A stretch of DNA of 64,000 nucleotides. Origin: Myxococcota bacterium. Lineage in GTDB: Bacteria > Myxococcota_A > SURF-8. Position numbers and translations under genes: made by a program. Of this stretch, positions 1 to 64,000 are shown piece by piece; within the stretch, counting starts at the first letter, position 1, and the number at the start of each line of letters is the position of its first letter. The notes below the pieces were generated by a model. It saw nothing but the letters and a program-made list of their open reading frames with translations. It had not been told where the DNA came from and searched no databases. Location of the stretch: the NCBI GenBank assembly GCA_963674735.2, contig CAXXQS010000001.1, positions 736,001-800,000 of the forward strand, written 5' to 3'.

Positions 1-1
1 G

Positions 2-499
2 TTGACTCTGCATGCCGGAGTTGTCCGTTGGGGAGTCGGCTTGATGTTTCGTTTCACGTTCCTGAAACGATTCACCAACGAAGCCGAACGGATGCAGCAA
101 GAATTCACCGAAGGCGTCCTTCAACTTGTTAAGCCTCGGTTATTGTTGGGTATTCTTTTTACTATTCTGGCCTATGGCATATACTTTGTTCAGTGTGAGG
201 ACATCGCCTTTGCCATCGACGTCCCGCTTGACTTTTGGGTGCTGGGGATGATAATACCGATCACTATTTTTGTTACCATGCTGCCGATTTCCCCGGCCGG
301 GCTGGGGACACGCGAAGCGGCTATTATTTATCTGTTTGGATTGCAGGCTGTTGGACAAGAAGCGGCATTGAGTTTTTCTCTGCTGATGTTTGTCGTATTC
401 AATCTGGCCATGGGTCTGATCGGGTATGCCTTCTGGCTTTCGCTACCACAACCGGACCGCCTGACTGCGGCCGCAATTTTTACCGGAGACGACCCGTGA
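2..499 (+). CDS. Lysylphosphatidylglycerol-synthase TM / UPF0104 flippase-like membrane protein (5' partial)
   Basis: Multi-TM protein with the family motif LPISPAGLGTREAA; runs off the window start. Confidence 0.8.
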   Translation: MTLHAGVVRWGVGLMFRFTFLKRFTNEAERMQQEFTEGVLQLVKPRLLLGILFTILAYGIYFVQCEDIAFAIDVPLDFWVLGMIIPITIFVTMLPISPAGLGTREAAIIYLFGLQAVGQEAALSFSLLMFVVFNLAMGLIGYAFWLSLPQPDRLTAAAIFTGDDP

Positions 500-3400
500 G
501 TGAATCGGACCGCCGCCAACCTACACCCCCAACTCTCCCGCCCTCTACGCCAGTTGAAGATAGGCCTGCGCCGGAGTTTGTGCCGCTCAACCCCGAAGGC
601 CTTTCCGATGCCGATTTGAGTGCGCAAGTCGAACCGACGGATCTGGGCCTGCGTGAAAGTGGACCGCAAGAGTCACCGGAAGGTTTGGCGGCTGAGCGTG
701 TTGAGCTGGCCGACCCGCTTGATTGGTCCGAAAAGAGAACGGAACCTGCGGAGACCTTGGCGGATGAACCAACTGGTATTTTGGATGTGGAGATGCCTGT
801 GCTCCACGCGAGTCAAGCCGATGCAACTGACTCTGAGGTAAAAAGGCGCAAAAAAATCAAACCGGTTTCATCCGCAGTGAAATTCACCGCCGATGGACCT
901 TCCCATTTCTGGCAGCGTGCTACCCAACTGTTGTTTCTGATTTATGTGTTTCTGTGCTTGGCCAACATTGCCGATGCTTTTCTCTGGCATCACAAGGGCT
1001 GGAACTGTGCTCGCCGAAGCGTGCAGGCGCTCAATTATTTAAAGTACGGCTATGTCGAAACGGGCTTACGTACCTACGATAATCCCGGAGAGACACGCGG
1101 CAAGGATGGATTGCCCGAAAAGCCGGATCTCTATTGGCACCATCCGCCCGGAAGTCAGGTGTATCTGTCGGCCTGGTACGGATTGCTCGGGAAGGGAGAG
1201 TTCCAGGCTCGTCTGGCCTTTGTCCTGTTGTCATGCGCCGCATTTCTGATGTTCTGGGGGGCGTTTCGTCGTGCATCCGGTGACCGGACCGCCTTTCTTG
1301 TGCTTTTTTTCTGGACGTTTATGCCGATCATGGCTACGTACGTCAATTTGGTGAATTTTGAGACTATGGTCTTTTTCGCCATGGCCTGTGTTCTCTATGG
1401 CTGGGAGCGTTGGCGTGAAGCGAAAGGCTGGCGTTGGATCGGGTTGATGGGTCTGGGTGTGTTGACGGGAGTGTTCACCGATTGGCCGGCTTTGCCTTTT
1501 TTCTTTTTCTTCTTCCTTTACATGTTGACTCAACTCAATCTGGAGCGTGACCGTCTTCCCGGCTTTTTCCGACGCAATGGAATTGCTATTTTCTTTGCTC
1601 TGGTCGTGCTTGCCTGCACCGCCTTGATGGTCTGGTTGATGTTCAACTGGAAAGAATCGGTCGATGCTTGGATCAGCACATACAATAGCCGGGCGCGTGT
1701 CGGCAATGAAGGGTTTTTGAAGGTTCTGAAGAAATGGGATGGGTACCTTGATTTCTTTACGCCGGTACCCTATGTCCTGGCCGCCTTTTACTTGCTGGAC
1801 GTGGTTCCGCGCGTGATTACAAGAACCTTGACGCGTCTCGACGGTTATTTTCTTGTTTTTCTCGGATCGGCGCTTGCGTATCTCGGACCGTTGAAGCAAG
1901 CCTTGATGCATCACGAGTATGGGGCGTTGTATTTCGTGCCGATTCTTGCGATTGTCTCCGGGGTGAGCCTCCATAACATGAGTTTGCTGCTAGGCCGTCG
2001 TCATAAAGTTGCGGTGAATCTCCTGCTGCTTTTGGCGCTGGTGCCGACCTTGGTTTGCGCGATACCCAAGATTCATGCCAAGCATTGCTCGCCGATGTTC
2101 GAGTACACCGAGCCGCTGATGTTCAACCGCAACAGCGAGCAGTATGAATTCCGTTATTATTACAAAGCGCTAGGTCCGATGGTGCAGGCGCTTGTGAAGC
2201 CGGATGAATGGATGGTGTTGAGCAAAATTCCGCATCACCCGGCCAAGTGGTTCTATCTCGACCGTGCCAACAAAAGTTCCAGCGATCTCAAGAAATTACC
2301 TGGTTTGATCGCCGATAAGAAGTACAAGGCTTTTCTGACCTATGTTCACAAGATCCGCATCCGTTTTTTAGGTCCGCTTCTCAAGCAAAATGCGCATATC
2401 CGCTACCGAGATTTTGCCCTTTTCGACCTTACCGGCGAGCGTTTGGAACATACCGAGGTGCGGGTACTCAAGCGCGAAGCACGCTCCGATCTTTTCCGTT
2501 ATTTCACCGGACATTCTCGTGGAAAGGTTGAAGTCGTTACCGATCATTGGCGTTCGCTGGATTATGCACTCAAGCTCGACCGTTCCAAGGATGCCTATTA
2601 CCATCGTCTGAAGACGATTGAAGGTGCGGAGGTTCCCGATCCGCTGCACAAGGCGATTGCGGAGTACAACTACGCGAAATCCAAAGGAGAGAAGCCCGAT
2701 ACGGATAGTGTCATGAAGGGGCTCGATACCCCGAAAAAACCGATCAAACTTCCCGGTGGAATCAAGCTGGTCGGTTATCGCCTTTTACGCGAACCGGACG
2801 GTGCTCAGCGAGTGACGTTGGTCTATAGCGCCAATAAAAAGCTGGATCAGAATTACTTTGCAACTTGGGAGGCGCGTCCGGAGACGGAAACCGAAGCATT
2901 CAAGGGTAAGTTCAAAACGCACAAACGGGAACAGCCGTTCGATGTGCCTTCATCGTTTTGGAAACCGGGTTGGCTTTACACGGCCGAATTCGACATGGGT
3001 GTCCCGTTCGAGCGTTGGAAGCTGACCACCGGTATGGAGTATTACGATAGCTTCAAAGTCGTGGATCCGAAAAATCATAAGGATGATTTCCAGCTTCATT
3101 GCGCAACCTTACCCCTCGGTGAAGCCGATCGTTTGGATGGATTGGCGAGCCGGATCAAGAACCAGGTGGATCGCGAAGCGCAACTCAATGCTCTTATGCA
3201 GAAGAGCGGTCTGAAGAAACCGACTCGAAAAATTTACAAAAAACTCGGTGACGATTTTACCGTCTTGGGCTGTTTAGCCGCTCAAACCGAGAAGGGGAAA
3301 GATTGGCAGGTGCGAATGGTGGTACGAACCGATCATCTGCCGCAAAGCGACTATACCTGGTCGTTCTACTCATCGGTGAGAAACGAAAAATGGGAACGGA

Positions 3401-3630
3401 AGGTCAAATACCCGGAAGATGGGCGTTTGACGATTCGAGGGGATCGTCGCATTTTGTCTTTCAATGTTTCCGGCAAATCTCGTCTCCCTGCGCGCGGAGT
3501 TCAGGTGAAGATTGCGGCACCCCGCGGCAAGAGCCAGAGGGCGGACCAGCGGCTTACGGTTGGCAACATGGGGACCATCCTGCCTTTGCATTGGCTTCTG
3601 CGTCTGGATGCGTATCGTCTGCAATTCTAA
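496..3630 (+). CDS. ArnT/PMT-like (GT-C fold) glycosyltransferase with a large C-terminal extracytoplasmic region
   Basis: GTG at 496 overlaps the upstream TGA (GTGA coupling); acidic disordered N-terminus, YWHHPPG motif, about 11 TM helices, then a Lys-rich soluble tail. Confidence 0.75.
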   Translation: MSESDRRQPTPPTLPPSTPVEDRPAPEFVPLNPEGLSDADLSAQVEPTDLGLRESGPQESPEGLAAERVELADPLDWSEKRTEPAETLADEPTGILDVEMPVLHASQADATDSEVKRRKKIKPVSSAVKFTADGPSHFWQRATQLLFLIYVFLCLANIADAFLWHHKGWNCARRSVQALNYLKYGYVETGLRTYDNPGETRGKDGLPEKPDLYWHHPPGSQVYLSAWYGLLGKGEFQARLAFVLLSCAAFLMFWGAFRRASGDRTAFLVLFFWTFMPIMATYVNLVNFETMVFFAMACVLYGWERWREAKGWRWIGLMGLGVLTGVFTDWPALPFFFFFFLYMLTQLNLERDRLPGFFRRNGIAIFFALVVLACTALMVWLMFNWKESVDAWISTYNSRARVGNEGFLKVLKKWDGYLDFFTPVPYVLAAFYLLDVVPRVITRTLTRLDGYFLVFLGSALAYLGPLKQALMHHEYGALYFVPILAIVSGVSLHNMSLLLGRRHKVAVNLLLLLALVPTLVCAIPKIHAKHCSPMFEYTEPLMFNRNSEQYEFRYYYKALGPMVQALVKPDEWMVLSKIPHHPAKWFYLDRANKSSSDLKKLPGLIADKKYKAFLTYVHKIRIRFLGPLLKQNAHIRYRDFALFDLTGERLEHTEVRVLKREARSDLFRYFTGHSRGKVEVVTDHWRSLDYALKLDRSKDAYYHRLKTIEGAEVPDPLHKAIAEYNYAKSKGEKPDTDSVMKGLDTPKKPIKLPGGIKLVGYRLLREPDGAQRVTLVYSANKKLDQNYFATWEARPETETEAFKGKFKTHKREQPFDVPSSFWKPGWLYTAEFDMGVPFERWKLTTGMEYYDSFKVVDPKNHKDDFQLHCATLPLGEADRLDGLASRIKNQVDREAQLNALMQKSGLKKPTRKIYKKLGDDFTVLGCLAAQTEKGKDWQVRMVVRTDHLPQSDYTWSFYSSVRNEKWERKVKYPEDGRLTIRGDRRILSFNVSGKSRLPARGVQVKIAAPRGKSQRADQRLTVGNMGTILPLHWLLRLDAYRLQF

Positions 3631-3652
3631 AAAACCGGTAATCGTGATGTAA

Positions 3653-4699
3653 TCAGGGGGACTTGTGTGATCGCTCGTTCAGTCGTTGACGCGCGCGTTC
3701 GATGGCATGCCGGATGACTGTGTCGGTCGTTTGCGACTGGGCGATCGCCAGTGCGTCGAGAAGCTCTGTCCGTCCGCTGTTTCCGACTGCAATCGCCGCA
3801 TTTCGAAGGAATCCCGTCCATTTCGGACGCATGGCGGCGGTACCGGCGTAACGGGCAACAAAGTCGTTTTCGGGGCAGGTTAGGACCGTGGCGAGGTCGA
3901 TGTGGCGGGGAATTCGTTCAAGCAGAATATCGGGGTGCAGGCTTTCCCGGGCTTGTCGGTTGAAGGGACACACTTCCTGGCAGCCATCGCAGCCGAGCAC
4001 CCAATTTCCCATTCGATCCATAATCTCAGCGGGGATTTCACCCCGATTTTCAACGGTATGGAAGCTGATGCAGCGACGTGGGTCGATGCTATGGGTTGCG
4101 TGTAGCGCGCCTGTCGGACAAGCCTTTAAGCAGAGCGAACAATCGCCGCACTGTGATTCGAGCGGGCTGTCGACGGGCAAGGGCAGGGTGGTCAGGATCA
4201 CGCCGAGGAAAACGTAAGAGCCGTAGTCGGGATTGATCAGGCAGGCATTTTTTCCAACAAAGCCTAATCCGGCGGCCTGAGCCAACGCTCGTTCCATGAC
4301 CGGTCCATAATCGACGTAGGCCCGTTGTGTGCCGCCTTGAAGGGTCATCCAGGGTGTCAATTTCTTGAAAGCGCTCTCGAAAATCCGATGATAGTCACGT
4401 CCTGTTGCGTAACGGCTGATGCGTCCCGTTCGCCCGGCAACGGGACGAGAGGGGGTCGGGTGTTTGTAGGGCAGGCCCAAGACGAGGGCGGCCTGCGCGC
4501 CAAGCAAGATGCGGTCCGCTCCTTCGCTCCTATCGCGACGCGTTGCCAGATAGGGCATGTCGCTTCCAAAACCGGCGTCCAGCCATTCCTGGAAACGTGT
4601 GTAATGACGAGGGGCCGGAACGGGCGGAGCGACTCCGACGAGTGGGAAACCCAACGAGTGGACCAGACCGAACAGTTCGGTTTTTAGATCCGTGTTCAT
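3653..4699 (-). CDS. queG: tRNA epoxyqueuosine(34) reductase
   Basis: ISRYATGRDYH, VDYGPVMER, CGDCSLCLKACPTGA and GCDGCQEVCPFN motifs. Confidence 0.95.
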   Translation of the reverse strand: MNTDLKTELFGLVHSLGFPLVGVAPPVPAPRHYTRFQEWLDAGFGSDMPYLATRRDRSEGADRILLGAQAALVLGLPYKHPTPSRPVAGRTGRISRYATGRDYHRIFESAFKKLTPWMTLQGGTQRAYVDYGPVMERALAQAAGLGFVGKNACLINPDYGSYVFLGVILTTLPLPVDSPLESQCGDCSLCLKACPTGALHATHSIDPRRCISFHTVENRGEIPAEIMDRMGNWVLGCDGCQEVCPFNRQARESLHPDILLERIPRHIDLATVLTCPENDFVARYAGTAAMRPKWTGFLRNAAIAVGNSGRTELLDALAIAQSQTTDTVIRHAIERARQRLNERSHKSP

Positions 4700-5742
4700 T
4701 TAGCCGAGACCTCGTCCAATATGCGGCGGATTGTGGCGGCGGCGTGTTGGATATCGGCTTCCGAAATGCCTGCATGCGTGACGAAACGGTATTCGCCGCC
4801 TTCGGGGGGATACGTGAGCACGCCTTCCGCTTGCAGGCGTGCGACGAAGTTGTCGTCGGATAGTTTGCCGGTCTGCAACTGTACGAAAACCATGTTGATT
4901 TCCACCGGGCGCGTCACTCGTGCGCCCGGTACAGCGCTGAGTGATTCGGCCAACAGGTGGGCGTGGCGATGATCGTCTTTCAAGCGTAAACGCATATCGT
5001 GGATGGCAAGACGTCCGGCAGCGGCCATGAAGCCAGCCTGACGCATACCGCCCCCCATGATCTTACGGTTTCGGCGAGCCTGGTCGATGAAGGAGCGGGT
5101 GCCGACCAGGATGGAACCAACCGGGGCGGCCAGCCCTTTCGAAAGACAAAAAGTGATAGAGTCGGCATAGTTGGCCATTTCGGCGGGATCGACGTCGAGA
5201 GCGGTGGCGGCGTTGAAAAAGCGCGCACCGTCGATATGGATGGGGACGTCGTGTTCATCCGCCAGAGAATGTAGGTCGGCAAGCGCCGACATGGGCATGA
5301 CGTTTCCCATGGCGGTGGCTTGTTCCAGGCATATCAACCCGGTGCGCGGGTAGTGGATATCGTCACCGCTACGCAGACGCGGAAAGATGTCGTCGGGTTT
5401 GAGATAACGACCGTTTTCCGGCAGTACGGATCGAAGCTGGACCCGTGAAATCAGAGCCGACGCTCCGGCTTCGTGCTGGACGATGTGGCTGCTTTCACTC
5501 AGGATCACTTCATTGCCCGAATGGGTATGAGTCAGGATCGCGCATTGGTTGCCGAAGGTGCCCGATGGGATGAACAGGGCGGCTTCTTTTCCCAGCAATT
5601 CTGCCGCTTCGTTTTCAAGTTTGTTGATAGTGGGGTCTTCACCCAGGACATCGTCGCCGACTTCACAAGAGAACATGGCTTCGCGCATGGCTTGGGTCGG
5701 CTGGGTGACCGTGTCGGATCGCAGGTCGATTGGGGTGGGCAT
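4696..5742 (-). CDS. ltaE: Low-specificity L-threonine aldolase
   Basis: IDLRSDTVT, GDDVLGEDPT, HIDGARFFNA, CLSKGL (PLP Lys) and GGGMRQAG motifs; start set at ATG 5742. Confidence 0.93.
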   Translation of the reverse strand: MPTPIDLRSDTVTQPTQAMREAMFSCEVGDDVLGEDPTINKLENEAAELLGKEAALFIPSGTFGNQCAILTHTHSGNEVILSESSHIVQHEAGASALISRVQLRSVLPENGRYLKPDDIFPRLRSGDDIHYPRTGLICLEQATAMGNVMPMSALADLHSLADEHDVPIHIDGARFFNAATALDVDPAEMANYADSITFCLSKGLAAPVGSILVGTRSFIDQARRNRKIMGGGMRQAGFMAAAGRLAIHDMRLRLKDDHRHAHLLAESLSAVPGARVTRPVEINMVFVQLQTGKLSDDNFVARLQAEGVLTYPPEGGEYRFVTHAGISEADIQHAAATIRRILDEVSAK

Positions 5743-5813
5743 CGGGACGCCTCGCAGTTCGGGGTTGAACATCGCGCGATTGTACCGATTTTCCCTTTAC
5801 TTGGCGAATTCTT

Positions 5814-6023
5814 TTAAACGGATGGAGGCTCGCCTTCAGAAGGCTTGGAAGCGGCTTTTTCATCTGCGCTCGGCTTTTCTTTGACAAGGACGGAATCGGG
5901 TTCGGGTGTCGGCACGCGACAGGAGTCCGACATTCAGGTATTGACGCCGAGACGCGGAAGTATCCAGCGGTTGAGAATGAACCACAGGGCGAAGAATCCG
6001 ATAATCCACAGACCATCTTTCAT
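5814..6023 (-). CDS. Small single-TM protein with an in-frame TGA at codon 30 (candidate selenoprotein, 69 aa; 29 aa if TGA is a stop)
   Basis: Read manually: AAGGAGG RBS, ATG at 6023, MKDGLWIIGFFALWFILNRWILPRLGVNT-TGA-MSDSCRVPTPEPDSVLVKEKPSADEKAASKPSEGEPPSV-TAA; hairpin directly after the TGA; absent from the ORF track. Confidence 0.6.
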
Positions 6024-6126
6024 TTGGGCAGTCCTCCTTGATCAGGGGTCAGTAGTATGGCAAAAGTCGTGCCTGAAAACCATGACAATCGTCAGTGAGG
6101 GAAATTAAAAGGAGGTCGGAAAAGTA

Positions 6127-6155
6127 TTGACATCATCTTGTGCCCCGAATACCCT
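6127..6155 (+). promoter_or_regulatory. Putative sigma70 promoter for serC
   Basis: TTGACA-17 nt-TACCCT about 80 bp upstream of the serC start. Confidence 0.4.
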
Positions 6156-6233
6156 CAGGCCCATTGGGAGCATGCGGGGCCGGATGTCGGCTTCCACATA
6201 GAGACGTGCTTAAGAACGAACGAGGAGAAGGCC

Positions 6234-7319
6234 ATGCCCGAACGGATTTATAATTTTGCCGCGGGACCCTGCACTTTGCCGCTTGAGGCACTCAAAAAGG
6301 CGCAGGCCGAATTCGTGAACTTCGAGAATGCCGGAATGTCGCTCTTTGAAATGAGCCATCGTGGTAAAATCTACGACAAGGTTCATATGGATTGCATGCA
6401 GTTGGTCCGCGATGTTTACGAGTTGCCCGAAACCCACAAGGTTCTGTTCATCGGCGGCGGCGCTACTTTGCAATTCACCATGATTCCGATGAATTTCCTC
6501 GCTCCCGGTTCCTTTGCTGAGTACATCAATACCGGAACGTGGGCGACCAAGGCTTACAACGATGCCAAACTGATTGGCGATGCGCGTGAAATCGCCACCG
6601 GTAAACCCAATGAATTCATGACGATCCCGAAGGATTTCAAGGTGGATCCGAAGGCCGCCTATCTACACCTCACGACCAATAACACCATTAAAGGGACCGA
6701 GCTGCACAAGTTGCCCGAGACGAACGGGGTGCCGATTTTTGCCGATATGAGTTCGGATTTCATGTCGCGGAAAGTAGACTGGAGCCGCATTGGATTGGCC
6801 TATGGCGGTATCCAGAAAAATCTCGGTCCTGCCGGTATGTCGCTGGTTATCATCCGCAACGATATCCTTGAGAAGGCGCGAACCGATATTCCGTCGTATT
6901 TGCGTTACGATTTGCATGCGAGTAAAGACAGCATGTACAACACACCGCCCATGTTCCAGATTTACATGATGAAGCTGGTTCTGGAGTGGGTGCGCGACAA
7001 CGGTGGCTTGGAGGGGATGGACAAGCGCGCCGATGAGCGTTCGAACATCGTTTACAAGGCCATTGACGATAATTCGACTTACTTCCGGTGCCCGGTCAAT
7101 CGTGAAGATCGCTCCCGTATGAACGTCTGTTTCCGCCTGCCGAGCGAGGAACTGGAAGCCAAGTTCGTCGCCGAAGCCTTGGCTGCCGGAATGAACGGAC
7201 TGAAGGGCCACCGAAGTGTCGGCGGCTGCCGGTCTTCATTGTACAATGCCATGCCGATCGAGGGAGCGGAAACCCTGGCTGCTTTCATGGTGGACTTCAT
7301 GAAAAAGAATCCTGCCTAA
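6234..7319 (+). CDS. serC: Phosphoserine aminotransferase
   Basis: YNFAAGP, EMSHRG, DMSSD, QKNLGPAG, YNTPP and GHRSVGG motifs; GAGGAG RBS before ATG 6234. Confidence 0.97.
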   Translation: MPERIYNFAAGPCTLPLEALKKAQAEFVNFENAGMSLFEMSHRGKIYDKVHMDCMQLVRDVYELPETHKVLFIGGGATLQFTMIPMNFLAPGSFAEYINTGTWATKAYNDAKLIGDAREIATGKPNEFMTIPKDFKVDPKAAYLHLTTNNTIKGTELHKLPETNGVPIFADMSSDFMSRKVDWSRIGLAYGGIQKNLGPAGMSLVIIRNDILEKARTDIPSYLRYDLHASKDSMYNTPPMFQIYMMKLVLEWVRDNGGLEGMDKRADERSNIVYKAIDDNSTYFRCPVNREDRSRMNVCFRLPSEELEAKFVAEALAAGMNGLKGHRSVGGCRSSLYNAMPIEGAETLAAFMVDFMKKNPA

Positions 7320-7342
7320 TCTTCCGATCTATAGCAACATCG

Positions 7343-7372
7343 AACGGCGGTCCTGTGTGGGACCGCCGTTTT
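7343..7372 (+). terminator. Intrinsic terminator between convergent genes
   Basis: AACGGCGGTCC-TGTGTG-GGACCGCCGTT 11-bp stem followed by Ts. Confidence 0.8.
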
Positions 7373-7396
7373 GGGTTTCATGCTAAGGAATGGGTG

Positions 7397-8407
7397 TTAT
7401 CCGCGATTCTGTTCGGCGATCATTTCGATAGCTTCTTCAATAGTTTCGCGCACATCGGGGTCGGGGTCCCCCAGACAATTTCGCAAGACTTCCTTGAAAC
7501 ACTCATCCCCTAAAAGACCGATTGCGTAGGCGGCATCTCCCCGTATTTGCGGCTGGTCGTTGCGCAATAGTTCGCATAGAGATGGCCCCATCAGGCAGGC
7601 GAGATCGTGATGGGTTACGGTAAGTTCTTCGACGATACGTAAAACAGACATGTGCAGGCTGATTTCCTGTTCCTGCAATAACTTGGGTAATGCGCGAATG
7701 GCATCGGGTTTTTCAATCAATGTGGGAAGCAAGTCTTCCAACGTTCCGTTGGTCAGTTGGGATTTCAACGTTGTGACCCATGGCTGGGGATCGGGACCCA
7801 AAACCGTGAGTAAATCCTCCAGCTTGGTTTGGCCCACCCAGCGAATTTGCTTGTCGATGACCAACGTCGGAGTGGAGCGAATGCCCAGTTCGGTCGCTCT
7901 TTTCATGAAGCGCGAGGCGTCGATGATCCATGTTGTGAGACCCTCGTTCAGTAGCGTGATGGCGTTCATGTAGGTAACCATCTGGGCGCAGTGAGGACAT
8001 TGGGGAGTAACATAAACCTCTGTTTCAAGCACGAGCTCTTTGAAGCGTGCCGCATATTGCTGGGTGTATTTCAACGTTTGGCATTCGATATCGGCAGCAG
8101 CCGCCAATGTGGCGATGAAGGGGGCCCATTCTCCATCCAGAGGGAGTGCCGCATAACGGACGCCTTCTCCATGAGGACCGGATAAGGCCAGGTAGGAGAG
8201 CTCGCTGTCGGAGACGATTTCGCTAATTTCGATAGCTGGGAAGTGCTCTTTAATTTCGCTAACAAAATCTTTCAGTTCCCTTCCCAATAGGTCGTCTGGG
8301 CTTGTTGCGGCGAGGGTTAACTGAATCCGGTTTTGATAATCTCCGATCGCCTGTCGCAACTCGTTGATTTGGTTGTCTGTCAACATGCCTATTTCTCTTG
8401 TTGTCAT
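7397..8407 (-). CDS. AhpF-N-like thioredoxin-fold protein (CPHC) fused to HEAT repeats
   Basis: Tandem thioredoxin-like folds with VTPQCPHC and STPT; C-terminal IRGDAAYAIG / DPDPDVRE HEAT motifs. Confidence 0.75.
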   Translation of the reverse strand: MTTREIGMLTDNQINELRQAIGDYQNRIQLTLAATSPDDLLGRELKDFVSEIKEHFPAIEISEIVSDSELSYLALSGPHGEGVRYAALPLDGEWAPFIATLAAAADIECQTLKYTQQYAARFKELVLETEVYVTPQCPHCAQMVTYMNAITLLNEGLTTWIIDASRFMKRATELGIRSTPTLVIDKQIRWVGQTKLEDLLTVLGPDPQPWVTTLKSQLTNGTLEDLLPTLIEKPDAIRALPKLLQEQEISLHMSVLRIVEELTVTHHDLACLMGPSLCELLRNDQPQIRGDAAYAIGLLGDECFKEVLRNCLGDPDPDVRETIEEAIEMIAEQNRG

Positions 8408-8535
8408 GATTATCCCGAAATGCTAACACACTCCTGTTTGCTAGTCAATGTACTGAAATTACATATAGAAACGGGCGGATTAGGAAGAAGCATTCATGCC
8501 TTACGCGTTTGGGTGATCGCGAAAACCGCGAATGA

Positions 8536-9801
8536 CTATTTCGTGAGGTGACGGTCGTTGGTTTGGATTACTTTTACCAGGGTTTCCCAAAATGCAGCGG
8601 TTCCCGAAGGAAGTTCGGTTCCATCGAAACAGATTGCGAACCGGCTCGAAAATACTCCTTCCGCGGAAGCATTTCGATGGCGGAGTTTCAGTCCGACAGT
8701 TTGTCCACGCTCGTTGTGAAAAGTCAAGCGAACCTGATCGCTGCTTTGTTCGATCTCCCCGAGCCACCATCCGGCGCGCGGTGTTTGGGTGGAGAAGGGG
8801 GCGACCAGCCTTTCCAATTCGTGTCTGGACAAAAACAAAGCCTCTGTTCGGAAAAACGTATCCCATCGTTTCGCGGTGACCGGCTTGAACTCGCTCCAGC
8901 CGAAGTGCTCGGCATAGAGGCTGGGTACGCCGAAACAAAATGCCTGGCAGGCGCAGGTTTGACAGGCCGGTTGTTTGGCGTAGTCGTGCATGGAGATCCA
9001 AGTGCTTGATCCTTTTTCACTTTGGCGCAAATCCAGCAGTTCGGTATATCCGAAAAGGGCGCGGGGTAATTGCACGAGGATACAATGGGGGAAAAGCTGG
9101 AAGGCGGTTCGAGCCGGGAGTTGCGCAAGATCCCATCGATTGACGTTTTCGACCAGCTTGTCATACCGCTCGACCAGTTCTTGAAAGCGCGGTTTGGCGG
9201 CACCGATGTATTTGAGACCGAGCATGACGACGGTATGCGGGGAAAATCCGCCGAGGAAACGGGCGATAGACTCAAGCTGTGGCGCGTTATAGTGGTTGAC
9301 CACGGTTTGGGTGAAGTAATCGATTTGTTCGCCTGCCTGTTTGGCCGATTGCAGATTGGCCAGCCCCTGGCGCACCCGTTGAAATCCGCCGGTTTTACCG
9401 CACAGGCGGTCGTGCAGAGCGTCTGTGTGTCCGTGGATGCTCAGTTCGACGGTTGTCATTCCGGCGTCGATCAAGCGGTCAAGATAGGCGCGGTCGGAGA
9501 GGGCGCGGCCGTTGGTTCCCACCGAGATACTTCGGGGATGGACTGTTTTCGCCAGGGCGATGAACTCGGCCAGCCGTGGGTTGGTGGTGGGCTCGAATCC
9601 GCCGAAACGGATCAGGCTACCGGGTTCGACGGTGGCAAGCCGTGCTTCAAGTTCGTCGGGTCGTCGGATTGCGATCTGCGCGGCGTTTAATCGGTTTTCG
9701 TGATCGGAGCAGAACAGGCAACGGTGCGGGCAACCGACGCCCACGGAGAATTCGACGACCGTTTTTTGCGGCGGCGGAGTGACGGGAAGTCGGGAACTCA
9801 T
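8536..9801 (-). CDS. Radical SAM protein with a C-terminal Cx2Cx5C motif and an extra domain
   Basis: CPHRCLFC, FGGFEP, TNGR, SIHG and CQTCACQAFC motifs. Confidence 0.85.
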   Translation of the reverse strand: MSSRLPVTPPPQKTVVEFSVGVGCPHRCLFCSDHENRLNAAQIAIRRPDELEARLATVEPGSLIRFGGFEPTTNPRLAEFIALAKTVHPRSISVGTNGRALSDRAYLDRLIDAGMTTVELSIHGHTDALHDRLCGKTGGFQRVRQGLANLQSAKQAGEQIDYFTQTVVNHYNAPQLESIARFLGGFSPHTVVMLGLKYIGAAKPRFQELVERYDKLVENVNRWDLAQLPARTAFQLFPHCILVQLPRALFGYTELLDLRQSEKGSSTWISMHDYAKQPACQTCACQAFCFGVPSLYAEHFGWSEFKPVTAKRWDTFFRTEALFLSRHELERLVAPFSTQTPRAGWWLGEIEQSSDQVRLTFHNERGQTVGLKLRHRNASAEGVFSSRFAICFDGTELPSGTAAFWETLVKVIQTNDRHLTK

Positions 9802-11123
9802 GGCTTGTTCTCCCCCGAGCGCCGTGCATTGCGTAAGATCGTGCCGGATACCGTCCGCCAGATTTTGTCGAGATGCCGTTCGAGCCGCTCGCCGTCATAG
9901 CAGATGGCGATACCGGCCTGTTGCTGGGCTTGGGGGGCGTGAACGGGATCGACCAGCCGCACCGGGAGGCGTTGGCCGTCTTCTCGGGTGAAAATCAGCC
10001 TGGCGGCGCGTTCTTCGATGCGTACATCCGTCAGTCGCCAGCCTCCGATGGCGTTTGTCTCGGAGAAAGGGTGAACCAGGGCGCGAGCGGCGGCTTCCGT
10101 TAGAAAAGGTTTGAGCGGCGCTGATTGACGGTCTGCGTGTGTTTGAGAGACGATTGCTTGCCAGGATGTGTCATCGATCGGCGCGAATTCATCCCAACCG
10201 AAGAGATCCCAATAGGCGATTTCGACGCCTTCACAAAAGCTTTTCGCAACGCAGGCACGACAGGGTAACCCATATTGCTTGTTACCGGCTTGTCCTCCGA
10301 TTACGCGGTCATCGCGGCTGACGAAAGCCACGCGGTTCAAACGGCCTTGAAATCGAGCGGGCAGTTTAAGATTCAAGCAAGGAGGCAGGCCGGACAGGGT
10401 TAACGGCAGCGGCAAGTCCTGCTTGTCCCATATTTGGGCTTGTCGGATGATGTCCTGGTAGGCGGGAGTCAACGTTTCCGCTTGTTCGCCGGCGCGTCCC
10501 ATCAACTGCAGCGCGAGTCCGACGACGCCATCCGGCCTATACGGCGCAAGCACAGCGAGAAGTTCGGGAATGTGGGGCAGGTTGTCACGGACCAACGTCG
10601 TTTGTATCGTGAGGCGCAAAGCGGCCCCGGCTCGGCGCAATTCGGAGGCATATGAAATGGCGGCGAGCGTATCGTCGAAACTGCCCGGCGTGGCCGTAAG
10701 CGCATCGTGAAGATCGGCGGAATGACCGTGAAGACTGATTTCGAGGGTGTTGAGACCGGCAGAAACCAAGCGCGACAAAAGGTCGGACTTGGTCGATGGC
10801 TGCGAACGACCCAGGCCGCGCCCGCTCGTGATCAAACCGATGTCGCGTGCGCCGTGAGCTTTAGCGGTGGCGATCATCTGCGGCAGCTCGGGGTTGGTCA
10901 ACGGTTCTTGCCCGCCGAACTGAATGCGCTCGATGCCTTCCACCTTCGCCAGATGTTCTTTGAGATCGGCGACGGTCCGAACGCTTTCCTGCGGTAAACG
11001 GGTGGCAAAACCGGCCTCCGAACAGAACACGCAGCGGTTGGGGCAGCCCAATCCGACCGCAAACTCCAGGCTGTCGAATGCGGGGGATTCCGTCGATGTC
11101 GGTTGGGAGGGCGCGGAGGTCAT
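9798..11123 (-). CDS. Radical SAM protein, paralog of the adjacent gene
   Basis: CPNRCVFC, FGGQEP, TSGR, SLHG and CRACVAKSFC motifs; ATGA overlap with the downstream paralog. Confidence 0.85.
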   Translation of the reverse strand: MTSAPSQPTSTESPAFDSLEFAVGLGCPNRCVFCSEAGFATRLPQESVRTVADLKEHLAKVEGIERIQFGGQEPLTNPELPQMIATAKAHGARDIGLITSGRGLGRSQPSTKSDLLSRLVSAGLNTLEISLHGHSADLHDALTATPGSFDDTLAAISYASELRRAGAALRLTIQTTLVRDNLPHIPELLAVLAPYRPDGVVGLALQLMGRAGEQAETLTPAYQDIIRQAQIWDKQDLPLPLTLSGLPPCLNLKLPARFQGRLNRVAFVSRDDRVIGGQAGNKQYGLPCRACVAKSFCEGVEIAYWDLFGWDEFAPIDDTSWQAIVSQTHADRQSAPLKPFLTEAAARALVHPFSETNAIGGWRLTDVRIEERAARLIFTREDGQRLPVRLVDPVHAPQAQQQAGIAICYDGERLERHLDKIWRTVSGTILRNARRSGENKP

Positions 11124-11171
11124 CCTGATCGTTTCCTCAATGCAAGTGCAAAAGCGTCGTCTGTCTTCAGA

Positions 11172-13226
11172 TTACGGCGACGAAGGCGTTTCGTCAATGC
11201 CGGGCCTCAGGCGTGTACGATCGATCTCCGAATTTTGGCGTAGGAGCATATCGTGGTGCAGGGCGCGGATCGGCCGGTCGCCGGGGTGGCGGGTCAACCA
11301 GGCTTGCAAGCGCTCGATCGCCTCGGCGCGGAGTCCGGCCTTTTCTTGCAACAGTGCCAGGCGCTGCAGGAGAAGAGAATTCTCGGGGTCGGCGGCCACG
11401 GCGCGTGTTTGATGTTTGAGCGCTTGGGCAAGATCTCCGGCTGCATCGAAATAGAAGGCCAGGTAAACATCGTTTTCGGGATGAGATGGAAAGCGGGCCA
11501 ACCAGCGCACACGAGCCGATTCGGCGGCCTGATTGCGTCCGAGGTTTTGCAGGGCCAGACTTCGTCCCGCGTAGGCGAGGTAGGTCTCGGGGTAGCGCTG
11601 AATCGCCAGCTCGAACCATTTCAGCGCGAGTGCCGGGGCCGGTTTAAGTTGTTGCATGGCAGCGCGGATTACTCGGTCGGACTGCTCTTGATGGAGCTCA
11701 TCCAAATCGAGCGGACTGGCCAACTCTTCGACTTTGTCCCAGTCGGTGACTGCTTCGGTCAACTCGTGACGGGCGAGGTTGACATAGCCGCGCCACTGGT
11801 ACGGGGTGTCCCAGAAGGGTGCGATTTCGATCGTGCGATCCAGAATCGCCCGTGCTTCCTCGAATTTCTCTTCCGCATACAAGAACTTGCCGTAGCCGAG
11901 TTGGGCATTGGCACAATTGGGAGCATTGGCCGCCAAGCTGGCGAAAAGCGAGGGGTTATCACGCCAGCGGGGGCCGATCGTGATTTGGTAAGCCAGAAAG
12001 ATCAGCAGTAACAAAGAGCCTAATACGAACAAACGCGGGGTGCGAGATCGCCATCGTGTTTCAGCCGTGGAGATCATGGAGGCGGCCGCCAACGAGAGTC
12101 CGATGCTTGGGAGAAATAAACAACGGTCGGCAAACAGGACCGTGACGGTGGCCAGGGCTTGGACCACTGGTGACAAAGCCAGGACGCCCCAGGTGACTCC
12201 GATGGCAGGTAGTCGGCGTCGTGCAAGGCCCCAAATCGTCAGTCCGGCCAAGGTCAACAACACAAGCCATGCGCCCAACATCCGTGGCCACTGTTCCGGA
12301 CCGAACACCGCGAGCTGGTTGTAGGTCCATTCCATCGGTTGCGGGAAGGGCCACACAAAACGCAGCAGATAGTTGAGAAGCAACCACCCGCCGTTTAGAT
12401 GTCGCCACAACTCTGGCAGGGCAACGGTCGGGTTGGCGACCAAGGGCACGTCGCGCGAGATCTGCCCCAGAACCGAAATTCGCAGTGACATATAGGCAGC
12501 GAAAACAAGTACCGAAACCGCTAAGACGGGCCATGTTCGGCGGAGGGTGGAGCGCCAATCCTGTTTTGTTTGCGGATCGGCATACACCAGCAGCAACAGA
12601 ATTCCCGGGGCGACGACCCCGCTTTCTTTGGACAGCAAAACCAAGGCGTAGAGGATGCCGCCCAAAACGATGCGCAGAAAGCCGATGCGAATCGAGCCGC
12701 GTTGCCAGGTCACCAGCAGGTAAAGCAGCACGAAAATCGACGACATCAACTCGGCTCGCTGAACGATATTATGAGTGATTTCAGCGTTTACGGGATGTAG
12801 AGCAAAGAGTCCGGCTGCGAGAAAGGCTGCGCTGTCCGGTAGGAAACGTCGTGCCAGAAAAAATACCAGCAGGGAGACCAAAACCACCAGCAGCAGATTG
12901 ACAACCAGGAATGAAAAAGGCTGGTTGGGGGCCATTTGCCATTGGATGGCGAAGGTCAGGGCGGGCAGCGGGCGATACGTGCCGGTGGTCACGCCTTCGG
13001 AGCGTCCCCAGAAATCCGCCTTCCAAACCTCGCTGTAAAGGCCTTGGCTGACCGTGCGGCTGATGCGGATGGCCACGTCGTCGTCGTACACGAAACCGTT
13101 TTGCAGGTTGGTCGCGTAGGCGGCCAAGATCAGCAAAATCAAGGCCCAGATCCACAGGCGCAAAGGCATGTGTTTTCCGTCTGGAAGAGATTCGGGCTTG
13201 GATTGTTCACCGGCTGTCGTTTTCAT
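11172..13226 (-). CDS. TMTC-like membrane glycosyltransferase (O-mannosyltransferase-like) with TPR repeats
   Basis: FVYDD, DFWG, YRPL, LFALHP, QRAEL and LSKESG motifs, many TMs, C-terminal TPRs. Confidence 0.85.
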   Translation of the reverse strand: MKTTAGEQSKPESLPDGKHMPLRLWIWALILLILAAYATNLQNGFVYDDDVAIRISRTVSQGLYSEVWKADFWGRSEGVTTGTYRPLPALTFAIQWQMAPNQPFSFLVVNLLLVVLVSLLVFFLARRFLPDSAAFLAAGLFALHPVNAEITHNIVQRAELMSSIFVLLYLLVTWQRGSIRIGFLRIVLGGILYALVLLSKESGVVAPGILLLLVYADPQTKQDWRSTLRRTWPVLAVSVLVFAAYMSLRISVLGQISRDVPLVANPTVALPELWRHLNGGWLLLNYLLRFVWPFPQPMEWTYNQLAVFGPEQWPRMLGAWLVLLTLAGLTIWGLARRRLPAIGVTWGVLALSPVVQALATVTVLFADRCLFLPSIGLSLAAASMISTAETRWRSRTPRLFVLGSLLLLIFLAYQITIGPRWRDNPSLFASLAANAPNCANAQLGYGKFLYAEEKFEEARAILDRTIEIAPFWDTPYQWRGYVNLARHELTEAVTDWDKVEELASPLDLDELHQEQSDRVIRAAMQQLKPAPALALKWFELAIQRYPETYLAYAGRSLALQNLGRNQAAESARVRWLARFPSHPENDVYLAFYFDAAGDLAQALKHQTRAVAADPENSLLLQRLALLQEKAGLRAEAIERLQAWLTRHPGDRPIRALHHDMLLRQNSEIDRTRLRPGIDETPSSP

Positions 13227-13432
13227 TGGAATGATCTATAGCATATCCGCCTCATTAGGTGCAAAGGAAAGCGGCTGCGAGCTTTATTTGCACGGGTTGC
13301 AAAGATCGTCCGAAATCCGATTGGACGTTTGAAATTGATTGCCGTGCAGGCAGCGACATGCTAATAATAAAGAATAATAACCAGACCGATGAAGATTGTC
13401 GAAACCGTGCGCCGATTAGACGGAGGACCGCC

Positions 13433-14437
13433 ATGAACCATAAACTCATGACCATTGACCGCTATATCATGGAGACGCAGCGCAAGTATCCCGAAGCTCG
13501 CGGGCACCTCTCCAAACTGTTGATGGATATCGCTTTTGCCGCCAAAGTGATTGCCCGGGACGTTCGCCGGGCCGGGCTGGCAGGTGTGTTGGGGTATACG
13601 GGCGATACCAACGTCCAAGGGGAGCAGGTTCAGAAGCTCGATGAGATCGCCAACGAGGTCATGATTCAGGTCATGAACGGCAGCGGGCTGATTGCCGCGA
13701 TGGCGTCGGAAGAACTCGATTCTTCCGTGCCGGTCACCAACGAAACGCTGGGTGAATATATGATCAACTTCGATCCGCTCGACGGATCGTCGAATATCGA
13801 TGCCAACGTTTCCATCGGCACGATTTTCTCCATCTTGCGGCACCCGCGTCCGGGGGACGTGGGGCGCGATGAGGATCTGGCGCAACCCGGTTATCGACAG
13901 GTGGCGGCCGGTTACATCCTGTACGGATCATCCACCATGATGGTCTACACCGCCGGAGATGGTGTACACGGGTTTACCCTCGACCCGGCCGTGGGCGAGT
14001 TTCTGCTGTCGCATCCTTCGATGAAACTTCCCGACAAAGGCTACATCTACAGCGTTAACGAGGCCTATTCCGCTTCATGGTCCGAAGGCACGAAAGCTTA
14101 TATCGCACATTGCAAAACCAGCTTGGACCGTGGCGAGCCACGCTATAGTCTGCGCTATATCGGCTCTCTGGTGGCCGATGTCCACCGGACGTTCATGTAT
14201 GGCGGCATCTTTCTTTATCCACCCGACAAGAAGAATCCCAAAGGCAAACTGCGTATCACTTACGAAGCCAACCCCCTGGCCTTCATTGTGGAAGAGGCGG
14301 GAGGGGCTGCTTATGATGGCGGACGGCGCATCCTCGAAATCGAACCAGAAGGGCTGCACGACCGCACCCCGCTCTATATCGGTTCGAAAAAGAACGTGGA
14401 AGAGTTGTTGGAGTGCCTGCGCAAGTATGATAAGTAA
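13433..14437 (+). CDS. fbp: Fructose-1,6-bisphosphatase class 1
   Basis: NVQGEQVQKLD, DPLDGSSN, RYIGSLVAD and GKLRITYEANP motifs; GGAGG RBS before ATG 13433. Confidence 0.97.
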   Translation: MNHKLMTIDRYIMETQRKYPEARGHLSKLLMDIAFAAKVIARDVRRAGLAGVLGYTGDTNVQGEQVQKLDEIANEVMIQVMNGSGLIAAMASEELDSSVPVTNETLGEYMINFDPLDGSSNIDANVSIGTIFSILRHPRPGDVGRDEDLAQPGYRQVAAGYILYGSSTMMVYTAGDGVHGFTLDPAVGEFLLSHPSMKLPDKGYIYSVNEAYSASWSEGTKAYIAHCKTSLDRGEPRYSLRYIGSLVADVHRTFMYGGIFLYPPDKKNPKGKLRITYEANPLAFIVEEAGGAAYDGGRRILEIEPEGLHDRTPLYIGSKKNVEELLECLRKYDK

Positions 14438-14481
14438 TCGTCCGATTTGCTTGAACGCGTTTCCGGACAGGAGGTGCAGGA

Positions 14482-14874
14482 ATGGGTGAACGGGTGATGA
14501 TTCGATTGCGTATGAGTACGCACGATTCGCATTATGGCGGCAATCTGGTCGACGGCGCGCGCATGTTGCAGCTTTTCGGCGATGTGGCGACCGAATTACT
14601 GATCCGCCGCGACGGCGATGAAGGCTTGTTTCGCGCCTACGACAGCGTTGAATTTTTAGCGCCGGTGTATGCGGGAGATTTTATCGAGGCGGTGGGCGAA
14701 ATCACCTCGGAAGGAAAATCCAGCCGAAAAATGGCCTTCGCCGCCTATAAGGTGATTCAACCCGCCGGAATTGCAGGTAACGAGTCGGCCTGTGATGTCT
14801 TGGACCCACCCCTTCTGGTCTGTCGCGCATCCGGAACCTGTGTGACGCCCAAGGACAAGCAGCGAAGGCTCTGA
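14482..14874 (+). CDS. kal: 3-aminobutyryl-CoA ammonia-lyase (hotdog fold)
   Basis: [30 protein letters not shown]...[10 protein letters not shown] signature. Confidence 0.85.
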
Positions 14875-14896
14875 TACACGATTCGACAAATGACTG

Positions 14897-14930
14897 CGAC
14901 CCATCCTGCCTGCGGGGTGGGTCGTTCTTT
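14897..14930 (+). terminator. Probable intrinsic terminator
   Basis: CGACCCATCCTG-CCTG-CGGGGTGGGTCG stem followed by TTCTTT. Confidence 0.55.
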
Positions 14931-14990
14931 ATGGGGGTCGAGTTGGGGAAAGAGAAATTGCGCCGTCATCTTCGAGGGAGAGCGATGAGG

Positions 14991-15590
14991 CTACGCTTTG
15001 CTTGGACCGTTCTTCTTTAAATCGATCAAGACTTGCTTGGCGAGACTTTTCAGTGTTTCGAAAACGCCCGTGCCGATAGTCGCCACCGCTTCGAATTCCG
15101 GGACTCTCGATGGATTCAGCATCCGTGAAAGTTCTTTGGAGTCCACCGCCGAGGGCAAGTCGCGTTTGTTGTACTGCATCACCCACGGGACATCCTTGAT
15201 GGACATGCCGTATTCTTCCAGGTTGATGCGAAGATTGTCCACGCTTTCCAGATTGGCATCCATGCGTTCGATCTGCGAATCGGCCACAAAAGCGATTCCA
15301 TCCACACCTTTTAGGATCAGTTTTCGCGAGGCATCGTAGAAAACCTGGCCGGGAACCGTGTAAAGGTGAAAGCGCGTTTTAAAACCGCGGATTTCGCCCA
15401 GTTGCAACGGCAGGAAATCGAAAAACAGCGTGCGCTCGGTTTCGGTGGCCAATGAGATCATGCGGCCCTTGGTGCTTGGGTCGGCTTTCTGGTAGATAAA
15501 CTGGAGATTGGTGGTTTTTCCTCCAAGCCCCGGCCCGTAATATACCAGCTTTACATTGATCTCACGGGAGGAGTAATTGATAAACGCCAT
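14991..15590 (-). CDS. mglA: Gliding/polarity small GTPase MglA
   Basis: [33 protein letters not shown] and NKRD motifs. Confidence 0.97.
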
Positions 15591-15605
15591 CCACCGCCTC
15601 TGGGA

Positions 15606-16088
15606 TTAATCATTGAAAAGATTGTCGATATCTTCGTCGGTGATCTCGGCAAATAGCGAACTTACCGATTGATCCGATTTGCGCTTGTCCATTTCGGCAA
15701 ACACGTTTTCCAGTTCCACTCCGGCCTTTTTAACTCGTAGACGGACGAGACCCAGGGATGACCGATTGTCGAAAACGACGACCAGGATATAGCGTCCCCC
15801 GATGATGGAGAGATGCAGGTTATCTTTTTCCCCTTCATGAAACAGGATCGAGAATTCTTTCTCCCCGATCAGTTTCGCCAAGCCGCCGGTGGCGGCGATA
15901 TTGCCTGCCGCCAAGGTGGCCAGGGACGTGGTATCCATCACGCCAGCATCACCGGAAGAGGCGATCAACTGACCGTTTTTGTCTACGAGAAAGACCAGCT
16001 TGGCGTGTGCTTCGCCCGCCAGGCGGTCGCACACCTTGAGAACCTGGTTGTATTCTTCCTCGTGGATGATTGTCTGGGCGTTGAGCAT
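15606..16088 (-). CDS. mglB: MglB roadblock/LC7 GTPase-activating protein
   Basis: VDKNGQLIA, LAAGNIAATGGLAKLIGE, LGLVRL and EITDEDIDNLF motifs; lies directly upstream of mglA. Confidence 0.96.
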   Translation of the reverse strand: MLNAQTIIHEEEYNQVLKVCDRLAGEAHAKLVFLVDKNGQLIASSGDAGVMDTTSLATLAAGNIAATGGLAKLIGEKEFSILFHEGEKDNLHLSIIGGRYILVVVFDNRSSLGLVRLRVKKAGVELENVFAEMDKRKSDQSVSSLFAEITDEDIDNLFND

Positions 16089-16215
16089 CTTTCAGTCGTT
16101 TTCCATGTCGTCCTACGAATCCAGAGGGGCTGGCCAAATCCCAAACCCTCGTAATGACGAAGTTTACCAAAAGGACCGGTAAATCGCAAGAGATTCGGTC
16201 ACTTTCGCGGTGTAC

Positions 16216-16683
16216 TCACCGGGGAGCCGCCGGTAACAGCGGCAGTTTGACGGAAAGCTTTTCGCGATGCATGAAGCAGCTCGCCACTTTGCCGTCCTTG
16301 ACTTCGCAGGTGCCGAAACGGATCGACATGGGAATGACCGGCGCCGTTTTCTGGGCTTTGAGAATATAGGCTGGACTCATGACCAGCTTATCGCTTTCCA
16401 ACTCCGTGGCATCTTCTCCGGATAGCTTGGTTTTGCTGAACAGCACTCCGGGGGGTGGGTCGATGACGAGCATCAGTGGGAATTCCTTGTTGATTTTCGT
16501 CCCCTTGGTTGGTGTGATGCGGATGACCACCTGTCCCTTGCCGTCGCTGATGGGCGGAGTTTCGAGCTTGAGGGAGTAGGTTTTGGCTTCATCGGCCAGT
16601 GCGAGTGGCGATTGAAGAATCAGGATGAACAGACAAAAAATCATCAGCAGTCCGCTGCTACGACGGATCGTCCAACGCGACAT
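16216..16683 (-). CDS. Secreted protein, DsbD-N-like beta domain with a Cys pair
   Basis: Signal peptide (ALA-D); KINKEFP; FGTC...SC pair. Confidence 0.55.
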   Translation of the reverse strand: MSRWTIRRSSGLLMIFCLFILILQSPLALADEAKTYSLKLETPPISDGKGQVVIRITPTKGTKINKEFPLMLVIDPPPGVLFSKTKLSGEDATELESDKLVMSPAYILKAQKTAPVIPMSIRFGTCEVKDGKVASCFMHREKLSVKLPLLPAAPR

Positions 16684-16701
16684 GTAAAACTCCTTCGACT
16701 G

Positions 16702-17139
16702 TTACTGTATGGGAATGTGACGGGGTTTGCGCTTGGGAAGCATGATCTCCAACAGACCATCTTTGAATGAGGTGGAGATTTTGCTGTCTTCGATTTGGTC
16801 GGGCAAACGGAAGCTGCGGACAAAACCTCCGTAATAACGCTCGGATAGATGATACGTGGTCGCTTTGTCCACCACTTCCGGACGGCGTTCGCCGCGTATG
16901 ATCAACTCCGAGCCTTCCAACTGTACTTTGATGTCGTCTTTGCAGAGGCCGGGAAGTTCGCCGCTGACGATAATGGCTGTGTCGGTTTCCAAAACATCGA
17001 AAGGCGGAGTCCACTGGGTATTTCTGGCGCTGACTTCCGGGCACATTTCAAACTGTTGCAGGCTTTGCTTAACCAGGTCGTTCATGCGTTGTCGAATTTC
17101 AAGCAGCGCTTTTTGTGAATTCCATGGGCTTCGTGTCAT
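16702..17139 (-). CDS. Hsp20/alpha-crystallin small heat-shock protein
   Basis: WTPPFDV, ELPG, ERYYGGFVRSFRLP and FKDGLLEI motifs; GGAGG RBS before ATG 17139. Confidence 0.92.
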   Translation of the reverse strand: MTRSPWNSQKALLEIRQRMNDLVKQSLQQFEMCPEVSARNTQWTPPFDVLETDTAIIVSGELPGLCKDDIKVQLEGSELIIRGERRPEVVDKATTYHLSERYYGGFVRSFRLPDQIEDSKISTSFKDGLLEIMLPKRKPRHIPIQ

Positions 17140-17245
17140 CAACCGCCTCCCTTGGTCGCTGGACTCTCGCCAGTTTAAAGCATCATGAAGCTGGGTTGCG
17201 CTTATGCTAATGGGAGAGCGCGCCAGCGTCAAGCCGTTTTCAGAT

Positions 17246-17743
17246 TCAGTCTTCCTGCTTGAGGGCTTTTTCAGCCCAATATTTGGCCACTCGTAAGCGG
17301 CGTCGATAGGCGGCGGCAATCGTCGCTCGCAGGCTGTCGTCCTTTACGGACTTGACGACCGTCGCTACCTTTTCTTCGTCGAGAGCATCCAATTCGGGCA
17401 ACTCGATCGTTTTTTCTCGCTCGCTGTTCAATTTGCGGGAAACCAAGGTTTTCAATCGAATCGAGGTTACCTTGCCTTCGCCCAGGACTTCTTTCAGCCG
17501 TTGAAGAATCGTGGGTATCTGAAACTGCAATTCGCTGAGCCAGGACGAAGAGGCGATACCCAGCGTCAATTCACCCTTGCGAAGTCGAAGCGGTTTGGCG
17601 TGCTGCGCGACTCCTGTTCCTACCGCTTCGCGCCACGTGCGCGACAGCAGGCCGATGTTCAAGCGGCCATTGAAACGCCAGCTGTTGGCCATGCGACCGA
17701 CGACATCCCGCGCTCGGTCGATGTTGTGGTATTTGGGCCGCAC
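17246..17743 (-). CDS. DciA/DUF721 family protein
   Basis: WREAVG...AQHAKP...SSSWLSELQF...IL pattern. Confidence 0.8.
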   Translation of the reverse strand: MRPKYHNIDRARDVVGRMANSWRFNGRLNIGLLSRTWREAVGTGVAQHAKPLRLRKGELTLGIASSSWLSELQFQIPTILQRLKEVLGEGKVTSIRLKTLVSRKLNSEREKTIELPELDALDEEKVATVVKSVKDDSLRATIAAAYRRRLRVAKYWAEKALKQED

Positions 17744-18043
17744 GATAAACCATCTCCATCGTTGTTTCCAGCTTCACTAAGGTTAGACCATTATAGCACA
17801 CTTCGGCATTCCCATAACCCTATTTAGCGCCGCATTTCTTGGTTAAAAATACGAATGAAAACCGGCAGAGGAGCCCCGAAGTCGGATTTGTCGCGCAAAG
17901 CACACCTGAATTTTACACTTTCCTCGTGAATTAATCGCCTTTCATCGTTAAAAGGAGTTGAAATTTTATGTTATTTTTGCTATATTTAATGTAATTATTA
18001 TTGAATCTGATCCCAGACTCCAGGTGCCTCAAGTGGAGGATTC

Positions 18044-19291
18044 ATGAAATTACGTTCCTATGGCCTTAGCGATGTCGGTCGTAAGCGCACGCACAACGAA
18101 GACAGCCTGCTGGACAACCAGAAGCTGGGTCTTTTTGCTGTGGCGGACGGTATGGGCGGCCATAACGCCGGTGAGGTCGCGTCTCGTTTGGCCGTGGACA
18201 CCTTGGCGACCCAGATAAGTGAACATACCAAATTGCTCGAAACGTTTGCCCATGGCCCCACACCGCGCATCAAACGCCAGATCCTCGACATGCTGGACCA
18301 TTGCGTGCAGAAAGCCTGTCAACACATCTATGAAACAGCCCAGAGCGATGCCGGAAAACAGGGGATGGGCACCACGTTGTCGGTTTTGCTGGTGGTCGGC
18401 CGGTCCGCGTTCGTGGCCCATGTGGGCGATAGCCGCGTGTATCTGATTCGCAAAAACGAAGTGCATCCACTCACCGAGGATCACACGCTGGTTCAGGAAC
18501 AGGTGCGCAAAGGTTTGTTGACGCCCGAGGAAGCGGTTGATTTTCCATATAAAAACGTCATTACGCGCGGTGTCGGACTTTTGCAGCGGGTGCAGGTGGA
18601 TACCTTGCACATGGAAACCAGTCCCGGTGACCGTTTTCTGCTTTGCAGCGACGGTCTCTACGAATACCTGTCCAATGAGGAGATCCAATCCATGTTCGAT
18701 CAGCAAAGCCTGGAGGACATAACCCGTCGGCTAATCGAGTTGGCCAATGGTCGCGGAGGCAAGGATAACCTGACGGCCTTGGCGGTCGAGCTGCCCGATC
18801 TACCTTTCGAAGGCGACGAGATCGAAGTGAATCGCAAGCTTGATGCCTTGCGGCAGATCCACCTCTTCGAGCAGCTCAGTTACTCTGAATTGGTCAAGGT
18901 GTTGAATATCGCTCGTATCGAGAAGAAACAAAAAGGCTCGATCATCATTCGCGAAGGAGATATGGGCGACTGCATGTACATTATCGTGCACGGCAGTGTG
19001 GATATCCTGAAAGATAGTGTGTACCTGACCACGCTCAAGCGGGGACGCCATTTCGGCGAGATGTCGTTGGTGGACAACGATGTCCGTTCGGCAACCGTGC
19101 GCGCCTCCAGCGATTGCGATCTGTTGACGATCGAACGGAGCGATTTCTATACCATGTTGCGTGAGGAACCCCATCTGTCGGTCAAAATTCTGGTGAGTTT
19201 CGTGAATATTCTTTCCATGCGCCTGCGCGATACCACGCGCGCCTTTTCCGAGTCCCGGCGACGGATTGCGGAAATCAATGCCGCAAACTGA
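18044..19291 (+). CDS. PP2C-type Ser/Thr phosphatase fused to a cyclic-nucleotide-binding domain
   Basis: DVGRKRTHNED, VADGMGG, HVGDSR, LCSDGL and GGKDN motifs; C-terminal FGEMSL...RSATV. Confidence 0.92.
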   Translation: MKLRSYGLSDVGRKRTHNEDSLLDNQKLGLFAVADGMGGHNAGEVASRLAVDTLATQISEHTKLLETFAHGPTPRIKRQILDMLDHCVQKACQHIYETAQSDAGKQGMGTTLSVLLVVGRSAFVAHVGDSRVYLIRKNEVHPLTEDHTLVQEQVRKGLLTPEEAVDFPYKNVITRGVGLLQRVQVDTLHMETSPGDRFLLCSDGLYEYLSNEEIQSMFDQQSLEDITRRLIELANGRGGKDNLTALAVELPDLPFEGDEIEVNRKLDALRQIHLFEQLSYSELVKVLNIARIEKKQKGSIIIREGDMGDCMYIIVHGSVDILKDSVYLTTLKRGRHFGEMSLVDNDVRSATVRASSDCDLLTIERSDFYTMLREEPHLSVKILVSFVNILSMRLRDTTRAFSESRRRIAEINAAN

Positions 19292-19296
19292 ATTCG

Positions 19297-20172
19297 ATGT
19301 TGCTTTACCCAATCAGGTCTTTCCTTCCGTTTGCTCTCGTTCTGACACTGCTGGTTTGCGCTTGCGCCTCCAGCCCGCCTGTGCCTCCGTCCGATTCGCC
19401 TGATTACGAATTTGACGTGCTGGATGAAAAAGTCGCTTTGCAAGTCGAGCGGTTCCCCAAACCCGAAATGTCGTCCGTCGAAGCGGCGCATTGGCTTTCG
19501 CTGATTGTCAGTTCCGAGCAACGCCTCGATGCCCAGATTCGACATCGCTCGGTGAATGAAAACGACCTGTTTGCCCAAAAGGAGCGCTTGAACGAACTGG
19601 TGCGTCTGGCCTTGTCCAGCTATCGGTCGTTCCCGCCGGATCTCGACTACGACTTGCGCCGTTTGCTCAATCGGATCGACCGCGGGATCGTGGCCCTGCG
19701 TGAACCGGAATATGCGGCCGTCATTGAAGTTCCGGTGGATACACGTCTGCCGCAGGAACGTGTGCGACCTTTCCAATTTATCTGGCCGGTCATTCATATC
19801 CGCGTCAGTTCTCCTTTCGGGCCGCGACGCGACCCGATTACGGGGCGAAAAGGCTTTCACGACGGGATCGATTTAGCGGGACCGGAGGGTGTTCTGGTGT
19901 ATGCCGCCGAGCAGGGGAGGGTGTTGTACACCGGCTTTAAGGGACGCGCCGGAAATCTGGTGGTGATCGTTCACAAAAATGGATATAAAAGTTATTACGC
20001 ACATTTGAGCCGAATTCTCACGACGGAAGGCCTGCTGGTCGAGCGCGGGCAGCCGATCGGCGCGATGGGCAGTACCGGCCGTTCGACAGGATCTCACCTG
20101 CATTTTAAAATCGCGCAGGGGCGACAGGCCTTGGATCCGGCGGATATCGTCGGTGTTGCGTTGGAACCTTAG
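19297..20172 (+). CDS. M23 family metallopeptidase lipoprotein
   Basis: Lipobox-like CAC; HDGID, YAHL and STGSHLHF motifs. Confidence 0.9.
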   Translation: MLLYPIRSFLPFALVLTLLVCACASSPPVPPSDSPDYEFDVLDEKVALQVERFPKPEMSSVEAAHWLSLIVSSEQRLDAQIRHRSVNENDLFAQKERLNELVRLALSSYRSFPPDLDYDLRRLLNRIDRGIVALREPEYAAVIEVPVDTRLPQERVRPFQFIWPVIHIRVSSPFGPRRDPITGRKGFHDGIDLAGPEGVLVYAAEQGRVLYTGFKGRAGNLVVIVHKNGYKSYYAHLSRILTTEGLLVERGQPIGAMGSTGRSTGSHLHFKIAQGRQALDPADIVGVALEP

Positions 20173-20268
20173 TTTCGTCTTGGTTGAAAAGCGTTGACAG
20201 AAAGCCCTTCGACATTTAAGGTGTTTCCACTCTTTACGACGATTTGCAACACCGCCACCGGGAAATCG

Positions 20269-20826
20269 ATGACTATCCTTACTCGCTTCATGAACAAACT
20301 GAAACCGATTCTCTCGCGGCGCTTTTTGAAATTCTGTACCGTCGGGGTTAGCGGTGTTGTCGTAAATCTGGGCTTTCTCTGGATTTTCGCGGATCTGTTC
20401 AGGATTCACACCAACCTGGCCTCGGCTTTGGCTATCGAATTGTCCGTTCTGTCGAATTTCGCGATCAACGAGGCCTGGACTTTCCGTGACCGTCGCAACG
20501 GGAATGCCGGATGGCGCGCGGTGCGCTTCAATCTGGTATCGCTGGTCGGTGCGGCGATGCAGTGGTCGATTTTCGTGGCCTTGAATCTGTCGTGGTTCGT
20601 GTGGCTTGGCGCTTCCGATGTGATCGCCGAGTACATTGGCCAAGTGTCTGAGGGAGGCTGGCTCGCGCATGTCGTGCATGCCGTCACCCAGCCGCCCGAA
20701 GTGGGTGAATGGAAGTACCTGTCGCAGCTGATCGGTATCGGTGCGGCGACATTCTGGAATTTCTTGGTGAATTTCTACTGGACCTGGCGTGCGCCCGATG
20801 TTTCGGTGCATCGCCCGTCAACCTAA
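20269..20826 (+). CDS. GtrA family membrane protein
   Basis: FLKFCTVGVSGVVVN, NFAINEAWTF and NFLVNFYWTW motifs. Confidence 0.85.
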   Translation: MTILTRFMNKLKPILSRRFLKFCTVGVSGVVVNLGFLWIFADLFRIHTNLASALAIELSVLSNFAINEAWTFRDRRNGNAGWRAVRFNLVSLVGAAMQWSIFVALNLSWFVWLGASDVIAEYIGQVSEGGWLAHVVHAVTQPPEVGEWKYLSQLIGIGAATFWNFLVNFYWTWRAPDVSVHRPST

Positions 20827-20841
20827 AAAAAGGAGGCGACC

Positions 20842-21561
20842 ATGACCGAAGCCCGTTTAGGGAACGGCGCCTTGATTTGCATTCCCACCTACAACGAAAA
20901 AGAGAACGTGCCGCGCATCGTCCCGGCCGTTTTGGAAGAAGTCCCGGAAGCGCATATCCTGATCATTGATGATAACTCGCCCGACGGCACCGGCGAAGCG
21001 GCGGAGAAATTGGCCGCCACCGATGACCGGGTGCACGTTTTGCACCGAAACGCGAAAGAAGGACTGGGCCGCGCTTATATCGATGGTTTCAAGTGGGGCT
21101 TGGCGCGCGGCTACCGCAAGTTCTTCGAGTTCGACGCCGATTTCTCGCATAATCCCGTCTATCTTCCCGGATTTATGGAGATCCTGGAAGACGCCGACGT
21201 GGTGATCGGCTCGCGTCGGATTCCCGGCGGCGAAGTGGAAGATTGGGGGCCGTTGCGGCGATTGATCTCCTGGGGCGGCAGCAAGTATGCCCGTATGGTG
21301 CTCGGCGTTCCGGTGAACGACCTGACCGGCGGCTTCAACGGCTTCCATGACTACGTCCTGCGGAAATTGGACCTCGACCAGTTTCAGACCAACGGCTTCG
21401 GTTTTCAGATCGAAGTGAAATACCGTAGTTCGAAAGCCGGGTTCAAGGTGGTGGAATCTCCGATTACCTTCCCCAATCGCCTCTACGGCGAATCGAAGAT
21501 GTCGAAGCGTATCTTCTTCGAGGCGCTGGTCAACGTCTGGCGTCTGCGCTTCGGAAAGTAA
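20842..21561 (+). CDS. Polyprenol-phosphate mannose synthase (GT2, Ppm1/Dpm1-like)
   Basis: IPTYNE, DDNSPDGT, DADFSH, DLTGGF and GESKMS motifs. Confidence 0.9.
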   Translation: MTEARLGNGALICIPTYNEKENVPRIVPAVLEEVPEAHILIIDDNSPDGTGEAAEKLAATDDRVHVLHRNAKEGLGRAYIDGFKWGLARGYRKFFEFDADFSHNPVYLPGFMEILEDADVVIGSRRIPGGEVEDWGPLRRLISWGGSKYARMVLGVPVNDLTGGFNGFHDYVLRKLDLDQFQTNGFGFQIEVKYRSSKAGFKVVESPITFPNRLYGESKMSKRIFFEALVNVWRLRFGK

Positions 21562-21770
21562 TTTCAACGTATCCGCCCCCACTCGTCGATGCTTCCGGCG
21601 AGTGATCCAGATTGTCTTGGTTTCGCCCACGATTGCCGCTATACTCACATGCAGGCGAAATTTCGCCCGATGCGGCTCGCACCGTATCCGACTCTCTGAA
21701 GAAGCAAAATTCTCGTTTGGCAAGCGTTTCAGCCGAGGTGCAGACCATGCGATCAGGAGTGCGTGTTAGC

Positions 21771-21956
21771 ATGAACGCGACGATTCTTATCTGCTCGTTC
21801 ATTCTCGCACTTCTCGGCGGATGCCAATCATCCGGCAACCTGGCCCACCGCATCCACGTCTACCCCATTTGCAAACGTACTGGCCATCATGCCGAAAATC
21901 ACACACGAAAATCGGACTTTGTATTTGTATTTTTGAATCGAAACCAGTTATACTAA
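21771..21956 (+). CDS. Small putative lipoprotein or truncated remnant
   Basis: AGGAG RBS; MNATILICSFILALLGGC lipobox followed by only about 43 aa. Confidence 0.3.
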   Translation: MNATILICSFILALLGGCQSSGNLAHRIHVYPICKRTGHHAENHTRKSDFVFVFLNRNQLY

Positions 21957-22020
21957 ATATTCGGTCAACGGATTGGGTGATCGTGAAGGTGATGTCTCTT
22001 TGTCGGATCGGAGGTCGAAC

Positions 22021-22725
22021 ATGTCGCAGCTCACAACCAAAAGCCTCAGTTGGCTGTCGGTCCTATTCGGTCGTGGGAAAACGCAATCCCCCGCCGCGTT
22101 ACATCTGCAATTCGTCAAGATGCTCGACATCGCCGCCGAAATGTACACCAGCGTGCTGACGGCAATTCTGGACGCAAAGCCCGATGCCCCCGATATCACC
22201 GAGCGGATCGAGCAGCTCGACGACCAACTGGCCGATCTCGAACAGGACATCCGCCGCGATATTCTGGTGGCGTTGTCGGCCAGTGACAATGTGGCGCAGG
22301 ATATCACCGGTATGTTGTCGCTTTTGCGTCTGGTTACCGATGCCGAGCGCCTCGGCGACTTCTGCAAAAACATCTACCGCGTCTTCGTGCGTGAGTCTTT
22401 CAATCTGAATGACGATCAGCGGGCGATTCTCAGAACGCAGCACGCCTGGCTCGTGCCGGCCTTCGCTCAACTCAAGCAGGCGCTGCTTGAGCAGGAGGCG
22501 GATCTTGCCAAGGCCATTACCAAACAGGCGCGGGAATACATCCGAGTTTGTGGCCGGATCGTCGATGAGCTGATCGCCGACCAGACCATCAGCGTGAATC
22601 CCGTTGCGGCTGCGTTGGTTTTCCGCTTGCACAAACGGCTGCTGTCACACTTCAGCCATATTTCGTTGGCGGTTTTCATGCCGTACGACGATAGCTCGAT
22701 CGATTTCGACCAGATCGGCGTGTAA
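22021..22725 (+). CDS. PhoU-domain protein
   Basis: GGAGG RBS; EQDIRR and DAERLGDFCKNI helical-bundle motifs. Confidence 0.8.
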   Translation: MSQLTTKSLSWLSVLFGRGKTQSPAALHLQFVKMLDIAAEMYTSVLTAILDAKPDAPDITERIEQLDDQLADLEQDIRRDILVALSASDNVAQDITGMLSLLRLVTDAERLGDFCKNIYRVFVRESFNLNDDQRAILRTQHAWLVPAFAQLKQALLEQEADLAKAITKQAREYIRVCGRIVDELIADQTISVNPVAAALVFRLHKRLLSHFSHISLAVFMPYDDSSIDFDQIGV

Positions 22726-22779
22726 TCGTTTTTGATTGGAGAAGCGGGCGCGTATGGAGTTACGCACCCGATTTGACAA

Positions 22780-23853
<1,074 letters not shown>

Positions 23854-23932
23854 CTAGCATAACGCCGGGGGGCGTTGGATGCAAGGAAAATTGAAATGAT
23901 TCCGTGGCGAAATTCACGACATGAGATGTTTT

Positions 23933-26704
23933 TCAAGGTCGTTGCGGCGGATTCGGGCCCAGGGTTTGTTTGAGCTTGTACACCCGTTCGAGAACCGTGT
24001 CGTCATCTGCAAAACGCCGGGCTATCTGATCTAGAACATTCCGAGATTCCTCGTGTTTTCCCAATTTAGCCAGCATCTCACTCACCCGTAACAACGGATC
24101 GGGATGAGCGGGATTCAATTTGCGCGCCGCTAAAAACTGTCCCAGGGCGTCGTTAAGTCGATTAACCGAGATATAGCGGGCCGCCAGCTCCATGCGTGCA
24201 GTGAAAGCACCGGGTCGATCGCGAACGGCTTCTTCGGCTTTGGCCAGCGCCAGCCGAACTGATGAGGGAATGTCCTGGGGGCCCTTGGAACCCGGTTCTT
24301 CAAATTCCTCCAAACTCTCCCTTTCTTGCACGCAAGCGGTCGCGGCTTGAGTGAAGGCTTCGCTGTCGATGGGTTGATTGTCGGATCGGCGCACCCAGTC
24401 AAGGGCCAGGGCCAGCAGCGCGGGTTCATCGATTCGTTTTTGCGTAGCGCCGAAAGGTTCCAGCAAACGATAGACGGCGGCCGTTTCATCGTGTTGAAAA
24501 CGCCAGGGTTCTTCGGGAGAATAGCCGAATTTCAACGATGCGTCCCACCGTTCTTCCGGATAGTCGTCGATGGCGAGACTGTCGCGTTGGGCCAGACGAT
24601 ATAGCGGAGCGTCTTTGTAAAGGCGCAGTTTGGTGAAAATGGCTCCGGCGCGAAAACGCGAGAAGTCTGTTTCTTTCAGAACGGCGCGGTTGATCTCCAA
24701 ATCGGCGAGCGTTGTCCAAGGCGTGAACAGAATGAACCCGCTGGCGCCGTGGCTATGGGACAACGCGCTTGGAAAGGCTTTGGCGAGGTCATCGAGCAAC
24801 GTGATGGCCTGCCGGTTGTCTTGGACGGTGACGCCCTTATTGAAGCGATCGAGCTCCGGTTGTGAGAAATTCTCGAAACCGAGGCAAAAAAGGTCGAGGC
24901 GATGGCGAACGGCTTTCGCCTTTTCGAGGAGTTTGCGGAGAAGCTCGCCATGAGCCAAAACGTCCGGGACGCGCAGATCGAGTTGCCAAGTGACATTACT
25001 TACCCCCTCTTGTTCGGCGAAATCAAGCAGGTAAGGCATGGCCGGCAAGACCGCTTGGTCCAGAATCCGTGCGCTTCTGGGACCATCGGTATAGGCGAGC
25101 AGATCGCGGACCTGATGAATCAGCGAGGCCGCTTGCCGTTTGGCTGACACGGGCCGCCACCAGGGTGTGCGTCCGGTGCAATAACTGCAGCCTTTGACAA
25201 AAGGTGTTCGATCGGTCTCCAGACCGGCAAAGGCCGGGTTTTGTTTGCACGGGGTCTGATAGGGACAGCCTGGTCGCGCCATGATTTCCTGGGTAGCGGG
25301 CAGACGCGTGACGTTGGGATTGAGGCGAGTCGGCGACACGCGCAGGTTGAGCGGATGCGTCGGATCGACCATCAGATCCGGGCTTGCGTCGGAATCGAAG
25401 CCCTCCCATACCGACCCCTCCACTTCGCCGTCCCGTACCGGCTTCAGCCAGTTCGGTGGTGTGTCTGCCGCGATTCCCAGCACTGTGTGAATGAAGCGGG
25501 CGCGGTCGAGTACGGGCAGCATGTGGGTGATGCCGAAGGCGCGCGAGGGCGTAGCCGTGTCGATCAGGATGCGTGGAAGATCCGGGAAGCGTTGGGCCAG
25601 ACTGGCAAGCAATTTACGCGGGAACGTGCGGAAGAAATAAACCTGGGTCACCTCTTCTTTCACGATCCGTTCCAAAAAGTCGGTAATCATTTGCTCTTCG
25701 AGATCCGTTTGACCCAGCGGATGATGATATTCCAAATATTGCAAACGAATGCCGTTTTCCGTGAGGTCGCCTGCATACAGTCGGGGAAAAAATCCCGACA
25801 GCATCTGCTCGTGCTCGTTGGGATAGGTTTCCAAAAGCAGCACAGACGGTTTTTGACGGAAAGGGTGGGGCTGTTGTGGAGTGATCCATAACGGTTTCAC
25901 CGGATGATCGGCCGGGTGGACCGTCCAGGCTTCGCCATTTTCGGGTTCGAAGTTCCAGGCGCTGTTCGCCTCGCGTTTCAGGAGTCCGGGAATCGAAAAA
26001 CGGGCCAGCCATGCGGAGTCGAGCCGCTGGCTTTCGTTGTCGGTCAGATGAAGCGATTGAACGCGGAATTCATTGGGAGAAATGGCGTTTCCATCAAGCC
26101 GCAGGTAATGGCTATCGTCCAGGTAGAAAACCGGCCGATGCAAGCAGACGTCGATTTCGTCCGCCCAGCGCGGGTCGAGCTGACGGGCGGTGCGGCGCAC
26201 CTGTTCGGCGATCGTTTGGGATGCGGAGCAATTGAGCGAACAGGGCGTGTGTTGCAACCAAGTGGGTGAGCTTCGTCCTAGAAGCAGCACCTGCGGATCG
26301 ATGCGGCCTTGGGTGGCGTGATAAGCCGCGCGTAAGAGGTAGCTGTCGCGATGGGAGCGCAGGCGCAGGTAGGCCTCGACGCAGCAGCTTGGATATCCCA
26401 ACAACATCGCCAGTTCACGTGTTGTGTTATCCGCCTCGCCGCCATCGAGCAGCAACAGCCGCTCTTGTACGTAAAGGGCCTCGGCGCGTTGCCGTTCGTC
26501 GTCGGTTGCGCCGACGATAAGGATGGCTTCCCGATCGCCGCGATCGAAACGTCGATTGGTTTCTTGTGCGAGTGGCTGCGCCGCAAATCCGCTTTCGATA
26601 AACCATTGTCCGGCCGCTTTGAGGTCGTCGGGAGCGCAGCGCACCAGCGCGGCGCGTTTGACACCCGCTTTTAGCTGCAACCATTCATTGCGATAGCGTT
26701 CCAT
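23933..26704 (-). CDS. Multidomain radical SAM-like protein (DUF483-like N-terminus, split Cys motif, C-terminal TPR)
   Basis: LGYPSCC and HTPCSLNC; GCPY...GCSYC; GFENFS...LDRFNKG; GFILFTPWTT; TPR tail. Confidence 0.75.
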   Translation of the reverse strand: MERYRNEWLQLKAGVKRAALVRCAPDDLKAAGQWFIESGFAAQPLAQETNRRFDRGDREAILIVGATDDERQRAEALYVQERLLLLDGGEADNTTRELAMLLGYPSCCVEAYLRLRSHRDSYLLRAAYHATQGRIDPQVLLLGRSSPTWLQHTPCSLNCSASQTIAEQVRRTARQLDPRWADEIDVCLHRPVFYLDDSHYLRLDGNAISPNEFRVQSLHLTDNESQRLDSAWLARFSIPGLLKREANSAWNFEPENGEAWTVHPADHPVKPLWITPQQPHPFRQKPSVLLLETYPNEHEQMLSGFFPRLYAGDLTENGIRLQYLEYHHPLGQTDLEEQMITDFLERIVKEEVTQVYFFRTFPRKLLASLAQRFPDLPRILIDTATPSRAFGITHMLPVLDRARFIHTVLGIAADTPPNWLKPVRDGEVEGSVWEGFDSDASPDLMVDPTHPLNLRVSPTRLNPNVTRLPATQEIMARPGCPYQTPCKQNPAFAGLETDRTPFVKGCSYCTGRTPWWRPVSAKRQAASLIHQVRDLLAYTDGPRSARILDQAVLPAMPYLLDFAEQEGVSNVTWQLDLRVPDVLAHGELLRKLLEKAKAVRHRLDLFCLGFENFSQPELDRFNKGVTVQDNRQAITLLDDLAKAFPSALSHSHGASGFILFTPWTTLADLEINRAVLKETDFSRFRAGAIFTKLRLYKDAPLYRLAQRDSLAIDDYPEERWDASLKFGYSPEEPWRFQHDETAAVYRLLEPFGATQKRIDEPALLALALDWVRRSDNQPIDSEAFTQAATACVQERESLEEFEEPGSKGPQDIPSSVRLALAKAEEAVRDRPGAFTARMELAARYISVNRLNDALGQFLAARKLNPAHPDPLLRVSEMLAKLGKHEESRNVLDQIARRFADDDTVLERVYKLKQTLGPNPPQRP

Positions 26705-26919
26705 TTATTCTCCACGGAGTTTCACACCCCGGTTTTCCGAATAGAATCTCTCCCGCGATTATGAACCAGTCTCTTTCTGTGCGCAAGTCGATTGGATCTG
26801 GGTGACGGTGCCTGTTGTTATCGGAGCGCTATGGCTTGACAAGGCTTGAGAAACCATGATAACTGGAAGTAATGTCGATGTTGGGAATAACGTATAATCA
26901 TTGTATCAGGAGGAATACC

Positions 26920-27507
26920 ATGGGGAAAACGTGTTGCGGTTTGGTTCTCGTGACTCTGCTCCTGCTGACGGCGGCTATGGCTTTTGCCGGAGAGCGGGAA
27001 GACGCAAAAGCGGAATTGGCTCGGCTGGAAAAAGTGAAGGAGTATACCAAAAACTCGATCATCCCCTTGATTAACTGCTACGCTTCCCATCAGCCGCAAT
27101 TGCAATTTCTCAACGGAGATTTTCCCAATGCCGGACGGGAACACGTCTCCAAGATGGATTACTGCACGACGGCTTATCCCGAGCAAGTCGCCGGTGAACC
27201 GAAGCTGATGCAGATCAAACAGAAAGTGATCGGTCTGCTGCAACAGGACATCCAACTCGGCAGGCAGTATATCGATGGTTGGGATGCCTACAATGCTTTG
27301 GCCGCCCAGTATGCGAGCAAGTCGAAAAAGAAAAAAGAAGCGATCAAGGCTCAGATGGATGAGCAGAAAACCAAGCTCGAATCGATGAAGCAGGAACTGT
27401 ACAAGCACGCCACCGATTTTCAGGAGACTCAGAAAGACTACAAGGCTTTTCAGCAAGACCTGATCAAGCGGTATGTCGAAGCGCGCGATAAAGCGAACAA
27501 AAAATAG
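26920..27507 (+). CDS. Secreted coiled-coil hypothetical protein
   Basis: AGGAGG RBS; signal peptide (AFA-G); Lys/Glu-rich helices. Confidence 0.75.
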   Translation: MGKTCCGLVLVTLLLLTAAMAFAGEREDAKAELARLEKVKEYTKNSIIPLINCYASHQPQLQFLNGDFPNAGREHVSKMDYCTTAYPEQVAGEPKLMQIKQKVIGLLQQDIQLGRQYIDGWDAYNALAAQYASKSKKKKEAIKAQMDEQKTKLESMKQELYKHATDFQETQKDYKAFQQDLIKRYVEARDKANKK

Positions 27508-27831
27508 CCTTTCCCTATACGCCGGCTCGGCTTCGTTATTCGGAAAACGATACCTGGATAGCGAATCTGCAGTCGGCGGTTTTGTGTCCGGTGGCGGCCG
27601 GTGTGGGCTCGTTCAATTGCTTCGGCGGGCTTTCACAGAGCAAAAAGAAACTCTGCGCGATTGGATAAATTCGCGAGATATAACGGAAAAATCTTGTCAG
27701 ACCCTTTCCCCTTGCCTATACTGGTTGCGATGTAATAGTGAAATCCGAATGATCGTGACGTACGGGACTGACAAGGCGGGGCGTGTCTGAGTGTCTTTCA
27801 GCGCTTGCCGCCAAACGGTTGGAGCACAAGC

Positions 27832-28152
27832 ATGGGTGAATACAAAGACCGCCTCTATCCGCGAGTCGAGGTTTCGGTGACGGTTGACATCAACGCCGAA
27901 GACGTGCTGCTTTACCACCGCATCGAGAACATCAGTCTGGGTGGGGTCTGCGTTAAGACGTCCTCCCTGGAGCCCGTGGGCAGTCGTGTGGAAGTGGTGG
28001 TGAATATGCCGGATTCGCAAGACGAGTTGGAGGTGATGGGAGAGGTCGTGTGGACCTCCGATCAGCCGGACTCGAAGATGGGCATCCGCTTTCTCGACAT
28101 GAACGACACGGTCAAGGAAACATTGCGCACCTTCCTCTACAAACAACAATAA
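27832..28152 (+). CDS. PilZ-domain protein
   Basis: RxxxR (RLYPR) and NISLGG motifs, GEVVW, MGIRF. Confidence 0.9.
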   Translation: MGEYKDRLYPRVEVSVTVDINAEDVLLYHRIENISLGGVCVKTSSLEPVGSRVEVVVNMPDSQDELEVMGEVVWTSDQPDSKMGIRFLDMNDTVKETLRTFLYKQQ

Positions 28153-28207
28153 AGTATCGGATTACCATTACGATGAGCGGGAAAGACCGACACGATGGGC
28201 CGCAAAC

Positions 28208-28636
28208 GTGACTACGACCATGGACCCAATCCTGGAGAAACAACTGATTGTCCAGGCGCGCCAGGCAAGCCGGCGGGCGTACGCACCGTACTCGGGATTT
28301 GCCGTCGGGGCGGCCCTCTTGGCCGTCGACGGGAGCATTTTCAGCGGCTGCAACGTCGAAAACGCTTCGTACGGGGCGACGATTTGCGCGGAACGTGCGG
28401 CGGTGACGGCGGCCGTGGGAGCGGGAGCGACCCGCTTCACGGCGATTGCCATCTACACGCCCACGGACAGCCCGACCCCGCCCTGCGGGATCTGCCGCCA
28501 GGTACTGATGGAGTTCGGGCCCGAGATGACCGTGATCTGCGTGGCCAAGAAGGGTCGCAAAACCCGGCAAACGCTGAAGGAACTGCTCCCGGCGGCCTTT
28601 TCCGTCCGGGATCTACCCAAACCTCCCAAACGCTGA
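28208..28636 (+). CDS. cdd: Cytidine deaminase
   Basis: AYAPYS, NVENASYG, CAER and PCGICRQ motifs. Confidence 0.95.
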   Translation: MTTTMDPILEKQLIVQARQASRRAYAPYSGFAVGAALLAVDGSIFSGCNVENASYGATICAERAAVTAAVGAGATRFTAIAIYTPTDSPTPPCGICRQVLMEFGPEMTVICVAKKGRKTRQTLKELLPAAFSVRDLPKPPKR

Positions 28637-29952
28637 GGCTGATCAACGGCCGCATCCTCGCCGCTCCCGGCGAAAGCGATCCCATCGAGGGCGACATCCT
28701 GATCCGGAACGGCGAAATCGTGGCCATCGGTGACGCGTCATCGGAAGCGCTGGTCGGAGCCGAAGTGATCGATTGTGCGGGCGGACTGGTGTTGCCGGGA
28801 TTCGTGCAGGCCCACGTGCACATGGCGCAGACGCTCTTTCGTGGTTTGGGCGAGGGTCTTGAACTACTCGAATGGCTGTCCCAGCGGATTTTGCCGCTCG
28901 AAGCCGCCCATGACGCCGATACGCTTTATGCCTCGGCGCGCTTGGGTTTGGCGGAACTGATACTCGGCGGGCATACCGCACTGCTCGACTTCGGTTCCGT
29001 TGTGCACATGGAGGCAATTTTCGAAGCGGCGCGCGATATGGGGATTCGGCTGACGTCCGGCAAGATCATGATGGACCAGGGCAAGGCCACGCCCGCTCCG
29101 CTTAAGGAAGATAGCCGCAGGGCGCTGGCGGGAGCGGAGAAGATCCTGGGCATCTATCACGGCAAGGAAAACGGTCGCCTGCGGGTGGCGTTGACACCGC
29201 GCTTTTTGTTGTCCTGCTCGCCGAAGTTGCTTGAGGCGTCGCTCAAACTGGCGGCGGAAGCCGACGTGCTGTGGCATACGCATATCGCCGAACAGATCCC
29301 CGAAATCCGCGCCGTGATGAAAGACACCGGCAAGCGCTCGCTGGAGTTGCTGGAGGATCTGGGGGCGGGCGAGGCGCGTTTGGCCCTGGCGCACATGGTG
29401 CATCTGACCGCCAAGGAAAAGCGCATCCTGAGCGGCTGGCGGGCGGGGGTCTTGCATTGTCCGCGCGCCAACAGCAAGCTCGGTTCCGGCGTGGCCAAGA
29501 TTCCCGAGTTTATCGAAAGCGGCGTGACGGTGGGGTTGGGCTCGGACGGCAGCGCCTGCAACAACCGCCTGGATATGTTCGAGGAAATGCGTGCGGCGGC
29601 GGCCCTGCAGGATCTCAATGCGGCTCCCGGTGCGTTGTCGGGTGGACGACTGCTGCAGATGGCCACCTCCGGCGGGGCGCGCGCGATCGGGATCGACGAT
29701 GTGGCCGGAACGCTCGATGTAGGCAAACGCGCCGATCTGATCGTGCTGGACACCAATCGTGTCGCTTCGGTATCGGGGGCGGAACCTTGCGACGCCGTGG
29801 CACATCATTTGGACGCTCGGGCGGTGAAGCTGGTGATGGTGGACGGCGTGATTCTGGCGGCGGACGGCAAGTTGCGGGTCGCCGATGAAGCGGAAATCGT
29901 GCGCGAGGCTGCGCGCGCCATCGAAACATTGAAACAACGGGCCTTTTCCTAG
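28633..29952 (+). CDS. Amidohydrolase (5'-deoxyadenosine/MTA-SAH deaminase-like); start codon uncertain
   Basis: PGFVQAHVH, HTHIAE, AHMVH, GSDG and GKRADL motifs; homology begins at LRLINGRIL (CTG at 28633). Confidence 0.85.
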   Translation: MRLINGRILAAPGESDPIEGDILIRNGEIVAIGDASSEALVGAEVIDCAGGLVLPGFVQAHVHMAQTLFRGLGEGLELLEWLSQRILPLEAAHDADTLYASARLGLAELILGGHTALLDFGSVVHMEAIFEAARDMGIRLTSGKIMMDQGKATPAPLKEDSRRALAGAEKILGIYHGKENGRLRVALTPRFLLSCSPKLLEASLKLAAEADVLWHTHIAEQIPEIRAVMKDTGKRSLELLEDLGAGEARLALAHMVHLTAKEKRILSGWRAGVLHCPRANSKLGSGVAKIPEFIESGVTVGLGSDGSACNNRLDMFEEMRAAAALQDLNAAPGALSGGRLLQMATSGGARAIGIDDVAGTLDVGKRADLIVLDTNRVASVSGAEPCDAVAHHLDARAVKLVMVDGVILAADGKLRVADEAEIVREAARAIETLKQRAFS

Positions 29953-29980
29953 GCCGTGACCGACTGCGAGGGAGTATCGA

Positions 29981-30532
29981 ATGCTGGATAAATATGAGGC
30001 CTTGTTGACGAAAGAGCAGATTGAAGAACGCATTCGGGAAATGGGGCGGCAGATCACCCAGGATTACCAGGGGAAGAGCATCCACTGCCTGTGCATCCTG
30101 AAGGGGGCCTTCATTTTCATGGCCGATTTGGTGCGCCACGTCGATGCGCCCATCACCTGCGATTTTCTCACCATCTCCAGCTATGGCGATCTCACCCATT
30201 CCACTGGCGTGGTCAAGCTGCTCACCGATCTGACCGTCCCCATCGACGGCCGCCACGTGCTGGTGGTGGAGGATATCGTCGAGACGGGCTTGACCTTGAA
30301 ATACCTGCTTGAGAACCTGCACACGCGTCAGCCCGCCAGCGTGCGCGTCTGCTCGCTTCTGCACAAGCCGGAAGGCAAGCAGGTGGAAGTGCCCATCGAC
30401 TACTGCGGTTTCGTCATCCCCAACAAGTTCGTCATCGGCTACGGATTGGACGACAAGCAGTACGAACGCAACCTGCCCTATATCGGCGTGGTTGATACGC
30501 CCGACGAGGACGCCGAAAACTCGGGGGCGTAA
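29981..30532 (+). CDS. hpt: Hypoxanthine phosphoribosyltransferase
   Basis: LKGAFIF, VVEDIVETGLT and FVIGYGLD motifs. Confidence 0.96.
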   Translation: MLDKYEALLTKEQIEERIREMGRQITQDYQGKSIHCLCILKGAFIFMADLVRHVDAPITCDFLTISSYGDLTHSTGVVKLLTDLTVPIDGRHVLVVEDIVETGLTLKYLLENLHTRQPASVRVCSLLHKPEGKQVEVPIDYCGFVIPNKFVIGYGLDDKQYERNLPYIGVVDTPDEDAENSGA

Positions 30533-30705
30533 CCCGCTCTTCGGCGATCCTTCACCCACATTCAAGCCGTAACACCCTGTTGCCGTAACAATTGACTCAC
30601 TATTGGGTTGACAGGGCGAGATGCGTCTGCATACTGGAAGAAGGGGTTTCGGAAGCCGCCTATCCCGGCTGGTGTCCGATACCAAATTAACAACGAGGAA
30701 TTTCA

Positions 30706-31740
30706 ATGGCGCGAATAACCCTAAACATTCTTATCTTGTGCATACTGGTTCTCGGAGCTTGTTCTTCGGGTGCTGGTGATGACGAACAAGATTGCGAAAT
30801 ATTTGCGCCTCAGCTTGATGAATCAATGTTGAGTCCTTGTTTTTATTGTTATTGGGGTGTCGCGGATATGCATGCCTGGGTTTCCAGAGGCGATGTGGAT
30901 GCCAAATGCCAGACGTCCGTCGATTGCGCCCGACATCTCCCGTTTTTGCAAAACTGTCTGGATCGGGAATGTCTGACCGACGATGTCGTTGTCTGCATGC
31001 AGGCGCGAAGCCCTTGGTTCGGCGGTTGCCGCCCGGTCGTGTACGAGGATGGCACGCTGGGCTGGACGGGCGATTGTCCGATGAATGGAGGCCGCATGCT
31101 GTGCGTAAACAATGACGATGCGCCCGACAACTGTTCGATGACCCAATTTTGTGGAGGCTGCTATTTCAGCAGTGCGACAATGGAAATGCAAAGTCAGCAT
31201 ACGGAATATGGAAGGCCTTCTCTGCTGCATCATCAAGCTCTAGACGCGAACTATTTCCGGTCGATTCAATACTTTCCCGCCGGGAATATAAGCAAGCTTT
31301 GGCCCTATGGCGGTGCTTACGCCTTTCCGGTAGGCGTGAACGAGCCGATCTGCGCGGATCTGGACTGTCGCATCTGCACGCCGGTGGATCCCTGCCCCGA
31401 TGGCCAGACTTGCGCGGCGCGCCATCGCGGCGCGGCCTCGGCCATGGCCTACGACGAAGAAAACTACCTCATCGGCTACTGCGTGAAGGATGCCAACGTC
31501 GGTTGCCTCAACCTCGAAGACTGCCCGGGCGATCCTTTCTGCAAGGGTCAGTATTGCGGCATCTCCTGGCGCGAAGGCGACGACGGACGCGAGGCCTATT
31601 CGACCTGTAAAACGCACGGCTACGATGCCAACTACTACACCTGCCAGCTCCTCGACCTCTACCCCGACTTGGTGAACGAGCACGTGGTCGTCTGCGACGG
31701 CTCCCCCGCCGCCAACGCCAAACCGGAATGCGCGGAGTGA
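30706..31740 (+). CDS. Cysteine-rich lipoprotein of unknown function
   Basis: LGAC lipobox; more than 20 Cys residues. Confidence 0.75.
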   Translation: MARITLNILILCILVLGACSSGAGDDEQDCEIFAPQLDESMLSPCFYCYWGVADMHAWVSRGDVDAKCQTSVDCARHLPFLQNCLDRECLTDDVVVCMQARSPWFGGCRPVVYEDGTLGWTGDCPMNGGRMLCVNNDDAPDNCSMTQFCGGCYFSSATMEMQSQHTEYGRPSLLHHQALDANYFRSIQYFPAGNISKLWPYGGAYAFPVGVNEPICADLDCRICTPVDPCPDGQTCAARHRGAASAMAYDEENYLIGYCVKDANVGCLNLEDCPGDPFCKGQYCGISWREGDDGREAYSTCKTHGYDANYYTCQLLDLYPDLVNEHVVVCDGSPAANAKPECAE

Positions 31741-31857
31741 GGGGGAAGGGCATCATCCATTCCGGTGATTCGTTCGGATATTCCCGTGCCGAAACAGTTT
31801 GACACTCGATCCGTGCCGGGCTAGATTCGTGATTCGACACAGCCAAAAAGGAAACGG

Positions 31858-32355
31858 ATGAAACTCGCTGATTTAAAAGAGCGGTACCGGCGCGTCATGG
31901 CGTATGAAACGGACATGGCTTTCATGTGGATCGTCTTGTTGACTATCCGAAACGCCAACGACGGTGATTGGGGCTGGAATGGAGATTGGGGAAGGCTGGC
32001 TTTTGGTTTCGGCTGTCTTGCGGCGATCGTTCTTTATCGGCTTTGGCGTTTTCGTCGTTTCCCGCCTTTTACTGCCCGCAAGCGCAACGAAGAAAACAGC
32101 GTTTCGCCAATGCTGGGGCTGTTCGTGCAACTGAGCATCTATACGCTGTTGGATCTGGTCCAGATGTTTTACATTTTCAATGAAGAAACAGTGGCTCGCA
32201 CCGGCGCGGTTTATTTCGTGCTGCAGGCGCTGCTTGCCTTCGTCTGCTTCCTTCTGAGCCTGCGATTTGTTTACGAACCCCTGCGCGTGTGGTGGATCGA
32301 ACGGCGGGATCTGAAATGGGAAAGACTGGCGGCGGAGGAATCCGACGCTAGCTAG
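31858..32355 (+). CDS. Hypothetical 4-TM membrane protein
   Basis: Four hydrophobic segments; AAGGA RBS. Confidence 0.65.
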   Translation: MKLADLKERYRRVMAYETDMAFMWIVLLTIRNANDGDWGWNGDWGRLAFGFGCLAAIVLYRLWRFRRFPPFTARKRNEENSVSPMLGLFVQLSIYTLLDLVQMFYIFNEETVARTGAVYFVLQALLAFVCFLLSLRFVYEPLRVWWIERRDLKWERLAAEESDAS

Positions 32356-33301
32356 TCCGACTAAGCACCGCGGTTCGGGTGGATTCGAGTTCGGAAGCGG
32401 GCGGCGAGCCATCGGGGTTGAGCGGACAGGTCTGGTGCCAGCGCGCATCGTCGAAAGCATAGTGGGTGTTCTCGAACGTCTCGCGCACCGCCTCGCGGTA
32501 TTCGCGCCGCTTGAAATGCGCCGTCCACACCTTCGAGAGAGGCAGCACCTGTTCCTCGCGAAACCACTCAAGTTGTTCGCCCGTTCCGATATCGTGCACG
32601 CAACCGCGTAAAATTCCCCAACTCGATTGCGCCAGCGTGTAAGCGGCCAGATCGCGCCGCATGGCCCGCAGACGTCCCTCGGCGGACGGGTTGAAGTAGC
32701 GGAAGCGCTCGGAATACAGAACGGCCGCGTGGGGAAATTCAGGGATATTGATCAGGCCGCTCATCTTCATACGCTCGGCCAGCGCAATCAGCATCGCCAT
32801 CACTTCATGGCCGACTTTCAAGCCGGGATGGGACTGCCCGGGCAGGGCGGGGCGTCCAGGATGAAAGGGGACGGTCGGGTTTTGCAGGCATAACCACTGG
32901 ATGTACAGCATGAAAAAACGCTGGTCGCGCAATTCGAAGGCGAAGGGATGGGTGGGCATGAACAGTCCGTCGTGCAGGCTGATTTCGCCCAGCAAATGCT
33001 CCGTTCCGTCTCGTTCGATGTAAAGAAACACCTGCTGACGCTCGGAATCGGAGGTGTCCATGCGCACGTGTATGTTGTCGAGACCCTCCTCGCGCAGTTT
33101 GGGCGATACTCCGTAATGTTCCAGACGTTCGTGGATCATCTCCAGCGAGTAGTGTCCCAAAAGCAGCGGGCTTTTGCTGTCGCGAAACAAGCCCGAGAAG
33201 TCGTCGTCGCCGGGCAGCAAGGAAGAGCTGTCCATGAACACCCGACGAAAATGGCGAAGCGGAAATAGCTCGGGGTGGAGACGTTTGGACTGCCGCGACA
33301 T
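32348..33301 (-). CDS. Conserved hypothetical protein resembling the domain appended to some bacterial HDAC-family deacetylases
   Basis: WLCLQNP...LPGQSHPGL...PEFPHAA motif recalled from such proteins; GGAG RBS. Confidence 0.6.
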   Translation of the reverse strand: MSRQSKRLHPELFPLRHFRRVFMDSSSLLPGDDDFSGLFRDSKSPLLLGHYSLEMIHERLEHYGVSPKLREEGLDNIHVRMDTSDSERQQVFLYIERDGTEHLLGEISLHDGLFMPTHPFAFELRDQRFFMLYIQWLCLQNPTVPFHPGRPALPGQSHPGLKVGHEVMAMLIALAERMKMSGLINIPEFPHAAVLYSERFRYFNPSAEGRLRAMRRDLAAYTLAQSSWGILRGCVHDIGTGEQLEWFREEQVLPLSKVWTAHFKRREYREAVRETFENTHYAFDDARWHQTCPLNPDGSPPASELESTRTAVLSRTS

Positions 33302-33512
33302 CAGGACTCCGAAACTAGCTGCCGTGCTGCATCACCCCCATGGTGAGCGGCTGCGACAAGGATTGCTCTTATTGTAAGGGGGGCGTCCGTTTTGAGCAAC
33401 CCTAAAGCCGCGTGTGGGGTCGTGGCCGGAAAACGAAGGCAAGTGCCGAATTCGCTTTGGATTCGAGGGTAGGTTCTGTAACATGGAATGATATCTATTG
33501 AGAGGAGCGCTC

Positions 33513-36128
33513 ATGCGGCAGATGACGAAAGCGTGGCTGGGGATTTTTGCGATTCTGTGCGTGCTTCTAAGCGCCTGCAGCGAAACGGGTGAAAGTCCCG
33601 GCACCGGCGACGCCGATGGGCAGCCGGATGGCGATGCCGACGGCCAGGTGGATGGCGACCTCGATGAAGAAAGCCCGGATGCCGACGGCGATAGCGAAGA
33701 GGCGGACGACACCTTTTTTGAGTCGCGCTGGTGGCCGATCGACGATCCCACCGGCGTTCTCGATCTGCTCGATGACAGTCCGTTTTTTGCTGCGCGTTCC
33801 TGGCTGGTAAAGGACATGAGCGCCTGGTTCGAGAGCGGACAAGCCGACCCGCCCGGCAGCGTGCCCGACGACGCCAGCCGTTTGGGCTATTATGCCGTGG
33901 GAAACGGAGTGGCCTTTGGCTTCGTGGGCAGTTACCATCCGCGCAACACCTTGCATGAAATGATCGGTCCCGATTTCCAAAAGAGCGGTAAAGGCTTTTT
34001 CTCCGATGTCTCCGCCCTGATCGAAATCGAGGGTTCGCCGTTGGCCTGGACCAACGAATGGATCTGGCGGGTTCGGCGCACGCAAATCCCCCTGACGCGC
34101 ATGCAGGTGGAGGGGTCGTCTCTCGAACTCGATACGATTACCTTCGCGCCGCGTCGCGACAGTATGGGCGACGAGCGGCGCACCCTCGTGCAAGTCCTGA
34201 ACCTGCGCAATACCGGAAGCGACGTTATTGACGGGGCGTCGCTGCGCCTGCAAAATGCCGCGCCCGTAGAGCTTAGCGGTGAGGGGTATTGGGAACAGAT
34301 GCGCGGGACGCATCGCTGCCGTCTCGCACCGCTGGAAGAGGGCTGGAGCGTGGAAGAAGCGGAGTCGGTGGAGCCGTATCTGCGCAGTCCGGTTGTTTCG
34401 CTTGAAGCGGGTGAGGAACGGCAGTTTGTGGCCGTTTACGAGTTCGGGTATGAGGACGAAACGCTCGGGGACGGACGCAGCGCCGTTCGGGCTGCGGGCT
34501 GGGAGCAACTCCTCGACGACACCGCCGCCTGGTGGCGCGCCTGGCACGCGGCGGGCTTGCAGGTGCTGACGGAGGATACGAAGGTCAACGACCTGATCGA
34601 TGGCTTGAAGGGCGCGGTGAAGGTGCAGATGGCCGAAAACGGCGCGTTGTGTCCCATGTCGCATTACACCGGCGTCTGGATCCGCGACAGCTTCGGACCG
34701 ACGCGTATGTTTCTGAAATTCGGCTATCACGCGGATGCCTGGGCGGTCAGCGATTACTACCGTGCCGCCTCGGCCATGGCGGGCGGGATCGGGAATGCGC
34801 GGGATGCCGACATTGTTCCGGCCGATCCGTTGCCGCAGGTTGACTGGCTGGGCAATATCCCGTTTTCAGGTCGCCTGCGCGGCGAAGGTCCGAGCTACAT
34901 TCCGTTGATGCACAGCTGGCTTTGGCGCTATACGGGAATGGATGACCGGTTGACGGCGCGCTGGAGCTACCTGATGCACACGCTTAAAGGGCAGGGCATC
35001 ACCGACGACGGCTTGCTGTATTTCTCGGGGGACGAAACGTTTCGTCCGCAACTCGCCGCCAACTGGGGATACTCGGCCGAATACGCCTTCGAGGAATTGA
35101 CCTACTCGGCCAACTCGGGCTTTCTGTTCGTCGCGGCCTGTGAACAACTGGGAGCCTTTGCCGAAGCGTCGGATGCGTCCGAAGCCGATGTCCTGTGGCT
35201 GTCCGAACACGCGGCGACCGTTCGTGCCGCTACCGATCGCGCCTATTGGTTGGAGGATGACGGGCGTTACAGCCCGGTTATATACATGGAAAACGGGGCG
35301 GCCGAAACGCGTCCGGCGGAGGATGTCAACACCAAGCCGCTCTGGCTGGGCTATCTCGACCGCAGCGACCCGCAGGCGCGGGAAAATATCGAATCGGTGA
35401 TCGCCGCCATCGGACAGGATAACGGGCTTATTCAAAATCAGCTCGGCGAGGAAAGTACGTTATTGGGCTACGATATCGGCCAGGGCATCATGACGGGCAT
35501 GGGGCCCGCCTATTTCCTGTATAACGTGGCCGAATTGAATCTGGAGCAGGCCGAAACGGTCTTCGACACGGTCGGAACCTACGTGTCGCCGTCGGGCAAC
35601 TTGCCGGAGGTGGCGTTGTTTGCCGAACCGGGGCGGGCGCTTGCGCCTGTTTACGATCGGGCGGGCAGTCTGGGCGAGCTGTGGGCGCGGCACCGGCAGT
35701 GGGAAGGGGCCATCGCCGCCGAGGCGTTTGAGCACTATCTGATCGGTTATGAGGCGGATGTCGCTGCAGGCTGGCTGCGGGTCGCGCCGCGTCTGCCCCA
35801 CGGCTCGAAACGCATCGAGGCGCGCAATCTGCGTTTCGGCGAACATGGGTTGACGATGACCTATGAATGGGAATGGCCTGTCTTCGGGTTGCGTATCGAG
35901 GGGCCGGACGATCCGCAGTCCGCCGGGTTAAACGAATTGCGCGTGCGGCTTGTGCTGCCGATCCGTGATATCCTGTCCGTCGAAACCCATACGGGCGCGT
36001 TGACCGAAGACGACTACAACCTGACGGCTCTTGGCGAGGGTGGGTCGGAAATCGAGTTGGTGCTTACCCCGGCCGCTGAAATGTTTGTGGCCGTGGGCGG
36101 AGAACGATCCGATCGGGAGAGGAAGTAA
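33513..36128 (+). CDS. Lipoprotein with a six-hairpin glycosidase-like domain
   Basis: LSAC lipobox, DGD linker, YTGVWIRD and SGNLPEV motifs typical of (alpha/alpha)6 glycoside hydrolases. Confidence 0.7.
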   Translation: MRQMTKAWLGIFAILCVLLSACSETGESPGTGDADGQPDGDADGQVDGDLDEESPDADGDSEEADDTFFESRWWPIDDPTGVLDLLDDSPFFAARSWLVKDMSAWFESGQADPPGSVPDDASRLGYYAVGNGVAFGFVGSYHPRNTLHEMIGPDFQKSGKGFFSDVSALIEIEGSPLAWTNEWIWRVRRTQIPLTRMQVEGSSLELDTITFAPRRDSMGDERRTLVQVLNLRNTGSDVIDGASLRLQNAAPVELSGEGYWEQMRGTHRCRLAPLEEGWSVEEAESVEPYLRSPVVSLEAGEERQFVAVYEFGYEDETLGDGRSAVRAAGWEQLLDDTAAWWRAWHAAGLQVLTEDTKVNDLIDGLKGAVKVQMAENGALCPMSHYTGVWIRDSFGPTRMFLKFGYHADAWAVSDYYRAASAMAGGIGNARDADIVPADPLPQVDWLGNIPFSGRLRGEGPSYIPLMHSWLWRYTGMDDRLTARWSYLMHTLKGQGITDDGLLYFSGDETFRPQLAANWGYSAEYAFEELTYSANSGFLFVAACEQLGAFAEASDASEADVLWLSEHAATVRAATDRAYWLEDDGRYSPVIYMENGAAETRPAEDVNTKPLWLGYLDRSDPQARENIESVIAAIGQDNGLIQNQLGEESTLLGYDIGQGIMTGMGPAYFLYNVAELNLEQAETVFDTVGTYVSPSGNLPEVALFAEPGRALAPVYDRAGSLGELWARHRQWEGAIAAEAFEHYLIGYEADVAAGWLRVAPRLPHGSKRIEARNLRFGEHGLTMTYEWEWPVFGLRIEGPDDPQSAGLNELRVRLVLPIRDILSVETHTGALTEDDYNLTALGEGGSEIELVLTPAAEMFVAVGGERSDRERK

Positions 36129-36138
36129 AGGAGCGAGT

Positions 36139-36711
36139 ATGTTGAATACGTGTTGGAAAACGTTGCTTGCCGGACTGCTCGGGGCGGCTTTGCTCGTTGC
36201 GTGCGGCGGCGATGACGGTCCGGCCGATGGGACGGGCGGTGACGTGGATCTCGATACCATGGAAGCCGAAGAGGAATTTGTCTATCCCACTGACGGCGAC
36301 GAAGACCGCGAAATCGAAGAGGAGGCCCCGCCTTCGGTGTTGGGGCATTGGTCGTTGACCGATACCAGCGCCTTTACCTGGTTTCAGAACGAGAACATCC
36401 AGACGCTGTATTGGGTGATCGACAACCTGGAATTCTTCTATTGGATGGAAACGGAAAACGGCCCGAAGTGCTGGGCGCAAAGCATGACGCGTGAGACGGC
36501 CAGCCGTTTCGTCCCCACCGACGACCCCGATTCCTGCTGGTATGAATTGACCCTCGACAATCTCGACCGCCTGACCGCCTTGTCGCGGCATCGCAACGAT
36601 ACGGCCGATGACCCGTGGACCTTCATCTTCGAGCGCATCGACGCGGTTCCCGATTTCGATGCGGAGCTGTGCATCCGGCTGAACGATTGCATCGATTACA
36701 ACGCAGAGTGA
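36139..36711 (+). CDS. Acidic lipoprotein of unknown function
   Basis: AAGGAG RBS; LVAC lipobox; DGD-containing linker. Confidence 0.7.
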   Translation: MLNTCWKTLLAGLLGAALLVACGGDDGPADGTGGDVDLDTMEAEEEFVYPTDGDEDREIEEEAPPSVLGHWSLTDTSAFTWFQNENIQTLYWVIDNLEFFYWMETENGPKCWAQSMTRETASRFVPTDDPDSCWYELTLDNLDRLTALSRHRNDTADDPWTFIFERIDAVPDFDAELCIRLNDCIDYNAE

Positions 36712-36819
36712 GTGCTTTAGACGAAACGGCAATGCGAAGCGTCACACTGCTTCGCGATTGACAAACGCAGGAATTCGGCTACTCTCGAATGATCGGCTCC
36801 AACCGTGAGGGGAAAAACC

Positions 36820-37554
36820 ATGGCGGAACGTAACCCATCCTTATTCGGCGGGCTTCTTATGCTGGCTCTGGCCATTATCGGGGCAGCTGCCATCGGGGCC
36901 TGGGCCATTCACGACGCCAAGCGCAGCGGCGACACGGTTTCGGTAACCGGTTCGGCCCGCAAGCCCATCACGGCCGATCTGGTGGTGTGGCGCGGCAACG
37001 TGTCGCGCCAGCACGACGATTTCAAGACAGCCTTCCGCGATGTCAAGTTCAACATGGATGGTGTGCTCGACTATCTCAAAAGCAAACAGGTGACGGCCGA
37101 GGAACTCACCGTCCATCCGGTCGAAAATTACCCGCTCTACGGACGCAACCTCGACGGGTCGTCGTCATCGAAAATCGTCGGCTACAACTTTTCGCAGATG
37201 TTCGAAATCCGTTCCGGTCGTATCGAAGCCATTACGGCGCTGTCGCGCGATGTGTCCGACCTGATCGAAAAAGGCATTCAGCTACAGTCGTATCGTCCCG
37301 AATACTACTACACCAAGCTCGCCGATTTGCGCGTGGAGATGATCGGCAAAGCCACCAAAGACGCCAAGCTGCGTGCGGAAATGCTGGGAGAGGCGGCCGG
37401 GTTCCGCGTCGGTCCGGTGCGTAGCGCACGAACCGGCGTTTTCCAGATCACCGCCCGCAATTCCACCGAAGTCAGCGATTACGGCGTGTACGACACCTCG
37501 ACCATCGAGAAGGATATTGCCGCCGTCGTGAAGGTGACTTTCGGCGTGGATTAG
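36820..37554 (+). CDS. SIMPL (DUF541) domain protein
   Basis: VSVTGSA...ADLVVW, RAEML and GVFQIT motifs. Confidence 0.85.
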   Translation: MAERNPSLFGGLLMLALAIIGAAAIGAWAIHDAKRSGDTVSVTGSARKPITADLVVWRGNVSRQHDDFKTAFRDVKFNMDGVLDYLKSKQVTAEELTVHPVENYPLYGRNLDGSSSSKIVGYNFSQMFEIRSGRIEAITALSRDVSDLIEKGIQLQSYRPEYYYTKLADLRVEMIGKATKDAKLRAEMLGEAAGFRVGPVRSARTGVFQITARNSTEVSDYGVYDTSTIEKDIAAVVKVTFGVD

Positions 37555-37705
37555 CGTTTGGGCCAACGTGGCTGGCGACGGTTCGATCCGCAAACTCGAC
37601 GACCCGTGCCATTGCAGCGACGACATTCCTAAGCGGGGCAGGGTAGGACGATTTCTTACCCGACATATAATGTCTGATCTACTGGATGCGACTTACAGGG
37701 CTGAC

Positions 37706-39250
37706 ATGTTAAAGCATAAAAAACATATGGCATTGTTTCTTCTTCTGTTTCTGGCTGTCGGAGTGATCGGCTGCAACGAGTCCTCTGATGATTCAGCGGG
37801 AGATGGCGACATAATCGACGGCGATCAGGACAAAACCGACGGCGGCAGCGGGGTTTGCGAGCCGGAAGCGCTGCGCTGTCGTCCGGGCGACGACCTGGTG
37901 GTCGAAATCTGCCAATCAGATGGTTCGGGCTGGTCGGAATTTCGGCGCTGCTCCGAGGGGCAGGTGTGCTATATCAACGCCTGTAAAGCGATTGATACCG
38001 ACGGCGATAAGCCAGATGGTGACACCACCGATGGCGACACGCCCGACGGCGACATGGATATCGAATATTCAGGCCGATGCCTGCCGTTCTGCGAAAAGTA
38101 CCTGGAGTGTTACCCCGACGACTCGGGGACCCTCGGCGATTGCATGAACATGTGCCAGACTCTCAACCTCCCGAAGGAAGTAACTGACTGCGCCGAGCAC
38201 GAAGACTGCGCCAGTTATGGCCAGTGTGTGGATGCAATCCTCGACGGCGATGGACCGGATCAGGATCCCGATTCGACAGAAGCTCGTTGCGAGCGCTTCT
38301 GCCGGATGTTTGAAACCTGTGATGATGTTGTTTATAGTTTTTGTTCCAGTGATTGCCAGAATACACCACCAGCCGAAAGTTTACTTATCTGCGGCGATGA
38401 AACGGAGTGCGTAGCATTCCATCAGTGTGTCGGCATCGTGGATGGCGATCTGGATGAGGCGGAATGGCCCGAACGCGACACGGTGGATTACGACTATCAG
38501 GAGGGGGAGCCATCGATAGCCAACTGTTGGAACCACCCCGAGATGGTGCCGGTGAACGGAAGTTTCTGCATCGACCGCTACGAGGCCACCGTGCGGGCTA
38601 ATGCCGATTGCACGGGTACGATTTACGGACAAAACGAAGACGACTACCCGAGCGGTTTCGGCAATTGCGTGAGCTGCTTGGAAGATGAAATTTGTTATGA
38701 ATGGGAAAAAAACGGCAAGGCGGGAGGAGTTGCCGGTTGCGCAACCGACGATACTAGCGAATACGCCCCGCAAAGCACACCGCTTTTTGCTTGTTCCGAG
38801 GCTGGTGTGCTTCCCTCTCGGTTCATCACCTGGTATCAAGCGAACAAAGCTTGCGAGAACTCAGGAAAAAGCCTTTGTGCACGTAGTGATTGGGAAGCGG
38901 CCTGTGTGGGACCACATAATTTTGCCTTTCCATATGGAAACAACATAATACCAGGCATTTGCTACGATAAAGCTGCATATGAAATTAGTGGCGTCAACGC
39001 TCCAACACAGACAGGTGTGATGAGTGGATGTTACTCCGACTATGGAATATTCGACATGTCCGGGAATGTTATGGAATGGCTTAAAGAGTACAACCAATAT
39101 CTTACGGCATATACTGCTGGAGGCTATTGGTTTCTAAACACACAAGCATTCTTAGCATGCGTCGAATCATCAGATACGATGGGACGCGCAGCATTATCAA
39201 CAGCCATAGAACAATGCGGGTTTCGATGCTGTAAATATTCTCCTCAATAG
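37706..39250 (+). CDS. Cys-rich lipoprotein with a C-terminal FGE-sulfatase (SUMF1/C-type-lectin fold) domain
   Basis: VIGC lipobox, DGD repeats, FCIDRYE, WEAAC, FPYG, DMSGNVMEW and GFRCC motifs. Confidence 0.85.
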   Translation: MLKHKKHMALFLLLFLAVGVIGCNESSDDSAGDGDIIDGDQDKTDGGSGVCEPEALRCRPGDDLVVEICQSDGSGWSEFRRCSEGQVCYINACKAIDTDGDKPDGDTTDGDTPDGDMDIEYSGRCLPFCEKYLECYPDDSGTLGDCMNMCQTLNLPKEVTDCAEHEDCASYGQCVDAILDGDGPDQDPDSTEARCERFCRMFETCDDVVYSFCSSDCQNTPPAESLLICGDETECVAFHQCVGIVDGDLDEAEWPERDTVDYDYQEGEPSIANCWNHPEMVPVNGSFCIDRYEATVRANADCTGTIYGQNEDDYPSGFGNCVSCLEDEICYEWEKNGKAGGVAGCATDDTSEYAPQSTPLFACSEAGVLPSRFITWYQANKACENSGKSLCARSDWEAACVGPHNFAFPYGNNIIPGICYDKAAYEISGVNAPTQTGVMSGCYSDYGIFDMSGNVMEWLKEYNQYLTAYTAGGYWFLNTQAFLACVESSDTMGRAALSTAIEQCGFRCCKYSPQ

Positions 39251-39267
39251 CACGATCAGGCGCAGCC

Positions 39268-39567
39268 GGAGTAGGATGGGCAACTTGTTGCCCATCTTCA
39301 CCTACTCCTGCTAAGCGCAGCTTGCCCATGGGAAGGCAGCAAACCCCCGCTCAGCCTGAGTAATTTCGCGAAGCGAAATGTATCGAAGGCTCCCTAGGTA
39401 CGCCGTTTGCCAAACGGCTACTCGGGATGAGCGTTGAATATTTCATTTCCCTTGTAGGCGCGCGTCTCCCGACAGGCTCCACTAGCCAGGAGCATGGCTC
39501 TGTCATGCTCCGCATGTTTGTCTTGCTCGTTTTTCTCTTTGTTGGAACGCGTCTCCCGACGGGCTCC
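39268..39567. repeat. Cluster of REP-like palindromes
   Basis: GTAG-type hairpin 39268-39308; GCTAAGCGCAGCTTGCCCATGG 39310-39331; imperfect IR 39348-39362/39419-39433 enclosing two hairpins; 20-bp direct repeat 39461-39480/39548-39567. Confidence 0.7.
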
Positions 39568-39642
39568 CGCCTTTTGGCCCTGTTAGAGAACGAACCAATT
39601 GTACGTTATACAGAGCAAAAGCAAACCAACGAGCTTGGGCCG

Positions 39643-40800
39643 TCATTCGCCTGCGAGATTTTCCACATCGGCGGGCGTGCATTCCGCCGGTGCCAGCAGC
39701 GGGTGGCAGCGACTCGGATTGCCTTCGGGGATGTCGAAGAAATAGTCGTACTCATCCGTGACGGCGGGGAAATCGGTGCTGATGAGCTGGGCGGCGCTCG
39801 CCAGCGCGGCGCTGATGCGCGTGGTATCGTTGGCGATGGCTTCGCGGCTCGACACATCGGTGCGCGTGCGGATCAGAAAGCCCGCCTCGGCGAACTGCCG
39901 GATGCGCTCGGCGTCGGCCTGCGGATCGTCGAAGTTGACGAAGGCCCCGATGGGTGAGTCGATGGTTTTATCGGAGCGCGGAAACATCACGCGCCCTTCC
40001 GCGTTGGGCCGGCCTTCCAGATACGCATTGCGGTAAACATCGGAATCGAAGTTGAAAAACACGGCCTTGTCGCGGCTTTCACCCAGCGTCGGCCAGCCGT
40101 CGGCTTCGATGGCGGCCCGCAAAGTGGCGTGGTCGCCGCGCAGGTCGTCGGGACGGATCAAACGCTCGGCGGGCCACACCGATAAAATCAAATCGTCCAG
40201 CGCGTCGAGTTGGTCGGTCATGGTGAGTGGAGTGAAATCGTCTTTGGGTTCGATGAAAATGAACAAGGCGTGATGACCCGGATGGGCGTCGGACCACGTT
40301 TTCAGAAGCGCCAGGCAGATTCCCAGCGTTTCGCAATTGCTCCCGGCGTCGCCATACGTGGTGTGATAGACCCGAAAACCGCAATCCGGGTCATAGTGAA
40401 CATCCAACTCGAACTGGCGCACGCCCTGGTCTTCGAGCTGCACGTCGAGGGGCGCGAGTGCGCCGCCGAAAACCGGGATGGGGTCGTCGTTGAAAATGTG
40501 ATAGCTGTTATGCGTGCCTTTCACCTGGATTTGATTGAGGCGCAGCGTGTCGTCCAACGGGTAGTCGGGATACGGTTTTTCGACGTCGTTTTCCATGTCG
40601 TCATCCGCATTTTCAACAGATTCGCTGTCGGCCTCCTGCGTGTCAAGCTCGCCATCACCGTCGACAGAGGCTTCGTGATCGCCGTCGAGCGGCGTGTCGG
40701 ACGATTCCCCGCAAGCGCAACAAATAAAAAGGAGAATCAGGATCGCCAATATCGGCCTGTCGCTTTTCTTGCTTTGAACCGCTGATCGTATGAAACGCAT
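39643..40800 (-). CDS. Ca2+-dependent phosphoinositide-specific phospholipase C-like lipoprotein
   Basis: CAC lipobox; KGTHNSYH, GVRQFELDVH, IEPKD and ISTDFP motifs; start at ATG 40800. Confidence 0.85.
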   Translation of the reverse strand: MRFIRSAVQSKKSDRPILAILILLFICCACGESSDTPLDGDHEASVDGDGELDTQEADSESVENADDDMENDVEKPYPDYPLDDTLRLNQIQVKGTHNSYHIFNDDPIPVFGGALAPLDVQLEDQGVRQFELDVHYDPDCGFRVYHTTYGDAGSNCETLGICLALLKTWSDAHPGHHALFIFIEPKDDFTPLTMTDQLDALDDLILSVWPAERLIRPDDLRGDHATLRAAIEADGWPTLGESRDKAVFFNFDSDVYRNAYLEGRPNAEGRVMFPRSDKTIDSPIGAFVNFDDPQADAERIRQFAEAGFLIRTRTDVSSREAIANDTTRISAALASAAQLISTDFPAVTDEYDYFFDIPEGNPSRCHPLLAPAECTPADVENLAGE

Positions 40801-41574
40801 CGCTACATCCTGTCGGTTGTTGGCCGTTGCACTGTAAAAAAACATACTCAGAGGGAAAAGGCAACCGTTTCTCGGTTGGGACGTATTTCCGACGACCGCC
40901 AGGCTTTGTGTTCGTGCGATGCAGGTCGATTGGACGAGTCGGGGTTCGTTGTTTGCGGAGGGTGTACTCTGTAAATGTACGGAAATATGACTAAAATAGG
41001 CAAGTTGGAACGCGTATCCGGGGCAAGTTCGGCGGCGTTTTGGAAGAAATTGGAAATCACTTGTAATATCGGCAAGATAGACGTGCATAATAGGAATCCC
41101 TAGTAAATACATAGAATATAATATAGTCCGTATAGATATACTGAATGTATAGTATGACCCGACAAGGCGGCCGTCGGACTGAATAATTGCGAGAAAAACC
41201 CCGACTATTAACAATATATCTTGCCGAAATAACAGTGAATATCGTGTTCGACTGTGACAGCCTGAACGCAAGTCGCCAGTCCGGCGACATAATCACGACT
41301 TAAATAGAAGCCAACGGAATGTGACGTATTACGGCAATCCCGGTAATCCGATCGGAATAGCTCCCGGCAAAAAAACGATCATCGGAAAAACCCTGTGATT
41401 TCAAGGATAGACGATCGAGCGCATCGAACGCATTTCGCGCATTCGGCGCAACGAACGACCGGCAGGCCTCGACAGAACGACGTTCACGAGACATGAGTAT
41501 GGTTGTTTTTCAGAATAGGACATGAAACAATAATAAGACAAATAGGGGGCGCGGAGAGACGTGCCGGAGTCCGC

Positions 41575-43662
41575 TTATTCCGTTTTGGGCGGAGTTTCGT
41601 TTTCTTCGAAAATCGGGAACAGCAAACTGAAGATGGTGCCGTTTCCGACTTCGCTGGACACTTTGATGTCGCCGCCGTATTGCGTGATGATGCGATAAGA
41701 AACGTGCAACCCCATGCCGGTGCCTTTGCCGGTGGGTTTGGTGGTGAAAAGCGGTGTGAAAATGCGCTCCAGATGTTCGTCGGCGATGCCGTGCCCGGTG
41801 TCTTCGACTTCAGCCAAAACGAAGCGCGAGTCCTGCGGTTTGAGGCGCAAGGTCAGCTTGCCGCGACCTTCCATCGCATCGATGGCGTTGACGATCAGGT
41901 TGATGAACACCTGCTGATACTGGCCGCGATTGCCGCGCACCTGGGCAACCGGTTCGAAATCGCGCTTGACGATGATATCGCCGAAATTCCGCGTATGGTA
42001 GGAAAGCTCCAGCGATTCTTTGATGATTTCAACCAGATCGATGGGATTGGCGACCACCGTTTCATCTTCTTTCATGGAACGGGCGTATTTGGAAAGCCCA
42101 CGCACGATTTCAGCCATGCGATTGACATACTTCACGATGTCGCGCGTGGCGCTCTGGACGGTCAGCTTGTTATCAATATGGCGTAAAATGTGTTGCGACT
42201 TGAGCAGGAGCGCCTGAAGCGGATTGTTGATTTCGTGCGCCACACCGGCGGCCAGAATACCGATACCGGCCAGCTTTTCCGACTGGACCAACTGGAAATG
42301 CATGGACTTCACTTCATCGAGAGAATTTTCCAGCTCTTTCGTGCGCTCGGCCACCATGCGTTCCAAATTGTCGACGTAGCGCCGCAGTTGGCGTTCCATG
42401 ATTTTCTTGTCGGTGATGTCGTGCAACACACCGATGACATGCGGTTCGTCGCGCATCTCGACCGGCTGGGCTTTGCATTCGACAACCGCTTTTTTGGCGT
42501 CCTTGCGGGCGATCAGAAATTCGACCGGCTTGATATAGCGTCCCGTTTTGACGTTTTCCCACCACGCCTGCGCCTTGGCGTCGTTGCGCTTGACGATGAG
42601 ATCGAGCACCGGACGGCCCTTGAGTTCCTGGCGGGTGAAACCCGTGATATTGGCGAAGGCCTTGTTGACGAAGATGAGTTCGTTGCCCTTGGCGATGAAG
42701 TACCCTTCGTTGATGTCTTCGACCAGATGGCGATAGCGTTCTTCCGATTCGTCGAGATCGCGGGAACGTTCGGCGAGAATCTGTTGCAGATCGTTGGTGT
42801 AGCGCAGAAGTTGTTCCTGGAGCTGGCGCTGCTCCGACATATCGCGCCCGACGGCCAGGTAACCGAGTATTTCCCCCTTTGCCGAGCGAATCTGGGTAAT
42901 GGCCACCTGCACGGTGAGCTCATGTCCGTCTTTGTGGCGGTAGGGGACTTCTCCCGAAAAGTACTGGGCGCTGAGTATCTCTTCACGCACTTTGTCCATT
43001 GAGCCTTCGGTGTTGAAGGCTTCGGAGTGAAGCACTTCGGGACCGCGTCCCATGACCTCGACGGGATCGTAGCCAAGCAGTTGCTGGGCGGTGTAGCTGA
43101 ATTGTTGGATCCGATTGTCGCTGTCGAGAAGAATGGAGAAATACTCGCTGCGCAGATTCAGCAGAGAGTCGACCACCGAATTGGCGTGAGCGGTTTCCGT
43201 TTCGAGGTCAGTCAGGCGTTTCTGGATCAGGGCGGTTTCATTCTTTTGATGTTCGACCGCTCGTGTGTAGACCTGTTCGAAAAGCCGGTTGCGTGTGAGG
43301 TGAAACCAATCGTCCAGCAGACGAATGTGTTTCTGGTAGAACTTCAGCCGCTCTTTCGAATTGATGAAGCGGGCGAAGGTGTGCTTGAGATTTTCCAGCC
43401 CCTGCAAAAAGGTGAATATCGTTGCGACTTTGCGCTCGCCTTTAAGCGAGTAGGCGATCTGGAAAAGAGAGGCCACCATGTAGCGGCGATCATCTTCATT
43501 AACCGCTCGCATCATGGCGTCGAGCAGGCTCTCCGCGATATCATTGAGTGCCAGAGGGTCCAACTGGCCGTTGTCTGAAAGAAAATTTTCCAGATCGGTA
43601 ATCAGGTCGTCCCGATGGGCGAGATAAATGCGATTTAGTAGTGGAGCGATTTGATGAGTCAC
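41575..43662 (-). CDS. Sensor histidine kinase with two PAS domains
   Basis: AHEINNPL H-box, NAIDA, DTGHG and GTGMGL; two PAS/PAC segments; no TM segments. Confidence 0.93.
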   Translation of the reverse strand: MTHQIAPLLNRIYLAHRDDLITDLENFLSDNGQLDPLALNDIAESLLDAMMRAVNEDDRRYMVASLFQIAYSLKGERKVATIFTFLQGLENLKHTFARFINSKERLKFYQKHIRLLDDWFHLTRNRLFEQVYTRAVEHQKNETALIQKRLTDLETETAHANSVVDSLLNLRSEYFSILLDSDNRIQQFSYTAQQLLGYDPVEVMGRGPEVLHSEAFNTEGSMDKVREEILSAQYFSGEVPYRHKDGHELTVQVAITQIRSAKGEILGYLAVGRDMSEQRQLQEQLLRYTNDLQQILAERSRDLDESEERYRHLVEDINEGYFIAKGNELIFVNKAFANITGFTRQELKGRPVLDLIVKRNDAKAQAWWENVKTGRYIKPVEFLIARKDAKKAVVECKAQPVEMRDEPHVIGVLHDITDKKIMERQLRRYVDNLERMVAERTKELENSLDEVKSMHFQLVQSEKLAGIGILAAGVAHEINNPLQALLLKSQHILRHIDNKLTVQSATRDIVKYVNRMAEIVRGLSKYARSMKEDETVVANPIDLVEIIKESLELSYHTRNFGDIIVKRDFEPVAQVRGNRGQYQQVFINLIVNAIDAMEGRGKLTLRLKPQDSRFVLAEVEDTGHGIADEHLERIFTPLFTTKPTGKGTGMGLHVSYRIITQYGGDIKVSSEVGNGTIFSLLFPIFEENETPPKTE

Positions 43663-43794
43663 GCGTCCTCTAGTGGCAAATAGAAATCTGAATTCCTGTC
43701 AAAAACTACATGGTTAAAACGAATTTGTCCAGATAAAGCAAAGTCGCCTTTGGAAGGCGACTTTGAGACGAGACGTATCGGATGCGGCGTCAGC

Positions 43795-44775
43795 TCATTG
43801 AGTGGCTTCGCCTTTATAGTAACTCTGTTCTTTGATGAAGCGCTCTTTTTGGTATTTCGGAATCTGGTAGACTTTGGTGTCGCCCTTCAGCATCACCCAA
43901 ACGAGCCGTTTTTGTTCGTCTTCATTGCCGAATAACAGGGTTTGGCTTTCACCGGTTTTCCGTGTGACGGTCAGCGACGCTTCCGGTTTATCGAGTCCAT
44001 AACCGGTCAGACCGGCGGGTTTCTCGACGATATCCGACCAGCGCAAGCGGAACAGGGAACCGAGCATCCCGTCTAGCCGAGCGGTATCGACGGGGAAATC
44101 GGCCTTTTGGTCGCATACCCAACCGGCGGGGACGGCCGCCTCGCCTTCAGTAGCCTCTTTTGCTTCGTTGAAGGTGAACCCGTAAGTGGTCTTTTTCACG
44201 GAAAAAGAAATATTCTTAACGTCGTCTTTGGTCAGACTGCCGTCGAACAGCGATTTGTCGCGCCAGTCCTGGACGGATTTTTTGAAGCCGGAACCCAAAG
44301 TCAGCTTGGAGGCATAGACCGTATCGGAATCGGGCAAGCGCAGGAAGTTCGAACGGAAATCGGGTGTGTTCTTCCCGACGATCAGCGTCAGGATTTCCCG
44401 GCCCTGTGAAAGCGCCTTAACGTGCGAGCCTTCCTCGTCTACGGAAAACTGACTATGCTTGTCTTTGTTTTCGGAGACGACGCGATCGAGCGAAACCTCG
44501 GCGAGTTTGTCGACGATCAGCGAGGAGAAGCTCTTGTCGGCCTTATACTCGGCCGGGGAGGTGATGAACCAGTCGTCGCCGCGTTTTTCGAAGGTGATGG
44601 CCTCGGTTTTGTTGACGATTTCGATCTTGTCGACCGCATCGGCACTCAGTTCCGGCAGGACCGGTAGAGCGGATGTCTCCGGAGTTTCGTAGGGATCTTC
44701 CTGCAGCAAAATGACCAGTCCAAGCAGGATAACGAAAATGACGATTGCGAGAAACGTTTTACTCTTCAAGAACAT
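43795..44775 (-). CDS. DUF4340-like protein of Gld-type ABC operons
   Basis: N-terminal anchor, WRDKSL, YGLDKP; operon context. Confidence 0.75.
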   Translation of the reverse strand: MFLKSKTFLAIVIFVILLGLVILLQEDPYETPETSALPVLPELSADAVDKIEIVNKTEAITFEKRGDDWFITSPAEYKADKSFSSLIVDKLAEVSLDRVVSENKDKHSQFSVDEEGSHVKALSQGREILTLIVGKNTPDFRSNFLRLPDSDTVYASKLTLGSGFKKSVQDWRDKSLFDGSLTKDDVKNISFSVKKTTYGFTFNEAKEATEGEAAVPAGWVCDQKADFPVDTARLDGMLGSLFRLRWSDIVEKPAGLTGYGLDKPEASLTVTRKTGESQTLLFGNEDEQKRLVWVMLKGDTKVYQIPKYQKERFIKEQSYYKGEATQ

Positions 44776-44808
44776 GGGAACTCCCCGTTTATCGGATAGA
44801 TTCCAAAG

Positions 44809-46401
44809 TTATACCGCCAGTTGAACGCCCTTCCGGCGGGCGCGACGCAAGGTCCAGCGAAGCAAACCGAACAGGATAAACAGAATCGGGACGCCGATCA
44901 TGTTCATGTACTTGACAAGGCCTTTTTCCCAACTCTCCAACTCGGCGATGGGTTTGCTCGTGATGCCGCGGCTGCGGATCGTAATCAACGCCTCGTCTTG
45001 CAGAAGCCAGTCGATGGTGTTGATGAGGAACACCAGGTTCTGCGGGTCGGTGGTCTGATCCTGGGCGAAGGAGCCGTCGCCGATGACGAGAATGCGCGTA
45101 TCCGGGCTCTGTTTCAGGATGTCGTCGGGGTTGGACATGTAGGGTTTGTCCGCTGCGGAGGAGTCGATCTTATCGGCGAAATAGCTCGTGAAGCGTCCTT
45201 TGGCCATGGCCATGAGCGGAAACGGTCCGGTTTTGGACGTGCCCATGGGAGACAGATTTTCCATCGGGTTGAGCTTGTACATGCCTGTTTGCAGCCAACT
45301 GCGTTCCGAGGAACGCCCGAGCACGGTGTAAGTCAGGTCCGGTTTGTCGGCGGCGATCTCCAAGGAGCTGACGAAGCTGAAGGACAGGGCATCGAGGGTG
45401 TTGGTGAGCGAACTGTCGCGGTCGAAATCGGTGACGACCGGAATCAGCGGGTAGTTGATGACGTTGGTCATGCGGAACATGCCCTGCTGACTGGCGACGT
45501 TGATGCGCTTGTTCTGCAGATCGAGAACCAGATCATCATTGACGGTGATGCCGTAGTGCTTCAGCAGGACATCCAGCCCGTTGTCGATATTGGTTCCATG
45601 GAAGTTGCGCAAATCGACGTTGACTTTGTCCGTCAAAAAGGCGATGGTGCGCCCCTTCATCAGGAACTGGTCGATGCGGAAAAGCTCTTCGTCGGTCAGC
45701 TTTTCCGTGGGGTTGACGATCAACAGGGTGTCCATTTCGTCATTGATGGCGTTTCCTTCTAGGGCATTGACCATCTCGACTTTGTAGGCCTTTTGGAGCT
45801 CGCCCATAAGCTGGCGCATGGTTTCGTTCGGATTCGGCTCGCCATGGCCTTGCAGGAAGCCCACAACCGATAGCTTTTCGCTGGTAAGCTTGCGGATCGT
45901 CGAGGTGAATTCGTATTCCAGTCCGGTGGTGGATTTCACAACCGGGATGACTTCTTTGCGGTCGGCATAATAGAAGGCAATGCCGAGAAAGGCCTGCTTG
46001 ACCTGGAATTTATCATCTTGAATTTCCTGAATTTGAACGGGCGGGATGCCGAGCATCATCAGGTTGGTTTTCTCGGTTTCGTCTTCGCCGGGATCGATGA
46101 ATTCGAAGGTGAAGCGGCCTTTGGAGTAGGCGGCATATTCCTCGAACAGGTCTTTCACGAATGTGGTGTGGGAGTTGTAGGGCGCGGGCAGATCCGACGT
46201 GAAGTAGGCCTTGGCGTGCACCTTGTCGTCCAGGTTCTTCATGATGTTCCGACTGGCGTCCGACAGCGAATACATGCCGTTTTCCGTTAGATCCAGGCGG
46301 CCGAACAGGCGTACCGATACCAGGTTGACCAGGACCAGAATGCCGACGACCGTCAGAATGAACAAGCCGATGGAGGCCTGCGTTTTGACATTGTGTTTCA
46401 T
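44809..46401 (-). CDS. GldG-family ABC auxiliary component
   Basis: DLTENGMYSLS, GFLQGHGE, IDQFLMKG and NTIDWL motifs. Confidence 0.88.
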   Translation of the reverse strand: MKHNVKTQASIGLFILTVVGILVLVNLVSVRLFGRLDLTENGMYSLSDASRNIMKNLDDKVHAKAYFTSDLPAPYNSHTTFVKDLFEEYAAYSKGRFTFEFIDPGEDETEKTNLMMLGIPPVQIQEIQDDKFQVKQAFLGIAFYYADRKEVIPVVKSTTGLEYEFTSTIRKLTSEKLSVVGFLQGHGEPNPNETMRQLMGELQKAYKVEMVNALEGNAINDEMDTLLIVNPTEKLTDEELFRIDQFLMKGRTIAFLTDKVNVDLRNFHGTNIDNGLDVLLKHYGITVNDDLVLDLQNKRINVASQQGMFRMTNVINYPLIPVVTDFDRDSSLTNTLDALSFSFVSSLEIAADKPDLTYTVLGRSSERSWLQTGMYKLNPMENLSPMGTSKTGPFPLMAMAKGRFTSYFADKIDSSAADKPYMSNPDDILKQSPDTRILVIGDGSFAQDQTTDPQNLVFLINTIDWLLQDEALITIRSRGITSKPIAELESWEKGLVKYMNMIGVPILFILFGLLRWTLRRARRKGVQLAV

Positions 46402-46434
46402 CTGACTCTTCCTCTTGTCTCCAGGCCGTCAAGC

Positions 46435-47157
46435 CTATTTGATTCGTTCGCTTTCAAGGGCGTGCACCGAAAACATCAAAAACATGCTGATGAAGGTCGC
46501 GTAGTAAATCAGGTCGCGGGTATCGATCACGCCGCGTGCGATGTTGTTGAAGTGGTAATCGATCGATAAAAACTGCAGGGTCGAAGCCATGAAAGCCGGC
46601 GCGAACATGAGCACTTTGTCCAGGATAAATACCACGAAACACAGCGCGAGGCCGACGATGAAGGCCACGATCTGATTCCGGCTGATCGAGGAGCAGAACA
46701 TGCCCAGCGCCAGATAACCGCCTCCAAGCAGCATCAATCCCAGATAACCGCCGATCACCGGGCCCCAGTCGAGATCGCCCAGGAAGCTGATGGTGATGGG
46801 GTAGGTGAGGGTGAGCAGACCGGCGACGGCCAGCAGACCGAAGGCGGCCAGATATTTTCCGAGAATGATGGAGGTGCTGGACATCGGCAGAGTAACCAGC
46901 AATTCCAACGTTCCGGTTTTGCGCTCTTCGGAAATTAAACGCATCGTGATGGCCGGTGCGAAGAAAATGAACAGGGTCGGCGTGATGCCGAACAACCCGC
47001 GCAAGGTGGTTTCGCCGACCAGGAAGAATTGTTGAAAGAACAGCCAGCCGGTGATCAGGAGAAACACCGTGATGACGATATAGGCGATCGGCGAATTGAA
47101 ATAGCTGGCAAATTCGCGTTTGAAGATCGCCCAAGTGGTTTTGATGGTCTGTTGCAT
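46435..47157 (-). CDS. GldF-like ABC-2 permease
   Basis: YFNSPIAY, EERKTGTLELL and RGVIDTRD motifs. Confidence 0.88.
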   Translation of the reverse strand: MQQTIKTTWAIFKREFASYFNSPIAYIVITVFLLITGWLFFQQFFLVGETTLRGLFGITPTLFIFFAPAITMRLISEERKTGTLELLVTLPMSSTSIILGKYLAAFGLLAVAGLLTLTYPITISFLGDLDWGPVIGGYLGLMLLGGGYLALGMFCSSISRNQIVAFIVGLALCFVVFILDKVLMFAPAFMASTLQFLSIDYHFNNIARGVIDTRDLIYYATFISMFLMFSVHALESERIK

Positions 47158-47172
47158 CGGAACCTCTCGCGG

Positions 47173-48102
47173 CTATTGAACCGTCAGTTTGCGGAATACG
47201 TCTTCAAAGCTGACCGTTTCGCTGTGCAGCTCAAGCAGTGTCCAGCCCTTGTCGACGGCCAATTGGAAAACTTTGCCCCGGATATCGTGGATCTTTTTCG
47301 TTTCCAGCGTGAAAACCGGATGTCCGTCGATGTCGGGGCGTGCGGCGACATTTTCAACGAAATCGACGCTCTTCAGAATCTCAGCGGTCCCGTCGTAGGG
47401 CTTGTCGAGCTGAAGGGTGATGACGGTGTTGCTTTGATCGCGCTCCAGCAATTCCGAAGGGGTGCCGTCGGCGACCAGGCTGCCGTTATTGATGATGATC
47501 ACGCGGTTGCAGGTGGCGGTGACCTCCGGCAGAATATGCGTGGACAAAATCACGGTTTTCTCTTTGCCGATTTCCCGGATCAGATTTCGGATTTCCACGA
47601 TCTGGTTGGGATCGAGACCGGAGGTCGGTTCGTCGAGGATCAAGACCTCGGGGTCGTGAATCATGGCCTGGGCCAGGCCGACACGTTGCCGATATCCGCG
47701 GGATAACTGGCTGATGTCTTTGGCCACGACATCTTTCAGCCCGCAGACCTTGATCATCTCGGCAAGCTTGGATTTCTTCTGACTTGCCGGGATGTCGCGG
47801 ATTTCGGCGATGTAATTGAGATACTCAATCACCATCATGTCTTCGTAAAGCGGGAAGCTTTCCGGGACATAGCCGATCAGCTTTTTGGTTGCCATGGGAT
47901 CCTGGGCGCAGTCGATACCCTTGATGGTGGTTTTGCCTGCGGTCGGCTGCAAGTAGCCCGTAATGATCTTCATGGTGGTGGTTTTGCCGGCACCGTTGGG
48001 GCCTAGGAACCCCAAAATCTCGCCGTGTTGCACCTCGAAGCTGATGTTGTCCACGGCTGTGACCGGCCCATATTTTTTCGTTAGATTCACTACCGAAATC
48101 AT
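47173..48102 (-). CDS. GldA-like ABC ATP-binding protein
   Basis: GPNGAGKTT, LSRGYRQR and LDEPTSGLDP motifs. Confidence 0.92.
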   Translation of the reverse strand: MISVVNLTKKYGPVTAVDNISFEVQHGEILGFLGPNGAGKTTTMKIITGYLQPTAGKTTIKGIDCAQDPMATKKLIGYVPESFPLYEDMMVIEYLNYIAEIRDIPASQKKSKLAEMIKVCGLKDVVAKDISQLSRGYRQRVGLAQAMIHDPEVLILDEPTSGLDPNQIVEIRNLIREIGKEKTVILSTHILPEVTATCNRVIIINNGSLVADGTPSELLERDQSNTVITLQLDKPYDGTAEILKSVDFVENVAARPDIDGHPVFTLETKKIHDIRGKVFQLAVDKGWTLLELHSETVSFEDVFRKLTVQ

Positions 48103-48327
48103 TCTGGCCTTCTCTCTTGGATTGTTGCCAACAATTGCTTTAAGTTCTCTAAAGAACTATAGAAAATCCATTCAGCATGAGTGAACAGGTAACTATCAAG
48201 AAATATTCCAACTGTCAAATATTTTCCATAAACATTTGCCTTTTGCTAGAATATTCGTACAGTATTCGGGGATCGGATTTACCGCCAGCCTTTATTTGTC
48301 TACCTAAGCTAGGTAAGCTGCTGGCTT

Positions 48328-49503
48328 ATGCCTATTTTTAAGGACAAGATCTTGATGACGAAAAAGGACGACAATAACCAATCCCAAGGTGTTCGCCTAG
48401 ACAGCACATCGTTGCCGCCCACGATCGACTTGGGTTTGGCGGAGGGGACGCCGCGATCGGCTAAAGAATCCCCATTGCGCGATTACGCACGTGTGTTCGA
48501 TGCTCTTCCCGATTCGGCCGTTGTCTTGAATCTGGACGGCAACATCGAGGCGATCAACCGGAATTTCCGCTTGATCACCGGCTGTACCGAAAAGCAAATT
48601 GTCGGGCGTTCTTTTTCGGAGTTCATTGTCTCGAAAACGCAGGCGGAGAACGGGCAGAAAAAAGCGGTCGAACGTTATATCATCCAATCGATTCTAGAAG
48701 AAAACGTGTCGACTTACGCGTTCGATCTGGAGCTCAAAGACCGGGACGGCAAACCCATTCCCGTCAATTTCTCCGGCTCCCCTATCTTGAACGAGGATGG
48801 AAATATCGTCGGAATCGTCGGCATCGGACGCGATTTGACCGAAACCCGCAACATGATGGAAAAGCTCGAACGTGCCGAAACCCTGGCTCAGGATTACAGC
48901 TCGCGCCTGGAAGATCAGATGGGCGAGCGCATGGCGGAAATCAAGGAGCGCACCCGTATTCTGGAAGAGCTGTCGGTAACCGACGAACTCACCAAGCTTT
49001 ACAATCGACGATACGTTTTCAAACGGCTATTTGAAGAATTGCATCGCTCGAACCGCTACGGGAATCCGTTTTCTCTGGTGGCCCTGGACATCGATCACTT
49101 CAAAGTCATCAACGACACCTATGGTCACCAGGCCGGGGATATGGTTCTCTATGAGCTTTCCGGTATTTTGCGGGGTTCGATCCGGCAGACCGATGTCGTG
49201 GCCCGCACCGGCGGCGAAGAATTCATGATTATGCTGCCCTCCATTCGGGAAGGGCACGGTTATCTGTTCTGCGAGCGCTTACGCGAGAAGGTGAAAGCCT
49301 TCCAGTTCACCTATCTTCCGGAAGGCGTACATCCGACCATTTCCATGGGGATTGCCGACTACCCGCGTGATGGCGTGCATTCCATCGACGATTTGATCCG
49401 CCTTTCCGACAATGCCTTGTACAAGGCCAAGGAAACCCGCAATACCACCATTTGCGCATCGAATGTCAAAGATGACGCAATCGAGACGGTTCGCGATAAA
49501 TAA
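48328..49503 (+). CDS. PAS-GGDEF diguanylate cyclase
   Basis: TDELT, DIDHFK, RQTD I-site and GGEEF active site. Confidence 0.93.
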   Translation: MPIFKDKILMTKKDDNNQSQGVRLDSTSLPPTIDLGLAEGTPRSAKESPLRDYARVFDALPDSAVVLNLDGNIEAINRNFRLITGCTEKQIVGRSFSEFIVSKTQAENGQKKAVERYIIQSILEENVSTYAFDLELKDRDGKPIPVNFSGSPILNEDGNIVGIVGIGRDLTETRNMMEKLERAETLAQDYSSRLEDQMGERMAEIKERTRILEELSVTDELTKLYNRRYVFKRLFEELHRSNRYGNPFSLVALDIDHFKVINDTYGHQAGDMVLYELSGILRGSIRQTDVVARTGGEEFMIMLPSIREGHGYLFCERLREKVKAFQFTYLPEGVHPTISMGIADYPRDGVHSIDDLIRLSDNALYKAKETRNTTICASNVKDDAIETVRDK

Positions 49504-49581
49504 AGCGTTTGAAATGCTCTCCGAATAAAAGCGTCTTGAAGCCATCTCAAAAATGGTCCCGATGAGGGACGCATATCGGAA

Positions 49582-49757
49582 TGCCTTGCCCCCCAAAAGC
49601 TGGACCGCTGATGTGTTAGAATCCTCCGATGATTCAAGGAGGGATTCTGATGAAAGGAAAGCGGTTTTCGGACGAGCAGATCGTGACGATCTTGGAGGAA
49701 GCGGAATGCAAGATCGCGACGGTGCAGGAGATCTGCCGCAAGCACGGCGCGACCTGA
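49582..49757 (+). mobile_element. IS3-family left-end remnant with truncated orfA
   Basis: TGCCTTGCCCCCCAAAAGCTGGACC end; ATG 49650 encodes MKGKRFSDEQIVTILEEAECKIATVQEICRKHG, joined directly to Rhs sequence. Confidence 0.75.
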
Positions 49758-50244
49758 ACAGGTTGTGACCGGCCAAGGCGAGGTGCTGTGGGAGGCCACC
49801 TACGGCGTTTACAACTGGCACCGGACGTACATCCCCGAACTCGGCATCTACACCAGCCTCGACCCGCTCTTCCAGAACCCCGGTGCGCTGTATGGGTATG
49901 CTGGAACAAATCCGGTTTGGAACGTGGATCCGGAGGGGAGAAATGCATGGGTCATAGGATTTATTGGAACATATATTGTTGGAAAAGCTGCTTTTGCTGG
50001 TTATGATGAATACAATAAGAGTGATAGTACGTGGGAATCTGTTGTAAAGGCATCAGCAAAAGGGGCCGGGATGGCGGTGCTTACAGTGGCTGGGTTTAAA
50101 TTTAATCGGGGTGTTGGCTTCGTGTTACTCATTACGGATGCTTTAATAACGGCAACGGATGTTGCCTTTCGTGAAGTGGAAGTTGGAGGTGATCTAAAAT
50201 CGGAAGATGTTGGTGAAGACGGTGATGAAAATTGTGATTATTAA
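49750..50244 (+). pseudogene. Orphan Rhs core fragment plus C-terminal toxin-like domain (module 1)
   Basis: YNWHRTYIPELGIYTSLDP...YGYAGTNP...DPEG, then a lower-GC C-terminal tail. Confidence 0.85.
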
Positions 50245-50262
50245 GTATTGAGAGCAGCGATC

Positions 50263-50667
50263 ATGGTAGTGAAAAAGTTTCATATCAGAGGAAACTGGGG
50301 AATGATAACGATATTGATTCTCGTTATTTCAATTCTTCTATGTGATGTGTTCAGTAATGAAATAATATTGCCTTATGTATTTAGCATAAAGATGTTGCAA
50401 TCGGCATTATTTATATTGTATGGTATATTATCCTTACTAATTCTATTTACACATAATATTTATGTTCATACTGATAATGTGGTCGAGTTTGTTGATTTGA
50501 TTTCTAGAAAACGGATTAGTATTGACTCAATAAAGGGATTTCATTCTAAAAAAGGCCTTATTCTTTTCAGTGGCAGAAAAGTTAAGTATTTTTTCCCACG
50601 GCTACAATACTATCCCAAGAAAGATTTTCATGAATGGATAGATAAGACTTTCACAAAATTAGATTAA
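50263..50667 (+). CDS. Putative immunity protein for Rhs module 1 (2 TM)
   Basis: Very AT-rich ORF immediately after the Rhs C-terminal domain. Confidence 0.6.
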   Translation: MVVKKFHIRGNWGMITILILVISILLCDVFSNEIILPYVFSIKMLQSALFILYGILSLLILFTHNIYVHTDNVVEFVDLISRKRISIDSIKGFHSKKGLILFSGRKVKYFFPRLQYYPKKDFHEWIDKTFTKLD

Positions 50668-50824
50668 CCTTGGCCTTGACATTCAGCTATGATTTTGTTA
50701 GCTTCCATCAAAATTACGAGAAATACCCACGATCCAACATGGAGCGTTATTTGCGGCTACTAAAACCATCGGTATGCTGAGAAGAATAACCAGCAAAGTG
50801 AACAAGATGTAATAAAATTACAAA

Positions 50825-51241
50825 ATGTTTTCATTCTCCAATCCATACTTAGTTGCGCTTGGAATACCGGCCATATTATTGGCGTCAGGTGCTTTTGCAA
50901 AAAAACTGGCAAGAGGCTCATCTTGGGAGCGTTTTGATTTCTTTCTTGGAGTGGAATTCACTTTGGCAGCGATGTCATCCGCTCTCATTTATATATTTGA
51001 TTTATCTAAAATTGGTTCAACTAGTAATCCCATTCCCGTATCCTTGATGAATAAATTTGCTGCGACGGCAGTATTTATTTCACTGTCCTTTTTTTTGTTG
51101 CTTTATATACTGTCCACACACCAAGACTGGCAAAGGCGAAATAATAATCCTCGCGGTCAAATATTCTGGTTAGGTGTGATTGCTAATATTATCGGTGCAG
51201 GCCTCCTTGCGACCTTTGTATTGCTTGTTAAGGGGGTATAA
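50825..51241 (+). CDS. 4-TM membrane protein of unknown function
   Basis: 138 aa, four hydrophobic helices, AT-rich; 4 nt upstream of the TIR gene. Confidence 0.75.
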   Translation: MFSFSNPYLVALGIPAILLASGAFAKKLARGSSWERFDFFLGVEFTLAAMSSALIYIFDLSKIGSTSNPIPVSLMNKFAATAVFISLSFFLLLYILSTHQDWQRRNNNPRGQIFWLGVIANIIGAGLLATFVLLVKGV

Positions 51242-51245
51242 TGCA

Positions 51246-51857
51246 ATGAAACGCGATTTAATAGATAAATTTAGCAGCTTTACCAGCATCACCGGTTTAG
51301 TTATTGCGTTATTATCAGTGACACTTGATGCTCAATTCGCAAATGATTCGAACTCTCTAATGCTATCATTTATGATTGCCGCTTCAGCCATAGCTGCAAT
51401 CGGAGCATACACAAAAATATTCTCTGGAAGAAGAAGACCTAAAACAGGCAAAGGCCGAATATTTTTGATCTACGCAAAGGAAGACACGGAAAGAATTGAG
51501 AAAATATATGATGAATTAAAGAGATCAGGACTTAAGCCGTGGCTTGACACCCATGATATTCTTCCAGGTCAAGATTGGAAACAAACGATCACCGAAGCAC
51601 TTAAAGAATCTGATCTAGCACTTGCTTGTCTGTCAAAAGCCTCAGTCAGTAAAAAAGGTTTTGTTCAATCGGAACTGAAAATAGCTCTTGATATTTTAGA
51701 AGAACGATCTCGGGGAGTAAGCCCTGTTATTCCCGTACGCTTGGAGGAAACTGAAGTCCCCGAGCGACTTAAAAACTTGCAATGGATTGATTTGTTCGAG
51801 AATGGTAATATCATGAAATTAAAAACGGCGATAGAGAAAGCTTCAGCCATGGGCTGA
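51246..51857 (+). CDS. Membrane-anchored TIR-domain protein (2TM-TIR)
   Basis: Two N-terminal TMs, then IFLIYAKED, PWLD...ILPGQDW, CLSKAS...GFVQSE, VIPVRLE and QWIDL. Confidence 0.9.
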   Translation: MKRDLIDKFSSFTSITGLVIALLSVTLDAQFANDSNSLMLSFMIAASAIAAIGAYTKIFSGRRRPKTGKGRIFLIYAKEDTERIEKIYDELKRSGLKPWLDTHDILPGQDWKQTITEALKESDLALACLSKASVSKKGFVQSELKIALDILEERSRGVSPVIPVRLEETEVPERLKNLQWIDLFENGNIMKLKTAIEKASAMG

Positions 51858-52128
51858 ACTATGAAATTTAATTCGATCATTTATCGCGCTACTTTTCTGG
51901 GACGATAATTTCGCCGGAGGTATACGTTGAATACCAAATCAAGACGAAAGATAATGCAGTGCTCCCCGTTGTATGGACCACCTGATAAGTTAGAATCCGG
52001 GTTGCGAATGAGCCATGCGGCTCGACCGTTTGAATCGTAGCACAAATCACCTTTCCGATCATCCTTTTCGTGATACATTTATCGCACCCGTCCTGAGGAT
52101 AGGGCTCCGCTGGAGAACGACCCGAGCG

Positions 52129-52200
52129 GCGGGTGGTCGTGACAACCCCTGACCTTTGAATGACGAATGGGTGGCATGGGCTAAGCGCAGCTTGCCCATG
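52129..52200. repeat. 72-bp junction element, copy A
   Basis: About 62/72 identical to 53104-53175; ends in the hairpin CATGGGCTAAGC-GCA-GCTTGCCCATG. Confidence 0.85.
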
Positions 52201-52771
52201 TGCAGCCGAGGCAGATCGACGACGGCGAGGGCTACGGCGTCTACAACTGGCACCGCACGTACATCCCCGAGCTGGGCATCTACACCAGCCTCGACCCGCT
52301 GCTACAGGATCATGGGGCGCTCTACGGCTACGCCGGGGCGAATCCGATGTGGTTCGTGGATCCGGAGGGACTTTGCTATTGGGATGTGAATATTTCACTT
52401 GGAAAGTTGATTGGTGTCACAGGGGGAATTCAAATCGATCCGGAAACATGGGATATTTTTCCTTACTTAGGTGGATATGTTGGAACACCAGGCTGGTCTA
52501 TAACGCTGTCTCCAAACGATCCTGCACCAGCCGGGGTAGGTCGGGCAAATTTCTTGCCCGACACATGAATTGTCGGGCACAATGTGCCCGACCTACAGGG
52601 CTAATCGGTGCTGCATCAGGTGCACTTGCCGCTGCAACTGCTGGCGCAACAACAGCATTATCCGGCACAGTAGCTGCTACGAGCACTGTGGCAGCCACAG
52701 CGCTCACAGATTACATAACAGTTCACGGAACTGATCCGAGTCAAGACCAACAAAATGTATGTGAATATTGA
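52200..52771 (+). pseudogene. Orphan Rhs module 2, interrupted by a REPIN
   Basis: QIDDGEGYGVYNWHR...DPEG followed by a C-terminal domain; the frame changes at the 52536-52596 palindrome; tail ends NVCEY. Confidence 0.8.
52536..52596. repeat. GTAG-family REP doublet (REPIN)
   Basis: GTAGGTCGGGCA-AATTTCT-TGCCCGACA-CATGAAT-TGTCGGGCA-CAATG-TGCCCGACCTAC. Confidence 0.85.
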
Positions 52772-53100
52772 TTCCATACTATGTTAATGGAGCATACATG
52801 ATTGTAATAGAAAGATTGCTTGTCTACTCTTCGTCCCTTTCCATTTCAATTCTTTGGGGAGGGATAATTCTTGATGAGTCAAATGATTCAATAATAACAT
52901 TAATAGTGTTGGCATGTTTATATTCAATGATTCTACTTCTCCCACTGATTGTATATTATAAAAGATATGAAATTAATTTTCTAGAACATAATAAACCTAG
53001 TAAAGGAATTGGTGCGACGATATTTGCGATTATAAGTTCCATTTTCTTTCTACTAATAAATATCTATATGTTATTTTATTACGTTGTGAAGACAGGGTAG
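52768..53100 (+). CDS. Putative immunity protein for Rhs module 2 (3 TM)
   Basis: AT-rich hydrophobic ORF overlapping the stop of the C-terminal domain. Confidence 0.6.
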   Translation: MIPYYVNGAYMIVIERLLVYSSSLSISILWGGIILDESNDSIITLIVLACLYSMILLLPLIVYYKRYEINFLEHNKPSKGIGATIFAIISSIFFLLINIYMLFYYVVKTG

Positions 53101-53103
53101 CCA

Positions 53104-53175
53104 GCGGGTGGCCGTGACGACCCCTGATCATTGAAAACAGGATGGGTGGCATGGGCTAAGCGCAGCTTGCCTATG
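53104..53175. repeat. 72-bp junction element, copy B
   Basis: Starts 3 nt after the immunity stop and precedes Rhs module 3. Confidence 0.85.
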
Positions 53176-53554
53176 GAAAGGGAGGATGACCTGGAATCGC
53201 GCGGGTTCGTGATCGCCGAGCGCACGGGACGTCCCGAGCAAGTCGTGACCAGCCAGGGCGATGTACTGTGGGAGGCCACGTATGACGCCTACGGCGCGGC
53301 CGAGGTGTCCGTTGCGACGCTCGGCATGCCCCTGCGCTATCCCGGGCAGGTCGACGACGGCGAGGGCTACGGCGTTTACAACTGGCACCGCACGTACATC
53401 CCCGAACTCGGCATCTACACCAGCCTCGACCCGCTCTTCCAGAACCCCGGCGCGCTCTACGGCTACGCTGGGGCGAATCCGATGTGGTTCGTGGATCCGG
53501 AGGGAAAAATTGCATGGTATCCGGCTGTTGCAACTGGATACGTTTTAGCAAGAG
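53176..53554 (+). pseudogene. Orphan Rhs module 3, C-terminal domain truncated by an IS
   Basis: GRPEQVV...WEATYDAYG...PLRYPGQ...DPEG; IS end begins at 53555. Confidence 0.85.
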
Positions 53555-54346
53555 TGTCCACCGTCAGCGAGTTTGAGACAGTTGGTTAGGGAGAATTAAG
53601 GGAGAGTTTGGGGTATGGGGAAGCGGTTGTTGGGGCGGCGCGGGAGTTTCCGGGACCGTAGGAATTATCCCGGACGCGACCTCAGACGTCCCGCCCCGAC
53701 GCTCGTTGCAGCGTCGGGACCGCTTCCACGATTGACCATCCGTTCCGGTCCGGGTACAACCTCTGAAGGAGGAGGACCCCATGGCCACCAATGTTGTCAA
53801 ACAGATCCGCCGAAACACCCGCCGCAAATTCAGTGCCGACGAGAAGATCCGCATTGTCGTCGAATCGCTGCGCGGCGAGATTTCCATCAGCGAGCTCTGC
53901 CGCCGGGAAGGCATCCAGCCCAGCCTGTTCTATCGCTGGTCCAAACAGTTTCTCGAAGCCGGCAAGAACGGGTTAACGCGTGAGACGAAACGTGATGCCT
54001 CGGACGACGAGGTGCGTGAGCTGAAATCGGAGAACGAGCAGCTCAAGATCTCCCTGGCCGAGGCGCATCTGGCTGTCTTTATATCGCAAGACAGCCAGAT
54101 GCGCCTCGGCCAGGGAGATCTTGAGCTGCTCGTTCTCCGATTTCAGCTCACGCACCTCGTCATCACTGGCGATCGCGCTTCGTCCTCGACGCGTGTCAGG
54201 CCATTTTTGCCGGCCTCCAGAAACTGTTTGGACCAGCGGTAGAACAGGCTGGGCTGGATGCCTTCTCTGCGGCAAAGCTCGGAAATCGGGATCTCGCCGC
54301 GCAAGCTCTCGACGACGATCTGTCCCAAACTCGCTGACGGTGGACA
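53555..54346. mobile_element. Defective IS3-family element with two inverted orfA copies
   Basis: 26-bp terminal IRs TGTCCACCGTCAGCGAGTTTG(A/G)GACA; orfA from 53781 (RRKFSADEKIRIVVESLRGE...ELCRREG); no orfB. Confidence 0.85.
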
Positions 54347-54539
54347 GTCATGATCCAGCCTGACTCTCCCTTAGAAATAAACCAACATTTGTCTCCCAAC
54401 AACTAGGGTGAATATCGGAGAAGGCCATTTGGCGCGGTTAAGCTTGACAGTACCCCACAGCCCCCTTATACCGGTAGAACAGGAGACTAAATATTGTCCA
54501 CAAGGAGCCTGACTTCACCATCGGAGAGGCTGCGCCTGC

Positions 54540-56271
54540 TATTCTATTATCTATTTTATCTATTTTACTTGCTTGCTTCTTTATTTCTTCTGTTGGCTGT
54601 GGCAACAATGCTGAACAGGGTACTGCCGATGGTGACTTGACTGAACAGGATACTGCCGATGGTGATCTGACTGAACAGGATACTGCCGATGGTGACTTGA
54701 TAGAGCAAGAGGTAGCCTACCAGCGTAATACCAGCCTTGCTCCGCCGCCAAAGCCTGCAGATAGCCTTGGCTACGAAACTAAAGCCCGAACGCCCAAAGG
54801 TACAAATCCTACACCTGAAGAAATCCACTGCCTTTACCAAAAAAGTAACCGGCTTTTATAAAGACACACAGTTCTGGGATTGGGTGTATCGTGGCAGCCA
54901 CGGGCTCGACAAAAGCTACGACTCCGAAATGTTCCATTATCGCCTGTGGTGGCAAAGCGTGGGCATGGTTAAACATGGCGATGTGGTGGAATTTAAGCAT
55001 CAGTACAAGGGCACATCGGAAAACATGACTGACCGAAGCGTGAAAGTGATGGTCAATGCCATTGCCCTGTATCTGCTAACCAACGATCAACGAATAGGTG
55101 AGATTGCTGCCGGTATGATGCGCGGTATTGTAGCCCAGTCTTAGGGTTAGAGCGCGAAATTGAAGATCCCCTGGTGAAATACCTGCAGGCTCGCTCAATA
55201 TTCAATCACAATCACGAATATGAGGTCGATGGCCGCAAGGTAGCCATCAACTACGACGGCGGAAAGGTGCTTGGTTCAAGGGGAACCTGCATGTATTCAA
55301 TATTCCCGACAACCCCACTTTCGGTGACATCTGGGTGGCAAACATGCGCTCAAAAGACGATGTCCCCCAAATGTACTATTCATTGGTCATGGCCACCCGA
55401 GCTTATTACGAAGCAAAAGACGCCTACGTGCGGGAAGCAGCAGAATTGCTCATTGAATATATGCGCGTTTTGCCCAGAGTATTGAAGACATGACTGGCAT
55501 ATTCTGACCAAAATACGAAGACGGCCTGCCCGCCGAAGCCCTCAATTATCTACTCACCACTTCTGAGGTTCACACCCTCCAGCAGACCTGGGTAGCTTTG
55601 TCCATTGGCGCGATATATGGGGCCTGATGCAGAATGCAACGGTCAGTTGGGTGCGGCCATGAGTGGCTACGGTTGGCCAGCAGACCGTAAAGACTGCGAA
55701 GGCGGCTGATTGGCTGGGACTTTGAACGTTTGGCCTTCGTCAGTCATTTCTTTAACTATGAAAACTATAATTACTTCCTATTGCTGCTCTTGCTGTTTCC
55801 GAACTTTGGGGCTACCACTATATTGCCAAAGCAATCAACGAAGGCTTAGTGTACCGCTTTGAAGAAATAATGTACAACCCGGCCATGCCCAATATCGACG
55901 ATCCCCGATGTGAGGCCAACACCGCCGCCTGGTTGCTCAACGCTGCCACTTTTGGCTATGGTTTTACCGCTGAAGAAGCCCATCACGTCATGAAATGGTA
56001 CGGTGATTCGGCCGCATGGTTCAAGGCATGGCCTCACTGGGATCCGTGGTCCTCAATGTCCGATGGCCAAGAGTTGGAATCGGATAAACCTGATCGCTGT
56101 GAGTGGATTCCCGGCCAAGGCGATGAACCGGCCACCCGTGGCACCTGTTACATAAACCTGTATGAGATGCCATACATATTTGAGTACTGCTATTCCCAAT
56201 GGAAAAATCCTAATGGTGTGCCCTTCATTGATTGCGACATTGTGGCCGACCCAAGCCAGTGGGGCGAATAG
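54540..56271 (+). pseudogene. Multiply frameshifted lipoprotein gene (decay or sequencing error)
   Basis: VGC lipobox, TEQDTADGDL repeats, and consecutive + strand fragments (54637, 54737, 55174, 55849) joinable by small indels. Confidence 0.7.
54611..54700 (+). repeat. 3 x 30-bp tandem repeat
   Basis: CTGAACAGG(G/A)TACTGCCGATGGTGA(CT/TC)TGA three times. Confidence 0.95.
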
Positions 56272-56375
56272 AGCAAAACAGAAAGAGCTTTTGCCATCAA
56301 TAGAGTTCGTTTCCTTCCAGTGATGCTAGCATATTGTCCACTTTCTCGGATGTAATCGCTTCCAGTGTGGCGACA

Positions 56376-56605
56376 GGCCATGGGGCCCTCCTGTTTGGAG
56401 TTGTACCCGGACCGGAACGGATGGTCAATCGTGGAAGCGGTCCCGATGCTGCAACGAGCTTCGGGGCGGGGCGTCTGAGGTCGCGTCCGGGATAAACCCT
56501 ACGGTCCCGGAAACTCCCGCGCCGCCCCATCAACCGCTTTCCCATACCCCAAACTCTCCCTTAATTCTCCCTAACCAACTGTTCCAAACTCGCTGCCGGT
56601 GAACG
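56376..56605 (-). mobile_element. Inverted copy of the IS3 left end and leader
   Basis: Reverse complement aligns with 53555-53786 up to ATGGCC, then diverges. Confidence 0.85.
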
Positions 56606-56694
56606 CCGGAGCAAACAAGCTCGATGATTTGCTCATTGACAATCCGGCGAGCGCCAAGTATTTTGTGGGCTATTGGAGGAGGGTTTTATACAGT

Positions 56695-57123
56695 ATGCAG
56701 AAGCGAAGCCTTGGCCACTCTAAAATGTCCACGTATTTAAGCGCCGCTGCCATGCTGGCGCTGGTGCTGCGGACGACGCTTCTGACGCTGCACTTCGTTT
56801 CTCTGCCGCATGCCATCGACCCGCATACCGGCCATTTCATTCACCTGCATGAACACGCCAGCGAAGAAACCTGCCAGCATGAAGATCCCGATGCGCGATC
56901 CGGGCCGAGCATCAAAGCAGATTCGCATTCCTGCTGCGACAGTGGCGTTCATGACTGCCCGTACAACCATTTCCTTCATCAGCCATCCAGCCAGAACCTG
57001 GGCCAGGCCGACACAGCCGGAATCCTGCCGCCGTCTGCGACGTCCGGCCTTCCGAATGGACGCTCCCCTTTCATACGTGATGATCTCCACCTCTTGGCCC
57101 CGATGAATTCACCTCCCGTGTAA
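56695..57123 (+). CDS. His/Cys-rich DUF2946-like leader protein
   Basis: GGAGGAGG RBS; N-terminal hydrophobic segment, His cluster, HSCC...HDC, C-terminal LAPMNSPPV. Confidence 0.65.
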   Translation: MQKRSLGHSKMSTYLSAAAMLALVLRTTLLTLHFVSLPHAIDPHTGHFIHLHEHASEETCQHEDPDARSGPSIKADSHSCCDSGVHDCPYNHFLHQPSSQNLGQADTAGILPPSATSGLPNGRSPFIRDDLHLLAPMNSPPV

Positions 57124-57290
57124 TCATTCCTACGACAAGCAGTACTGCGGTCTTCCGATGACAACCGGGAGACCCTACGCATAATCGATGACGCGATCCG
57201 CGTATGTATCGAGTGCTTTCGCTTTCGTGAAGGCGAGTGCGCTCGGTGACGCGCGTACAGAATGACTACGATTGCACAACGGAGAAATCC

Positions 57291-58310
57291 ATGAATTCGA
57301 CCAAAGGTAGCTTGCTGTTTACCCTTTTGATTATTTTCGCCCTTTCGTTTTCCGCCTGTGGGGCTGATGATGGCGGTGAGGATGTGGACGGCGATGTGGA
57401 CGGCGATGTGGATGGCGACACCTGGGACGGCGTTTGCACCGATGAACGCGACGGCTGGGAGAAGTGTGAAAACAACCGCATCCAGTGGTGCCATGTCCTT
57501 GAAGGCATGGCACCGCATTTTCACGAAGGCTCAAACTGCGAAGCACTGGGCCTGACCTGCGTAGAACTCGCCCACGAGCACGATGGCCATACCCAATACG
57601 AAGCGTTCTGCGTGGACGAATCCATGACCTGCGAGGCCGGTGAATTTGCCTGCGTAGATAACACGGCGCAGAACTGCATCGACGGCGTCATGGCGCTGGA
57701 GCCCTGCGGTACGATGCATTGCCATGAGGAAGCCGACGAGGCGGTCTGCGAACAGGAAGGCGAAGAGGAATGCGGTGGTCACGGCCATCTGCACGATGGC
57801 GAATGCCATTGCGACGAGAATTACGACGTCGATCCCGACGATCCGACCAATTGCGTGGCGGTGCTTTCCTTCCCGGAGATGGCCTGTCAGACTTTCGCGG
57901 ATCACAAGGACGACATCCCGGCGGATCACCACCTCGATTCCACCGATACACGGCCCGGCCCGCACGCGCATCTGGACGAGGTGATGGAGGCGCTTCTACT
58001 AGCCGCCAACGCCTCGAACTACGTGCATTTCCCGGTGCTGGAAACCGGTGAGTACGTTCTGTTCCTGGATACGGTGGGTGTGGTTGCGACTTTTTACGAC
58101 AAGGACGGCGAGGAGGTTCCTTTCACCAATCCCGGCCCCAATGGGATGTGCTCGGACAGCCTGGTGGATCACTTCCACATCTCCGCCACCTACATCGGCG
58201 ACGGGGAAAACCCCGTACCGACCATCATCGAGTTCCAGGTGGAAGCGGATACCGAGGTGAAGTTCCTCATCATGTTTCATGAAGAAGACAAACACGAAGA
58301 CCACGAATAG
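57291..58310 (+). CDS. His/Cys-rich acidic lipoprotein, probably metal-binding
   Basis: FSAC lipobox, (DVDG)3, CGGHGHLHDGECHC EGF-like segment, HEEDKHEDHE tail. Confidence 0.8.
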   Translation: MNSTKGSLLFTLLIIFALSFSACGADDGGEDVDGDVDGDVDGDTWDGVCTDERDGWEKCENNRIQWCHVLEGMAPHFHEGSNCEALGLTCVELAHEHDGHTQYEAFCVDESMTCEAGEFACVDNTAQNCIDGVMALEPCGTMHCHEEADEAVCEQEGEEECGGHGHLHDGECHCDENYDVDPDDPTNCVAVLSFPEMACQTFADHKDDIPADHHLDSTDTRPGPHAHLDEVMEALLLAANASNYVHFPVLETGEYVLFLDTVGVVATFYDKDGEEVPFTNPGPNGMCSDSLVDHFHISATYIGDGENPVPTIIEFQVEADTEVKFLIMFHEEDKHEDHE

Positions 58311-58396
58311 ATCCTGCGTCCCGAGCGTCCGCGTGTCTTCGATTTCAGGGCATGCGGGCGTTTCGGGATGTTCAGTGTTGGATCAAGGAGGATGAG

Positions 58397-59224
58397 ATGT
58401 CCACGCGACAGCGAAAAATAAAAAGCAGGTCGCTGCTCATGCTGATGGCCCTGATGGCCTTTGGCTGCGGCGATAAAACCGCCGGAGAAGCGCTGAACTT
58501 CGATACGGCGGCACTGGGTGTGACGGAATCCGGTACACCCAACCAGGCTTTCACCAACAGCAAGGGCTGGCGCATCACGCTGGAGTCGGCGTCGCTGGCT
58601 GTTGGTCCTGTTTACTATTACAGTTCCGAGGCGCAGGCCGGCCTCCTCGACCGGCTGTTCACGATCAAAAGCGCCTATGCTTGCCCCGCTCACGCTCAGT
58701 ACGACAAAGGCATGGTCCTGGGCGAAATCCGGCAGCAGGTCGTGGTCGATCTGCTGGCCGAATCGCCGACGCCAACCGGTGTCAGCGAAGGAGAGAAAGG
58801 ACACTGTCAAATGTTTGAGTTGCACTTCCATCCACCCGGCGAGATTCCGGCCGCCTCGAACGATGCAGCCTTTGAACCGCTGGATGGGCATTCCTTTGCC
58901 ATTTCCGGCGTTGCCGAAAAAGACGGCGTGGAGATACCCTTTTCCAGTTACATGATCATCCCCGATGAAAGCACCATGCGTATTGTGGAGAGCATTCCCG
59001 CCGATCTTGTCTTGGATGGTCGCTCCGGTCTTGCAGTGACACGGATTCATATCGATCGGCAACTCGCCAACCTGGATTTCGCCTCCATCACAGATGAGTC
59101 GGGGGCGTGTCTGGAAGAAGCGGGAGAAGGCGCTTGCTTGATCGGGGAAGACAGCCAGGCCCATCTGGCATGGCTATACGGCGTGCGCTCGCGTGAATGC
59201 TACAGCCTTGAATGGCGGGAATAG
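58397..59224 (+). CDS. Lipoprotein associated with the TonB-dependent receptor
   Basis: AAGGAGG RBS; AFGC lipobox; ACPAHAQY motif. Confidence 0.75.
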   Translation: MSTRQRKIKSRSLLMLMALMAFGCGDKTAGEALNFDTAALGVTESGTPNQAFTNSKGWRITLESASLAVGPVYYYSSEAQAGLLDRLFTIKSAYACPAHAQYDKGMVLGEIRQQVVVDLLAESPTPTGVSEGEKGHCQMFELHFHPPGEIPAASNDAAFEPLDGHSFAISGVAEKDGVEIPFSSYMIIPDESTMRIVESIPADLVLDGRSGLAVTRIHIDRQLANLDFASITDESGACLEEAGEGACLIGEDSQAHLAWLYGVRSRECYSLEWRE

Positions 59225-59238
59225 GAAGGGGGACGATC

Positions 59239-60168
59239 ATGCGACACTACGAAACAAGATACGGTTTGGCGATAATCGCAGCGATCATTTTCCATCTTTT
59301 CATCATTGGCTGCACCAGCGAGGACGCCGCCGGAGAAGGCAGCCTGCGCTTGCAGGCCGGGGGCGGCAAAGCGCTTGAAACCGGGTTTCCCTACACGGAA
59401 GGCGGTGTGGAATACGCTTTCGTGGATGGCTGGTCGTTGCAGTTCACGCACTATGTCGTGGTCATCGGCGATGTCAAGTTGACCGATGGAGGATCGGTAG
59501 TCGGTTCGTGGGACGGCCCGGCCATTATCGACCTGAAGAAAGGCAGAGGTAACAACCATGATGTCGTGACCTTGGAGGGCTTACCCGCCAAACGGCTCGA
59601 CCTTCAGTTCCGCTTCTTCGCGGCAAGCGAACAGGCCGAGAACCGAAACGTCGATACGGCCATCGCCGAGGAGATGATCGAAAACGGTTATTCGTACTGG
59701 ATCGAAGGCGACGCCAGCCGGGATGGCGAGATCGTGCATTTTCTCTTGCGGCTGAAAACGCCCACCCTCTATACCGACTGCATCAACGGAAAAGACCAGA
59801 CCAAGGGCATCGCCATCGAAGCGAACAAGACCATTGGAGCGTTCATCTACGCCCATGGGCTGCATCTGTTCTGGGATACGCTCGCCGCCGGGGATGAATC
59901 CCTGCGTTTCGATGCCTTCGCCGCCGTAGCGGATGCCGATGGCGAGCCGGACACAGTGACGGAGAGCGAACTTGCGGTTCAGGATCTGACCGATCTGAGA
60001 GACGCCAACGGCGATCCCTTACGCGATGAAGACGGCTCCCGCGTTTTCTACAACAGCGGCACCGTGCTCCCGCAGGATAGTTTAACGCTTTTGTCCTTCG
60101 TTGAATACGCCGCGCGATACGGCGTGCACTTCAACGGCGTGGGCTTGTGTTTATCGGAGATTGAGTGA
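59239..60168 (+). CDS. Lipoprotein associated with the TonB-dependent receptor
   Basis: IIGC lipobox; FVDGWSLQF, HGLHLFWD and HFNGVGLC motifs. Confidence 0.75.
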   Translation: MRHYETRYGLAIIAAIIFHLFIIGCTSEDAAGEGSLRLQAGGGKALETGFPYTEGGVEYAFVDGWSLQFTHYVVVIGDVKLTDGGSVVGSWDGPAIIDLKKGRGNNHDVVTLEGLPAKRLDLQFRFFAASEQAENRNVDTAIAEEMIENGYSYWIEGDASRDGEIVHFLLRLKTPTLYTDCINGKDQTKGIAIEANKTIGAFIYAHGLHLFWDTLAAGDESLRFDAFAAVADADGEPDTVTESELAVQDLTDLRDANGDPLRDEDGSRVFYNSGTVLPQDSLTLLSFVEYAARYGVHFNGVGLCLSEIE

Positions 60169-62717
60169 TGGATGATTACGAACATGAAGCACTAAGATTG
60201 CTGGCGATGGTCAATCGATTGGGAGTATCTTGTCTTTCCTCACTCGTCGCGGCGTTGCTGCTATTGATCGCCGGTCCCCTTTGGGCGCAGGGGCAGGAAC
60301 CCGTCGAACTCGATTCCTCAGGAGGCGGCGTTCACACCACCGCAACGGCGGATGAGCCACAACCGGATGAAGCCCAGGCGGCTGATACAGTCCCCCCGGA
60401 AGCGAACGCCGATGATGAGACGGGAGCGCCTTCACACGTTGTGGAAAAAGATCCAACGCCGGTCGAAGTGGAGGTTCCCCCGAAGGACGATACGTCAACG
60501 GATAAAAAAGAATCTTCTCCCGCCGAAGACGGTGAACTGGAGATCATCATCGAGATGGAGCCGGAAGACCAGGAAGAGGACTCACCGCCACCGGACGACG
60601 GTTCTTTCATGCTGGGGGAGATCACCGTATTCGGCCAGCAGCAGGACTCAACCGTGTCAGCTTCCAAGTACGAAGTCGAGATCGGCAAACTTCATATCGT
60701 GCCGCGAAAGAACGCCGCCGAGCACCTGATGCTGGCGCCGGGTGTCCTCACCACCAACCATGGAGGCGAAGGCCATGCCCACGAGACCTATATGCGCGGC
60801 TTCGCCGCCAAGGAAGGCCAGGACATCGAGTACACGCTGAACGGCGCGCCGTTGAACGAGGTCAGCAATCCCCACGGGCACGGCTACGCCGACCTGCTGT
60901 TCATCCCGCCCGAACTGGTGATGACCGTGCGTATTCTGGAAGGCCCCTTCGATCCGGAACAGGGTGATTTCGCCTTCGCCGGTTCCGCCGACTATCAGCT
61001 TGGCGTGCGGGAGCGCGGCTCGTATCTCAAATACGGCTATGGACGTTGGAACGCGCAGCGCACGCTGTTTCTGATCGCTCCAGAAGAGTTGGACACCGAG
61101 AGCTTCGCGGCTTTTGAGTATTACCAGACCGACGGTTACGGGCCGAACCGCGCGGCCAAACGCGCCAGCGCCTTGGGACAATATTCCCAGGAGGAGGAAC
61201 GCTTGAAGTTCAAGTACACCTTCGGTATCTACGGCTACATGGCCCGCTACGACCAAGCCGGGGTGGTGCGGGAAGACGACTACGAGGCCGGGCGCATGGG
61301 CTTTTTCGACACCTACGATTCGAATCAGGGTGGAGAAAGCAACCGCGTGCTGTTCACCTTTCGCACGCGCGTCGGTCCGAAGAAATCCCGCTTTCAACAG
61401 GTGGCTTTCCTGGGCTGGCGCACCATGCGGTTGCGCACGAACTTCACCGGCTGGTTGCTCGACGACCTCACCGACGGCGATGGCAACTACGTCGCTACCG
61501 AGCAGCGCGGTGACGGTACGGAAATGCGTTACAACGTTCTGACCGCCGGGTCGCGCGGAGACTACACATACAAACCCTATCTGCTCGGTCACGAACAAGC
61601 CCTGAGTTTCGGTTACGCCCTGCGCTTCGATCAGGGCGAAACCAGCCAGCGGCGTCTGCGCGCGGTGACGGCGATTCCCTATAAACGGGTCTTCGACACT
61701 TCGTTCACCATCCTCAACATTGCCGGGTGGACACGCCTGCATTTTCGGCCCTGTCGCTGGTTTGCGCTGAAAGGCGGTGTAAGGTTGGATGCCTTTTCCT
61801 TTGGCGTCACAGACCACAACAAGCCGGAGGCCGACCGGGAAGGTCTGCGCGATCCGAGCCAGACGAGCCAGTCGCTGGGTTATGCCGTCAATCCACGCGT
61901 CACACTGGATTTCCGACTGCACAAAGGGCTGCACCTGCTGGGCAGCTATGGCGAGGGAACACGCTCGACGGAAGCGATGGCGCTTTCCGACAACGAAACC
62001 ACGCCTTTCGCCAAGGCGCATTCCGCCGAAGGCGGTCTGAGTTATCGCCACGGCAAACCGGGCGACCCTTTCTCCGTCAGCGGCCAGGCCAGTTACGTCT
62101 ATACACACATCACCCAGGACATGCTCTTTTCCGAAACCGCCGGGCGCAATATTCCGGTTGGCGCGTCCGACCGCCACGCCGGGCTTTTGGGTCTGCGCTT
62201 CCTGGTCGGTAATTGGTTCGACAGTCTGGTGAACGTTGGCTATGCGCATGCGACTCTGGCCGACACGGGCGAATTGATTCCCTATGTGCCGGAGTGGATC
62301 GTGCGGCTTGATGTGGCGGCGAACGGGCAAATCAGCGATTGGGAGTTGGCCGGGGTGCCGATCACGGGGCGCGTCGGGCTGGGCTTCACGTATGTCCCCG
62401 GTCGCCCGCTGCCACTCAAGCAGACCGGCGATCCCATGTACTTACTAAACCTGGGCGGTGAAATCCGATTGTACCATTTCTCGCTAGGCATCGAAATGCG
62501 CAACCTGTTGGACCTGCGTTATCGTCAGTCGGAGTATCATTACGCCAGCAGCTTCGAGTCCGCCGACGCCATCCCCTCGCAGGTGGCCGAGCGCCACTTC
62601 GTGGCCGGGGAGCCCTTCTTCGCCATGGGGACGATCACCTGGCACATCGAAGACATGATCCGGGGCTTCGTACCGGGATCGACCGGTGAAGACGGCAGCG
62701 AGGACGGCGAGATGTAG
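60165..62717 (+). CDS. TonB-dependent receptor with a His-rich plug
   Basis: NHGGEGHAHETYMRGF, NPHGHGYADLLFIPPE, EGPF...GDFA and RNLLD motifs. Confidence 0.9.
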   Translation: MMDDYEHEALRLLAMVNRLGVSCLSSLVAALLLLIAGPLWAQGQEPVELDSSGGGVHTTATADEPQPDEAQAADTVPPEANADDETGAPSHVVEKDPTPVEVEVPPKDDTSTDKKESSPAEDGELEIIIEMEPEDQEEDSPPPDDGSFMLGEITVFGQQQDSTVSASKYEVEIGKLHIVPRKNAAEHLMLAPGVLTTNHGGEGHAHETYMRGFAAKEGQDIEYTLNGAPLNEVSNPHGHGYADLLFIPPELVMTVRILEGPFDPEQGDFAFAGSADYQLGVRERGSYLKYGYGRWNAQRTLFLIAPEELDTESFAAFEYYQTDGYGPNRAAKRASALGQYSQEEERLKFKYTFGIYGYMARYDQAGVVREDDYEAGRMGFFDTYDSNQGGESNRVLFTFRTRVGPKKSRFQQVAFLGWRTMRLRTNFTGWLLDDLTDGDGNYVATEQRGDGTEMRYNVLTAGSRGDYTYKPYLLGHEQALSFGYALRFDQGETSQRRLRAVTAIPYKRVFDTSFTILNIAGWTRLHFRPCRWFALKGGVRLDAFSFGVTDHNKPEADREGLRDPSQTSQSLGYAVNPRVTLDFRLHKGLHLLGSYGEGTRSTEAMALSDNETTPFAKAHSAEGGLSYRHGKPGDPFSVSGQASYVYTHITQDMLFSETAGRNIPVGASDRHAGLLGLRFLVGNWFDSLVNVGYAHATLADTGELIPYVPEWIVRLDVAANGQISDWELAGVPITGRVGLGFTYVPGRPLPLKQTGDPMYLLNLGGEIRLYHFSLGIEMRNLLDLRYRQSEYHYASSFESADAIPSQVAERHFVAGEPFFAMGTITWHIEDMIRGFVPGSTGEDGSEDGEM

Positions 62718-62834
62718 ACAATCCGACCGGGATCAGCCTTTCTTTGTCAAATATTGCTCCACAGCAGCGGAAGGCGCAAGGCTCGTCGCCCTGATCGTGG
62801 AAACGAGCAAGTGTTCTGACTTGTTCACTTGGGC

Positions 62835-63707
62835 GTGCGTCCCGAAAACTCCGTTCAAGCTGAAATTACTTGCTTATTTATGATCGTTTCACAAAGCTGT
62901 TTTGCATGAAACTCTTGCCGATTATCACAATATTTGCCGCCCTGAACCTCTTCCTGTTCGGTTCCGTCCATCGCAAACTGATCCTGCTCGTCACCTTGCA
63001 ACGCCAGCAACTGGCCGTTTACAAGCGGAAGATCAAGCGACCGAATCTCAAAGAACGGGATTGCCTATTCTGGATGCTTCTGTCCAATATCTGGTCGGAC
63101 TGGAAAGAACATCTGGTCATCGTCAAGCCGGAAACGGTCATCCGATAGCGACGCCGGAAATTCAAGGACTATTGGCGAATGATCTCAACAAGAAGGAGGA
63201 ACATCGGCAGACCGCCCATTACCCAAGAATACATCGAGTTCATTCGCCGCATTTCCGCCGATCATCCGGACTACAGTGGCAAACGTATCGCGGGGATGTT
63301 GAACCTGCTGTTTGGCGTAAATCACGCGTCGAGCACCGTGGATCGCTACCGGGTCAAACTGCCAAAGCCTCCTGGTGGAAATCAGCAGTGGAGCACGTTT
63401 CTCAAGTACCACGCATCCGCCATCTGGTCCTTCGATTTCTGTATCCAGTTCACATTTTTCTTCGCCCAAGTCTACATCCTGATCATCATCGAACTGGAAA
63501 ATCGAAAAATCGTTCACCTCGTTGTGACCATGCACTCGACCTTAGACTGGCTCAAACAGCAGATTCGAAATGCTACGTGGGACGAAAAACCCAAATTCCT
63601 GATCCACGACAACGACGGCATCTTCGGTCAGTTGGGAAAGCCGGTTACTGTGCGATTCAATGGGAAAACGGTTTCCTACCGTTCTTCATTGGATGTCTGG
63701 CTGGTCC
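62835..63707 (+). mobile_element. Inactivated integrase-core (rve-type) transposase
   Basis: ATG 62906; LQRQQLAV...VKPETVIR-TAG (63146-63148), then the same frame continues GRPP...WSTFL...DF...LIHDNDGIF; 3' truncated. Confidence 0.8.
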
Positions 63708-63816
63708 TGACCTGCCCTCCTGAACCGAATCCAGTTTTTGTGTTCGATTTTTACTGGATATTGAGGAAAGGAGCCAGGAATATGGCGAAAAAGACGAATG
63801 TTGAGGAGGGCAGTTA
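63708..63816. mobile_element. 109-bp IS3-derived miniature element
   Basis: TGACCTGCCCTCCT...AGGAGGGCAGTTA ends, TCC on both flanks, internal RBS and ATG stub. Confidence 0.5.
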
Positions 63817-63845
63817 TCCTGCTCAGACATTTTTTAGATGGCTTG

Positions 63846-63876
63846 TAAAAAAACCGGCAATCAGCATGCCGGTTTT
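63846..63876 (-). terminator. Intrinsic terminator, possibly bidirectional
   Basis: AAAACCGGCA-ATCAGCA-TGCCGGTTTT stem with an A7 tract. Confidence 0.7.
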
Positions 63877-63906
63877 AAGTGCGCAATCGCTGCTTCGATC
63901 GGTCGA

Positions 63907-63999
63907 TTACATGCCTTTCAGGATGTACCAGCGATCGCCCTCCAGTTCCAGAATCATTTCGTTATCGTCGGCTTTGGAATGCCAGACTTCTTCATCGAG
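63907..63999 (-). CDS. C-terminal end of a gene entering from beyond the window
   Basis: ...LDEEVWHSKADDNEMILELEGDRWYILKGM-TAA, followed by the terminator. Confidence 0.6.
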   Translation of the reverse strand, partial: LDEEVWHSKADDNEMILELEGDRWYILKGM

Positions 64000-64000
64000 A

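Follow-up and report, generated by a model that had tools for sequence, protein, structure and literature searches.

A small minus-strand gene in the 64-kb stretch of DNA analysed here (the window) has an in-frame TGA at codon 30 that probably encodes selenocysteine (Sec); its product would then be a selenoprotein with a U-x4-C motif. Judged by its relatives, the balance also tilts, if gently, towards a broader reading, in which the window gene belongs to a previously unrecognised selenoprotein family of about 70-residue, single-pass proteins with a Sec-x4-Cys pair at the membrane surface. Around one in ten members of such a family may be Sec forms, marked by the sub-motif U-M-x-x-S-C-R-V (without the Gly that is conserved in the other members) and perhaps served by a SECIS element outside the standard model. 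The family would be widespread in Planctomycetota-like bacteria, and everywhere its members would go under the label 'hypothetical' or be annotated as split, or cut short, at the TGA. An earlier note on this DNA had read the gene as one for a selenopeptide. What stands of that reading is a real membrane-protein gene with TGA in place of a conserved Cys and a frame that continues beyond it; what does not stand is the hairpin that had been put forward as the SECIS. The features discussed below are collected in Table 1.

Table 1. Positions of the small gene, its parts and its neighbours within the window (−, minus strand; +, plus strand).
Feature	Position	Strand	Remarks
Small membrane-protein gene, read-through frame	6023-5814	−	69 codons including the TGA, then TAA
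Shine-Dalgarno-like AAGGAGG	6039-6033	−	9 nt 5′ of the ATG; position suits a start at 6023
ATG start codon	6023-6021	−	
Codons 1-29: short N-terminus and conserved transmembrane helix, C-terminal end ...LPRLGVNT	6023-5937	−	
Codon 30: in-frame TGA, proposed selenocysteine codon	5936-5934	−	Opposite the Cys of relatives
Codons 31-69: conserved M-S-x-x-C-R-V-P, then family-typical P/E/S/K-rich tail	5933-5817	−	
Hairpin UGUCGG / 14 nt / CCGACA	5932-5907	−	Starts 1 nt past the UGA; can be lengthened to 9 pairs (−8.1 kcal/mol)
Alternative SECIS-like hairpin, 5-bp stem UGUCG/CGACA, loop CGUGC	5921-5907	−	Uses the second UGUCG copy
Cys35 TGT codon, second residue of the U-x4-C pair	5921-5919	−	98% of 220 members have Cys here
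TAA stop of the read-through product	5816-5814	−	
Threonine-aldolase-like gene (ltaE)	4696-5772	−	One flank of the gap
queG	3653-4699	−	Beyond the aldolase-like gene
serC	from about 6234	+	Other flank of the gap

The small gene is located inside a 461-nt gap between the aldolase-like gene and serC. Every element of the layout described in the earlier note, from AAGGAGG and the ATG through the TGA and the hairpin next to it to the TAA, is present as described there, and the gene is indeed oriented as ltaE and queG are. The frame remains open for 39 codons between the TGA and the TAA; their first residues are Met-Ser-Asp-Ser-Cys, which yields the motif T-U-M-S-D-S-C. The note had also called the AAGGAGG a strong ribosome-binding site. 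Its spacing to the ATG is right, but the motif is no commoner in the window than expected by chance (9 copies versus 6.7 expected, with 25 of 100 shuffles reaching 9) and is thus not enriched. Taken alone, the open frame past the TGA is without meaning, as 382 TGA triplets of the window are flanked on either side by 25 or more codons free of stops; it is homology that decides. Because such TGAs are so common, a scan of the window for other TGA-interrupted genes is uninformative. The surroundings were compared with 80 loci of a genome collection, reached through the aldolase gene, of which the best were 62-65% identical and came from Myxococcota MAGs. queG adjoined the aldolase gene at none of the 80, serC lay nearby in one, in a different arrangement, and none harboured a member of the small-protein family; there is thus no support from synteny.

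The gene truly belongs to a large family of small membrane proteins that carries no name. In word-index protein searches, the read-through product gave no match at lengths of 37-121 aa or 30-36 aa. An exhaustive HMMER search (phmmer) against 1.84 billion cluster representatives returned 121 matches at E ≤ 1e-3, the best at 9.3e-9, and their alignments run across the TGA. One of these, P0008, is a 1,096-aa repeat protein that matched the low-complexity tail alone; it was removed, which leaves 120 true members. A family profile, searched against a collection of 5.8 billion sequences, matched 1,024 clusters at E ≤ 1e-3. Statistics for 220 members refer throughout to the 120 phmmer members together with 100 further profile matches among those listed.

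Members are mostly 50-90 aa long and single-pass, with a short N-terminus (often starting M-K-D), a helix, the Cys motif and a variable tail. The helix follows the pattern W..LNRW.LP..G..T; C-M-S-G-x-C comes just past the membrane, followed by a disordered tail in which P, E, S, K and D abound. Across the 220 members, the helix columns W14, L17, W20, L22, P23, G26 and T29 are near-invariant, and N18 and R19 are kept in 69% and 73%, with W14 as well among the helix columns whose conservation spans 69-100%; the motif is conserved at C30 (91%), M31 (85%), S32 (83%), G33 (86%) and C35 (98%). The window product has all eight of W14, L17, W20, L22, P23, G26, T29 and C35, as well as N18 and R19, and carries D at position 33, where 86% of members have Gly. 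When the query is left out of the family HMM, its first 29 residues alone score 51.0 bits, and the whole product scores 84.1 bits with C at the TGA. In a six-frame scan of the window and the 80 loci, the small gene is the sole family match, the next best score being 9.6 bits. Family homology also rules out that this is a chance ORF and no gene at all.

The family carries little annotation. No Pfam domain was found among the 120 profile matches listed, in which every given name is 'hypothetical protein', and organisms are named for four of them (Planctomycetes for two, Planctomycetota and Thermogutta for one each). An Atlas look-alike search with a natural Cys-form relative led to a 'hypothetical protein' cluster, commonest in Planctomycetota, at a score of 0.85, which is to be taken as a lead only. 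The query itself, whether taken as the short ORF or as the read-through product, had no match in NCBIfam and chance-level matches in Pfam (E = 0.16-0.25, 11 bits versus a cutoff of 25). When the 121-row alignment of the query and the 120 members was compared with NCBIfam, a strong score was obtained only for P0078, a thioredoxin fusion; a few other models matched one row each, at E ≥ 0.002. A tblastn search of 72,556 plasmid records gave no match, and a full-text literature search, which cannot find nameless families, returned no description of the family.

The column opposite the TGA is occupied by Cys in 101 of the 120 phmmer members, with W in 8, a chain end in 4, R in 3, S in 2, and L and G in 1 each. 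In the 100 further profile matches among those listed it is Cys without exception, so that 201 of 220 members have Cys here. Conservation continues past this point. Scored with X in place of the TGA by the HMM that excludes the query, the full product reaches 78.4 bits, of which the residues past the TGA contribute 27.4; none of 1,000 products with shuffled tails reaches 78.4 bits (mean 55.7, maximum 69.6). The window keeps M31, S32, C35, R36 and V37. At 69 aa, its read-through product is close to the 200 Cys-forms, whose median length is 68 (IQR 62-81). Pairing of the TGA with Cys, in-frame conservation past it and a family-typical length are thereby shown. The homology check that the earlier note had proposed, namely Cys aligned to the TGA and conservation beyond, has in this way come out in favour of its reading, and the relatives it described as ending 'LPxxGVxT' or continuing 'TCMSxxC' were both found among the homologs. 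An arrangement of two coupled mini-ORFs, in which the TGA would be followed by a fresh ATG start, was rejected: the ATG in question codes for Met31, which 85% of members keep, and the Cys-forms are encoded by one ORF each.

Elsewhere in the window TGA works as a terminator; it is the stop codon of 21 of the 58 long ORFs, and 5 of these 21 belong to the 14 ORFs that match a family strongly. Global reassignment of TGA (code 4 or 25) is excluded on this ground. Since TGA is an ordinary stop in this organism, any read-through at codon 30 must be site-specific.

Relatives without Cys at the column bear on how the TGA is to be read. In P0072, P0087 and P0097 (29 aa) and in P0103 (53 aa, from an upstream start) the chain ends on the Thr directly before the column; these are four separate 50%-identity clusters, and their genes presumably end on TGA at that point. 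The eight W-forms are P0015, P0034, P0037, P0065, P0066, P0069, P0094 and P0112. A second W occurs in the tail of 4 of these 8, versus 14 of 200 Cys-forms (Fisher p = 0.002), and the W-forms may well be code-4 gene calls, which read every TGA as W and which they resemble. The residues that stand at the column in the 15 non-Cys forms, W, R, S, L and G, are without exception a single nucleotide from TGA in the genetic code.

The non-Cys forms also differ from the Cys-forms further along. Of the Cys-forms, 186 of 201 keep Gly33; among the W-forms the count is 2 of 8 (p = 1e-5), and among the R/S/L/G-forms it is 2 of 7 (p = 9e-5). Ser34 is present in 39 of 201, 5 of 8 (p = 0.011) and 5 of 7 (p = 0.005), respectively. 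By these residues the non-Cys forms are a distinct subtype, and the window gene, with D33, S34, R36 and V37, falls within it; its DNA demonstrates that this subtype can have TGA at the Cys column. Truncated or W forms make up 6 of the 20 relatives closest to the query, versus 6 of the other 200, although for the 29-aa relatives this closeness is biased, because their detection needed high similarity. For W-forms alone the effect is modest (a mean of 15.25 versus 13.46 identities over 29 positions, p = 0.013). The evidence from truncated and W forms as a whole comes from small numbers and from proteins only, with the codons at the column deduced from them. Truncated forms stand at the length floor of the sequence libraries, and in 190 of the 201 Cys-forms the column is preceded by 29 or more residues; truncated forms are therefore probably under-counted. 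In some of the W-forms with a late W in the tail, this W is followed by sequence that looks non-coding.

The RNA around the TGA is compatible with a SECIS, yet it has no weight as evidence for one. In the bacterial SECIS model, as given in the legend to Fig. 2 of PMC13188914, an apical loop of 3-9 nt with G in its first two positions sits on an upper stem of 4-16 bp, the distance from the UGA to the loop is 16-37 nt, and the minimum free energy (MFE) is −7.5 kcal/mol or lower. The hairpin that the earlier note took for a SECIS has an apical loop, CUGUC, 11 nt past the UGA and without G at loop position 1 or 2, and so departs from the model in two respects; the note's own caveat that this loop lies closer than in canonical elements was justified. 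Its energy is at chance level too. The first 30 nt past the UGA fold with −8.7 kcal/mol, equalled by 9.7% of 4,000 random 30-mers from the window, and the 66-nt fold has z = −0.59, with 53 of 200 shuffles folding equally well. A strict in-house coding of the published model found no hairpin at the codon-30 TGA, and 155 of the 1,923 TGAs in the window (8.1%) pass it.

An alternative hairpin, formed with the second UGUCG copy, fits the published loop, G and spacing, with G-U at loop positions 2-3 and a distance of 17 nt from the UGA. It has −3.6 kcal/mol alone and, when it is enforced, the 63-nt region folds with −11.7 versus −12.4 kcal/mol for the MFE. The relaxed test that admits this hairpin also passes at 375 of the 1,923 window TGAs (19.5%). 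Rfam returned no match at gathering scores. According to PMC13188914 and PMC12013277, some known bacterial selenoprotein genes lie outside the SECIS model, and bSECISearch failed on at least 40 known genes (13.0%) in the 20 test genomes.

The machinery for Sec insertion was sought within the 64-kb window, in which a tRNA scan found no tRNA gene and the 58 long ORFs gave no match to selA, selB or selD. Sec decoding does occur in Planctomycetota, the phylum suggested by the family: Table S8 of PMC4807772 records selA, selB, selC and selD in two planctomycete isolates and in Gemmata obscuriglobus and Isosphaera pallida. Table S9 of the same paper has an entry for Rhodopirellula sallentina, given without a sequence: a selenoprotein candidate, labelled 'hypothetical', for which there is a Cys homolog.

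Among the other ways to explain the TGA, the one that survives best is a true stop. A nonsense change from TGY to TGA would have left either a recent pseudogene or a gene for the 29-aa helix only, with the downstream frame still similar because the change was recent. A single substitution suffices for this, and the reading sits easily with several observations: no convincing SECIS was found at the codon-30 TGA, no Sec machinery was seen within the 64-kb window, D replaces the 86%-conserved G33, and open frames past a TGA are as common in the window as the count of 382 indicates. We nevertheless regard it as unlikely. The chains of four other clusters stop at this very column, an outcome that independent nonsense changes would rarely give, and the window shares the G33-less, S34-bearing subtype of the W and R/S/L/G forms, as an old lineage would and fresh damage would not. 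Furthermore, the start signal, M31, S32, C35, R36, V37 and the family-typical length are all intact.

Leaky termination is improbable. Here a near-cognate tRNA (for Trp or Cys) would read through the UGA at a low level and without Sec, giving mostly the 29-aa product and some full-length protein. The want of a strong SECIS is in keeping with this, and W at the column in 8 of 120 relatives could mean that a Trp form is tolerated, if these are real TGG codons; the extra W in the tails of W-forms suggests code-4 calls rather than TGG, however. There is also no sign of programmed non-Sec read-through at this site, and the residue at the column in 201 of 220 members is Cys, whose usual replacement in known selenoprotein families is Sec (PMC13188914, sections 6-7).

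An error of sequencing or assembly, with TGC or TGT as the true codon and the gene an ordinary Cys-form, has a smaller chance again. It takes a difference of one base, but the error would need to strike precisely the codon at which relatives stop or have W, and it would have done so in a gene whose motif is that of the non-Cys subtype (D33, S34) and not of the CMSGxC type. Least probable of all is a lipoprotein, with the hydrophobic N-terminus as signal peptide and the conserved Cys as the lipidated +1 residue: a Cys directly past the hydrophobic segment in 201 of 220 members would suit it, but the residues before this Cys are [IV]-x-T (99% have T at −1, and −2 is P, S or Q), unlike the lipobox consensus L-[AS]-[GA]-C, conservation is strongest within the hydrophobic segment (W14, L17, N18, R19, W20, L22, P23), unlike in signal peptides, and a second Cys at +5 is 98% conserved.

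If the TGA is a Sec codon, as we favour, the family has no counterpart among the 119 prokaryotic selenoprotein families and subfamilies of Table 1 in a 2026 review (PMC13188914), nearly all of which are defined by Pfam or NCBIfam models. None of the entries in that table is a single-pass membrane protein of about 70 aa with U-x4-C; closest by motif come TsoA, TsoB and the MerT-type transporter. The query matches none of the Pfam or NCBIfam models; families defined by CDD or PANTHER were compared by description alone. A selenoprotein family of unusual type would thus be added to the 119 catalogued. Most known families are soluble enzymes of the thioredoxin fold, and here the protein would be a very small, membrane-anchored peptide. 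The reactive Sec/Cys pair would, moreover, offer a functional handle on a family that comprises over 1,000 clusters and is without name, domain model or known role. Its escape from annotation would be understandable, as the truncated half is at the lower limit, 29 aa, of what gene callers report, and the TGA is apparently taken for Trp by some pipelines. Should its SECIS be non-canonical, the family could help to broaden the bacterial SECIS model.

Several known families resemble the window gene in part. With selenoprotein families that have Cys homologs, including 'hypothetical protein DG/DW/DF' from deep-Sep (PMC12013277), it shares an in-frame TGA at a conserved Cys, conservation on both sides, a nearby partner Cys and, apparently, TGA-bearing relatives. 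It differs from the families catalogued in PMC13188914 in that it is without their domain models and its SECIS, if there is one, is non-canonical. TsoA, with an 'LULAxC motif' (NF045695), and the rhodanese/DsbD-like TsoB, with UxxxxU (NF045694), likewise have Sec a few residues from Cys or Sec, and the x4 spacing of TsoB is the same as in U-x4-C of the window (PMC13188914). The query matches neither NF045695 nor NF045694 at E ≤ 10, however, and the architecture of both proteins is different; NF045694 matched only the thioredoxin part of P0078. The MerT-type mercuric transport selenoprotein (PF02411, C/SxxU), as described in PMC13188914, is likewise a membrane protein of small size whose Sec/Cys pair lies close to the membrane, presumably for the handling of soft metals. 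It has several helices as opposed to one here, the motif and spacing differ, and the query has no Pfam match. In the FeoB-associated Cys-rich membrane protein, a single transmembrane helix at the N-terminus leads into a short stretch rich in Cys, a plan similar to that of the window family. This protein too differs, in that there is no Pfam or NCBIfam match and in that the helix residues and C-M-S-G-x-C are specific to the window family.

In the mechanism proposed for the window gene, the UGA of codon 30 would be decoded site-specifically as Sec, with SelB and Sec-tRNA(Sec) recruited by a stem-loop within roughly 40 nt past the UGA. Translation would yield a protein of 69 aa, whose Sec30-x4-Cys35 pair would lie at the surface of the membrane.

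The topology of such a protein can be predicted from its charge distribution by the positive-inside rule. In the 220 members, the 15 residues before the helix contain on average 0.80 K+R and 1.09 D+E, and the 20-residue stretch that starts at N18 and ends shortly beyond C35 contains 1.46 K+R and 0.08 D+E. K+R are more numerous on the C-side in 119 members, equal in 87 and fewer in 14. Because the C-side of the helix is richer in K+R, an orientation with the N-terminus out and the C-terminus in is predicted, which would place Sec30 and Cys35 at the cytoplasmic face.

Sec30 and Cys35 could then form a selenol/thiol centre, which would either cycle through a selenenyl-sulfide, possibly reduced by thioredoxin, or bind a soft metal. 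According to section 7 of PMC13188914, Sec usually stands in for a catalytic redox Cys. In P0078 (171 aa), the helix and a CMSGAC module are fused to a classical thioredoxin domain (E = 1e-35). One to three extra Cys occur within 25 residues in 82 of 216 members (3-5 Cys in all), which also fits metal binding. Because Sec replaces redox Cys, and in view of the thioredoxin fusion and the extra Cys, a membrane-anchored selenol/thiol centre is favoured, and we infer that the pair would have a redox or metal-binding role. The conserved polar and aromatic residues of the helix suggest that it may dock onto another membrane protein.

At the column of the family alignment that corresponds to codon 30 of the mini-gene, the position of the in-frame TGA, residues other than Cys occur as Trp (8 members), Arg (3), Ser (2), Leu (1) and Gly (1). 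All of these residues have a codon that differs from TGA by one nucleotide. The members with Arg, Ser, Leu or Gly at this position share with the Trp forms a sub-motif that lacks G33 and carries S34. The Arg, Ser, Leu and Gly codons may be one-time Sec codons that have since mutated to sense codons.

The family module also occurs as part of a larger protein. P0078, a family member of 171 amino acids, is a natural fusion in which the helix and a CMSGAC module are joined, by a linker rich in Pro, Glu and Lys, to a classical thioredoxin domain (WCSPC; TIGR01068, E = 1e-35).

A further relative could already be in the literature. Table S9 of PMC4807772 lists, for a planctomycete isolate, a selenoprotein candidate whose sole name in the table is 'hypothetical'; according to this entry, its annotation splits it into two adjacent genes, Rhodopirellula sallentina carries a Cys homolog, and bSECISearch gave a positive result. 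This candidate could belong to the mini-protein family.

The organism names given for family members are those of Planctomycetota. For the adjacent aldolase gene (4696-5772, minus strand; ltaE in the earlier note), the nearest relatives in the genome collection (loci L001-L004) are from Myxococcota MAGs, with identities of only 62-65%; the lineage of the window seems to be poorly sampled. The aldolase itself passes the model for GntG-family PLP-dependent aldolases (393.9 versus a cutoff of 230), and is slightly short of that for low-specificity L-threonine aldolases (303.7; cutoff 312).

Between the TAA of the mini-gene and the aldolase start lies a match to a sigma-70-like promoter (see table); no terminator-like sites were found in 5500-6400. 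Choice of the 117-aa ORF, which is in a different frame, by an automatic gene caller could mask the mini-gene.

Features around the mini-gene and elsewhere in the window
Feature	Position	Strand	Remark
Sigma-70-like promoter match	5779-5807	minus	TCGCCA / 17 nt / TACAAT
117-aa ORF	5663-6016	minus	overlaps mini-gene and aldolase gene start
Radical SAM cluster	7397-11123	minus	with 11172-13226
GldA/GldF/GldG-like ABC transporter trio	44809-48102	minus	all three under own equivalog cutoffs
RHS-associated core fragments	49765-50244 and 53131-53589	plus	
TIR-domain protein	51180-51857	plus	
IS3/IS66-like transposase fragment	53781-54242	plus	

The radical SAM cluster is separated from the mini-gene by serC, on the opposite strand. 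It contains a tandem pair of radical SAM genes (138 and 150 bits against the HxsC4 model, under the cutoff of 500), preceded by a gene for a TPR protein and followed by one for a thioredoxin-fold protein of 336 aa that has a CPHC site and weak AhpF-N and PDO_seleno_TRX matches. These genes may form a peptide-maturation cluster. Further away, the RHS-associated core, TIR-domain and transposase pieces are grouped at 49765-54242 (plus strand), and together resemble an islet for polymorphic toxins or defence that includes remnants of mobile elements.
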